Positions 1 through 39,225 of a stretch of 39,225 bases of DNA are shown here, in pieces. Origin of the DNA: an uncultured Alphaproteobacteria bacterium (GTDB taxonomy: Bacteria; Pseudomonadota; Alphaproteobacteria; CAAGCB01; CAG-977); the NCBI GenBank assembly GCA_944391535.1, contig CALXTY010000003.1, forward strand, positions 1 to 39,225. The letters run 5' to 3'. Positions within the stretch are counted from its first letter, which is position 1. Each line of letters starts with the position of its first letter. Under the pieces are notes generated by a model. It was not told the origin of the DNA, did not search any database, and saw nothing but the letters and a program-made list of their open reading frames with translations. A program made the position numbers and the translations under genes.

Positions 1-366
1 TTCCTTGCTGAAGCCCGAGTGCAAAATCATAGTTTCGGCAATCTGATTTTCAATCGTATGCAACGGATTTAAAGACGTCATCGGTTCTTGGAAAATCATC
101 GCCGCCCGATTGCCTCTGAAGTCACGCAAGAGATATTCGTTCGCTCCGATCAGCTCGCGCGCGTTAAACTTAATCGATCCCGCTTGAGACACATAAGAAT
201 AATCCAGCAACTGCATGATCGACAAAGCCGTTACCGACTTGCCCGATCCGCTTTCGCCCACCAAAGCGACCGTTTCCCCTTTGTCGATCTGAAAAGACAC
301 ACCGCTTACGACCGGCGGATTTTGACCGAAACGAACACTGAGATTTTGAACACTGAGCAACGTCAT
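1..366 (-). CDS. yejF: Oligopeptide/microcin C ABC transporter ATP-binding subunit (5' part; runs off the window)
   Basis: Not in the ORF track. Manual translation from ATG at 366 (ATGA overlap with the yejE stop) gives [54 protein letters not shown], with Walker A GESGSGKS. Follows yejABE. Confidence 0.88.
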   Translation of the reverse strand, partial: MTLLSVQNLSVRFGQNPPVVSGVSFQIDKGETVALVGESGSGKSVTALSIMQLLDYSYVSQAGSIKFNARELIGANEYLLRDFRGNRAAMIFQEPMTSLNPLHTIENQIAETMILHSGFSKE

Positions 367-1379
367 TTGTTTTTCCTCGGATCAAAAGCGTCACGGACGG
401 CTTCTCCGATAAAGACCAGAACGGTCAACAAAAAAGCCAAAGCAACAAAAGCGGACGCCGCCAGCCACGGCGCTTGGAGATTTTCTTTGCCCTGACGCAC
501 CAAATCGCCCAAAGACGGCGACCCCGGCGGCAATCCGAACCCTAAAAAGTCCAACGCCGTCAAAGAAACGACCGCTCCCGATAAAATAAACGGTAAATAC
601 GTCAAAGTCGCCACCATCGCATTGGGGAAAACGTGTTTAAAGATGATGACAAAGTCGGGCACGCCCAAAGCATATGCCGCCTTGACGTAATCAAAATTTC
701 TCGCGCGCAGAAATTCCGCCCGAACCACCGGCACCAAAGCCGTCCATGAAAACAACAGCAATACAAACAATAAAGACCAAAACCCCGGCGCGATAATGCT
801 GGACACGATAATCAGGACGAACAACTGCGGCAAAGATCCCCATATTTCCAAAAAACGCTGGGCGAACAAATCGATTTTTCCGCCGAAATATCCTTGCACG
901 GCACCGGCGAACACGCCGATCAGCGAAGAAACCGTCGTCAAAATCAATCCGAAAATCAACGAATACCGCATACCGTAAATCAAACGCGTCAAAACATCAC
1001 GCCCCAAATCGTCCGTCCCCAACCAGTTTTCGGCACTCGGCGGACAAGGCGCCGGCGTCTTCAAGCGATAATTGATCGTATCGTAACTGTACGGAATCAA
1101 CGGCATGACAAAGAAACCTTTTTCGTTGATTTTCTTTTGCACATAAGGATCCGTATAGTCTGTCGCCGTTTTAAACGTTCCGCCGAATGTCGTTTCGGGA
1201 TATTCCTGAAAAATCGGGAAATACCATTGTCCGTCATAACGCACGATCAACGGTTTGTCGTTTGCGACAAAGTCCGCCGCGCAAACAAAAACAAACACGA
1301 AACAAAAAACGATAAAAGCGTAATAGCCGCGTTTATTGGCTTTGAATTTCCGCCAGCGTTCTTTTGCGCGTTCATTCAT
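363..1379 (-). CDS. yejE: Oligopeptide ABC transporter permease (YejE/OppC type)
   Basis: [16 protein letters not shown] motif, EAA-like loop ([10 protein letters not shown]), C-terminal [12 protein letters not shown]. Start moved to ATG 1379 (MNERAKE), preceded by GGAGGT. Confidence 0.9.
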
Positions 1380-2481
1380 GGCGACCTCCGAAATCAATGC
1401 GCGGATCAACCAGATGATACGTCATGTCACTGGCCAGATTTAACAACAATCCGATCAACCCGAAAATATACAACGTTCCGAAAATAACCGGATAATCCCG
1501 CGTCATGACGGCTTCAAAGCCCAACAGTCCCAAGCCGTCCAAAGAAAAGATCACTTCGATTAAAACGGATCCCGTAAACAGCATGCTGATCAAAACGGCG
1601 GGGAAACCGGCCAAAACAATCAGCATGGCATTTCTGAACACATGGCCGTAGAGCACCGCCGTATTATCCAATCCTTTGGCTTTTGCTGTTAAGACGTATT
1701 GTTTGGAAATTTCTTCCATAAACGAGTTCTTCGTCAACATGGTCAATCCCGCGAATCCGCCCGCGACCATAGCGCAAACGGGCATCACCAAATGCCAAAA
1801 ATAATCTTTGATCTTACCGAATGTCGTCAACTGATCGAAATTTTCCGAAAACAATCCGCGCAAAGGAAACCAATTCAAATATTGACCGCCGCAAAAAACG
1901 ACAATCAGCATCATGGCGAACAAAAAAGCCGGCACGGCATAGCCGATGATGATGACCCAACTGGAAACGGCGTCAAACTTCGATCCGTCCCGAACGGCTT
2001 TCAGAATCCCCAAAGGAATGGATACCAGATAAATGATCAATGTCGTCCAGATGCCCAAAGAAACAGAGACCGGCATTTTTTCTTTAATCAGTTCGATGAC
2101 CGATGTATCGCGATAAAAGCTCTTCCCGAAATCAAAGCACAGATAATTTTTGATCATCGTAAAAAAGCGGACAAGCAAAGGCTTGTCAAAGCCGAACTGA
2201 ACTTCGAGTTCTTTGATCAAAGCGGGATCCAGTCCCTGAGCGCCGCGATATTTCGAATGAAGCGCATAGTTTTGTTTCCCCGTCTGAGCCGAAGCCATAC
2301 CGCCTTCGGCGGCACCGCCTCCGATTTTCGCCGTAGCCGACAAAGAGCCGTTTTGTATTTTCGCGATCACCTGTTCGACAGGACCGCCCGGCGCCAATTG
2401 GACAAACAAAAAATTCACCGCCATGATACCGAACAACGTTAAAGGAATTAAAGCCAGACGGCGTAAGAAATACCGGAACAT
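1372..2481 (-). CDS. yejB: Oligopeptide ABC transporter permease (YejB/OppB type)
   Basis: [50 protein letters not shown]. Confidence 0.92.
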
Positions 2482-4362
2482 TTAAAACCACTCCTTTAAG
2501 CGTTGATAGACCGTTTTGCGATCCTGCGCCGCGGCTTCTTTTTCTTTTTGACGCAAAGCCTTTAAGGCCTGATCTTTTTTCGGATCGACCCACCACGTCA
2601 TCAGCTGCACCCCTTTCATCAAAGGATCTTTCAACATACCGAACTTATTCCAATACACCAAGCGCACCGAAGGCACATACCAATGCGGCACGACATAATA
2701 TTCCCAAAGCAAGACCCGATCCAAAGCTTTGGTGGCGGCAACCAGACTTTGGCGATCGGGCGCTTCAATAATTTCTTCGATCAATGCATCGACAACGGGA
2801 TTTTTAATGCCGGCGTAATTTTGCGATCCCGCCATATCCGCCGCCGAAGATCCCCAAAAATAGCGTTGTTCGTTACCCGGAGACGTGGACTGTCCCCAGA
2901 TATTGACAATCATGTCATAGTCAAACGTATCCGTTCTGTTTTTATATTGCGTTGAATCGACAGCCCGCAAAACCGCCTGTATGCCCAAACGTTTCAAGTT
3001 ACGGATATACGGCAACGTAATGCGTTCCCAAGCCGAAGACGAAGCGGAATCAATTAAAATTTCAAATTTGAACGCTTCGCCCCGTTCGTTTTTCAAAACG
3101 CCGTCTTGCACCGTCCAACCGGCTTGTTCCAACAGTTTGAAAGCCTCTTCCAATTGCGGACGAATATTGCCGTCCGCGGTTGTTTTTTCCAAAGCGAATT
3201 TTTTCTTAAAAACTTCCGGCGGCAATTGATCTTCGTACTTCTTTAAAAGCTTTAATTCCCGACCGCGCGGCAATCCTTTCGCCGCCATTTCCGAATTATC
3301 AAAATAGCTCTGCGTCCTTTGGTATAAACCGTAAAACAGATTCTTGTTCGTCCATTCGAAATCAAAAACCAGCCCCAACGCCTGACGCACCCGTTTGTCC
3401 GCAAAGATCGCCCGCCGCGTGTTAAACACAAATCCCTGCATACCGGAAGGCATACCGTGATCAAAGCTTTCTTTGATCAAACCGTTTTTTTGCGAAAACC
3501 CTTCATACGCGGACACCCACTTTTTGGCTTCGTTTTCCACGCGCAAATCAAAAGCGGCGGATTTAAACGCTTCAACGGCAACGGTCGCGTCACGGTAATA
3601 ATCGTAGCGGATTTTATCAAAATTATAAAAGCCTTTCACCGCCGGCAAATCTTTCGCCCAATAATCCGGATCGCGTTCGTAGACGACATAACGCCCCGTT
3701 TCAAACTCTCCGACTTTATACGGACCGCTGCCGACAGGAGGCGTCAACGTGGTCGCCGAAAAGTCTTTGTCTTCCCAGTACTTTTTGGAAAAAACGGGCA
3801 TTTGTCCCAAAATCAACGGCAATTCCCGATTGTCCCCCGGCTTGAACTTGAACAACACGCGCAACGGTTCTTCGGCCGTCACCTCCTCGACATTGCCGTA
3901 ATAATACCGGAACATCGGCAAGCCCTTTGTGCGCAAAATATTAAAAGAAAAAACCACATCTTCCGCCGTGATCGGCGTACCGTCATGAAAGCGCGCCTTT
4001 TTGTTGATATTGAAAACGACCCAAGAACGGTCTTTGGGCATTTCGATCGTTTCGGCGATCAAACCGTATTCGGAAAAAGGTTCGTCCGCGGATTCAACCA
4101 TCAACGTATCAAACAACATTCCCGCTCCCGCCGCGGAAACCCCTTTGATCGTATAAGGGTTGAAAGTGTCAAAACTGCCGAAAGCCGACAGTTTCAACAT
4201 TCCGCCTTTCGGAGCATCGGGATTGGCGTAATCAAAGTTTTTAAAATTCCACCCGTAACGCGGCCTGCCGTGCATGGCGACACCTTTGGCGGGGGTTGCC
4301 TCGTATTCGGCAAAAGCGGGGCATGAAAACAACAAACAAATAAAAACTAAAAATACTTTCAC
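2482..4362 (-). CDS. yejA: Oligopeptide ABC transporter substrate-binding protein (family 5, YejA type)
   Basis: Signal peptide; AMHGRPRY, FDYANPDAPKGG, FDTFNPY, GSGPY, SPGNEQRYFWGS, ALDRVLLW. Adjacent to yejB. Confidence 0.9.
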   Translation of the reverse strand: MKVFLVFICLLFSCPAFAEYEATPAKGVAMHGRPRYGWNFKNFDYANPDAPKGGMLKLSAFGSFDTFNPYTIKGVSAAGAGMLFDTLMVESADEPFSEYGLIAETIEMPKDRSWVVFNINKKARFHDGTPITAEDVVFSFNILRTKGLPMFRYYYGNVEEVTAEEPLRVLFKFKPGDNRELPLILGQMPVFSKKYWEDKDFSATTLTPPVGSGPYKVGEFETGRYVVYERDPDYWAKDLPAVKGFYNFDKIRYDYYRDATVAVEAFKSAAFDLRVENEAKKWVSAYEGFSQKNGLIKESFDHGMPSGMQGFVFNTRRAIFADKRVRQALGLVFDFEWTNKNLFYGLYQRTQSYFDNSEMAAKGLPRGRELKLLKKYEDQLPPEVFKKKFALEKTTADGNIRPQLEEAFKLLEQAGWTVQDGVLKNERGEAFKFEILIDSASSSAWERITLPYIRNLKRLGIQAVLRAVDSTQYKNRTDTFDYDMIVNIWGQSTSPGNEQRYFWGSSAADMAGSQNYAGIKNPVVDALIEEIIEAPDRQSLVAATKALDRVLLWEYYVVPHWYVPSVRLVYWNKFGMLKDPLMKGVQLMTWWVDPKKDQALKALRQKEKEAAAQDRKTVYQRLKEWF

Positions 4363-5132
4363 GAATTAAGCGCCTCCGTGAGAACCGGCTGCAATCGGGG
4401 ATCACCCGCGGCCAGAATATGCGTATCCTTTGTTTCAAACAAATCATCGCCCCGCCAATTTGTCATAACGCCGCCCGCGCCGCACACGATCGGAATCAAA
4501 GCGGCGTAATCGTACAATTTCATATCGGCTTCGCAAACAATATCCGCGCTTCCCATGGACAACAAAGCGTATCCGTAGCAATCCGTACTGAAACGAGCCG
4601 TCTTAACCTTGTTTAACAACTTTTCAAAAGAATGCTTGTCTTTTTCATCGGCGAACATTTGTTTATCCGCCGTTGAAAGCAATGTCGCACGGGACAGATC
4701 CGTACACGGACGCGTTTTAACGGCGTTTCCGTTAAAAGTGGTGGGCTTTCCCTGAACGCCGACCCAGCGTTCTTTCGTATATGGCTGATTGATCAATCCC
4801 AAGACGGGATTTCCGCAATACAGCAAAGCGATCAAAGTCCCGAACAAAGGTACTCCGGAAATAAAAGACTTTGTCCCGTCAATCGGGTCAAGCACCCAGA
4901 CAAATTCGGCGTCTTTGTTTTTTTCGCCAAATTCTTCGCCGATGATACCGTCATCAGGAAAATACTGTTCGATCAGATCGCGCATCACGGTTTCGCTGTT
5001 TTTATCGGCTTGAGTAACCGGAGAAGTGTCCGCCTTATCTTCGACATCAAAGGAACGGCGAAAGTATTTTAAAATCACTTCCCCTGCGGCATCCGCCATT
5101 TGATGCGCAAAAACACTGCGAGACTCAAACAT
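4359..5132 (-). CDS. hisN: Histidinol-phosphate phosphatase (inositol monophosphatase family)
   Basis: SPVTQAD, IIGEE, WVLDPIDGTKSFISG, DCYGY, YDYAALIPIV. Confidence 0.8.
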   Translation of the reverse strand: MFESRSVFAHQMADAAGEVILKYFRRSFDVEDKADTSPVTQADKNSETVMRDLIEQYFPDDGIIGEEFGEKNKDAEFVWVLDPIDGTKSFISGVPLFGTLIALLYCGNPVLGLINQPYTKERWVGVQGKPTTFNGNAVKTRPCTDLSRATLLSTADKQMFADEKDKHSFEKLLNKVKTARFSTDCYGYALLSMGSADIVCEADMKLYDYAALIPIVCGAGGVMTNWRGDDLFETKDTHILAAGDPRLQPVLTEALNS

Positions 5133-5886
5133 ACTTTTTCATCCACTTCAAACCGTCCGTCGTTTTCATGCGCGGCGTGTAAGAACAACCGACATGCCCT
5201 TGATAGCCCTGCATTTCCAACAAAGACAACAAGTAATCGTAATTGATTTCCCCCGCATCGGGTTCTTCGCCCGTCGGAACGCCGGCGATACGAACGTGAC
5301 CGATCAACGAAATCAATCCGTCAATCGTATTGCTCAGTCCGCCTTCGCTCATCTGGGACTGATACACATCAAACAAATAAGCGAACGCCTTATCGTCATT
5401 GAGTTCATCAAGAATTTCCAAAACTTCCAATGTCGAAGCCGGATAAAAATCCGGATTTTCAATCGGATTTTTAAATCCCAATAAAATTCTGACGCCGTTT
5501 TGACGCGCGCGCGGAGCGACGGCTTTCAAAGCTTGAACGAACGCTTCTCTTTCTTCGTCAAAGGTCGTTTCCGAAACGACTTTTCCGGAAATGAAAATCT
5601 TCTTACATTCCAGAAAATCCGCTTTGTCGAGCAAATCGTCAAAAGTTTCGATAAACTTTCTTTTCGATTTCTTGTCAAAAGCCGATGCCGATTTGTCGGC
5701 AGGCATTGTCAACACGGAAACCTTTAAGCCGTCATAAGCGGCGGCATCCCCCAATTGTCCCAAAGACACTTCTTCAGGCAGGGTAAATTCAACGGATTGA
5801 AAGCCGTTATCCCTTGCCGCTTTGCAACGATCCAAAAAAGGTTCTTCCGTAAACAGGCGATCAATATCGGCGCAAAAAGAAACCAT
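5125..5886 (-). CDS. Hydroxypyruvate isomerase-like TIM-barrel protein with degenerate active-site residues
   Basis: LFTEEPFLDR..AARDNGFQSVEF, FDVYQSQMSEG, EPDAGEINY, GYQGHVGCSYTP...GLKW follow the Hyi family. Start ATG 5886 overlaps the upstream TAA (TAATG). Confidence 0.75.
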   Translation of the reverse strand: MVSFCADIDRLFTEEPFLDRCKAARDNGFQSVEFTLPEEVSLGQLGDAAAYDGLKVSVLTMPADKSASAFDKKSKRKFIETFDDLLDKADFLECKKIFISGKVVSETTFDEEREAFVQALKAVAPRARQNGVRILLGFKNPIENPDFYPASTLEVLEILDELNDDKAFAYLFDVYQSQMSEGGLSNTIDGLISLIGHVRIAGVPTGEEPDAGEINYDYLLSLLEMQGYQGHVGCSYTPRMKTTDGLKWMKKYV

Positions 5887-6869
5887 TATCCGATCATTTC
5901 CTTTATTCTGGCGGCAACGTCCCAAGCCGGATTCAAACGCTTATGTTCCGATCCCGCGACAGGAACCGGATTTTCGCTTAACTCTACGGCATAGCCGTTT
6001 TGATACAGTTCCCGATGCAGCGCGGCGTGCTTTTTGCCGACCGTTCCTTCGGGTGCGTAAATATAAACCGGCGCATCGGCGGCACAGGATTCAGAACACA
6101 TGGACACGGAATCGCCCGTTACGATGATATGATCCGCCAACGCCAAAAATCCGAAATACGGATTTTCGATTTCCTTGTTGCCCCACCCGTAAAAAAACTT
6201 CGGATCGGGTAAAGCTTCGCGAATGATTTTTTCCTGTTTTTCTCCCGTGCGTCGGGAAGTCGTGACCAAAAAAGATCCCTGATCGCCCAAAGCTTTCTTT
6301 AAAGCGACAGATCTGTTCGCAAGATCTTGAGCCATTTCGGTCGTAAACGGTTTGTCTTTTGTCGCGCCGCCGACAATTAAAGCAATACGGGGAACGGGCA
6401 AACTTTCAAATACCTTGCCCCATTTTTCTTTTTCGATGACCAAACGTTCGGGCGTAATGCGATGCGGCGCTCCGGTCGTACGCATGATATTCGGACGAAC
6501 CAACTTACAACCGTCATGATTGGGCAACACGACCAAATCAAAATCCGACAAACCGAAGTATCCGGGGAACATAATCTGTACGATCTTTGTTTTGCCTCCC
6601 GATTGCTTTTTGATGTAACGCAACAAAGGAGCCGCCCGTCTGCCGGCCGCAATCGCCACATCAGGAAAAGGTTCTTTGATTTCCTCAATCGTTTCCTTTG
6701 TTACGCCTAAAAGAGATGATCCTCTGATCACGTTCGGCAGAACAACCGCTTTGGTATAACGTACTTTTTTGACAATGATCTCTGCGCCCAAAGCTTCGGC
6801 TGTTCCTAAAGCTTGCGCCGTATTGCCGGCTCTGTCATCGGCCAGCACCCATATTGTTTTATCAGTCAC
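5886..6869 (-). CDS. Mitochondrial fission ELM1 family protein (putative nucleoside-diphosphate-sugar binding)
   Basis: WVLADDRAGNTAQALG, FDLVVLPNHD, TTSRRT, NPYFGFLALADHIIVTGDSVSMCSE. Likely GTG start at 6869 after AGAAGG. Confidence 0.85.
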   Translation of the reverse strand: MTDKTIWVLADDRAGNTAQALGTAEALGAEIIVKKVRYTKAVVLPNVIRGSSLLGVTKETIEEIKEPFPDVAIAAGRRAAPLLRYIKKQSGGKTKIVQIMFPGYFGLSDFDLVVLPNHDGCKLVRPNIMRTTGAPHRITPERLVIEKEKWGKVFESLPVPRIALIVGGATKDKPFTTEMAQDLANRSVALKKALGDQGSFLVTTSRRTGEKQEKIIREALPDPKFFYGWGNKEIENPYFGFLALADHIIVTGDSVSMCSESCAADAPVYIYAPEGTVGKKHAALHRELYQNGYAVELSENPVPVAGSEHKRLNPAWDVAARIKEMIG

Positions 6870-6959
6870 TTTACCCTTCTTTTTGTTAATGAAATCCAAA
6901 TGAATTTAAAATAGAATACCTAAAATTATGGAAAAAAAACATTAAGAAAGTAATCTTTC

Positions 6960-8069
6960 ATGGTCAAAAAAGCATATTTTTATTCAATTTTTGTTTTTTT
7001 TGCTTTTCTGGCTTGCCCGAAAGCGCAGGAAACATCGATCCCTGACGATTTTGACCCGTTGGAAGAACGCTTTAAAATCGAAGCCGCCTATATCCCGAAT
7101 TATCGCGAAATGATGCGTGACGTCGTTGTGGCGTTGGGACAATACGCCCGCGAAAACAGACCGGAATTTCAAATCATCATTGACGGCGGTTTCGATCTGT
7201 TGACACGCGGACAATGGGAAAACGATCTTGACGATCTGCATCGCGCCGAAATGGCCGGAGCCCAAACAGATGACGAAAGATTTCTGCTAAAACTGTTTTC
7301 TCCCGAAAATCCGGTGCCGGTCGGCGCCCCGATCCGAAGATACATCATGGCCGTCAACGGCGTGTTGCTGACAAACCAAATCTGCGGAAATGCAAAAGGA
7401 AAACCGGATCCCGAATTTGAAAAAATCATCAAAGATTACGGTCTGTCCGTCATCGGCGCGGAACACTGTTCTTCGATAAAAGAAAAAAACAACGCTTTGC
7501 TGGCTTTGGCCAAAAAAGAAATTCCCGTCCATGCCGATACCGATCTGAATAAAAAATTCGATTCCATTCCCAATCAAACAGACTTGTTTTTGGAAAATCC
7601 GAATAATATTGATTCTCTGGATAAAGTCCGGAATATGTTAATCATGACCAACACCAGAAATTTTTCCGACAAGGACTTGTGGTTGCAGGCTTTGGGAAAT
7701 ACGAATTACGATTTGCTGATCATCGAACCGTTTTTTAAATCAAATATTCCTTTGACCAAAGAAGACGTTAAACAAATTCAAGCCAAAAAATTGGGCGCCA
7801 GACGGTTGGTCTTTGCCGTTTTAAATGTCGCGGTCGCCGAAGACACACGTCTTTACTGGGAAAAAAGCTGGAAAACAAACGAACCCGCATGGTTGAGATT
7901 TCAATCCAAAACCAATCCCGCCGGCGTGATTGTCGATTATTGGAATCCGGCATGGAAACGCATTGTCGGCATTTATTTTAAAAGCATTATGGATCTGGGG
8001 TTTGACGGTATCGTTTTGCAAGGCATTGACGAACACAAAACCTACGAGCGCATCATTCCGATTAACTAG
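6960..8069 (+). CDS. Exported GH114/PelA-like (endo-alpha-1,4-polygalactosaminidase-like) protein, apparently permuted and degenerate
   Basis: Signal peptide; NYREMMRDVV, TNYDLLIIEPF, RRLVFAVLNVAVAEDTRLYW, VDYWNPAWK, GFDGIVL. Confidence 0.65.
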   Translation: MVKKAYFYSIFVFFAFLACPKAQETSIPDDFDPLEERFKIEAAYIPNYREMMRDVVVALGQYARENRPEFQIIIDGGFDLLTRGQWENDLDDLHRAEMAGAQTDDERFLLKLFSPENPVPVGAPIRRYIMAVNGVLLTNQICGNAKGKPDPEFEKIIKDYGLSVIGAEHCSSIKEKNNALLALAKKEIPVHADTDLNKKFDSIPNQTDLFLENPNNIDSLDKVRNMLIMTNTRNFSDKDLWLQALGNTNYDLLIIEPFFKSNIPLTKEDVKQIQAKKLGARRLVFAVLNVAVAEDTRLYWEKSWKTNEPAWLRFQSKTNPAGVIVDYWNPAWKRIVGIYFKSIMDLGFDGIVLQGIDEHKTYERIIPIN

Positions 8070-9837
8070 CCAAAGCTAAATCCTCAATAATGAACTGCAC
8101 GTTGTCGCCACCGCGAAAAGTGTCCGGACGAATGTATCCCGCGATATGAAACAGATTTCCTTTATGGTTCAGCAAAGAACACCCGATAATGGAATCCGCC
8201 GCACGAAAAGCGATGGCGCGCAACCGCGACCTGCCGTTGCGTCCGACAAAAGAACACGACACATGACCGGATCCGACGATACGCACGGAAGAAACCGCCA
8301 CGTCGGGGATAACAAAACGCGGTTCCGGATTGCCTTCACCAAACGGTTCCATCGCATTCAACGTTTCCAAAAGATTACCGGAAACGGCTCCGATATCTAT
8401 AACGGAATCTATTAAATAATCTTCCGAACCACCCTGTTCTTGTTTATGCGTTTCGAAATATTCAATTAAAAAGTTTTTAAACTCGTCTGCCTTTTCCGCT
8501 TTTAACGAAAAGCCCGCCGCCATCGCATGACCGCCTCCGGTCATTAAAATGCCTTTTTCTTTCGCCGCCAAAACCGCCGCGCCCAGATCGGCTCCGGCGA
8601 CAGAACGTCCCGATCCGCGCAGTTCGTCGCCTTCCTGAGACATCACCAAAGACGGAACGTTATAACGTTCTTTTAATCGGCCGGCTATAATTCCGACAAC
8701 GCCCGAATGCCAGTCCTTACCGTAAACAAACGCAATATTCTCTTGTGTTTGCGCACGTTCCATCTGCGCAATCGCCTGTTTGTAAATTTCTTCGCACATT
8801 TGGCGGCGGATCGTGTTTAAATCATCAAGACGTTTGGCGATTTCCCCAGCCTCCGCCTCATCGGCGGCACACAGCAGTTTCATGCCTAAAGAAGCGTTTC
8901 CGATCCGTCCGCACGCATTCAATCTGGGGCCGATCACAAATCCCAAATGATACGCGGAAGGTTTTTCTTTGATATTGGCCAAATCGCTTAAAACACATAA
9001 GCCCTTGTTTTTTCTTTGCGCCATCGTGGCCAGTCCCGACTTGACAAACAATCTGTTCAACCCCCGCAAAGCAACCACATCGCAGACCGTCCCCAAAGCG
9101 ACCAAATCCAAAAACTGCATTAAATTCGGTTCCGGCTTGTCCGCATAAAAACCTTTTTCCCGCAATAATCGATTTACCGCGACAATCGTCATAAACACAA
9201 CACCGACCGCCGCCATTTGACGACACGGATTGTCAGGCGGTTCGTCCAAACGCTTCGGATTGACCACGGCATAAACATCGGGCAAAGAAACATCGGGTTC
9301 ATGATGATCAATGACGACAACGTCTTTTCCTTGTTTTGTTAAAAAACCGAGCGGTTCAAAAGCCGTCATACCGCAATCGACCGTAATCAGCAGAGTAATA
9401 CCGGCATCAATAAATTCTTGCATCGCTTTCTGGCTGGGACCGTATCCTTCTTCACGTTCGGGAATACGGACAGTGACATCGCCCCCCAGATTTTTTAAAA
9501 ATTGCGTTATAACGGCACTTGATGTCGCTCCGTCAACATCGTAATCCCCGAAAATACCGATCTTTTCTTTATTGATGACGGCATCGCAAATCCGTTTTGC
9601 CGCTTTTTCCATATCACGTAAAATATACGGATCCGGCAAATGACGTTTAAAAGACGGAGAAAGAAAAAAAGACACGTTTTCAGGCGTCACCTGACGCACC
9701 GCCAACAATCGAGCCACCACTTCGGGCACATTCGCCGAACGGGAAATGGCCGCCACAGTGTCCGGATCCACCTTACGCGCAAACCAAAACTGCGAAGTTA
9801 AAGAATTTTCAACGCCTAAAACCGCATCATGTTTCAT
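8062..9837 (-). CDS. recJ: Single-stranded-DNA-specific exonuclease RecJ
   Basis: FGDYDVDG, ITVDCG, IDHH, GTVCDVV, PRLNACGR, GSGRS, GGGHAMAAG, EPFGEGNPEP. Confidence 0.97.
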   Translation of the reverse strand: MKHDAVLGVENSLTSQFWFARKVDPDTVAAISRSANVPEVVARLLAVRQVTPENVSFFLSPSFKRHLPDPYILRDMEKAAKRICDAVINKEKIGIFGDYDVDGATSSAVITQFLKNLGGDVTVRIPEREEGYGPSQKAMQEFIDAGITLLITVDCGMTAFEPLGFLTKQGKDVVVIDHHEPDVSLPDVYAVVNPKRLDEPPDNPCRQMAAVGVVFMTIVAVNRLLREKGFYADKPEPNLMQFLDLVALGTVCDVVALRGLNRLFVKSGLATMAQRKNKGLCVLSDLANIKEKPSAYHLGFVIGPRLNACGRIGNASLGMKLLCAADEAEAGEIAKRLDDLNTIRRQMCEEIYKQAIAQMERAQTQENIAFVYGKDWHSGVVGIIAGRLKERYNVPSLVMSQEGDELRGSGRSVAGADLGAAVLAAKEKGILMTGGGHAMAAGFSLKAEKADEFKNFLIEYFETHKQEQGGSEDYLIDSVIDIGAVSGNLLETLNAMEPFGEGNPEPRFVIPDVAVSSVRIVGSGHVSCSFVGRNGRSRLRAIAFRAADSIIGCSLLNHKGNLFHIAGYIRPDTFRGGDNVQFIIEDLALAS

Positions 9838-9838
9838 G

Positions 9839-11134
9839 TTACAAACGTTCTATCCTGATCATACACGGTTTATCCGGAACACACTCCAAACGTTCTATTT
9901 CAGTCAATGCCGCCGTTACGGAAGCTTCTTTCGACTTATGAAAGGTCATGATCAACGGAACGTTTCCTTTTTGATTTTGCCCCCGTTGGATCATCGAAGC
10001 GATCGAAACTTTCTTATTACCCAGAATCCGAGCGATTTCGGCTACGACTCCGGGTTGATCTTTCACTTCAAAACGGACGTAGTATTCTCCTTCACGTTCG
10101 GCTAAAGACACGACCGGCACTTGTTCTATTTCTTTGTTAGCCACGGTCAACAAAGGCAAACCGCGTTGCATTGCGGCATCGGCGATGTCGGCGACAACCG
10201 CGGACGCCGTGGGACGTTCTCCGGCACCGCGTCCGACAAACATGGAATGTCCCACGAAATCGCCTTCGGTAATCACGGCGTTAAAGACACCGTCCACATG
10301 AGCGATTTCAGCCGTTTGCGGAATCATACACGGATAGACGTTCAAAGAAACCCCGTCATCGTAACGCCGACCGACCCCCAGCAATTTGATTCGGAAACCA
10401 AGCTCTTCGGCAAAAGCGATATCCGCGTCCGTAATAAAACGAATACCTTCAACGCTTAAAGCCTGTAAATCAATCGGCATACCAAAAGCCAGCGATCCCA
10501 AAATACACGTTTTATGCGCCGTATCGATTCCGTCAATATCAAAGCTCGGATCGGCTTCGGCATAGCCTAATTTTTGCGCTTCGCTCAGAACATCATCAAA
10601 CGAACGTCCCGTTTCCCGCATCATCGTCAAAATGTAATTGCACGTTCCGTTTAAAATTCCATACACTTCTGAAATTCTGTTGCCGACCAACCCTTCTCGC
10701 AATGCTTTTATAATCGGAATGCCTCCGGCGACAGCGGCTTCGTAGCCGAAGAAAACACCATGTTCCTCAGCCAAACGAGCCAATTCGTTACCATGATGAG
10801 CGATCATCGCCTTGTTTGCCGTTACAAAATTTTTCCCTTTATTTAAAGACGACAGACACAATTCATAGGCGATGCCATTTGCTCCGCCGATCAATTCAAT
10901 AATAACGTCAGCCTGTGCTTTTTCGATCATTTCACGAGCGTCTTGATAAAAAGCGACACGATCCGACAAATTCAATTCTTTAGCCCGATCGGGATTTAAA
11001 TCCGCGACCGCCGTCAATTCGATCATTTTTCCGCAACGCTTTAACAAAACGTCTTTTTGTTCCTGCAACAGTTTGACAACCCCGCCGCCGACGGTTCCCA
11101 ATCCGGCCAATGCCACCTTAAACACTTCCGCCAT
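9839..11134 (-). CDS. hom: Homoserine dehydrogenase with C-terminal ACT domain
   Basis: GLGTVGGG, VTANKA, EAAVAGGIP, GILNGTCNYIL, GYAEADP, GAGERPTASAV, DQPGVVA. Confidence 0.96.
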   Translation of the reverse strand: MAEVFKVALAGLGTVGGGVVKLLQEQKDVLLKRCGKMIELTAVADLNPDRAKELNLSDRVAFYQDAREMIEKAQADVIIELIGGANGIAYELCLSSLNKGKNFVTANKAMIAHHGNELARLAEEHGVFFGYEAAVAGGIPIIKALREGLVGNRISEVYGILNGTCNYILTMMRETGRSFDDVLSEAQKLGYAEADPSFDIDGIDTAHKTCILGSLAFGMPIDLQALSVEGIRFITDADIAFAEELGFRIKLLGVGRRYDDGVSLNVYPCMIPQTAEIAHVDGVFNAVITEGDFVGHSMFVGRGAGERPTASAVVADIADAAMQRGLPLLTVANKEIEQVPVVSLAEREGEYYVRFEVKDQPGVVAEIARILGNKKVSIASMIQRGQNQKGNVPLIMTFHKSKEASVTAALTEIERLECVPDKPCMIRIERL

Positions 11135-11141
11135 AAATCAC

Positions 11142-11984
11142 CTATTCTAAAAAAAGTTCCACCGAAGAGTCCGTTTCCTGCATATCCGTCATATCCGGTG
11201 GCGTTAAAATAATTGTTCCCGACACTGAAGAAGGTTTTAATCGAACAGGTGGCATCAAATCAATCGTCTGAACGGATTCGGACAATGGTTCGACATTAAA
11301 TCGATCCGTTTGGTCTTGTCCGGGAGGAATCAAAATAATTCTATCGGTCTTTTCTTGCGCGTCATTTCGGTTGTCTTTTTCCGGTTCGACACTTCCCTCA
11401 ACATTTATAGATTGAAGCGGAACAGAAAAAACTGCGACAGAGCGTTTGACCGATGGCTGACGCAACCGATCCGTTTTTCGAGCGTCTTTTTCTTCATTTA
11501 TGCCGACGACTTCGATTTCTTGTGTTTTTTCCGTTTTCGGCGCAATAATTTCTGCCAGCATTTCTTCTTCAGACACCGTCAACAGCTGATCTTTTTCTTT
11601 CAAATCTAACGGACGAACGGTTTGAGCCGGCTTTCTGGTTTCAGAGCTGTAACGCAACCCCGTATCCGGCGCATTCAAACCCTTTCTTAAAGAAATTTTC
11701 TCTTTTGATCCGAAACGTCCGGCTCGTTCATAAAACGTTTGAGGCTTTTCCTTCATGTCCGTTTTCGCTTTTTTTACCGTCACTCCCTCAGAGGGCAATG
11801 ATAACATTTCATCAACCGTCCTTCCCGGTTTGTCATCAGGCGTGACCGGAACCATATCGGGTTCGGGAATATTAAAATCATCTTCATAACCGAAGAGTTC
11901 TTCTTCACTTATAGAAGAACAAGCGCTCAACACCAAAAGCGTTCCAACGAAAAAAACACGCAAAACAGCTGAAGCAACAGTCAT
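11142..11984 (-). CDS. Hypothetical lipoprotein, low complexity
   Basis: Hydrophobic N-terminus ending in lipobox LSAC; charged Pro/Glu/Lys-rich body. Start 11984 or 12008 uncertain. Confidence 0.65.
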   Translation of the reverse strand: MTVASAVLRVFFVGTLLVLSACSSISEEELFGYEDDFNIPEPDMVPVTPDDKPGRTVDEMLSLPSEGVTVKKAKTDMKEKPQTFYERAGRFGSKEKISLRKGLNAPDTGLRYSSETRKPAQTVRPLDLKEKDQLLTVSEEEMLAEIIAPKTEKTQEIEVVGINEEKDARKTDRLRQPSVKRSVAVFSVPLQSINVEGSVEPEKDNRNDAQEKTDRIILIPPGQDQTDRFNVEPLSESVQTIDLMPPVRLKPSSVSGTIILTPPDMTDMQETDSSVELFLE

Positions 11985-12158
11985 AACCACTCCTCGGGAA
12001 ACAAACATTTTTTTCTGCTAGGATATTACAGGCACAAAAAAAAAATCGCAAGAAAGACTTTGAACGCTTTTTTTCAGAAAAGAAAAAAAATAAAAATTAA
12101 TAAAAAAAATTACAAAGAATGAGTTGATAAAAGATGCATGGACAAATTAGACAAATTA

Positions 12159-12187
12159 TTGACATCCGATCAAAACTCGGTTATTCT
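12159..12187 (+). promoter_or_regulatory. Sigma70-type promoter for the adenosine deaminase gene
   Basis: TTGACA (12159-12164), 17 bp spacer, TATTCT (12182-12187), ~70 bp before the ATG; A-rich sequence upstream. Confidence 0.6.
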
Positions 12188-12256
12188 GAATTGTTAAAAT
12201 GGAATAAGTGTAAGAAACAAACAAAAGAGGGTCGGAATACCCCGAGAAGGTGAACT

Positions 12257-13528
12257 ATGACAAAAGACTTTAATACGACGGCTTTACCCAAAGCAACACT
12301 ACATGAACATATCGAAGGAACCGTCACGCCGGAAATGGCGGCCAAACTGGCTCAACGTCACCACATAACGTTGCCGGACAACTTTGTCATGGCCGAAGGA
12401 CAATATGATAAAAAAGATTTCCCGAACGGACGTTACGCCTACGACGAAAGTGATTTCTGGGCTTTCATTAATACGTATGACAACGTCGCCGATATGATGC
12501 GCACACCGCAGGATTATTATGATGTGACGAAAGACTATCTCAGTAAAAACGCAGCCGAAGGCGGGGTCTACGCGGAATTGATTTTATCTCCGGCGCATAT
12601 GGCTGTCGAAATTAACCCCGAAACGGGAAAAAGCGAACTGTCCGCACCGCGTTACCAGGCCATGATGGAAGCCATTACAAAAGCCGCCGACGAAGTCAAA
12701 GAAGAAACAGGATTGGAAACCCGTTTTATCGCAACAGGAGTCCGGAATCTCGGAGCTGAAAATGTCAAACAAGTCGCCGAATTCATTCGAGACAATCCTC
12801 ATCCATTGGTAACGGGATTTGGTATCGCGGGCAACGAACGCGCCGGAAAATTTGATGATTTTGCCGAAGCGTTAAACATTGCAAAATCGTCCGGATTGAA
12901 ACTGGCTCTGCACGCCGGAGAAATTTGCGGACCCGACAGTATTAAAGATGCCGTACGCTTGGGAGCTTCAAGAATCGGACACGGGGTTTCGGCTCCGCAG
13001 GATCCTGCCGTCATGCAAGAACTGGCAGAAAAAAACATCATGGTTGAAGTCTGCCCGACATCAAACCGCATCTTGGTCACAGATCTAAAAGGCGATCTGG
13101 CAAATCATCCCGCCAGAAAACTGTATGACGCCGGCATCCGTATTTCTTTAAACCCTGACGACGGAGGCATTTTCGGAACCCATACGGGAAAAGAACATCA
13201 AATCAGCGCAGAAAAATTCGGCTTCACTAAAGCCGAAATGCTTGATATCACCTTATGTGCGGTCGAAAATTCCTTTGCCGACGTAAAAACGCGAAAGCAG
13301 GTTAAAGAAAATGTTTATAAAAAAATGACGCCGGACGATCGAAAAGAAATGAAAGATTTGGCGGATAACGCAAAAAATCCTTATCTGAAAAAACGTCTGG
13401 AAAACCGCGTCGCAGAAAGTGAAAAAGTCGCAAAAAAAATGGAAATTCAAAAACGTCGCGCAAAAACCATGAAAGCCATGAAAGTTTCTCGCTTCGCGTT
13501 AATGGCTCAAAAAACCGGCGGACGTTAA
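12257..13528 (+). CDS. add: Adenosine/adenine deaminase with C-terminal basic extension
   Basis: LPKATLHEHIEG (HxH), LHAGE, RIGHG, EVCPTSN, NPDD metal/catalytic motifs; RBS GAAGGTG. Confidence 0.88.
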   Translation: MTKDFNTTALPKATLHEHIEGTVTPEMAAKLAQRHHITLPDNFVMAEGQYDKKDFPNGRYAYDESDFWAFINTYDNVADMMRTPQDYYDVTKDYLSKNAAEGGVYAELILSPAHMAVEINPETGKSELSAPRYQAMMEAITKAADEVKEETGLETRFIATGVRNLGAENVKQVAEFIRDNPHPLVTGFGIAGNERAGKFDDFAEALNIAKSSGLKLALHAGEICGPDSIKDAVRLGASRIGHGVSAPQDPAVMQELAEKNIMVEVCPTSNRILVTDLKGDLANHPARKLYDAGIRISLNPDDGGIFGTHTGKEHQISAEKFGFTKAEMLDITLCAVENSFADVKTRKQVKENVYKKMTPDDRKEMKDLADNAKNPYLKKRLENRVAESEKVAKKMEIQKRRAKTMKAMKVSRFALMAQKTGGR

Positions 13529-13549
13529 AATAAACGTATGAGGCAAACG

Positions 13550-13584
13550 TAAAAAAACAGCCCGAAAAACGGGCTGTTTTTTTA
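13550..13584. terminator. Bidirectional intrinsic terminator
   Basis: Perfect inverted repeat TAAAAAAACAGCCCG-AAAAA-CGGGCTGTTTTTTTA between convergent genes; U-tract on either strand. Confidence 0.9.
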
Positions 13585-14547
13585 TTGAGCCGCTGACGTA
13601 CTCATCTGTCCGGTCTGAACAAAGGGAGCCGACGCAACAAGATCTTGCGCGGGAACATATTCCAAAGGCGGCTCGTCAGTATGTTTATCAACCCATATCT
13701 TAATATATTTATGAATCAATTTTTCCACTTCCGCCTTGTTTTTAAAACGTTCATTAAATTTTTCAGCGAAAACGTCCTTATATTGACGACAGTCCGACAT
13801 CTTTGAAAAAGCCATAAAATATTTTATATGACGAATAACTTTATTCCCAAAATGCAGTTTGTCTTTGATCTTAAAGCGCTTAGCTTCAGCGTCGGCCGCA
13901 TAGGGACTGGTAATCATAAAATCTGCCTCTCCGGACAACAACATTCGAAAAGCCGTTTCGGGACCATCCACAACATCTAATTTCGTATCCGTCGGCAAAA
14001 TACCTCTGATCAAGGATTCCACTTCTTCCTCTCGGCGAACAACCCCTTTGAGACCTTTAAGTTCAGAAGGATCCTGCACATCTATTTTCTTCGTGTTGCG
14101 TGAAACAACAATAAACGGATTCCCAAAATACGCCGGATAAATATAATCCTGTCCTGACTTGCTTTCATCAATGTAATAACTGGTAAATAACAAATCCGCT
14201 TTTCCATGTAACATCGATTTCTGAGCGTCTTTAAAATCATCGAAAAATAAATCTTTCGTCCATATGATATTGATATCTTTCAAAGACTGTTTCAACGGAT
14301 CCAAAATAAATCCCTGATATTTGAAAACTTCGATATTTCTTTCCGCGAACAGTTCCTCATCACGTTCCACCCATGAAAAAGGCGGATAGTTTTTAAAACC
14401 GACAATAATAAAAGAATCCGACATACCATTCGCCCCGCAATTTTCGGTCGGATACGGATTGTTCTTTTTCATACTTGCCGCTGAAACCGATCCCGCAAAA
14501 ATAAAAAAAGCAAACATTGCCATCATAATCGCGTATGTTTTTTTCAT
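13582..14547 (-). CDS. Periplasmic substrate-binding protein (amino-acid/SBP family 3-like)
   Basis: Signal peptide; NYPPFSW, LHGKADL, ELKGLKG, FRMLLSGEADF, YFMAFSK; RBS AAGGAG. Confidence 0.72.
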   Translation of the reverse strand: MKKTYAIMMAMFAFFIFAGSVSAASMKKNNPYPTENCGANGMSDSFIIVGFKNYPPFSWVERDEELFAERNIEVFKYQGFILDPLKQSLKDINIIWTKDLFFDDFKDAQKSMLHGKADLLFTSYYIDESKSGQDYIYPAYFGNPFIVVSRNTKKIDVQDPSELKGLKGVVRREEEVESLIRGILPTDTKLDVVDGPETAFRMLLSGEADFMITSPYAADAEAKRFKIKDKLHFGNKVIRHIKYFMAFSKMSDCRQYKDVFAEKFNERFKNKAEVEKLIHKYIKIWVDKHTDEPPLEYVPAQDLVASAPFVQTGQMSTSAAQ

Positions 14548-15059
14548 GCATCGTCTCCTTTTGCACGCATCAGTGCCAATAACTCAACGCTTCCACTCAT
14601 GAAACAGCATTTAACGTTTTGCCGATAAACTTAACCACTCTGGTCGCACAAATGTCCACTGACTCTTCATCATAAACAATTGGTATTGATGTTTCAAACG
14701 ATGATATCTGAAAGCGAAACAAAAAATAATTCTCCTGCGGCATGGCAAATTTACACACGATCCTCTTTTCCCGAATCAAACGTATATAAAATTATCGGCT
14801 ATTCATTTTCTTCTGTGCAAGACAACCATAAACGATATTTGTCTGTAAATCGATCTCTTTTTCAAAAACCGTGTCTAAAAGATGCCTGGTAATGTAAAAC
14901 GAACTCCATCCCGACAAGTAAGCGCATTCCCATGAAAAAACTTTCCGTATCCGTCATATTCAACTCATCTTTAATCTTTTGTGTTTTATAATTTAGCAAA
15001 GAGTTTTGATTTTTAACACTTTTTCGGTTATCCTATATTTGATTTTCGGGAGTAATGCC

Positions 15060-15485
15060 ATGATAACAAATCCTTACGCCACAACTGAATCATCGGCTAT
15101 GCCACAAAATGAACTGGAAGCTCGGGCTTTAATCAGAACCGCGTCTCGTTTAAACGGAATCAAAGAACGTTGGCCCGTTGCGACCTCTGAATTGCATGAG
15201 GCTTTAGATTTAAACAGAAAATTATGGACTATTCTGGTAACAGGAGCTACTGAAGAATCAAATCCCTTACCTTTGGAAATCAAGCAAAATATTTTCAATC
15301 TGGCTCACTTTATTTTCAAACACACTTTTGCCGTTATGGCGAAACCTTCGGCGCAATCTTTGGAAATTTTGATCAGCATCAATATGAATATTGCTCGCGG
15401 TCTAAATGAACAAAGTACAAGACGAGCCCAACAACAAAACGACAATAACAATACGACGCAAAGTACGTCAACGGGACACGAATAG
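15060..15485 (+). CDS. flaF: Flagellar biosynthesis regulator FlaF
   Basis: ELEARAL, EALDLNRKLW, NPLPLEIKQNIFNL, LISINMNIARGL. Start ATG 15060 after GGGAG. Confidence 0.85.
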   Translation: MITNPYATTESSAMPQNELEARALIRTASRLNGIKERWPVATSELHEALDLNRKLWTILVTGATEESNPLPLEIKQNIFNLAHFIFKHTFAVMAKPSAQSLEILISINMNIARGLNEQSTRRAQQQNDNNNTTQSTSTGHE

Positions 15486-15486
15486 T

Positions 15487-16974
15487 TTAAAAAGAATCTT
15501 CTGTTTTATTGCGTCCCAAAATATCGCGTTTCCATGCCATTGGTAAAATTAAAATAAAAATACTCATAAACTCTAACCGGCCTAACAGCATATCAACGGA
15601 AAGAACCCATTTTGCAAAAGACGGCAAAGCAGAAAAGCCGGGACCGGAACTGCCGATCACCGGTCCCAAACCTATTCCTGTATTCCCCAATGCCGAAAAA
15701 ACGGCCGAAACAGATGTCAAAAAATCCAACCCGCAAACCGATAACAATAAAATGGAGATAATCGCCGTTACGCAAAACATAATAATAAAAATCAAAACGC
15801 TCAACACAATATCCAATGTGACCGGACGATGATTGAATTTTGGCACCAAAACCGCATGAGGCATTAATTTTTGTTGCAAAGACTGCACAACGGCCATTGT
15901 CAATATATTAAAACGAAACAACTTAATTCCTCCGGTCGTTGAACCGGTACACGCTCCGAGCACCGTTAGAAATGTGAAAACGGCAATAACAAAAGCTCCC
16001 CCTGTTTCAAGATCCGAAGCATTAAAACCTGTCGAAGAAATAACGGATATCACATTAAACAATGTTGTTCTGAAAACTTTTAAATAATCCGCCGCCGGAT
16101 AATGAAGTATAATCCATATTGTTAATATTCCCGTGATAACGGCAACAACCCCAAAATATGTTCTGATCTGAATATCATCAATGACTTTTTTAAATTCTCT
16201 TTTATAAATAAAGTATAAAGAAAACAACGGCATTCCTGAAATAAACATAAAAAACGCAATGATCCATTGCGCCATGGCGGATAAATTAACGGCCGAAGTA
16301 TTGACCGGCGCAAACCCCCCTGTCGGGATTGTAGCCAAACTGAAATTCAGCGCGTCAAAAAAATCAAGTTCCGTCATCCACAGACACAGTATGCATAAGA
16401 TCGTCACGACGACGTAAACGGCAGCGATCGTGCAAATGACCTGAACGGTTCTGGGTTTCATTTTATCGTTCTTATCCGAACTTTCCATTTGGAACAATTG
16501 CATGCCGCCGATACGCAGAAAAGGCAGCAACAACATTGCCAATGCGACGATTCCTAATCCGCCGAACCAATGCAACAGACTGCGCCATAAAATAATGCCG
16601 TCGGAACATTTACTGAGGTCGGAATAAATGGAAGCGCCCATTGTCGACAGTCCGGACATGGATTCAAAAAAAGCGTCCGTATATGAAACGGAATACGGAG
16701 CTACAGCGAAAGGAATGGCTGCGAAAGAACACACTAAAATCCATGTCAGTGTCGTGGCCAGATACATTTGAGCCGTCGTCGGTTTTTTATACATTCCCTT
16801 AAAAACAACAACAAACAATGTTCCCCAAAATATCGTTATGCTTGCCGCACTGACAAATGAAAAAGCAAAATCTGTTCTTCCTTGAAAATAATCCAATCCG
16901 GCGGGAATGAACATGGTCAATCCCAAAAACAGCAACAAATAACCTGAAATATAAAGTGTAAAACCGATTTGCAA
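15487..16974 (-). CDS. trkH: Trk system potassium uptake membrane protein
   Basis: FFESMSGLSTMGAS, WRSLLHWFGGLG, PTGGF, SSTGF, GSTTGGIK, GNTGIG, MLLGRLE. Confidence 0.92.
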   Translation of the reverse strand: MQIGFTLYISGYLLLFLGLTMFIPAGLDYFQGRTDFAFSFVSAASITIFWGTLFVVVFKGMYKKPTTAQMYLATTLTWILVCSFAAIPFAVAPYSVSYTDAFFESMSGLSTMGASIYSDLSKCSDGIILWRSLLHWFGGLGIVALAMLLLPFLRIGGMQLFQMESSDKNDKMKPRTVQVICTIAAVYVVVTILCILCLWMTELDFFDALNFSLATIPTGGFAPVNTSAVNLSAMAQWIIAFFMFISGMPLFSLYFIYKREFKKVIDDIQIRTYFGVVAVITGILTIWIILHYPAADYLKVFRTTLFNVISVISSTGFNASDLETGGAFVIAVFTFLTVLGACTGSTTGGIKLFRFNILTMAVVQSLQQKLMPHAVLVPKFNHRPVTLDIVLSVLIFIIMFCVTAIISILLLSVCGLDFLTSVSAVFSALGNTGIGLGPVIGSSGPGFSALPSFAKWVLSVDMLLGRLEFMSIFILILPMAWKRDILGRNKTEDSF

Positions 16975-17001
16975 AACACTTGACCTAAAAACTGCATTTC
17001 A

Positions 17002-17979
17002 TTAAGTTACTTCTGTAACGGCACGAATGTTTCCTTGACGGTTAATCTGCACGACACGTAACTTATCGTGCATTTCAGCGATTGTTTTTTCCCGATCAAT
17101 CGTCGGATAACAATGCAAAATACGATCTGTAAAAGCCTTATAAGCCGCTTCGGAATTTTCGGCATGAATTGTCGCAAAACAGTTATCGTGTCCGGATCCC
17201 ATCAGTTCCCATAACGCTCCGGCATTCGCCGTCGAAATTTCACCGCCGATAATGGCATCCGGCGTAAAACGGACAACCAAGTCGATCAATTTGGGATATG
17301 TCATTGTATTGGTTTGTTCCGTTCGCGATAAAACCAAATGGACATGATTGGGATGAGGCACAATCAATTCGCGCGTATCTTCGATCGTAATCACACGTTT
17401 ATGAGAATCCAAAATAGTTAACAAATTGTTTAAAAAAGTCGTCTTACCGGTTGCCGTTGCCCCTGAAACCAAAATATGATCCCCCCGTTTAATTGATAAA
17501 ATCAACCGTTCATAGGGATCTTCCGGATTTTCGATTTCTTTTAATTTATTGAGCTTTTGCAAACGTTCTCCGGATTTTAAGCCATAATCGCCCAAACCGA
17601 ATTTTACATCGTCAGAATGAACACGGACACACATTGCTATACCGCCAGTCAGATCTTCATTGTCGTACATCACGTTTTTACCCGCAATCCCGGTAAAACG
17701 GTGATCTCCCGGCAAAGTCGCATAAACAGCTGGAGACCCTTGTTCCGGATCAAACGGCAATTCAAACGTGTTCGCAATGATATGCATTATATCCGTCAAA
17801 TACGTTCTTGACAGATTGGTGTCCTGTTGACACGCCCAGGGATGGGCTCTACGTCCGCGTAAACGCAGCCAAATTTCATTTGGACGATTGATTGCGACTT
17901 CTTCCACATTATCCTGTTCATACCAATACGACAAATAACGCAATGTCGATTTTAAAACCTGAAAAGAATCCGTACTCAT
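17002..17979 (-). CDS. virB11: Type IV secretion ATPase VirB11
   Basis: EEVAINRP, Walker A GATATGKTT, Asp box TIEDTREL, Walker B PDAIIGGE, His box SGH...TIHA; directly downstream of virB10; RBS AAGGAG. Confidence 0.85.
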   Translation of the reverse strand: MSTDSFQVLKSTLRYLSYWYEQDNVEEVAINRPNEIWLRLRGRRAHPWACQQDTNLSRTYLTDIMHIIANTFELPFDPEQGSPAVYATLPGDHRFTGIAGKNVMYDNEDLTGGIAMCVRVHSDDVKFGLGDYGLKSGERLQKLNKLKEIENPEDPYERLILSIKRGDHILVSGATATGKTTFLNNLLTILDSHKRVITIEDTRELIVPHPNHVHLVLSRTEQTNTMTYPKLIDLVVRFTPDAIIGGEISTANAGALWELMGSGHDNCFATIHAENSEAAYKAFTDRILHCYPTIDREKTIAEMHDKLRVVQINRQGNIRAVTEVT

Positions 17980-17997
17980 GTTTACTCCTTTGACCGT

Positions 17998-20900
17998 TTA
18001 GAAAAGCTCTGGAACAGGATCTTCCGGTTCTTCCTGCTTTTCGACAACAACAGGCTGAACAATCTGTGGCTGAACCTTGTCTTTATTCGGATCAATCAAC
18101 TGTTTAGGTCTTTGAGGTTGCTGACCTGCGTAGTTATTATAATAAATTTGTTGTTGTTGTTGCAAATTATTCGGATCATTCGGATTGGTTTGCATATTCT
18201 GAGCATTCGGATCTCCGGTTGTCGTTCCGGAAGAACCGCCGGAATTTTCCGATTCGATATTTTCTTTTTTATTTTTATCCGGATCAATCAAAACGTCTTT
18301 CTTTCTTGATGATGAGTCCTCATCATCATCTTCCAAAGCACTACGCAACCATAAATCCGAATTTGCAAACACGGTAATGCGCGTTCCGGAAGGAACGAAC
18401 AATCGAGTCTTTAACTGCGTCGTTTCTGCAAGAATGCCGTCAAAAACCTGTTGCATCGTATCAGAAAATCTTGTTCGAGCATCTTCAGCCGCCTGTTGTC
18501 TTCCGGTCATAGCGACTTCGCCTTCAGCGCCGACCTCCGCGGAATCGTTTGATGCCATCGCATACAAAATGGCAGAAGTAATCGTTGATTGAACGAACGG
18601 CAATCCGTACTTCTTCATCAACTGTCTGTCCATATACGCGCTCACCCCCGCTCGACCGGACGCATCGCCGGAAACGCCTTCTTCAAACTGGAATGCCGCT
18701 CCGTCCGGACGAATTAAACGCGTCCATTTGATTTCCACCTTAGAAGCCGATCCGACTTCTTCACCGGCTGACGAACCGCTTAATTCACCGATCACACGAC
18801 TGCCTGCCGGAATGATGATTTTTCGACCCGATTCCGAATATATGTTACGTTCAACTATTGCTGAAATCGGCAAATCGGGTTGTTCCGTATCAATCGAACG
18901 AACCAATACCGCAGGAATGGCTTTATCCGCCAAAATCATATTATCCATGTTGACACGATATGAAGAAACATTCTTCAACACACCCAAATCCGCCCAGCTT
19001 TTACTGCGCTTTTGTTTCTTCATCAAATCTTCTTCCGTTGACGAAACACCGATGCCCATGCCGGGACGAATCTGACGGCGATACGCCATCTGCAAGGCTC
19101 GCAATTGCTTAATTCTGGCGGGATCGTAACGTTCTCCCTGACCTGTCCCGCCACCGCTTCCCAAGGATTTCCCCCTATATCGATAACTGTCCGGATCAAA
19201 TGTGCCAAAAACTGAAACACGGTCTTTTGTATCAGTTTTTTCAGACGCTTGAACTGTTGTCGGCTCTGTCATTGAACCGATAATATTGCCGTCCAAATCA
19301 ACAACATTACCGTTTTCATCAACTCGACCGATGATATTACCGTTTTCATCGACAACCGTACCGTCCGGCATAATCATTCCTATGCGCTGCCCGTTTTTAC
19401 CAAAAGCAAAACGCTTCGCCTGAAGCTTATCATTCATCGCCGTCAGCTTCCCGCCGCGCCATGTCCCCAAAACGGTGCCGTCAGCGTCCACAATTTCTCC
19501 GTTCGCATTGATCCGGCCAATCATTTTTCCGTCCAAATCGACGACTCGACCGTCCGGCATAATGATCCCCACAATATTTCCCTGTTCGTCACGCATCGGT
19601 TCTCCTTCAATCACAGAACCGATCACATTGCCGTTCATATCTACGACCGTTCCGTCCGGCAATACCCGACCGACCACATTCCCGTTAGCATCTCGAACCA
19701 AGCCGTCTTCACCGACAACACCCAAAAATTTACCGTCACGCCCGACAGCAATACGAACATTTTTTGCCTCAACAGGCGGCCCGGCTCGACCGATAACTTT
19801 CCCGGTCGCATCAACAATTGTCCCGTCGGGCTGTACTCTTCCGATTACATTGCCTTTAAAATCAACAACCGTTCCGTCCGGCAATACCCGACCGATCACA
19901 TTGCCGTTCGCATCATAGGCCAAACGCTCGGGCGGCCCCGCCCGACCGATCACATTGCCGTTTGCATCAACGACCGTACCGTCCGGCAACATTTTGCCGA
20001 TCACATTGCCCTTTAAATCAACAACTGTTCCGTCCGGCAGAACTCTTCCGATCACGTTGCCGTTTGCATCGTAGACCAAACGGTCTTCCCCTGCTTTTGT
20101 CAGGAAATTTCCTTTTGAATCGACAATACCGTCTTCTTGCAAAGCCCGGCCGATAATGTTGCCGTTCATATCGACAACGGTACCGTCCGGCAACATTCTG
20201 CCAATGATATTGCCATTTTCATCACGCAAATATCCGTCTGCGTCAACAATGCCCAAAAATTTACCGTCGGGACTAAATACGGCTCCTTTCGGATAAGCTT
20301 TCCCTATCACATTACCGTCTAAATCGACAACCGTACCATCCGGCAACACTCGACCGATTATGTTGCCGTTTGCATCACGAATAAAACCGTCCGCACCAAC
20401 AACACCCAAAGGTTTACCGTCAGGACCATAAACCATTCTCCCGATCAATCCTTTAGGGAACAAAGAACCGTCGTCATTCGTGCTGATTAATGAAATCATA
20501 CATAAATGCGTCCCCGCATTGCTTAACGCCTGACCACTGGCCAACAGTCGTCCTAAAACCTGCTTACGATCGTCAACAATCGTTCCATCAAAATGAACCG
20601 TTCCAACAACGTTGTTTTTACCGTCCTTACATTCTTCTCCAAGCGGCACAACCCGACCTAAAAACTTGCGATTGCTCGTCAAAACACGCATCGAAGAAGT
20701 AACATAACCGACTTCCCGACCATTGTCGTTATAAACGTTTCCTCGTGGTAATACCGTCCCCACAATTTGACCGTCCGTCGCGATTACACGACGCCCCGAA
20801 GGAACCAACACGCCTAATTTTTTATTATTCGTGTCCGTTAAATCCTGACCGTTCAACATACCGACAAAAGAACCGCCTTGGGGATTGACGCCGTATGCCC

Positions 20901-23900
20901 CCCCTAAAATATGAGCAATGACACTGCCTTGATCATCAACGGCATATTTCATGTCGGAAGCAACGCCGATTATTTTTTGCCCTTTATCAACAACCGCGCC
21001 GTTAACCGTAAAACATCCTAAAACATCGCCTTGCGATCCTAAAGCTTCTCCATTGGACACGATTTTCCCGATCATTTGATCATCAGGACCTTTGACCTGT
21101 CCTTTTTGAACAACGCGTCCCAAGCGTTTGCCGTTTTTATCTTTGACCAAACCTTCAAAATCGACACAACCGATTTGTTCCCCTTGATTGTTGACGGCTT
21201 TTCCTTGCGCCGTCATTTGACCGATGATATTGCACGGCTCATTGATTATGCTTTCCTGTCCTAACGCCAAACCGATCTGAGAATTCCCCGAATTGATCAA
21301 TGAACGATCGTAATTCAAACGACCAATCTGCCGTCCCGTCGGATCAATTACGTTCCCCGCATCGTCAATCGCGCCTAATGTTTGACATTGCAAACCAATC
21401 GGAACGGCATTTACAACGCCTTTTCCGATAACGATATCGTTCCCGTCCGTAATGGTGTCATCTGCTTGTAAAGTCCCCAAGGATTCCTCAGAACCGACTT
21501 GCCTGACCTGTCCGGAAGAATCAATCTTTCCTATGATTTCATTTTTAAAGTTCAATCCCAGACCGTCTTTTACGGTATAGCCCGCGATCTTTGATCCCAA
21601 AGCCGTCACCGTACCGTCGGACTGAAGACGACCAATCACATTGCCTTTCAAATCAACAACCGTGCCGTCAGCTAAAACACGGCCGATTAAATTACCGTTT
21701 TCATCATATACCAATTGTTCCGGAGATCCCGCCCGACCAATTACATTGCCGTTTAAATCCACAACCGTCCCGTCCGGTAACATTTTACCGATGACATTGC
21801 CGTTTAAATCAACAACCGTCCCGTCAGGCAACACACGACCGATCACGTTGCCGTTTTCATCATACACCAAACGTTCCAACGACTCTCCGACTTTCCCGAT
21901 CTGCTTGCCGCTGTCTTCCACAACGGAACCGCCGGCTCTGTAACGCAAAGGTTTACCGTCGGATCCTAAAACAGGATTTCCGTCTTTATCCACAATCTGT
22001 CCGTCAATGCCGACATAACCTATAATCTTACCGTCAGGACCGATAATTGGCTGACCGACAGGAATAACTTCCCCTATAACACGACCGTTTTTATCGACAA
22101 CCCTACCGTTTAAATCCGCCTTGCCGATAACGCGTCCCGAAGCGTCAACAACCGTCCCGTCAGGCATGACGACACCTAAAATTTCTCCGTTCGGGCCTAT
22201 CACTTGACGCATACCGACAAAAATTTTACCAACAACGCGCCCTTCTTTATTAATAATTTCTCCGGACGGCATTTTTAAACGCCCCAAATAACGGCTGAGA
22301 AGATCTAGAGCCGTCCCGTCAGGCAACAAACGTCCGATCTTTTCACTGGTTTTTATATCCAGCACGTCCGCTTTGCGCGGAATGATCCCTCCGAAAATAT
22401 TATCCCCTTCTTTAATAAATCCGCTAAGCGTTACGGATCCGATAAATTCCGTCCCTTGCAGATTCATCGCTTTGGCAATGGAATCACCTCTGGCATAAAG
22501 ATGCGTCTTGTCATTGACGGCGATTCCTTCGGGCAAAGCCGCTCCTAAAAATTTGTTCCCCGCATCAACAAATAAAGAATCCGGACGTAAACACCCGATT
22601 TTTTCTCCGGCAGGATTCAATAATGCCCCGTCCAAATTCACAGAACCCAAATACATATCTTTCGCGCTGATGGCTCTGTTCGCGTAAGCAACACGCCCGA
22701 CAAATTCTCCGTTTTCTTTCGTTAAAGAATCGTCATTTTGAATAAAAGCCGTCCGATTGAATCCGTCATCAACAACACGCCCGTCAATCAAAATTCGACC
22801 GACTGTCTCACACGCCCCTTTTAATGCCTTGCCCTTGTAAGGAGCCACTCTGGCAACCGTTTGTCCGGTCAAATCAATGACACTACCGTCAGGCATCACT
22901 TTCCCGACCGTGCTGTTTTTTCCATTTGACACCGATCCGTCCGGCATTACCCAACCGATCGTACGACCGCTGCGATCCAGCACCCCGCCAAACGGCATTA
23001 ACATACCGACAGCTTCGTTCTTTGAATTGATGACAAGACCGTCCGGATCCATACAACCTAATATTTTTCCTTGCTTATCCTGAACCTTTCCCGCAGAATC
23101 CATTACGCCGACAACTCGACCGTCACCATTTAAAGCGACACCGAAATCCAGTATCCTGCCCAGAACAACCTTTTGATTATCCAAAATTTCGCCGTTAGCC
23201 GCCAAACAACCGACCATTTCTCCTCTGGTCGTAACGACTTCGCCATCCAAGTTGGCATATCCTAATGACATACACCCGGGACCAACGCCCACATTTTGAC
23301 GAGATAACGCACCTTCAATTTTTCCTTTCGTCGACAAAAATGATTTGTCCGGCAGTATGCGTCCTTTAATCTCACCATTTCCCACAACACTGCCGTCGGG
23401 CATAACACGTCCCACAACACCGCATTGCGTCCCGACAATTGTTCCTTTGGGCAAAACCGCGGCGGTAATTTCTTCCGCGTCATTAACAACCGTACCGTAC
23501 GGCGTTAAACACCCTAAAGGATCCCCTTTAAAACTGACGGGATGCCCTTCTGAATCAACTTTACCGACAATTTTGCCCGCCCAGTCGATTAAAGCGCCTT
23601 CTTCAACATAACCGCCGATCGGATTACCAACCATATCGACAACCGTCATAGACGCTGTCAATCGACCCACTTGACGATTAGAGGACATGACGGAACCGTC
23701 CGTACTGATCCGGCCGATCATTTTACAGCCCGGCCCGATAGCCAAACCTTCTTTAACAACGCGACCGATAATGTTCCCGTCTTTATCAACCACTAAACCG
23801 TTGGGCAGGACGCGACCGATAATATTACCGTCTTTATCTACAACCGTACCATCGGGCATAACGATCCCCAAAGGATTGCCCAAAGCATCGACAACCGTTC

Positions 23901-25014
23901 CCTGCGGGGCGACGGATCCGATAATATTGCCGTTGGCGTCAACAATCGTCCCGTCCGGATTTAAATAGCCGATCACGTTCCCGTTTTCATCGACAACCGT
24001 ACCGTCCGGCATGATCCGTCCAATGGGATTGCCATTTTTATCATACGCTATCCCCGTTCGAACCGCAGATCCGATTACATTCCCGTTTTCATCAACGATT
24101 GTGCCATCCGGCAAAGCGTGACCGATCAGGCGACCGTCTTTATCTACAACACGACCGTCCGCTAAAATTGTTCCAAGAATTTCTCCGTTCGGGCCGATCG
24201 CCAAACGCGTTCCTTCCGCCACACCGATCACATAACCTTGATCATCAACAACCGTTCCGTCTTCGCGCAAAGTACCAATGCGTTTGCCGTCCAAACCGTA
24301 AACAACGCCATTTTCGTCGGCATATCCGATCGGTTTGCCGTCAGGACCTAAAATCACACGACCTTTTTGGCGCAACTGATCCAACATTGTCCCGCCACTG
24401 CCCGGAGCTTCATCACACACGCCGCACATACTGGTATCAATAGCCATGGCGGAAATAGGAACAATCACTTTACGGCCGATACCGCCAAAAGTTTCATCAA
24501 CCCAACGAATGGACAGATTGGATTGAATCGTTCGAGCGGTTTTCGGTTCCCAACGAACGACGACGTTGCAAGTGACGTCTCCGGTCAGAACGATGTCTTT
24601 GCGACACTTGTTCTCCAAAACAAATCCGTCTTCTTGTTTATTCTCAAACTCTATCGACGAAATGCTAATCCGTCCGGAAGACGCCGAAAGTGTCAACGTG
24701 CCTTCCGCCATTGTCCCCAGAACCACCTGATCAAAGCGCATCGTTTCCGGAGACACCACCAAACGAACCGTCGCCGCAGAAGCCGGATCATCACCCAAAT
24801 TGAACGCGTCGGCATTCCCGCCGACAATGCTGCTAGAACTCTCGGCCGAACCTCCAATGGTAACTTCGGCGTCCTTTTTATGTTCTTCTCCCCCGCTCAG
24901 CAGAATAATCACGCCCGTCAAAAACGCTAAAAGAGCGACTATTCCAACAATCAAAAGCATCCTGTTGGATTTCTTTAAATATCTGTCTGATGAGCTGAGT
25001 AATTCTTCGTTCAT
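17998..25014 (-). CDS. virB10: Giant VirB10/TrbI-family T4SS core protein with long repeat region (~2338 aa)
   Basis: N-terminal TM helix (MLLIVGIVALLAFLTGVIILLS). C-terminal TrbI domain at ~18346-18939 (IPAVL..SID, IIIPAGSRVIG, WTRLIRPDG, DASGRAG, VPSGTRITVFANSDL). Lies between virB9 and virB11; ATG 25014 overlaps the virB9 TGA. Confidence 0.88.
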   Translation of the reverse strand: MNEELLSSSDRYLKKSNRMLLIVGIVALLAFLTGVIILLSGGEEHKKDAEVTIGGSAESSSSIVGGNADAFNLGDDPASAATVRLVVSPETMRFDQVVLGTMAEGTLTLSASSGRISISSIEFENKQEDGFVLENKCRKDIVLTGDVTCNVVVRWEPKTARTIQSNLSIRWVDETFGGIGRKVIVPISAMAIDTSMCGVCDEAPGSGGTMLDQLRQKGRVILGPDGKPIGYADENGVVYGLDGKRIGTLREDGTVVDDQGYVIGVAEGTRLAIGPNGEILGTILADGRVVDKDGRLIGHALPDGTIVDENGNVIGSAVRTGIAYDKNGNPIGRIMPDGTVVDENGNVIGYLNPDGTIVDANGNIIGSVAPQGTVVDALGNPLGIVMPDGTVVDKDGNIIGRVLPNGLVVDKDGNIIGRVVKEGLAIGPGCKMIGRISTDGSVMSSNRQVGRLTASMTVVDMVGNPIGGYVEEGALIDWAGKIVGKVDSEGHPVSFKGDPLGCLTPYGTVVNDAEEITAAVLPKGTIVGTQCGVVGRVMPDGSVVGNGEIKGRILPDKSFLSTKGKIEGALSRQNVGVGPGCMSLGYANLDGEVVTTRGEMVGCLAANGEILDNQKVVLGRILDFGVALNGDGRVVGVMDSAGKVQDKQGKILGCMDPDGLVINSKNEAVGMLMPFGGVLDRSGRTIGWVMPDGSVSNGKNSTVGKVMPDGSVIDLTGQTVARVAPYKGKALKGACETVGRILIDGRVVDDGFNRTAFIQNDDSLTKENGEFVGRVAYANRAISAKDMYLGSVNLDGALLNPAGEKIGCLRPDSLFVDAGNKFLGAALPEGIAVNDKTHLYARGDSIAKAMNLQGTEFIGSVTLSGFIKEGDNIFGGIIPRKADVLDIKTSEKIGRLLPDGTALDLLSRYLGRLKMPSGEIINKEGRVVGKIFVGMRQVIGPNGEILGVVMPDGTVVDASGRVIGKADLNGRVVDKNGRVIGEVIPVGQPIIGPDGKIIGYVGIDGQIVDKDGNPVLGSDGKPLRYRAGGSVVEDSGKQIGKVGESLERLVYDENGNVIGRVLPDGTVVDLNGNVIGKMLPDGTVVDLNGNVIGRAGSPEQLVYDENGNLIGRVLADGTVVDLKGNVIGRLQSDGTVTALGSKIAGYTVKDGLGLNFKNEIIGKIDSSGQVRQVGSEESLGTLQADDTITDGNDIVIGKGVVNAVPIGLQCQTLGAIDDAGNVIDPTGRQIGRLNYDRSLINSGNSQIGLALGQESIINEPCNIIGQMTAQGKAVNNQGEQIGCVDFEGLVKDKNGKRLGRVVQKGQVKGPDDQMIGKIVSNGEALGSQGDVLGCFTVNGAVVDKGQKIIGVASDMKYAVDDQGSVIAHILGGAYGVNPQGGSFVGMLNGQDLTDTNNKKLGVLVPSGRRVIATDGQIVGTVLPRGNVYNDNGREVGYVTSSMRVLTSNRKFLGRVVPLGEECKDGKNNVVGTVHFDGTIVDDRKQVLGRLLASGQALSNAGTHLCMISLISTNDDGSLFPKGLIGRMVYGPDGKPLGVVGADGFIRDANGNIIGRVLPDGTVVDLDGNVIGKAYPKGAVFSPDGKFLGIVDADGYLRDENGNIIGRMLPDGTVVDMNGNIIGRALQEDGIVDSKGNFLTKAGEDRLVYDANGNVIGRVLPDGTVVDLKGNVIGKMLPDGTVVDANGNVIGRAGPPERLAYDANGNVIGRVLPDGTVVDFKGNVIGRVQPDGTIVDATGKVIGRAGPPVEAKNVRIAVGRDGKFLGVVGEDGLVRDANGNVVGRVLPDGTVVDMNGNVIGSVIEGEPMRDEQGNIVGIIMPDGRVVDLDGKMIGRINANGEIVDADGTVLGTWRGGKLTAMNDKLQAKRFAFGKNGQRIGMIMPDGTVVDENGNIIGRVDENGNVVDLDGNIIGSMTEPTTVQASEKTDTKDRVSVFGTFDPDSYRYRGKSLGSGGGTGQGERYDPARIKQLRALQMAYRRQIRPGMGIGVSSTEEDLMKKQKRSKSWADLGVLKNVSSYRVNMDNMILADKAIPAVLVRSIDTEQPDLPISAIVERNIYSESGRKIIIPAGSRVIGELSGSSAGEEVGSASKVEIKWTRLIRPDGAAFQFEEGVSGDASGRAGVSAYMDRQLMKKYGLPFVQSTITSAILYAMASNDSAEVGAEGEVAMTGRQQAAEDARTRFSDTMQQVFDGILAETTQLKTRLFVPSGTRITVFANSDLWLRSALEDDDEDSSSRKKDVLIDPDKNKKENIESENSGGSSGTTTGDPNAQNMQTNPNDPNNLQQQQQIYYNNYAGQQPQRPKQLIDPNKDKVQPQIVQPVVVEKQEEPEDPVPELF
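19270..24363 (-). repeat. Intragenic coding repeat array, 17-aa unit (consensus ~DGTVVDxNGNVIGRVLP) in ~51-aa modules
   Basis: Visible in the translation and as recurring ccgatcacattgccg / accgtccgg words in DNA; ~1700 aa, roughly 100 units. Conserved blocks alternate with degenerate Cys-bearing blocks. Confidence 0.92.
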
Positions 25015-26537
25015 TGTGTCCGCACAACCATACAAGTCACACCACGGCGACCTAATTGATTACATAATTTATCCCCCGCCTCGATACTGTCCACGGGACC
25101 GATGCGCAAACGGAATAAATCCCTTGATTCACCTTCGGCAACCGCATCAACGGAATAATACGGCTCGTAAGATCCCAATAGATCTTTGTTCTTACGGGAT
25201 ATGTTATCCCATTTTTGTTCCAAAGGCGCAATTTCTCTGTCCGCTCCTAATTCGACGGCGATTGTTTCTTCAGCTGCGGAACGGTAGCGCTGTCTCATAC
25301 GAGAGGTATTGCCTTGTTCTTGGCGTCCCGAAAATTGAGCAATCTGATTCGCCGACAAAATACCGTTCGGCCCCGCTTGCATCATTAAACTGTTAGCCGC
25401 CCGCATATTGGCATTGTCAGCGTTTGAAGATGCTGACACCGTCGTTCCGTTGTAGCCTCCCGTCGTTATCATCGGCCCCGGAGACCATTGAGGCTGAACG
25501 GAAGGTTCGTATTCAACCCATTCCGTACCAAAAGACGGATCTTTTCTGATCTTCAAACATAAAATCCGTTTCCCGTTACGTAAAACCAAATCTCCGATCC
25601 CTTCAACAACCATCAACCTGCCGTTCGGCCCTCTTGTCCTGAAACCGATCGGCACTTCGGATCCTTGCGACAACAAATTCACAATCGGACGTTCCGTCAT
25701 CGTCAACGCTTTCGGACCGAAATCAATATATGTAAAGATCTCGTCGCGCCACACACGTTCCGGTGCAATTTCCATGTCCGCCGGATTGGGAACAAATACG
25801 TCTATGTCAAAACGCAATTTTTCAGGATCGACTTCAATATCCGCCAACCAGTCTTCCGTCCCGTTCTTTGTCGTCGCTTTTTTGGTTCCTTTAATCGCAC
25901 TGCCAAAACTTCCGCTTGTTAATCCTCCTCCCATTCCGACGGCTCCTGCCGAAAAAGGCGTCTGTCCTGAATCATCGGGAACGAATTTTGCATCGTTGAC
26001 AACAATGTCAACAACAGAGTTTGTAATTCTGTCCGTATTAAAGGTCTCGCTTCTTAAATAAAAGACATATCTGTTACCCGAACGACCGAATACAATCATA
26101 TTCGTGTCCATACCGACCAAATCGACGCTGGCGGCGAAGACCATTAAAGCATTTTGGGCGACTTTCTGAGCCCCGAAAGCGCTTTCGTTACCCAAAAAAA
26201 CGTTTTCGATCAATTCCCACGAAGGAAAATTGATCAACGTATGCATTCCTTCCCTGATCCGAAGAGGCAACACCAAATCCGGCGTCCAATAATATCTGGA
26301 ATAGCCCGGCTTCGATTGACCTTCTCCAAGATGTTCCATCGGCTTGTTCCAAGCTTTTTGTTGCATTCCCAAAGACCAAAACGGCATATCGATTTCGGAA
26401 TACTGCCCGTTCGATTGTTCTATCGCCGCGTCCATGGATTCACGCGCGGCCGTCTGTTGAGCCACAACCGACTGCGTTAAAAAGCAAAGCGATACAAAAA
26501 CAAATGCAAAAAGGCGATTACTTAAACTTCTTTTCAC
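25011..26537 (-). CDS. virB9: VirB9/TrbG-family T4SS core protein fused to a C-terminal SPOR domain
   Basis: Signal peptide; DTNMIVFGRSGNRYVFYL, IAPERVWRDEIFTYIDF, LVLRNGKRILCL (VirB9-like). C-terminal IAVELGA...FRLRIGP...AGDKLCNQLGRRGVTCMVV (SPOR). GTG start after AGAAGG. Confidence 0.85.
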   Translation of the reverse strand: MKRSLSNRLFAFVFVSLCFLTQSVVAQQTAARESMDAAIEQSNGQYSEIDMPFWSLGMQQKAWNKPMEHLGEGQSKPGYSRYYWTPDLVLPLRIREGMHTLINFPSWELIENVFLGNESAFGAQKVAQNALMVFAASVDLVGMDTNMIVFGRSGNRYVFYLRSETFNTDRITNSVVDIVVNDAKFVPDDSGQTPFSAGAVGMGGGLTSGSFGSAIKGTKKATTKNGTEDWLADIEVDPEKLRFDIDVFVPNPADMEIAPERVWRDEIFTYIDFGPKALTMTERPIVNLLSQGSEVPIGFRTRGPNGRLMVVEGIGDLVLRNGKRILCLKIRKDPSFGTEWVEYEPSVQPQWSPGPMITTGGYNGTTVSASSNADNANMRAANSLMMQAGPNGILSANQIAQFSGRQEQGNTSRMRQRYRSAAEETIAVELGADREIAPLEQKWDNISRKNKDLLGSYEPYYSVDAVAEGESRDLFRLRIGPVDSIEAGDKLCNQLGRRGVTCMVVRTQ

Positions 26538-26549
26538 GGGACACCTTCT

Positions 26550-27317
26550 TTACTCGTTAGCACTTTCGATTGAATAGCCGTCAACAGCAAAACCCAAAGG
26601 ATTCTTCAATCGATTAATATATTTAACTTCTTTTTGATCCTTGGCAAAATATTTGATCGACAAACGTATTCGCCAACGCGAAACCGCCGGTTCTTCTGCT
26701 TCGGGCAACATATCTCTGGTCACAATGTAAACCAACCAAATATTTTGGTTGCGAACAACGGATTCAATCCGGACTTCTCTGGTCAAACCTTCCAGTTTAA
26801 TTCGAGACAACCAATCTTTGACCGTCTTGCTAAACTGGTTGTATACCTGAGCGGAAGACATCCAACGCAAAGGACCGTCCGTCCCCCAACGAAACGACAT
26901 TTCATCAACATCGGATATCATCGTGTTGCGCAAAAGAACGTATTGGCGAATCATCGCTTCGGAAATAATATCCTCAGCCGCCATATCTTTCGCCAAAGGG
27001 CGAATTTTCACGACTTGTTCCTCTCTGTTCTGAAATGTCAGCAAAAAAGGTTCCACTCGTTTCAACGGCATCATATGAGAGATCGCCAAAAGTAAAACCA
27101 AGTTCACGCACAACGCCACCGCAGACACGATCGCAAAAGCACGCGCCGTCCACAAATAACGCCGTTCCCGCAGCTGATCGACAGACACCTCTTCGCTTAT
27201 GTTTTCAACAAACGAAGGCTTCTTTAAAGAGCTTTTCTGAATTTCATCTTCTTTGACAGATCCGGTTCCATGCTCTTTCACAGTCAACTGCTGTCTTGAT
27301 TTCACAGGTCTTGGCAT
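26550..27317 (-). CDS. virB8: VirB8-family T4SS protein (downstream paralog)
   Basis: Single TM helix then MPLKRVEPFLL, EAMIRQYVLLR, RLKNPLGFAVDGY (NPxG motif). Confidence 0.87.
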   Translation of the reverse strand: MPRPVKSRQQLTVKEHGTGSVKEDEIQKSSLKKPSFVENISEEVSVDQLRERRYLWTARAFAIVSAVALCVNLVLLLAISHMMPLKRVEPFLLTFQNREEQVVKIRPLAKDMAAEDIISEAMIRQYVLLRNTMISDVDEMSFRWGTDGPLRWMSSAQVYNQFSKTVKDWLSRIKLEGLTREVRIESVVRNQNIWLVYIVTRDMLPEAEEPAVSRWRIRLSIKYFAKDQKEVKYINRLKNPLGFAVDGYSIESANE

Positions 27318-27330
27318 AGTCTTTTTCCTG

Positions 27331-27525
27331 TTATCCTTGAGCTGTCACCATTATCCAATCCGGCAAATCCGCCGGCAATTTTAAGAGCATACAAGCGCAC
27401 GGAGAACGCTTCAGCTCTGAAATATCCCGACCGATACCGACCGGTTCCTTTTCATAAATGGAGCCGCACGCATTTAAAAAAGCACATAAAATAATCATCA
27501 AAGCCATCGTCCGGATTTTTTTCAT
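27331..27525 (-). CDS. virB7: Small lipoprotein, VirB7-like
   Basis: 64 aa, lipobox FLNAC, extra cysteines in ELKRSPCAC, located between two virB8 genes; RBS AAGGAG. Confidence 0.7.
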   Translation of the reverse strand: MKKIRTMALMIILCAFLNACGSIYEKEPVGIGRDISELKRSPCACMLLKLPADLPDWIMVTAQG

Positions 27526-27545
27526 GATCGCTTTCTCCTTAAAAT

Positions 27546-28250
27546 CTATTTCTTTTGCCGAGCCAAATGATATTGGGTCACCGTAAATCCCAACGGATTG
27601 CGCAAACGGGAAAACATAACGGCATTATCCGCATAGTATCGAAACTGAATGGTCGCAATCCAATGTTCTATCACCGGAGTACTGACCGAAGTTTCCATCT
27701 TTCGCGTATCAAAAAATATCTGCCAACTGTTCCAGCCTTCTTTGATAATCCGTTTAATATCCGTTTCCACCATCACGGTCGGAGCCCGCTCCAAATCAGG
27801 AAAATATCGCCCTCGTTCACGTTCCACGAATGCCTCATACACCGCCGGAGACGACATATAACGCACAACGCCTCCCGGACCGATCATACGCCGCATTTCC
27901 GGCGCATTCCGCCAAATATTATTTCTGGCCGTCACATATTGGCGCACAAACATTTCAGCCAACACATCCATCGCCGGCATATCCGGATGCAACGGTTCAA
28001 AATAACTTAAGTTCTCCGAATACGTCGGAGCAGTCACCAACACCGGAAAAACATCCGCTTCTTTACTGATATGAATTAAAGACAACGCCAAAACAGCAAC
28101 CGACGTCATCAAAAAAAAGCATATAAAAGCAAAAATTCGCGACAACCACATAAACGTGGTGATACGTTTACCGTCCGCCGGCGGCATTCCCAAAGTCGCA
28201 GCTTTCTTGATATTTTCGCGAACAGACGCATTTGACATACTTTTTTCCAT
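27546..28250 (-). CDS. virB8: VirB8-family T4SS protein (upstream paralog)
   Basis: Single TM helix, EMFVRQYVTAR, VRYMSSPAVY, RLRNPLGFTVTQY (NPxG motif). Confidence 0.82.
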   Translation of the reverse strand: MEKSMSNASVRENIKKAATLGMPPADGKRITTFMWLSRIFAFICFFLMTSVAVLALSLIHISKEADVFPVLVTAPTYSENLSYFEPLHPDMPAMDVLAEMFVRQYVTARNNIWRNAPEMRRMIGPGGVVRYMSSPAVYEAFVERERGRYFPDLERAPTVMVETDIKRIIKEGWNSWQIFFDTRKMETSVSTPVIEHWIATIQFRYYADNAVMFSRLRNPLGFTVTQYHLARQKK

Positions 28251-28310
28251 TCTTTAATACTGCCTCTATTTCGTTAAAAATACCTTTCCGAATATTATAA
28301 TGTAAAGAAA

Positions 28311-28344
28311 TAAAACAAAAAGAGAGCCTGTCAACGGCTCTCTT
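28311..28344 (-). terminator. Intrinsic terminator after the esterase gene, upstream of the virB locus
   Basis: Stem AAGAGAGCC/GGCTCTCTT (28320-28328, 28336-28344), 7-nt loop containing the stop codon, followed on the minus strand by TTTGTTTT. Confidence 0.65.
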
Positions 28345-29056
28345 CCCTTTCAGAAAAGCTATTCCTTAAAGCGTCGCATAAGTATTGTAACGCCGTTTCG
28401 TCTATCCCGTGCATTAAATATGGGACAATATGACTGTCCACCGCCAAACCGGCCGATTGCAGATTGCTTTTATTCAACTCGAAAACTGTTAACGGAACAA
28501 CGTTGTCAGCATCTCCGTGAATCAAGGTGACAGGCGGCTTTGAAACGATCTTATCAGGAGAAAACGTCTGACCGTCGTACATCACCGCAACCGCCGACAT
28601 TCCGACACTGATTGCAAGTTTTTCAGAAAAACGCAACGCCGTATAAACCGCCATCAACCCGCCCTGAGAAAAACCGCAAAGAGCCGCTTTGTCGGCAGAA
28701 ACGCCACTGTGTTCCAAAACAGCGCGCATATAAGGATCAGTGACACCGCGCGCAATTTCCGCCAATGGCATTAACGAGGTCAAATATCTTTGCGCCGCCG
28801 CGCTGTCGGACAGCAATAAAGGATTATAATCATTCAAAGAAAACCACTGATAACCGCCGAAAAAACCCATTTCTTCCGGCGCATCGGGGAAATAAAAAGC
28901 AGCCTTTGGAAAAAAACGACGTAAAACGGAACTGATATTAAACAGATCCTGACCGTCCGCTCCGTACCCGTGAAAAAAAACGGCCGCCTGTTCCGTTTCG
29001 CCTTCCGGCAATAAAGCGTAAGTGCGCAAAGGCAAATCCGTTAAAATCTGTTTCAT
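28331..29056 (-). CDS. Phospholipase/carboxylesterase (alpha/beta hydrolase)
   Basis: FHGYGADG, FPDAP, GFSQGG nucleophile elbow, IHGDADNVVP, HGI. Confidence 0.88.
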   Translation of the reverse strand: MKQILTDLPLRTYALLPEGETEQAAVFFHGYGADGQDLFNISSVLRRFFPKAAFYFPDAPEEMGFFGGYQWFSLNDYNPLLLSDSAAAQRYLTSLMPLAEIARGVTDPYMRAVLEHSGVSADKAALCGFSQGGLMAVYTALRFSEKLAISVGMSAVAVMYDGQTFSPDKIVSKPPVTLIHGDADNVVPLTVFELNKSNLQSAGLAVDSHIVPYLMHGIDETALQYLCDALRNSFSEREESR

Positions 29057-30435
29057 GATATTTTAACCTCCTGCTTCATAAACGCCGGCATGGAAGCTCC
29101 AAAAGCCTTAATCTTTGACGGATCCGGAAAGATCGACTGTTTAAATGTTTTTTGTCCTTTCCGTTCTTTTTTCTTCAACGACGCAACAGTCTGATCGGCT
29201 CTTTTCACTTTTTCTTTTTTGACATCGGTCTCGTTTTCCTTCAGCTTGATGGACGGTTTTGGCCGCTTCGAGCTTTTTCGCTTTTTATTCTTAGAAATCG
29301 CCGGAGGATCCATCTGTATTGAAAAACGCGACATTTCTTCTATCTTTTGCCCCGTCATCTTTTCAATCGCCGCCAGTGCCTTAAAATCCGACGACGTGAT
29401 CAGCATAAATGCTCTGCCCTTACGACCCGCGCGCCCCGTTCGACCGATCCGGTGAATATAGTCTTCCGGATTGACGGGAACATCAAAATTAAACACATGA
29501 GAAACATCGGGTAAATCCAATCCTCTGGCCGCCACATCGGAACAAACCAACAAATGTGTCTTGCCTTCCCGAAAGGCGGTCAGCGTTTCCGTTCTCTGCC
29601 CTTGCGCCATGTCCCCGTGTAACGCCGCAACAGAAAAGCCGTGTTTCGTAAAAGATTTAAACAAAATATCAACATCTTTTTTACGATTGCAAAAAATCAT
29701 CGCGTTCTGGACTTCTTCCTCTCGGATCAAATGACGCAAAACCTCCCGCTTCCCGCGTTCGTTCGTCTTAACGATAAATTGTTCCACCGTGTCCGCCGTC
29801 GACATCGCCGGATCAACACGTATTTCAACGGGGAATTTCATAAACTTTTTAGCCAACGCCTTTATTTCCGGCAACATCGTGGCCGAAAACAGCAACGTCT
29901 GACGCATCATCGGCAGTTTTGCGACAATCTTTTCAACATCGGGAATAAAGCCCATATCCAACATTCTGTCCGCTTCGTCCAAAACAAAAACCTGAACGTC
30001 GCGCAACAAAATCCTGCCGCGATCACACAAATCTATCATTCGTCCGGGGGTCGCAATCAAAACATCGACACCGCGCGATAAAATCTTTTGCTGTTCAACC
30101 ATTGATTCCCCGCCGATCAGCAATGCCATCGAAAGCTTTTGATACTTCCCGTACTTTTGAAAACATTCGGATATTTGCGTCGCCAATTCACGCGTCGGAG
30201 ACAAAATCAAGGTTCTCGGCATTAAAGCTTTCGCCCGACCGTTGGACAAAATATCAATCATCGGCAATGTAAATGCGGCAGTCTTCCCTGTACCAGTCTG
30301 AGCAATCCCCATAACATCGTTACGTTTTAAAATCTCTGGAATGGCCTTTTCCTGTATCGGCGTCGGCGTTTCATATCCGACTTCAGCAATCGCCCGAAGC
30401 GTGTTTTCATTTAATCCCAAATCGCAAAATTTCAT
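29053..30435 (-). CDS. DEAD-box ATP-dependent RNA helicase (RhlE-like)
   Basis: Q motif PTPIQ, AQTGTGKT, PTRELA, TPGR, DEAD, SAT, ARGLD, HRIGRTGRAG; basic C-terminal tail. Confidence 0.95.
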   Translation of the reverse strand: MKFCDLGLNENTLRAIAEVGYETPTPIQEKAIPEILKRNDVMGIAQTGTGKTAAFTLPMIDILSNGRAKALMPRTLILSPTRELATQISECFQKYGKYQKLSMALLIGGESMVEQQKILSRGVDVLIATPGRMIDLCDRGRILLRDVQVFVLDEADRMLDMGFIPDVEKIVAKLPMMRQTLLFSATMLPEIKALAKKFMKFPVEIRVDPAMSTADTVEQFIVKTNERGKREVLRHLIREEEVQNAMIFCNRKKDVDILFKSFTKHGFSVAALHGDMAQGQRTETLTAFREGKTHLLVCSDVAARGLDLPDVSHVFNFDVPVNPEDYIHRIGRTGRAGRKGRAFMLITSSDFKALAAIEKMTGQKIEEMSRFSIQMDPPAISKNKKRKSSKRPKPSIKLKENETDVKKEKVKRADQTVASLKKKERKGQKTFKQSIFPDPSKIKAFGASMPAFMKQEVKIS

Positions 30436-30508
30436 TTTTCTGTTTTTATTCCGTTAAAAGTGTGGCACGAATATAAAAATGTTATATACCGAAAAGAAAG
30501 GCAGAACA

Positions 30509-31057
30509 ATGTTAATCAGCAAATCGGATTCATGTCTTTTAATTATAGACGTTCAAGAACGTTTGGCTCCGGCCGTCAATGATCCGCGACGAGTGATAGA
30601 CGGATGTTCCCGTCTGTTAAAGGGAGCCGATATTTTAAATGTGCCCGTCATTATTACGGAACAATACCCCAAGGGACTGGGAAGTTCCATTTTTGAAATT
30701 AAGGAATCCGCGCCTGAAAGCGCGATTTATTTCCAAAAAACAAGTCTGTCTGCCGTTTGCGAAGAAGGATTTATGGAAAAAATCCGCGCCATCGGAAAAA
30801 AACAAATCGTCATCGCCGGCATTGAAGAACATATTTGTGTTTTACAAACCGCTGTCGAATTAAAAGAAAACGGATTTGACGTTTTCATTGTCACCGACGC
30901 TTCGGCCAGCAGAAGTGTTGAAAACGAAAAGGCGGCCTTACGACGTTTCAAACAAGAAAACATTTACCTGACAAGCATTGAAATGGTGTTGTTCGAGTGG
31001 TTGAGAAAAGCCGGTTCACCGGAATTTAAAGATATACAAAACCGCTTAATTCGATAA
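30509..31057 (+). CDS. Isochorismatase-family hydrolase (YcaC/ISOC-like)
   Basis: LLIIDVQERL, TEQYPKGLG, AGIEEHICVLQT, EMVLFEWL. Confidence 0.88.
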   Translation: MLISKSDSCLLIIDVQERLAPAVNDPRRVIDGCSRLLKGADILNVPVIITEQYPKGLGSSIFEIKESAPESAIYFQKTSLSAVCEEGFMEKIRAIGKKQIVIAGIEEHICVLQTAVELKENGFDVFIVTDASASRSVENEKAALRRFKQENIYLTSIEMVLFEWLRKAGSPEFKDIQNRLIR

Positions 31058-31068
31058 GGAAGCTTGTC

Positions 31069-31788
31069 ATGAAACTGCCCGTCGTTTTATTGCCGGCACT
31101 ATTGTGCAATGCCGGATTATTTATTCATCAGATTAAAAAGTTTGAAGATAAAGTCGACTTTTTTGTGCCGGATCTTGGAACGGACACGACTGTCGGCGAT
31201 ACGGCGCGTCGCATTTTAAAGCAGGCGCCAAAGCATTTTGTTTTAGGCGGAATATCCATGGGCGGATATGTCGCATTTGAAATTTTAAGACAGGCGCCAA
31301 ATCGCGTCATGGGATTGATTTTAATGGACACGAACGCGCATCAGGATCCGGAAATTGCCCGAAATAAAAGATCCAAAATGATCGAAACAGCTCAAAAAAA
31401 GGGTGTTGAAGCCGTCATTGAATCGGCATTGTTGAATATTATTGCGAAAAAACACCGGAATAATGACGTTATCCGTCATGTTCTAACACATATGGCAAAA
31501 ACGACAGGCGTCGAAAAATATGTCAACGAACAAAAAATCATTATGTCACGTCCGGATTCTTCCGATTTGTTAAAAAACATCTCCTGCCCCGTTTTGGTCA
31601 TGGGCGGCGAAGAAGATGCTTTGTCTTCCCCTGACGACTTGGATAAAATGACGGCGCAAATACCGACGGCGATCCACGCCATTATCGCCGACAGCGGGCA
31701 TTTGCCGCCTTTGGAAAATCCCGCCGCCGTCAATGCGGCGTGGAATATTTTTTTTGAAAAAGCTTTTTCCATTGCAAAATCACCATGA
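31069..31788 (+). CDS. Alpha/beta fold hydrolase
   Basis: LLPALLC, GISMGG, MSRPDS, GEEDAL, SGHLPPLENP; RBS AAGGA. Confidence 0.88.
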   Translation: MKLPVVLLPALLCNAGLFIHQIKKFEDKVDFFVPDLGTDTTVGDTARRILKQAPKHFVLGGISMGGYVAFEILRQAPNRVMGLILMDTNAHQDPEIARNKRSKMIETAQKKGVEAVIESALLNIIAKKHRNNDVIRHVLTHMAKTTGVEKYVNEQKIIMSRPDSSDLLKNISCPVLVMGGEEDALSSPDDLDKMTAQIPTAIHAIIADSGHLPPLENPAAVNAAWNIFFEKAFSIAKSP

Positions 31789-33428
31789 AACCGATTTTTA
31801 AATTGTCTTCTTTGACAAATTTCTTTTTTCATCTCTTATTTAAAGAAAAAATATCTTTTGTCGGACGAATCCTTTTTACGTCGATGTGTCTGACTTTTAT
31901 TTTCTACCTTTATTTCAAAACAGACATTCTTCCCGAAAAAGTCTATATTTCCGCCGTCTGTTTAATTACCGCCTGCCTTTTTTTCGGAAAAACGGCTTAT
32001 TTGATGATCCATATTCCTTTGTTCCTTCTCAGCGTTATCGATATACATTTATTTAAAACATACTCTTTATCCATGTTCAGCGCAGGGGATTGGTTGTACG
32101 CTTTAATTCCGGACACAAATAAAACGGAAATATCGGAATATTGGTCAAAAATCGCCGTCTTTGAAAAAACGGCTCTTTTCACCGGTCTTTTATTGTCTTT
32201 ATGCTGTTTATTCTATACACCGACATTTAAAATAAAAAAATCAGTTTATTTCCTGATTTTTATGATCTTTCCGTTTAGCTATGTCGAACATATCACTCCC
32301 GTCGTTTATTACCATTTCTTCGACAACGAAGACAATATCTTGCAGAAATACAGACATTTCCGCTTTGATCCCGAAAAAAAAAGACAAACCGCGCAAAATG
32401 TCATCGTTTTAATCGGAGAATCCCACCGTTATCCGGAATTTCACTTTTCTTTTCAAAAGTATGTAAAGAGCTTTAAACATTTATATGAATTCAACAACCT
32501 GATTTCCATGCACCCCGGAACGATGAATTCCGTCCCGATGATTCTCTCGAGAAAAAAATTTACCGATCAAACAAAGTATTTTTCTGAAAAATCTTTGTTC
32601 TCCCTGTTTGAAGAAGCCGGATACGACACTTATTTTCTGCATTACACCGACAACAGCAAAGAACGCAATCATTTGAGTTTCATTTATAACGAAACGCAGA
32701 ACTTTGTTAATTATCACCCTGAAACCGAAGGATTGCACGACAGCAGGATCCGTCCCGAATTAAGTCGGATTTTGAAAAAAGACAAAAACAAAAAATTAAT
32801 CGTCATTAAAATGATGGGAGTCCATGAAAACTTTGAAAATCGTTATCCACCCGCCTACGACACGCGCAAGCCTTCTTTGCAGTATGTCACGCCTGAAAAA
32901 AACAAAAGCTTTCCTGATGAATTAAAACGGAAAGCAATTAATTTTTTCCTGTCTTTCAAAGCCGCTCGACAACGTCAAAAAGAAAACAGGGAACTTATTT
33001 TGAACACCTACCAAAATGCCATTGATTATTCTGCGAACATTGTTGCTGAAATAATGGATTTTATAAGGAAACAAACCGATCCGTCTTTACTTCTTTTCAG
33101 TTCGGATCACGGGTTTTGCCTTTATGACAAAGGGTTTTTGCATTTACCCCCAAACTGTCAAAACGCTTTTCATATTCCGGCAATGATTTATTTAAACGCG
33201 TCTTTGGCAAAAGAAAGCGATCCGGAAAAATTAAAAAATCTGTCTTGCAATTTAAATCAGCCTTTAACGCAAGAATACTTGTTTGAAACGGTCGTTTCTT
33301 TAGCCGGCATTGCTTATCCGTCGGCGCAAAAAGAATATGATTTGACGGCCGACTGTAAGAATCTGAAGACAAAAAGACCCGTTGAAACGCTTAAGCGCGA
33401 TCACCTGTATTATTACGAAGACCTTTGA
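31785..33428 (+). CDS. Phosphoethanolamine transferase-like membrane sulfatase-fold protein
   Basis: Several N-terminal TM helices; VIVLIGESHR, GTMNSVP (Thr nucleophile), MMGVH, YQNAIDY, SSDHG. Confidence 0.75.
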   Translation: MKPIFKLSSLTNFFFHLLFKEKISFVGRILFTSMCLTFIFYLYFKTDILPEKVYISAVCLITACLFFGKTAYLMIHIPLFLLSVIDIHLFKTYSLSMFSAGDWLYALIPDTNKTEISEYWSKIAVFEKTALFTGLLLSLCCLFYTPTFKIKKSVYFLIFMIFPFSYVEHITPVVYYHFFDNEDNILQKYRHFRFDPEKKRQTAQNVIVLIGESHRYPEFHFSFQKYVKSFKHLYEFNNLISMHPGTMNSVPMILSRKKFTDQTKYFSEKSLFSLFEEAGYDTYFLHYTDNSKERNHLSFIYNETQNFVNYHPETEGLHDSRIRPELSRILKKDKNKKLIVIKMMGVHENFENRYPPAYDTRKPSLQYVTPEKNKSFPDELKRKAINFFLSFKAARQRQKENRELILNTYQNAIDYSANIVAEIMDFIRKQTDPSLLLFSSDHGFCLYDKGFLHLPPNCQNAFHIPAMIYLNASLAKESDPEKLKNLSCNLNQPLTQEYLFETVVSLAGIAYPSAQKEYDLTADCKNLKTKRPVETLKRDHLYYYEDL

Positions 33429-34700
33429 TTACCATTGCGGTAACTTAGGTTGACGTTCCGAAGAACAAGGAACCCCTTCATTTAAGATTTTCGGAATGAA
33501 CGGAGCCCGCAAACGATAGGCGTCCGGCATTTTAGATCCTAATAACGGTCGGAGATACATACGGAACGCATCGGTAACGTCATTTCCTGCGGAAGTGATA
33601 AATTCATCAGGCATTGTTCTGGTTTTTGCCGCGACCTGATCCAACGGGATCAAGTCATAATCGCACATATAAAAGCCGATCCGCCGGATCACGACGGAAC
33701 CGTCGGATTTGCCCCACATGGCGAATTGCACGGCTTTTTCTCCGACCTCACGGGCTTCACGCTGATCGACGTCGGAAACGCATCCGACAAAGGAACGTTG
33801 CATATATCCCAGAGTATCTGCGCGAACACGTTGAATACCCACTCTTTCTCTAAGAACCTGAGCCAGACAATCCCCTAAAGCTCCGGATCCGGAAAGTTGC
33901 ACATTGCCGTGAGCATCACGTTCCTGACATTTCGTCAAGTTCGTAATAATCGGCCGTCCCGAAGTGTCATGAATGCCTTCGCTGACAGCGACAACGCAAC
34001 GATCGTATTTTTCATAAACACGTCTGACATCTTGAGCAAAAACATCAATATCAAAGGTGCGTTCGGGCATATAAATCAGATGAGGCCCGTCGTCGGGGAA
34101 TTTTTTCCCCATCGCCGCGGCCGCGGTCAAAAATCCGGCATGACGCCCCATGACTACGGCGATGACGGTTCCGCCTAAAGCCCAACTGTCACGATTTAAT
34201 CCGACAAAAGCCTGAGAAACATAACGCGCCGCAGACGGATAGCCGGGACAATGATCGTTATGCATTAAATCATTATCAATCGTCTTGGGAATGTGGATGC
34301 ATCTGAGCTGATAATTCGCTTTTTTGGCTTCTTCGCTGATAATGCGGGTCGTATCGGCGGAATCATTGCCTCCGATATACAAAAAGTAACGAATATCATG
34401 CGCCTGCATGACCTTTAACATTTGTTGGCAATACTTCAAATCCGGCTTGTCACGAGTTGTTCCTAACGCCGAAGACGGCGTATTGGCCACCATTTCAAGA
34501 TTATGCGATGTTTCGCTGGACAAATTAACCAAGTCTTCATTAACGATGCCTCGCACGCCGTGAACGGCGCCGTATACCAAATCAACACGATTGAATTTTC
34601 GCGCTTCCAAAACAACACCGACCAGCGATTGGTTAATGACTGCCGTCGGACCGCCGCCCTGCGCGACAAGAAGTTTTCCTTTTATCTTTTCGTACGGCAT
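33429..34700 (-). CDS. pfp: 6-phosphofructokinase, probably pyrophosphate-dependent
   Basis: AQGGGPTAVIN, IGGNDS, PKTIDNDL, MGRHAG, VSEG, GYMQR. The Asp in GGND and Lys in PKTIDND are the PPi-type signature. Start ATG 34700 after AAGGAG. Confidence 0.82.
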   Translation of the reverse strand: MPYEKIKGKLLVAQGGGPTAVINQSLVGVVLEARKFNRVDLVYGAVHGVRGIVNEDLVNLSSETSHNLEMVANTPSSALGTTRDKPDLKYCQQMLKVMQAHDIRYFLYIGGNDSADTTRIISEEAKKANYQLRCIHIPKTIDNDLMHNDHCPGYPSAARYVSQAFVGLNRDSWALGGTVIAVVMGRHAGFLTAAAAMGKKFPDDGPHLIYMPERTFDIDVFAQDVRRVYEKYDRCVVAVSEGIHDTSGRPIITNLTKCQERDAHGNVQLSGSGALGDCLAQVLRERVGIQRVRADTLGYMQRSFVGCVSDVDQREAREVGEKAVQFAMWGKSDGSVVIRRIGFYMCDYDLIPLDQVAAKTRTMPDEFITSAGNDVTDAFRMYLRPLLGSKMPDAYRLRAPFIPKILNEGVPCSSERQPKLPQW

Positions 34701-34875
34701 AAAAGTTCTCCTTAAAATATATTCTTTCTTCCTAGTGTAAACGAGGCGTAAAACAATCGTCAAACATTGATTGAAAATTTGCCGTTTTCAAATGCGAATC
34801 GTTAGTATTTTATGAACTTTTATCGACTAAGCTATTAAGCGGATATCTTTATTTTACTTACCAAAGAGATCAAAA

Positions 34876-35307
34876 ATGCGTTTTTTTTTATTGTTTCTGA
34901 TATTCCTCTCAAGCTCTTTTAACGCCTTTGCCCAATCAAGCAAAGACACGGAAAATATCGGTACGCTGGCCGGCGTCGTTTTAGCTTGCGGCGCTTACCG
35001 TCAACTCTATCAATTCGAAGAAATCCTCAGTCGATACTTTAGCAATACTGCTCCGAACCAAGCGGCCGAAGACGCCTCTTTGCGTCTGTATGCATCGGCA
35101 AAGGCCAACAGTTATGTCCTTCAACGCAATAAAAAAAACAAACGCGATTGTCCGCAAACAATCGCCGATTTTTCAAAAATGGACATCTTTAATTTCGAAC
35201 TTTATTCTGACGGATCCATAAAAACGCCCGACGGAAAATTCATCTTTCCCCGCGGTCAAAATAAGTTAGCTGCCGGCGCTCAAAGAACTTATCCGAAAAA
35301 CCGCTGA
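34876..35307 (+). CDS. Hypothetical exported protein
   Basis: Signal peptide ending AFA; two Cys; fills the gap between flanking genes. Confidence 0.7.
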   Translation: MRFFLLFLIFLSSSFNAFAQSSKDTENIGTLAGVVLACGAYRQLYQFEEILSRYFSNTAPNQAAEDASLRLYASAKANSYVLQRNKKNKRDCPQTIADFSKMDIFNFELYSDGSIKTPDGKFIFPRGQNKLAAGAQRTYPKNR

Positions 35308-35316
35308 GCAATATAT

Positions 35317-36318
35317 TTATTCTTTCTCGGGAATATTGATTAAATCCGCATTCTGCATCAAACTCAGCGGCGGATATATGCCGATTTTCTGAGCCGCCGT
35401 CATGTTCACCACCAACAAAGCGCGCTGTGGAGATTCTATCGGAATGTCATAAGCCTGAATTTTATCTTTTAACATTTTAAACGCTTTTCTTCCTGCCATC
35501 TGTCCGACCGTATAATAGCGATGAACAAAAGCGAACAAAGCGTTGTCATGTCTGACAGCTCCTTCTGAAGCCGAAAAAACGGGAATTGAAAAAGCTGTCG
35601 CCGCATCTATCAAAATCTTTCGATTGGTATTCATAAAAGCATCCGGCCCCAAATAAATCAAATCCGTTTTCGCTTCGGCCAATTCCGAAACCAGTCCGGT
35701 AATCGTTTTCGCGTCCGGTTTTTTCTTTTTATTTAAAGGAACGGGTTTTTCCAAAAGATCGAAATTCATTAAAGAAGCATAATGTTTCAGCTGTTGAACG
35801 GCGATTTGCGCGTTTGTCTCCGTAGGATTATAAATTATCCCCAATCGTTTGAAGGGAATAATTTGCCTTGCGTATTGCAATTGATCCGACAAAGCGACCA
35901 AATGCATGACCCCCGTAATATTGCGACCTTGTGAAACCAGTGAAGAAACAAGCCCGCTTTCAACCGGCTGAGACACAACCATAAACAAAGCCGGAACGGC
36001 TCCGTATTTCGAAACAGGGCCATTGTTTTCCGTCCCCAACATTTCCAATGTCGCCAAAGTCCCCCATGTCACCAACAAATCCGGTGAAGTTTCTTTCACC
36101 TCTTCAATTAAAGCGGATATTTGATCCGTCTTTTTATCCAGGTTTCTCTGAACGATCTCGACATTTAAACGAGATGACTTTAAATAATCCAAAAAACCGC
36201 GACAAGCGTCTTCGCAACCGTTCCATAAAACCATATATACTTTTAACGGCGAAGCGGCTTCGGCGAATAAAAAAGGAAACAAGAAAAAAAACAAAAACAC
36301 ACTAAAAAATTTTTTCAC
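35317..36318 (-). CDS. ABC-type substrate-binding protein (ABC_sub_bind family)
   Basis: Signal peptide; PDLLVTWGT, PVESGLVSSL...RNITG, LGIIYNPTE, VNMTAAQKIG. Likely GTG start at 36318. Confidence 0.85.
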   Translation of the reverse strand: MKKFFSVFLFFFLFPFLFAEAASPLKVYMVLWNGCEDACRGFLDYLKSSRLNVEIVQRNLDKKTDQISALIEEVKETSPDLLVTWGTLATLEMLGTENNGPVSKYGAVPALFMVVSQPVESGLVSSLVSQGRNITGVMHLVALSDQLQYARQIIPFKRLGIIYNPTETNAQIAVQQLKHYASLMNFDLLEKPVPLNKKKKPDAKTITGLVSELAEAKTDLIYLGPDAFMNTNRKILIDAATAFSIPVFSASEGAVRHDNALFAFVHRYYTVGQMAGRKAFKMLKDKIQAYDIPIESPQRALLVVNMTAAQKIGIYPPLSLMQNADLINIPEKE

Positions 36319-37381
36319 GCACAAACCTTTCATTCACTCCGATTTGCACCCAACCGACCGCGTTATCCGCATCGTTGACGGATTCCGCCGCGTTATAATA
36401 CCCATCCCGCAAAGAAATCTTTCCCGTACGCATATCCGTATCAAACGCTTGCGCCGCCGTTCCTGATTCATATAAAACCCGTCCCGTTTTGTCCGTAACC
36501 AAAATAAACATAATTTCTTTGTTCTTTTGACGAACCTGATCCAAATAAGCTTCCATTGCGTTAACGGATTTAAACGGAACTCCGCTCTTTACCGCCAACT
36601 CGATCATATTTTTCACCTGACCGGCGATCGTTTGCGTCTTTAGTCTGATCTGCGGTTCAAGGTTCGTTTCAAACGCCTGACACATGGCAGAAAAATTAAT
36701 GTATAACGCCGCACATAAAACAAACAGGCAAAATACAAACGTTACTTTTGATCGCACTTTTTTTTCTTTGAAAACAAGTGCGGAAACAAAATTGAAAAAA
36801 TAAAGCAAAAAACAACCTGCCACGCCGATAAAAGCCAAACGCAACGCAAAATAAAATGCCGACGAAATCATTTTTTCACGAACGCTTTTAACAGCTTCGG
36901 TTTTATATTCGGCAACCAGACAGCCTTCATTTTCCAAAAAAGAATTTAACACCGGCAAACCGACCGTTTCTTTTTGTTCCTGCGTTTCAACAAAAAGCGT
37001 CCCCGGCTGAGCGCATTTTTCACGCCAAACAAAAGGCACGTTCATTCCCGCCTGCGCCGCAACCGTGCTGAACAGAATTTTCCCTGACTTTCTGTCAAAA
37101 ACCATTACGGACAACACATCTTCGTTTTCGGCGGCATAGTGAAACAAAAAACCTTCCGTTTTTTTTATTCCCGTCAGCGGAACGCCTTTATCCATTTCGG
37201 TCTGAAGCGCTCTTTGCAATTCGGTTAAAGCCGTTTCGATTCTGGAATCCCTCAACGATCGAGAAGCGGCTTCATATTTCATAAAGTTCATACCGACGAA
37301 CACAAATACGGCGGCACACCACAAAAGGGAAGCCAAAACGGCATGTGTTAAATGCTGTGAGCGCATCAATCCGACTTTCAA
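36302..37381 (-). CDS. Membrane protein with two similar extracytoplasmic sensor-like domains
   Basis: Three hydrophobic helices; internal similarity KGVPL...MVFDRKSGKILFST vs SGVPF...LVTDKTGRVLYES. Confidence 0.6.
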   Translation of the reverse strand: MKVGLMRSQHLTHAVLASLLWCAAVFVFVGMNFMKYEAASRSLRDSRIETALTELQRALQTEMDKGVPLTGIKKTEGFLFHYAAENEDVLSVMVFDRKSGKILFSTVAAQAGMNVPFVWREKCAQPGTLFVETQEQKETVGLPVLNSFLENEGCLVAEYKTEAVKSVREKMISSAFYFALRLAFIGVAGCFLLYFFNFVSALVFKEKKVRSKVTFVFCLFVLCAALYINFSAMCQAFETNLEPQIRLKTQTIAGQVKNMIELAVKSGVPFKSVNAMEAYLDQVRQKNKEIMFILVTDKTGRVLYESGTAAQAFDTDMRTGKISLRDGYYNAAESVNDADNAVGWVQIGVNERFVREKIF

Positions 37382-37436
37382 AGTTTTCTGTTACTTTTGT
37401 CGGTTATACAACAGTATTGTAAAAAAATAATAAACA

Positions 37437-39225
37437 CTAGTTCGGATAAAGCGGCGGAACCGGATCTTGTTCATCTTTCCCGCGTTTTTTTCCCTGCTGT
37501 TCAACAGATTTAAAAACATTCCAAAATTCTTTTGCGTTCCAAACGGACATATTGCCGGAATACAAAGCCTGATTCAATTTTTCAAGTTGATCTTTTAACG
37601 TCGGATCACCGAAACGTTCTGCCAATTCCGACAACGTCAAAGGCGGTTTTTGAAACCATAACGTCCGTCCGAAATCTAACAAAGCCTGTTTGACCTGCTC
37701 CGCCGATCCTGATGACAGGCACGCGTCTTTAATTTGATTCAAGCTTTCCCGTCGTGACTGCATTTCCTGTTCTCCGTCTTGCGCAGTTCGCTGCTTTCCT
37801 GCCTTTTTAAACATCAAAAAATGAAGCAAAAGCCATAACACGGTAACGACGGTGCCTCCGGCAAGAATACCCGCAAAGAACAAACGCATCGGCGGTTGAT
37901 GGACATACTTGTCCCAAAAAGCCGTCGCCGCCTGTTGTTCGGCCGCGTTATCAGGCGGTTCTATAAAAGCTTTCGCAAATTCGGTTTCAGGCTTTTGATC
38001 CTTCGCAACGGAAGCTTGCTGTGCCGGCGGAACCATCGTAGCCGTCTGCGTCCCCCCGACAGTCTGCGTCTGAAGAACCGTTACCGTACGCGACGGCAAA
38101 ACCGCTTTTTTCATCTGACCCGACTTGACATCAAACCACGGTATTTCCATTGCCGGCAAAACAACTTGACCGGCTTTTGTGGGCATAAAAACGATCTGTC
38201 GCGTCTTCACGCCGACGATACCGTTGTTGTCAAACAAGTTTTTGGAATCCGTCTTCCCGGGGTACTGTCTGTAATTCGATCCGTCCGGAAAAGAAACGTC
38301 CGGCAGTTGCGTATCGCGCACCCCCGAAGCCATAATCGTGACCGTGCGCGTTAAAGCTTCCCCCAAATCTATGTTCTGCTTGGGTGGCGTAAAATCTTCC
38401 GACACGGCGACATCGGTCGCGGGCAACCATATATTCCCGCCGACCTGTTGAGGTTTCGATTGCACATCCAAAACAATCGCGGCAGATTGAACGGCAACGT
38501 TTTTTTGACCGAAAAAGCCCGAAAAAAAGCTCGATCCGCCAAAGCCGAACAGGTCTTCCATCGTTTCATCGCGCCCTTCCGGATCACTGATCGTTCCTCT
38601 GAAACGAACGGGCGATAAAACAATATGACCGCTTTTCTGCGCAAACAGCAAAAACTTATATTCCAAAACATCGTACGTTCTGCCGTTGACCGTTTCCCGA
38701 GACCGTTTCACGTCACCCCATTGTTCCGCCGTTATGCCGTCCGCCTGCGGCGGTGTCACCGCACCGTCAAGCAAAGGCGTTTGAACAAAGGAATACAACT
38801 TGACCGTCAACGGAATCTGTTGACCGACATAAGGCGTTTTTTCTTCAAGATTAAAACGGACAAACACATTGGGTTGCGCCGCTTTCATTTTTTCTTGGTT
38901 CTCGGCGTCGGCAGGCAACGCTTCGCCGCCCGCGACAACCGTTAATTTGACGGGCTTCGTTTGTTCTTTGCCCGCCCGAATGGACGGCAAAATCACTTCT
39001 CCCGTTTTCTTGGGAATTAACGTCAACACATTTTCGTTAAATGTTTGCGTCTTGCCGTTAATGTATGTCGATTTAAAGCTTTTACGCTCCATGACAATCA
39101 AAAAATCTTTATTTAATACGGAAATGTCCGGATTTTCCCCGTCGCCGTCCTGACGAAGATATAATTGAAAACTTTCCCCTTCCGGTATGACCGTACGACT
39201 GACTTCGGCTTCAAAGCCCGCAAAA
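37437..39225 (-). CDS. batD: BatD-family protein (5' end outside the window)
   Basis: Frame stays open to the window edge (FAGFEAEVSRTVIPEGESFQL...PDISVL). STYING, PYVGQQI, FAQKSG, WLPA, GEALTRTVTI, EIPWFDV, a C-terminal TM helix and PPLYP end. Confidence 0.82.
   Translation of the reverse strand, partial: FAGFEAEVSRTVIPEGESFQLYLRQDGDGENPDISVLNKDFLIVMERKSFKSTYINGKTQTFNENVLTLIPKKTGEVILPSIRAGKEQTKPVKLTVVAGGEALPADAENQEKMKAAQPNVFVRFNLEEKTPYVGQQIPLTVKLYSFVQTPLLDGAVTPPQADGITAEQWGDVKRSRETVNGRTYDVLEYKFLLFAQKSGHIVLSPVRFRGTISDPEGRDETMEDLFGFGGSSFFSGFFGQKNVAVQSAAIVLDVQSKPQQVGGNIWLPATDVAVSEDFTPPKQNIDLGEALTRTVTIMASGVRDTQLPDVSFPDGSNYRQYPGKTDSKNLFDNNGIVGVKTRQIVFMPTKAGQVVLPAMEIPWFDVKSGQMKKAVLPSRTVTVLQTQTVGGTQTATMVPPAQQASVAKDQKPETEFAKAFIEPPDNAAEQQAATAFWDKYVHQPPMRLFFAGILAGGTVVTVLWLLLHFLMFKKAGKQRTAQDGEQEMQSRRESLNQIKDACLSSGSAEQVKQALLDFGRTLWFQKPPLTLSELAERFGDPTLKDQLEKLNQALYSGNMSVWNAKEFWNVFKSVEQQGKKRGKDEQDPVPPLYPN

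Follow-up and report, generated by a model that had tools for sequence, protein, structure and literature searches.

Six tightly packed, co-oriented genes (17002-28250, minus strand) probably belong to a type IV secretion system (T4SS) of the P-type (VirB/VirD4) and make up one of its islets. The system is probably complete, chromosomal and inherited vertically, and has been dispersed and remodelled; we infer its mechanism below. The window, i.e., the whole stretch of 39,225 nucleotides analyzed, is one entire contig of a 1.9-Mb metagenome-assembled genome (MAG; 197 contigs) of uncultured gut/rumen Alphaproteobacteria. A sequence-only reading had given the gene content as virB8-virB7-virB8-virB9(SPOR)-virB10(giant)-virB11, and all six genes are in place, spaced by 12-20 nt or overlapping:

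28277..28347, minus strand: intergenic region 5' of virB8a; promoter-like site, preceded by a terminator-like hairpin of the hydrolase gene
27546..28250, minus strand: virB8a, 234 aa; PF04335 E 2.4e-16
27331..27525, minus strand: virB7-like small lipoprotein, 64 aa; signal peptide and lipobox LNAC
26550..27317, minus strand: virB8b, 255 aa; PF04335 E 3.4e-22
25011..26537, minus strand: virB9, 508 aa; CagX E 7.4e-14 and C-terminal SPOR
17998..25014, minus strand: giant virB10, 2,338 aa; TrbI E 1.7e-31, Bflower_2 E 1.5e-132
17002..17979, minus strand: virB11 ATPase, 325 aa; T2SSE E 1.1e-20

The locus is flanked by TrkH, an alpha/beta hydrolase, a DEAD helicase, RecJ, homoserine dehydrogenase, FlaF and other housekeeping genes, as the sequence-only reading had described. 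Its claim that mobility genes are lacking also stood: no integrase, relaxase or transposase was found among the 28 window ORFs scanned with Pfam (8 at E <=0.01 and 20 at E <=1e-5; the scan left out ORF 37437-39101 and smaller ORFs), and no tRNA lies within the window. With a GC content of 47.1%, the locus shows no compositional break from the window (45.4%) or the genome (44.6%). Upstream of virB8a, a candidate terminator (28347-28317; hairpin of 12 pairs and a T-run) is followed by a candidate promoter (28306-28277; TTTACA-18-TATTTT), both being consensus matches only, with regional counts not above those in shuffles.

Throughout its GTDB family the locus is chromosomal, keeps its synteny and is inherited vertically, which bears out the inheritance proposed earlier; rather than being carried patchily by an ICE or plasmid, it is near-universal in the family. 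Full-length VirB9-SPOR is present in 23/24 other family genomes, and the same gene order recurs in related MAG loci, with the DEAD helicase gene upstream in 24/35. Named MAG records with syntenic loci number 35 and come from the guts of humans, ruminants, horses and termites. VirB11 identity is 93.5-99% in 22/23 family-level loci (76% in the remaining one, L038), and that of neighboring genes 38-91%. Elsewhere in the genome, VirB4 (79-97% identity) and one type of VirD4, encoded on contig C19 (78-96%), were each recovered from 26/27 family genomes, and a second VirD4 paralog from 28/28, source genome (G000) included. Neither VirB4 nor the C19-type VirD4 was found in G043, a 97% complete genome of the same family, so the system is either not universal in the family or not assembled in that genome.

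The distribution extends beyond the family. Among 300 sampled species of the class, VirB11 at >=64% identity was found in nine families, and a giant or two-piece VirB10 lies beside VirB11 in 8/8 loci fetched (7 of the 9 families, outside f1 and f3); giant VirB10 occurs in at least eight further small-genome families. The TrbI region of VirB10 matches 364 database proteins of 1,289-4,104 aa, and both beta-flower and TrbI families are annotated on 120/120 of those listed. The system is probably characteristic of a clade of several families, all uncultured Alphaproteobacteria of gut, rumen and termite gut, whose genomes measure about 1.1-2.5 Mb.

The enlargement of VirB10 is real. The gene is a single open frame of 2,037-2,684 codons (stop to stop) in 28/29 loci holding both B9 and B11; the frame is broken in one locus (L030), and two families have two ORFs. 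Its start codon, the ATG at 25014, overlaps the virB9 stop (ATGA), the 2,338 aa being counted from there, and the N-terminus MNEELLSS is kept in relatives. A short cytoplasmic tail and TM helix (residues ~19-39) are followed by a beta-rich domain (~78-195), a hairpin array lying between membrane anchor and TrbI domain, the TrbI domain itself and a Q/N/P-rich tail:

24430..24783, minus strand: beta-rich domain of virB10 after the TM helix; Cep192_D4 E 0.049, below cut-off (weak)
19240..24369, minus strand: beta-flower array in virB10, residues about 216-1925; ~100 hairpin units of 17 aa each
18346..18936, minus strand: TrbI/VirB10 C-terminal domain (outer-membrane core part); PF03743 E 1.7e-31, profile 2-188 of 188

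Bflower_2 matches VirB10 in 18 stretches (434 bits, E 1.5e-132), all 19 matches to this family in the genome fall within the virB10 ORF, and DUF3659 also matches the array (E 1.6e-49). The commonest unit spacing is 17 aa (38/67 intervals), and DG and NG turns occur in the units. TRF returned a period of 51 nt in four arrays with matches of 67-81%; the repeats have diverged at the DNA level. Residues 216-560 are predicted by AlphaFold2 to be all hairpins (pLDDT 84.8), and Foldseek returned no solved structure with global similarity (TM <=0.17). Relative to its closest relative, the repeat region is 87% conserved and the termini 88% and 87.5%, with indels of 52, 85 or 104-105 aa. The N-terminal helix, together with analogy to canonical VirB10, suggests that the array is periplasmic. 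The beta-rich domain is possibly of the ASH/Cep192 Ig-like type; a VirB10 relative of 518 aa from Telmatospirillum has a precomputed match to the same Cep192_D4 family, and BLASTP between the two gave no significant match.

In the VirB8 tree, the upstream (B8a-type) copies of several families form a single clade (SH-aLRT 98) on longer branches than B8b-type copies; virB8a is the faster-evolving paralog and virB8b the better conserved one. The duplication around virB7 probably predates the divergence of carrier families. The VirB7-like protein has no family match in Pfam or NCBIfam, and shares 33% identity (E 6e-10) with a 68-aa ORF at the VirB7 position of an Erythrobacter aureus plasmid. VirB11 is most similar in PDB sequences to Brucella VirB11 (E 2.7e-15). 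VirB9 has two domains joined by a linker of about 130 aa:

25554-26297, minus strand: CagX/VirB9 domain of virB9; CagX E 7.4e-14
25020-25154, minus strand: C-terminal SPOR domain of virB9; 24.1 bits against a cut-off of 21

Residues about 400-506 of VirB9 also match further SPOR-type ORFs of related genomes. This SPOR-like end aligns with the VirB9 end of the conjugative Erythrobacter plasmid (on which Pfam makes no SPOR call); it belongs to the T4SS lineage and not to domestication.

Including the six-gene locus, the system comprises at least five islets, which lie on separate contigs of the 197-contig MAG, so that the assembly does not give their true distances; in some relatives, VirD4 is <10 kb from the virB8-virB11 locus. 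VirB2, a 96-aa VirB3-like ORF and VirB4 adjoin atpH on C41, where four small secreted proteins occupy the usual VirB5 place after VirB4; no family match to VirB5 was found. C19 carries VirD4 and three tandem VirB6 paralogs, C90 the VirD4 paralog amid housekeeping genes, and C5 a lone third VirB8 between RadC and an ABC transporter. Distinct from the giant-VirB10 system, the genome also has a canonical conjugative T4SS and a relaxase: C87 holds a canonical compact T4SS (B9 303 aa, B10 365 aa), and C29 the sole PF03432 relaxase match in the genome, beside a third VirD4; a search for TrwC relaxase found none. The C29 VirD4 type and the C87 T4SS are patchy, the VirB4 type of the latter occurring in 12/28 family genomes. 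That the six-gene locus is itself part of a captured ICE or plasmid serving DNA transfer is largely refuted and extremely improbable. VirD4 coupling proteins are present and some conjugative plasmid operons of this T4SS lineage have a MobA/MobL relaxase, but the housekeeping flanks share one contig with the locus, synteny is repeated in independent MAGs, identities follow relatedness, and the only relaxase match accompanies a different, patchy T4SS.

The dispersed chromosomal system, as we reconstruct it, would share a T4SS lineage with the compact conjugative VirB/D4 operons of alphaproteobacterial megaplasmids, relative to which relaxase linkage would have been lost and the genes dispersed to at least five chromosomal places. 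Between the inner-membrane helix and the outer-membrane TrbI domain, VirB10 would have gained beta-hairpin repeats of 17 aa over about 1,700 residues, which amount to about 20 beta-flower modules. In topology and assembly, B7, B9 and B10 would make up the outer-membrane core, which may be held to the cell wall via the peptidoglycan-binding SPOR-type domain, as the earlier reading supposed, and the arrays may be a fixed, position-specific scaffold filling the periplasm instead of a variable surface. Energy and substrate selection would come from B4, B11 and two VirD4 coupling proteins, the substrates being most probably proteins for another cell rather than DNA for conjugation. Protein translocation is the most likely function, and the system may serve host or cell-cell interaction, as suggested earlier; no effector was identified.

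The target may instead be neighboring bacteria, killed or parasitized as by the Xanthomonadales X-T4SS, rather than a eukaryotic host, a possibility that we hold tentatively and consider rather unlikely. Carriers inhabit dense gut and rumen communities (record titles), and no match to TLC, the ATP/ADP translocase typical of intracellular energy parasites, was found in the source genome or in the nine giant-VirB10 families of the class sample. Bacterial killing is also proposed as the ancestral role of related systems in the available text of Schoen et al. (PMC9352585). However, X-T4SS VirB7 is described, in the accessible part of PMC3093366, as having an extra N0 domain, and the VirB7-like protein here is just 64 aa; the XVIPCD effector domain was not found in the genome (a search without positive control), and no toxin-immunity pairs were identified.

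It is improbable that the machine translocates nothing and serves adhesion or pilus display (Bartonella Trw) or DNA uptake/release (ComB). The four small secreted proteins after VirB4 recall the multiplied pilus-tip genes of Trw (PMC4676284, text available in part). A huge VirB10 could also be a structural or adhesive device. Against this reading, the family as a whole keeps VirB11 and both VirD4 paralogs. To our knowledge, Trw is without VirD4, and ComB systems are without VirD4 and VirB11. Trw is also stated not to be involved in protein translocation (PMC4676284, same portion).

A further proposal, compatible with our main explanation and about ancestry only, is that the system is a member or sister lineage of the Rickettsiales vir homolog (rvh) T4SS and inherited its gene order, islets and VirB6 expansion from a shared ancestor. 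We consider this unlikely, although the two are alike in several respects when compared by published descriptions, not by tree. The order in R. typhi is rvhB8-II, rvhB7, rvhB8-I, rvhB9-II, rvhB10, rvhB11, then rvhD4, with RvhB8-II as the upstream, faster-evolving paralog (PMC4676284, available portion), which the order and the longer-branched B8a-type copies here match. The rvh system has five VirB6 and is scattered over an archipelago of islets (PMC2653234), to be set beside at least five places and three tandem, large VirB6 here; both are inherited vertically without a linked relaxase, and Schoen et al. (PMC9352585, available text) derive rvh from an unidentified proteobacterial donor. In contrast to rvh, VirB4 and VirB9 are single and conserved here rather than duplicated, VirD4 is duplicated and not downstream of B11 within the window, VirB9 bears SPOR, VirB10 is five times larger with a beta-flower array, and carriers are gut bacteria with flagellar genes and without ATP/ADP translocase. 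In PDB at E <=0.01, the two VirB8 proteins matched Brucella VirB8, Bartonella VirB8 and TrwG, and the solved chain of R. typhi RvhB8-II (structure per PMC4676284, available portion) was not among the matches. The closest named relatives, T4SSs of alphaproteobacterial megaplasmids, have only one VirB8. Gene order and islet scattering are published rvh hallmarks, and the architecture therefore has precedent in these two respects; the remodelled core, which the sequence-only reading took for a candidate undescribed system, and its giant-VirB10 layout, with ~2,300 residues and ~100 beta-hairpin repeats, were not found described in the literature searched.

The nearest named relative is the VirB/D4 operon of the Erythrobacter aureus YH-07 megaplasmid (NZ_CP031358.1), with the order MobA/MobL, then B2-B3-B4-B5-(453 aa)-B7-B8-B9-B10(529 aa)-B11-D4, and similar operons are on Microvirga and Sphingosinicella plasmids. 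Identity is 36% for B4, 40% for B11, 34% for D4, 32% for B9 and 33% for both the VirB10 TrbI domain and the VirB7-position ORF, and the SPOR-like VirB9 C-terminus is shared. The plasmid differs in its compact single operon, MobA/MobL relaxase, recognizable VirB5 (PF07996), single VirB8 and a 529-aa VirB10 without repeats. Helicobacter pylori CagY and Legionella DotG, from enlarged T4SS machines, likewise have a long repetitive region between an N-terminal membrane anchor and a VirB10/TrbI C-terminus. Their repeats are unlike the 17-aa beta-hairpins (Bflower_2/DUF3659) found here, and those of CagY recombine, whereas the present ones are positionally conserved between species. The beta-flower fold (PF21784/PF21785; Durairaj et al. 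2023) has beta-hairpin petals with a [DNEQ]xxG tip motif, and its published members are described as single domains of about 100 residues with function unknown (PMC10584680, text available in part). The VirB10 repeats resemble them in their Bflower_2 score and DG/NG turns, but about 20 modules are here strung within a T4SS subunit.

The sequence-only reading had placed six co-oriented, tightly packed genes at 17002-28250, and coordinates and Pfam matches confirmed this in every point; all six lie on the minus strand, with neighboring genes either overlapping or spaced by 12-20 nt.

Genes of the six-gene locus
27546-28250, minus strand: VirB8a, 234 aa (VirB8 Pfam family, E = 2.4e-16)
27331-27525, minus strand: VirB7-like protein, 64 aa, with a signal peptide and an LNAC lipobox and without a Pfam family
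26550-27317, minus strand: VirB8b, 255 aa (VirB8 Pfam family, E = 3.4e-22)
25011-26537, minus strand: VirB9, 508 aa (CagX, E = 7.4e-14), with a C-terminal SPOR domain
17998-25014, minus strand: VirB10, 2,338 aa, with Bflower_2 repeats and a TrbI domain
17002-17979, minus strand: VirB11, 325 aa (T2SSE, E = 1.1e-20)

The closest solved relative of VirB11 in a PDB sequence search was Brucella VirB11 (E = 2.7e-15). VirB10 starts with the ATG at 25014, which overlaps the stop codon of virB9, and its N-terminus (MNEELLSS) is kept in relatives. The SPOR match of VirB9 is marginal (PF05036: 24.1 bits against a curated cut-off of 21, profile positions 34-76 of 76 only), and the call is backed by matches of VirB9 residues ~400-506 to other SPOR-type ORFs. 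On both sides of the locus lie ordinary chromosomal genes, which encode TrkH, an alpha/beta hydrolase, a DEAD-box helicase, RecJ, homoserine dehydrogenase, adenosine deaminase, FlaF, phosphofructokinase, and ABC transporter parts. No integrase, transposase, or relaxase was found among the window ORFs scanned against Pfam, the window contains no tRNA, and GC content is 47.1% in the locus, 45.4% in the window, and 44.6% in the genome. Housekeeping neighbors, missing mobility genes, and the lack of a compositional break had all been read from the sequence beforehand, and each is borne out here. Elsewhere in the window, an ORF amid the housekeeping genes at 5886-6899 (minus strand) strongly matches the Mito_fiss_Elm1 family (PF06258, E = 1.1e-78), and five sizeable ORFs are without a Pfam family at E up to 1e-5 (plus strand: 6960-8069, 34876-35307; minus strand: 11142-12008, 13582-14547, 36302-37381).

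The MAG whose contig C3 makes up the entire window (1.92 Mb in 197 contigs, 88.8% complete) carries conserved T4SS components on at least five contigs, and those on contigs other than the window each adjoin housekeeping genes.

T4SS genes on other contigs of the MAG
C41: VirB2 (99 aa), a 96-aa two-helix ORF at the VirB3 position, and VirB4 (807 aa), followed by four secreted proteins of 226-275 aa, a 635-aa secreted protein, and then ATP synthase delta
C19: VirD4 (773 aa, PF02534), two paralogous membrane proteins (347 and 366 aa), and two low-complexity proteins (385 and 402 aa)
C19, opposite strand: three tandem VirB6 paralogs (667, 528, and 487 aa), namely a TrbL/VirB6 match and two paralogs
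C90: a pentapeptide-repeat protein, then a second VirD4 (744 aa, PF02534)
C5: a third VirB8 (247 aa) standing alone, with RadC on one side and an ABC transporter on the other
C87 (locus L059, 1253-7991): a compact operon of VirB4 (765 aa), VirB8 (228 aa), VirB9 (303 aa), VirB10 (365 aa), and VirB11
C29 (loci L061/L062): the sole PF03432 relaxase match of the genome and a third VirD4

On C41, VirB2 matches the TrbC/VirB2 family (E = 1.5e-8), VirB4 matches PF03135, and the 96-aa ORF, with its two transmembrane helices, is 26% identical to a plasmid ORF at the VirB3 position. The four secreted 226-275-aa proteins after VirB4, at a position where the plasmid relative has VirB5 (PF07996), gave no Pfam or NCBIfam match, and NCBIfam and relaxed Pfam scans of the uncharacterized islet proteins returned nothing usable. 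The core ATPases of a P-type system are present (VirB4 on C41, VirB11 in the window, VirD4 on C19 and C90), as are the outer-membrane core genes (VirB7-like lipoprotein, VirB9, VirB10) and the inner-membrane and pilus genes (VirB2, the VirB3-position ORF, VirB6, and VirB8, the last in three conserved copies). The system is a P-type (VirB/VirD4) T4SS, real, conserved, and widespread; its gene set, complete but for a recognizable VirB5, is under purifying selection, chromosomal, and inherited.

Several islet proteins deserve separate mention. The 445-aa pentapeptide-repeat protein on C90 lies directly upstream of the second VirD4 (L060, 1436-5011) and is a candidate substrate or accessory protein. 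A 385-aa low-complexity protein on C19 resembles the 667-aa VirB6 at the C-terminus (33% over ~80-90 residues; L057, 9766-10923 and 12475-14478), so that the two have a module in common. Relatives of the 635-aa secreted protein of C41 (L058, 8456-10363) occur just upstream of VirB8-B7-B8 in five loci of other families (L053, L066, L067, L069, L070), and this protein is probably an unrecognized T4SS component.

Presence across genomes separates the chromosomal system from the C87/C29 element, which is probably conjugative. The distribution of this element is patchy, C87-type VirB4 (27-29% identity) being present in 12 of the 28 genomes of the family; a TrwC-type relaxase was not found in the MAG. 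Of 24 other family genomes, 23 have full-length VirB9 with its SPOR region (65-89% identity), the match in the 24th (89% complete) being limited to the SPOR range. C41-type VirB4 (79-97% identity) and C19-type VirD4 (78-96%) were each present in 26 of 27, neither being found in G043 (97% complete), and the C90-type VirD4 paralog was present in all 28 genomes, our MAG included. These counts and the recurring gene order agree with the vertical inheritance claimed at the outset. The competing explanation, an ICE or plasmid origin with patchy distribution, was rejected for the locus, which has no linked relaxase or integrase among the ORFs scanned and no GC break, and which MAG distribution shows to be near-universal in the family.

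Gene order is kept in 35 named loci fetched from MAGs of the gut of humans, ruminants, horses, primates, and termites. Of these 35, 24 have the DEAD helicase upstream, whereas TrkH follows downstream in the three closest alone. Among the 29 loci with both VirB9 and VirB11, 28 encode VirB10 in a single open frame of 2,037-2,684 codons; in L030 the frame is broken. VirD4 lies just upstream of the helicase in two loci and directly before B7-B8-B9 in a distant termite-gut locus, which indicates that the islets are linked functionally. Titles of the 35 records read 'Alphaproteobacteria bacterium', 'uncultured Rhodospirillaceae', or 'Acetobacter sp. CAG:977'. L037 and L053 are titled 'Limosilactobacillus gorillae' and 'uncultured Lactobacillales bacterium', yet carry the alphaproteobacterial locus, and these bins are probably mislabelled.

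Beyond the family, 300 species sampled evenly across the class include nine families in which VirB11 is at least 64% identical, and the genomes of all nine measure 1.1-2.5 Mb. A giant VirB10 stands beside VirB11 in all eight loci fetched from seven of the nine (five single frames of 1,936-2,838 codons, one cut by a contig end, two split into two ORFs), and VirB10 has 508-579 aa in families whose VirB11 is only 37-44% identical. In a large protein collection, at least 364 proteins of 1,289-4,104 aa match the TrbI part, all 120 of the listed giant proteins combine beta-flower and TrbI families, and VirB11 has 1,272 relatives at E up to 1e-10. VirB11 is unusually strongly constrained: of the 23 family-level loci holding it (range L022-L047), 22 show an identity of 93.5-99% (L038 has 76%), against 38-91% for the adjoining T4SS genes. 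Many of these proteins bear the NCBI name 'Flp pilus assembly complex ATPase component TadA', apparently a misannotation. In the VirB8 tree, upstream copies of several families form one clade (SH-aLRT 98) and downstream copies another (84), with longer branches on the upstream copies; the duplication around virB7 therefore predates these families.

Two departures from this arrangement were observed. In genomes G103 and G271 of family f77, which are only 0.9 Mb in size and nearly complete in 5-7 contigs, VirB11 shares 56-57% identity with that of the window; in the G103 stretch L071 no VirB10 stands beside VirB11, and VirB8 genes lie elsewhere in both genomes, so that f77 may have undergone reduction and have its system dispersed still further. 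In L072 and L074 (families f154 and f21; VirB11 40-44% identical), ~5-10 kb of other genes separate VirB9 from VirB11, with ORFs of ~610-620, 410, and 290 aa in the gap, and in L072 the intervening genes precede a VirB10 of normal length.

The product of virB10 is organized as follows.

Regions of the giant VirB10
First 18 residues: basic tail
Residues ~19-39: single hydrophobic helix
Residues ~78-195: beta-rich stretch
Residues ~216-1925: repeat array of ~1,700 residues
Residues ~2027-2223: complete TrbI domain (E = 1.7e-31, profile positions 2-188 of 188)
C-terminal 100 residues: Q/N/P-rich tail

The array matches Bflower_2 (PF21785) in 18 stretches with 434.3 bits against a curated cut-off of 38, and it also matches DUF3659, a 4-fold beta-flower family and, weakly, RHS repeats; all 19 Bflower_2 matches of the MAG fall within this ORF. 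The unit is 17 aa (GxxhG motifs are spaced by exactly 17 in 38 of 67 intervals), with a 51-nt period in the DNA (TRF), which over the whole array amounts to roughly 100 hairpins, or ~20 five-petal modules. AlphaFold2 modelled residues 216-560 from an alignment of 20 orthologue sequences as beta-hairpins only (pLDDT 84.8, pTM 0.68); a single-sequence model of residues 60-520 was poor (pLDDT 51). Foldseek found no global match of the 216-560 model in the PDB (TM 0.05-0.19), and the local resemblances were to hairpin repeats in Rhs shells, toxin CROPs, and propellers. This fits the published description of the beta-flower fold as lacking a PDB counterpart and a known function (PMC10584680). An Rhs toxin shell was rejected: no RHS_repeat stretch passes alone, a toxin domain is absent, and TrbI forms the end of the protein. 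For the beta-rich N-terminal domain, which may be Ig-like, Cep192_D4 matched below threshold (E = 0.049), and precomputed annotation assigns the same Ig-like families to a 518-aa relative of VirB10 from Telmatospirillum siberiense (TrbI part 32% identical); BLASTP of the VirB10 N-terminus against this ASH-VirB10 gave no significant alignment.

VirB10 orthologues align position by position with few indels. Compared with the closest relative, identity is 87% in the array, 88% in the N-terminal part, 87.5% in the TrbI part, and 69% in the tail. The larger indels in eight comparisons are few, cluster at two places, and measure 52, 85, or 104-105 aa, approximately whole multiples of the unit, and the DNA repeats have diverged (TRF arrays with only 67-81% matches). 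Conservation of the array, unit-sized indels, and divergence of the DNA together argue that the array has a fixed structural role, with a set position for every module, and against recombination-driven variation of the CagY kind. Antigenic variation like that of CagY was rejected on the same ground, the array being conserved as much as the rest of VirB10.

By analogy with the VirB/D4 architecture, VirB7, VirB9, and the TrbI domain of VirB10 would form the outer-membrane core, which the SPOR domain may tie to the glycan strands of the cell wall. The VirB10 helix would span the inner membrane and leave a short tail in the cytoplasm, which would place the array in the periplasm; multiplied by the copy number of the core, it could build a very large periplasmic scaffold. 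VirB4, VirB11, and the two VirD4 paralogs would supply power and substrate selection. Because the system has no relaxase and a separate conjugative T4SS exists, its use is most likely the delivery of proteins to another cell, for which a bacterium, a protist, or an animal cell is alike conceivable.

In tblastn searches with VirB4 and VirB11, the best plasmid matches were megaplasmids of Microvirga, Sphingosinicella, and Erythrobacter (36-40%), followed by Candidatus Paracaedimonas plasmids; among 20 representatives nearest to VirB4, 7 carry a name, with 'Alphaproteobacteria bacterium' (2 clusters) and one Sphingorhabdus MAG as the sole organism labels, and the protein atlas returned generic VirB4 clusters only. 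The Erythrobacter aureus operon is compact: MobA/MobL relaxase ... VirB2-B3-B4-VirB5 (PF07996)-453 aa-68 aa-VirB8-VirB9 (432 aa)-VirB10 (529 aa)-VirB11-VirD4. The 64-aa lipoprotein of the window is 33% identical to the plasmid ORF at the B7 position. The plasmid VirB9 aligns to the extreme end of the window VirB9, through the SPOR region, so that the SPOR-like tail is older than the chromosomal system; Pfam made no SPOR call on the plasmid protein. Compared with the plasmid form, the system of the gut clade is without a linked relaxase, its genes are dispersed, VirB8, VirB6, and VirD4 are present in several copies, and the array has been inserted into VirB10, so that 'domesticated', the word first chosen for the locus, is a fair one.

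Uncultured and widespread, the carriers inhabit the guts of humans, ruminants, horses, and termites, and we take them to belong to GTDB order RF32. That a conserved T4SS occupies >1% of a 2-Mb genome suggests a lifestyle centered on contact with another cell. In the literature searched, we found no paper on RF32 or CAG-239 together with type IV secretion and none on VirB9 with a SPOR domain; none of the 15 best of 688 literature matches joined beta-flower with VirB10, and the sole DUF3659 paper found concerns fungal lipid droplets. The P-type T4SS is known, and this form of it is not described in the literature searched. The suggestion of an undescribed system therefore holds for the form within that literature; the gene order and islets match those published for the Rickettsiales vir homolog (rvh) T4SS. 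Public annotation names the genes 'hypothetical', 'DUF3659 domain-containing', or 'Flp pilus assembly ATPase TadA', so that name-based genome surveys would overlook the system. The giant VirB10 also places a function-less fold in a machine of known architecture, which makes its structure a concrete question.

Three known systems invite comparison. VirB10 of the CagY/DotG type has a long repeat region between membrane anchor and VirB10 domain. The window VirB10 shares this layout, with repeats at ~216-1925 between the anchor and TrbI at ~2027-2223, and to that extent the parallel first drawn with CagY and DotG stands; it does not extend to the repeats themselves, which belong to Bflower_2, DUF3659, and RHS-like families with no pentapeptide and are not near-identical, recombining DNA repeats. 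The Xanthomonadales bacteria-killing X-T4SS has a VirB7 with a C-terminal N0 domain (PMC3093366), whereas the VirB7-like protein of the window has only 64 aa in all; a search of the MAG for the XVIPCD effector domain, run without a positive control, gave no match.

The third is rvh, compared by its published description. PMC4676284 gives its hallmarks as the order B8-II, B7, B8-I, B9, B10, B11, then D4, with a faster-evolving upstream VirB8, and PMC2653234 describes an archipelago of islets with five VirB6 in Rickettsia. The window has the same order up to B11, and the clade shares the faster upstream VirB8, the chromosomal islets, and a multiplied VirB6 (three in tandem); it differs in that D4 is not adjacent in the window, TrkH following B11, and in that only one conserved copy was found of VirB4 and of VirB9, both of which rvh duplicates. 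A further VirB4 and VirB9 in the MAG are those of C87, part of the patchy conjugative system. Neither window VirB8 had the solved R. typhi VirB8 paralog among its PDB sequence matches. The ATP/ADP translocase occurs in 38 of 301 genomes of the class and in none of the nine giant-VirB10 families of the class sample; five complete small translocase-bearing genomes gave no VirB8 or VirB11 match, which has no bearing on rvh itself. The donor of rvh is stated as not known in PMC9352585. It would be a bold and rather improbable reading that joined all these points: that the array is a third independent VirB10 route to a larger T4SS after CagY and DotG, a megadalton periplasmic scaffold and the first cellular role for the beta-flower, a fold discovered computationally; that the system is the organelle that defines, and sets the lifestyle of, a large gut and rumen clade of Alphaproteobacteria, common worldwide and living attached to other cells; and that this clade, with its rvh-like order, islets, and VirB6, is the long-sought kind of lineage that gave the Rickettsiales their rvh. 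The likeness to rvh may reflect homology or convergence, and a tree that includes these genomes could test where the Rickettsiales took their secretion system from.

Follow-up and report, generated by a model that had tools for sequence, protein, structure and literature searches.

VirB10 proteins carry an inner-membrane anchor and have their bulk in the periplasm, and a canonical VirB10/TrbI protein (e.g. that of Agrobacterium or pKM101) is about 400 aa long with a short proline-rich periplasmic linker. The closest precedent for a strongly enlarged member is CagY, the VirB10 homologue of H. pylori, for which published models put two cysteines of each repeat module in intrachain disulfides (PMC10706595). 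The second relevant system is the beta-flower fold, described as a single closed barrel of 8, 10 or 12 strands with 4-, 5- or 6-fold symmetry and having a [DNEQ]xxG motif at its hairpin tips (PMC10584680). The locus analysed here encodes a giant VirB10 protein, and fourteen cysteines of its repeat region fall into seven partner pairs whose arrangement, structural context and inheritance are reported below.

The giant virB10 gene and its hairpin array

The whole stretch of DNA that was analysed (the window) comprises 39,225 nucleotides from an uncultured Alphaproteobacteria bacterium. The features of the locus are given below, with residues numbered from the first codon of the ORF as listed.

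17002..17979, (-), virB11-type ATPase directly downstream of virB10 (Pfam T2SSE, E 1.1e-20)
17998..25014, (-), giant virB10/trbI gene (ORF list and translation; Pfam TrbI PF03743)
18346..18936, (-), C-terminal TrbI/VirB10 domain, residues 2034-2230 (Pfam PF03743, E 1.7e-31, 110 bits, cut-off 35)
19261..24360, (-), residues 226-1925, an array of about 100 17-aa beta-hairpin repeats (Pfam and register assignment)
24391..24768, (-), N-terminal periplasmic domain, in which residues 144, 156, 204 and 207 are invariant cysteines (alignment)
24895..24960, (-), N-terminal hydrophobic stretch, about residues 26-47, presumed inner-membrane anchor (read from the translation; basic residues just before it)
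25011..26537, (-), virB9/cagX homologue directly upstream of virB10, carrying a C-terminal SPOR domain (Pfam CagX, E 7.4e-14; SPOR, 24.1 bits, cut-off 21)
26550..28250, (-), two tandem virB8 paralogues at 26550-27317 and 27546-28250 (Pfam VirB8, E 3.4e-22 and 2.4e-16)

The Pfam matches revealed VirB8 (two copies), CagX/VirB9 and a T2SSE ATPase flanking the giant gene on the same strand, which is the neighbourhood of a VirB10 gene, and on sequence grounds the gene product is the VirB10 subunit of a type IV secretion system. The ORF as listed (17998-25035, minus strand) opens at a TTG and gives a product of about 2,300 residues. The true start is likely the ATG at residue 8 (25012-25014), overlapping the virB9 stop codon as ATGA; since homologues also begin at this residue with MNEELL, Cys4 of the ORF is probably untranslated. 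The single hydrophobic stretch after basic residues fits a periplasmic location of the bulk of the protein, as read from VirB10 topology. In the N-terminal domain, residues 144, 156, 204 and 207 were cysteine in 103/103 aligned rows covering them, with 204 and 207 forming a CxxC motif.

Periodic register assignment gave 100 repeats, of which 79 have a length of exactly 17 aa, with the consensus GTVVDxNGNVIGRxLPD, which carries the hairpin-tip motif as D5-x-x-G8. The repeats matched the HMMs of the beta-flower families (PF21784, PF21785; clan CL0395) and of DUF3659 (PF12396) far above the cut-offs, with 434 bits over 18 stretches for Bflower_2 PF21785 (cut-off 38) and 148 bits for Bflower (cut-off 25). 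The RHS_repeat family reached 75 bits overall, yet no single stretch passed by itself.

Cysteine pairs and their structural context

The translation of the listed ORF contains 19 cysteines, and the stretch from residue 437 to residue 1512 (20500-23727) accounts for exactly 14 of them, at 437, 509, 538, 588, 610, 661, 742, 815, 1217, 1268, 1290, 1341, 1469 and 1512. The first-pass annotation had counted these 14 by hand and paired them at spacings of 72, 72, 73, 73, 73, 73 and 43 aa; its motifs and spacings were all correct by translation. They are grouped in two blocks, both supported by AF2 models, structural tiling and covariation.

22519..23763, (-), Cys block A, residues 425-839, eight three-hairpin modules with four inter-module pairs
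23509..23727, (-), block A pair Cys437 (23725-23727) and Cys509 (23509-23511), spacing 72
23206..23424, (-), block A pair Cys538 (23422-23424) and Cys610 (23206-23208), spacing 72
23053..23274, (-), block A pair Cys588 (23272-23274) and Cys661 (23053-23055), spacing 73
22591..22812, (-), block A pair Cys742 (22810-22812) and Cys815 (22591-22593), spacing 73
20485..21414, (-), Cys block B, residues 1208-1517, with inter-module pairs 1217-1290 (73) and 1268-1341 (73) and with 1469-1512 (43) inside the last module
20461..20484, (-), linker STNDDGSL, residues 1518-1525, directly after Cys1512 (AF2 low confidence)

The placement of the cysteines within the repeat is strict. All 14 lie in degenerate repeats and none in the canonical PDGTVVDxNGNVIGR repeat, in line with what had been seen in the sequence. 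The six type-1 cysteines, found in the motif xCxx(I/V/L)G, all occupy repeat position 8 and replace the Gly of the DxxG hairpin tip, and the six type-2 cysteines, found in the motif GC, all occupy position 13, each exactly four repeats downstream of its partner. Two of the spacings are 72 and not 73 because 16-aa repeats (#13 and #19) lie between the partners. When 14 cysteines were placed uniformly in residues 430-1530, at least one 2-wide distance bin came to hold six pairs in 29 of 200,000 shuffles. A register-aware null, in which six type-1 and six type-2 cysteines were placed among 64 repeats, gave one offset common to all six pairs in 0 of 200,000 trials. The spacing pattern is thus not due to chance.

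The same spacing recurs in the wider family. The commonest distance between two cysteines in 121 homologues was 73 (385 pairs), followed by 51 (182 pairs), and type-1 to type-2 distances were 73 (329), 72 (16), 74 (10) and 75 (9). The span from Cys437 to Cys661 was 224-225 aa in 85 of 94 homologues, and homologues of about 1600 aa have a single cysteine pair, also spaced 72-73.

The structure of both blocks was predicted with AF2, which itself uses co-variation, so that the models and the covariation counts given below are not separate lines of evidence. Block A had a mean pLDDT of 93.0 and a pTM of 0.87, and block B a mean pLDDT of 87.3 and a pTM of 0.66; the STNDDGSL linker (model residues 358-365) was the sole segment of the block B model below a pLDDT of 50. 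DSSP assigned only strands in both models, plus two 3-residue helical turns. The VIA-align matches were confined to one 51-aa unit (within 3 residues) in 41 of 41 rows for block A and 47 of 50 for block B. A folding unit of about 51 aa had been suggested at the outset, and it is supported, as a unit of three hairpins, by this tiling, by a sequence autocorrelation at lag 51/52 that equals or exceeds that at lag 17 in several blocks, and by the 156-nt period which Tandem Repeats Finder reports in the repeat DNA. The module borders were drawn from weak structural matches (Z 4.5 or less), and those of three modules were interpolated because these modules had no structural match of their own.

Within these borders, all six type-1 cysteines fall in hairpin 1 of a module and all six type-2 cysteines in hairpin 2 of the following module, which agrees with the earlier proposal that partners sit in neighbouring modules. 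The 43-aa pair belongs to a single module, as anticipated, with Cys1469 in its hairpin 1 and Cys1512 in its hairpin 3. The companion idea of rigid rods alternating with Cys-free segments found no support in the model, as Cys-free modules of block A were predicted as confidently as Cys-bearing ones (pLDDT blocks 90-97 throughout). A four-hairpin-per-turn solenoid and stacked 4- or 5-fold flowers were also considered as arrangements and dropped, because the repeat indices of the type-1 cysteines are not constant modulo 4 or 5 and are constant modulo 3 in each block, and because of the 51-aa tiling.

Structural searches placed the models only at the level of single hairpins. The best local hairpin matches in Foldseek were clostridial toxin CROP, choline-binding and Rhs/YD repeats (E 1e-9 to 1e-5), and no global fold match was found there (TM-scores 0.08-0.15, rmsd 20-48 Å; Rhs structures at a TM-score of about 0.09). 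VIA-align gave only weak matches of about 50 aa with a best Z of 4.5, from which no family assignment follows. Neither search matched a solved structure with this module arrangement.

Joint gain and loss of the partner cysteines

Covariation was counted in 121 aligned rows as both cysteines present, both absent or mixed, with gapped rows set aside. The counts for each pair were as follows.

437/509: 90 both Cys, 30 both absent, 0 mixed
538/610: 79 both Cys, 15 both absent, 1 mixed
588/661: 93 both Cys, 3 both absent, 0 mixed
742/815: 9 both Cys, 102 both absent, 0 mixed; present only in the window's own clade
1217/1290: 19 both Cys, 102 both absent, 0 mixed
1268/1341: 26 both Cys, 84 both absent, 0 mixed
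1469/1512: 10 both Cys, 85 both absent, 0 mixed

The seven proposed pairs thus showed one mixed state in total, in homologue P0026, where the equivalent of 610 is kept as an orphan cysteine without that of 538. Alternative pairings gave 16 mixed states for 538/588, 15 for 588/610, 15 for 610/661 and 27 for 1217/1268. Independent contrasts were counted on a TrbI-domain tree of 111 rows, the 10 rows without a TrbI domain being left out. About 11.9 of 12 contrasts were in the same direction for the proposed pairs, compared with about 2.6 of 16 for nine alternative neighbour pairings. Pairwise gain and loss across homologues had been named in the first-pass annotation as a check, and on this check the partners track together. 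As the partners are gained and lost together, the seven pairs most likely act as disulfide staples of the 51-residue modules; contact between the sulfur atoms, oxidation to disulfides and a stabilising role are what we infer from their inheritance and position.

A purely historical origin of the pattern, by common ancestry or by duplication of a Cys-bearing segment with the partners physically unlinked, is highly improbable. The counts do come mostly from a few conserved ancestral positions with only about 12 independent contrasts, and the two 51-spaced doublets of blocks A and B could be paralogous. However, both partners change together in separate lineages, with 5 of 5 independent contrasts in the same direction for 437/509 alone (each other pair contributes only one or two events), and neighbouring cysteines that are not partners do not track one another. 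The clade-specific gain of 742/815 also matches the other pairs in register, offset and module phase, and the shuffles fail to reproduce the spacing.

Another connectivity within the doublets was weighed, in which 588-610 and 1268-1290 would be joined over 22 aa in adjacent hairpins and 538-661 and 1217-1341 across them. Distances of 22 and 124 aa are likewise frequent among the homologues, as they are arithmetically bound to the doublet layout. This connectivity is barely credible against the pattern of losses: 588 and 661 persist in 15 rows where 538 and 610 are both absent, P0010 has Gly at 1217 and Ser at 1290 while 1268 and 1341 stay cysteine, and the mixed states of 588/610 and 1217/1268 are those given above. 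The isolated pairs 437-509 and 742-815 and the single pair of the homologues of about 1600 aa are moreover all spaced 72-73.

Co-variation alone cannot separate contacts within a chain from those between chains, and VirB10 proteins are known to form rings of many copies. Disulfides that link adjacent VirB10 protomers of the secretion ring, arranged as staggered parallel rods, are nevertheless very unlikely. The fixed four-hairpin offset and the relation of hairpin 1 to hairpin 2 at six sites are expected from one continuous chain, the monomer model of block A is already confident, and the trimer model of CagY gave only intrachain bonds (PMC10706595). Beyond the cysteine columns, a MI + APC scan of 94 full-length rows (effective sequence number 53) gave a slight rise at offsets 71-73 with phylogenetic noise as its top pairs, and this noise-dominated scan could reveal no contacts between hairpin n and hairpin n+4 outside the cysteine columns.

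Proposed stapling of the array and comparison with known systems

The evidence argues for an arrangement in which the module-joining cysteine pairs of the VirB10 hairpin array probably form intramolecular disulfides in an oxidising periplasm, with one further pair closing a module. In place of the periplasmic linker, VirB10 has about 100 17-aa beta-hairpin repeats, of which three consecutive hairpins would pack into a module of about 51 aa, giving roughly 33 modules in succession. In two old, length-conserved and sequence-degenerate blocks, a cysteine pair is placed across each of six junctions of consecutive modules, one cysteine standing in place of the tip Gly in hairpin 1 of module k and its partner in place of an Arg of module k+1, in the long strand of hairpin 2. 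In the final module of block B, just before the flexible linker, the seventh pair would link hairpin 1 to hairpin 3. The disulfides would form after export of the chain to the periplasm, and the bonds would lock adjoining modules together, one of them closing its module.

For the oxidising periplasmic location that had been proposed for the repeat region, the signs are mixed. The presumed N-terminal membrane helix, the VirB10 topology and a DsbA-family ORF of the same genome, carrying a signal peptide and a CGYC motif, fit with it; searches of this 88.8%-complete genome found neither DsbB nor VKOR. A second DSBA-family match (L002) has neither a signal peptide nor a CxxC motif and is probably cytoplasmic. 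The partners could be close in space and co-evolving and yet serve as a redox-sensitive switch, or their thiols could remain reduced in an anaerobic gut bacterium without a full Dsb pathway. Such a switch has been proposed for the cysteine pairs of CagY (PMC10706595), and the relatives of the giant VirB10 (at least 833 in one search, annotated only as 'hypothetical' or 'DUF3659') come, where the records are named, from uncultured gut and rumen Alphaproteobacteria. We consider this reading unlikely, since the secreted DsbA-like protein is present, the genome is incomplete, and the strict retention of the partners as pairs in homologues at 25% identity agrees with a mutually required bond.

If the pairs are staples as proposed, they provide a large protein family with a concrete wiring diagram in which seven specific bonds can be tested, and they give evolutionary contact evidence on how beta-flower-type hairpins pack in long arrays; for this family the evidence favours three-hairpin modules in head-to-tail succession. 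It is conceivable, though doubtful, that the protein represents an undescribed secretion-stalk architecture, a rod of about 33 three-hairpin mini-barrels whose stapled, ancient, length-invariant core would dock parts of the machine while the Cys-free consensus modules, expanding and contracting between species, would act as an evolvable length ruler, the four-hairpin cysteine pairs being tolerated only where unequal recombination between repeats has ceased. The literature search revealed no paper combining VirB10 with DUF3659, or RF32 with type IV secretion; searches on the repeat Pfam accessions returned only the beta-flower paper, its preprint and unrelated papers, and a broader search on VirB10 and gut MAGs found nothing relevant. 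No prior description of a Cys-stapled beta-hairpin VirB10 array was found in the literature searched.

The giant protein shares with canonical VirB10/TrbI a presumed N-terminal membrane anchor, the C-terminal TrbI domain and the gene order virB8-virB9-virB10-virB11. It differs in the 1,700-aa hairpin array that replaces the linker and in the extra N-terminal domain with four cysteines. Compared with the single barrels of beta-flowers, its approximately 100 hairpins are continuous and are modelled as tiled three-hairpin units, and neither a cysteine pattern nor a link to secretion systems is described for beta-flowers in the available part of that account (PMC10584680). The CROP, choline-binding and Rhs/YD hairpin solenoids resemble the array only at the level of the single hairpin.

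CagY is the nearest relative in design, having the VirB10 C-terminal domain after a very long repeat array and repeat-region cysteines in partner pairs that were modelled or proposed as array-stabilising intrachain disulfides (PMC10706595). Its modules are, however, alpha-helical, with a pair in every module whose two cysteines flank a helix-helix turn at a distance of about 3 residues, whereas the giant VirB10 is modelled as all-beta hairpins (DSSP), has partners 72-73 aa apart in different modules and bears cysteines in no more than about 11 of its roughly 33 modules. The two sets of repeats showed no relation in sequence. Next to CagY, the array would be the second example of a VirB10 periplasmic part expanded into a Cys-stapled repeat array, and because its fold differs from that of CagY, the comparison suggests convergent solutions to the stiffening of a very long stalk.

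Cysteine positions and gene layout

The distribution of cysteines in the giant virB10/trbI ORF was analysed, with residues numbered from the listed start of the ORF. The main features of the gene and its protein are as follows.

17998-25035, minus strand: giant virB10/trbI ORF, 2,345 codons
25011-25014: overlap of the virB9 stop codon with the probable virB10 ATG, read as ATGA
Residues 26-47 (approximate): hydrophobic stretch preceding the four-Cys domain
24391-24768, minus strand: N-terminal periplasmic domain, residues 90-215, with Cys 144, 156, 204 and 207
Residues 226-1925: array of about 100 repeats, consensus GTVVDxNGNVIGRxLPD
Residues 2034-2230: C-terminal TrbI/VirB10 domain (Pfam, E 1.7e-31)

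The ORF holds 19 Cys, exactly 14 of which lie between residues 437 and 1512. The ORF translation reproduced the positions and motifs that the first-pass annotation had given for these 14, with pair spacings of 72, 72, 73, 73, 73, 73 and 43 aa. The repeats, 79 of which are exactly 17 aa long, scored very strongly against Bflower_2 (PF21785, 434 bits, 18 stretches), DUF3659 and Bflower in Pfam. The six Cys of the motif xCxx(I/V/L)G (type 1) are all at repeat position 8, that of the Gly in the DxxG hairpin tip, while the six of the GC motif (type 2) are all at position 13. Each position-8 Cys has its partner exactly four repeats downstream, and two of the spacings are 72 instead of 73 because each crosses a 16-aa repeat. 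With 14 Cys scattered uniformly at random, 29 of 200,000 trials had a 2-wide distance bin with at least six pairs; under a register-aware null, none of 200,000 trials put six pairs at a single offset.

The Cys-bearing repeats are found only in the degenerate blocks, which are ancient and length-constant. The span from Cys437 to Cys661 is 225 aa in 74/94 full-length homologues and 224 aa in 11/94, whereas their total length ranges between about 2,000 and 2,600 aa. A possible reason for this confinement is that unequal recombination in near-identical consensus repeats would break pairs spanning four hairpins.

Homologues begin with MNEELL, and the corresponding ATG, at residue 8, overlaps the stop codon of virB9, so translation of virB10 probably begins there. 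The TTG with which the listed ORF opens is probably unused, and so is Cys4. The overlap itself suggests translational coupling. The gene is flanked on the same strand by two virB8 paralogues, by a SPOR-containing virB9/cagX homologue and by a gene for a virB11-type ATPase (Pfam); the remainder of the window carries housekeeping genes. The SPOR domain (peptidoglycan-binding) is at the C-terminus of the VirB9/CagX homologue (25011-26537, minus strand) and scored 24.1 bits against a cut-off of 21. The virB8 paralogues form a tandem pair on the upstream side of virB9 (26550-28250, minus strand). Within the window these type IV secretion genes lie amid the housekeeping genes, with no obvious plasmid or island context.

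In the N-terminal domain, Cys 204 and 207 form a CxxC, and all four Cys were present in 103/103 aligned family rows covering them. They could form two further disulfides or a metal site. The family members of about 1,600 aa are without this domain.

The three-hairpin module and the predicted structure

AlphaFold2 models were obtained for residues 396-839 (model 1; 63 alignment rows, mean pLDDT 93.0, pTM 0.87) and 1161-1569 (model 2; 64 rows, mean pLDDT 87.3, pTM 0.66). Both are all-beta, each repeat contributing a short strand and a long one. Foldseek revealed likeness at the hairpin level only, to CROP, Rhs and designed propeller repeats (TM 0.08-0.15), and VIA-align of both models gave no match above Z 4.5. 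The weak VIA-align matches cover pieces of about 50 residues whose ends recur every 51 residues: 30-84, 135-183, 184-236, 237-285, 285-339, 340-390 and 391-444 for model 1, and 46-99, 202-236, 251-303, 304-359 and 358-409 for model 2. To within 3 residues, 41/41 match rows in one search and 47/50 in the other, that of model 2, were inside a single unit of about 51 residues. The borders in model 2 were predicted from the Cys phase before the search and were observed within about 2 residues. Over the two models, three units had borders that were interpolated for want of a match of their own. In several blocks, identity at lag 51 or 52 was as high as at lag 17 or higher (residues 226-430, for example, 0.50 vs 0.46), and Tandem Repeats Finder reported a 156-nt period at 19775-20082; these two independent sequence signals agree with a putative three-hairpin unit. 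The 51-aa folding unit of the first-pass annotation is thus upheld by match tiling, lag identity and the 156-nt period.

Placed on these modules, the position-8 Cys (437, 538, 588, 742, 1217 and 1268) are all in the first hairpin of a module and the position-13 Cys (509, 610, 661, 815, 1290 and 1341) all in the second hairpin of the next. This makes every 72-73 pair a bridge from one module to the next, in accordance with the inter-module pairing that had been proposed for all six, and each of the two doublets runs across three successive modules. A single module, the last before a low-confidence linker, has Cys1469 in its first hairpin and Cys1512 in its third, so this 43-aa pair would close a module and not join two, as had also been noted. 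Over the 261 proteins of both homology searches, 258/262 distances up to 330 aa between partnered type-1 Cys fell 3 residues or less from a multiple of 51, though these mostly represent the same conserved sites and are not independent counts.

The proposal that rigid stretches alternate with flexible Cys-free ones found no support in the models: the Cys-free modules of block A (residues 425-839) were modelled as confidently as the Cys-bearing ones. The sole stretch with pLDDT below 50 in either model is residues 1518-1525 (STNDDGSL; 20461-20484, minus strand), directly after Cys1512; on this prediction, block B (residues 1208-1517) may be hinged here to the C-terminal consensus array. In the homologue P0002 (47% identical), the C-terminal consensus array appears by eye to be about 85-aa periodic (five hairpins, 2+3) and not 51. 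Blocks or species may vary in the size of their modules.

Conservation and co-variation of the partner cysteines

Of 8,000 candidates scored in a word-indexed protein search with residues 420-1530, 833 matched at E ≤ 0.001; the best 120 of the 833 matches, with the window protein, formed a set of 121. Nearly all of these best 120 of 833 are 2,000-2,600 aa long and share the Pfam domains of the window protein; identity is 36-85% for nine and about 25% for the others. The few named sources and 28 related genomic loci indicate mainly uncultured Alphaproteobacteria of gut and rumen metagenomes. Three of these loci (L003, L021 and L025) are labelled Limosilactobacillus gorillae or Bacteroidaceae bacterium, the gene being otherwise alphaproteobacterial, and the labels are probably bin contamination or mislabelling. 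Ten members (P0023, P0058, P0062, P0072, P0079, P0088, P0094, P0096, P0097 and P0099; 1,310-1,581 aa) have no TrbI domain and keep the N-terminal domain and the repeats, a Cys doublet among them; they could result from truncated gene calls or be repeat proteins that stand alone.

An alignment-free count over the 121 proteins revealed 73 as the commonest Cys-Cys distance (385 pairs), followed by 51 (182); further peaks at 22, 124 and 174 are an arithmetic consequence of doublets spaced 51 apart. Type-1 to type-2 distances were 73 (329 times), 72 (16), 74 (10) and 75 (9). A partner at 72-74 was present for 318/366 type-1, 387/438 type-2 and 50/50 dual-motif Cys, and several of the remainder have one at 71, 75 or 77. 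A second search, of a library of 50%-identity representatives, gave 450 proteins at E ≤ 0.001, with 140 new ones among the matches listed; 44 of these 140 have at least one Cys pair at 71-75, most carrying both known motifs and a few being unrelated Cys-rich proteins matched by chance. Further pair types were seen near the array end (about residues 1709-1882) in P0012, P0013, P0017 and other homologues, one spaced 21-22 aa and recurring every 73-81 aa, the rest spaced 39 or 56-58 aa in irregular elements.

The joint presence of partners was examined in two alignments. In the first (residues 396-839 with 62 homologues, 63 rows), the four block-A pairs showed 0 mixed states. The second was a MAFFT alignment of all 121 proteins, rows with gaps being set aside for each pair.

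Partner states in the MAFFT alignment (121 rows)
Pair; both Cys; both absent; mixed
437/509; 90; 30; 0
538/610; 79; 15; 1 (P0026)
588/661; 93; 3; 0
742/815; 9; 102; 0
1217/1290; 19; 102; 0
1268/1341; 26; 84; 0
1469/1512; 10; 85; 0

Alternative pairings in this alignment gave 16 (538/588), 15 (588/610), 15 (610/661) and 27 (1217/1268) mixed states. On a tree built from the TrbI domain alone (111 rows, the ten TrbI-less proteins left out), sites 437 and 509 changed five times each. Phylogenetically independent contrasts were in the same direction in 5/5 for 437/509, about 1.9/2 for 538/610 and 1/1 for every other pair, summing to about 11.9/12 for the proposed pairs and about 2.6/16 for nine alternative neighbour pairings; the number of independent events is small, and the block-B alignment of 25%-identity proteins is uncertain. 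By these sequence comparisons, the direction of co-gain and co-loss is uniform despite the few events. The pairwise gain and loss of Cys in relatives, suggested earlier as a check, showed partners changing together, with a single mixed state.

Redox setting and comparison with known systems

The genome holding the window (1.92 Mb, 197 contigs) has two DSBA-family matches, one ORF with a signal peptide and a CGYC motif and the other with neither; DsbB and VKOR were not found in this 88.8% complete assembly, from which their absence does not follow. The simplest reading, which we regard as probable, is that the partner Cys form intramolecular disulfides in the periplasm, linking modules. Such a bond would tie the hairpin-1 tip of one module to the hairpin-2 long strand of the next.

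The literature search found nothing on VirB10 proteins with such arrays, nor on the Cys pattern in these repeats. By HMM score the repeats belong to the beta-flower and DUF3659 families (Pfam). The beta-flowers described in one account each consist of one closed barrel with 4 to 6 hairpins (PMC10584680), whereas the window protein is a long hairpin array. The nearest known parallel is H. pylori CagY, itself a giant VirB10 homologue, whose middle repeat region carries a pair of Cys in each module that have been modelled as disulfides within the chain (PMC10706595). In that account the CagY fold is helical with the bond inside each module (PMC10706595), whereas the window VirB10 is predicted to be all-beta with pairs between modules. 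CagY and the window VirB10 solve a similar problem in different ways.
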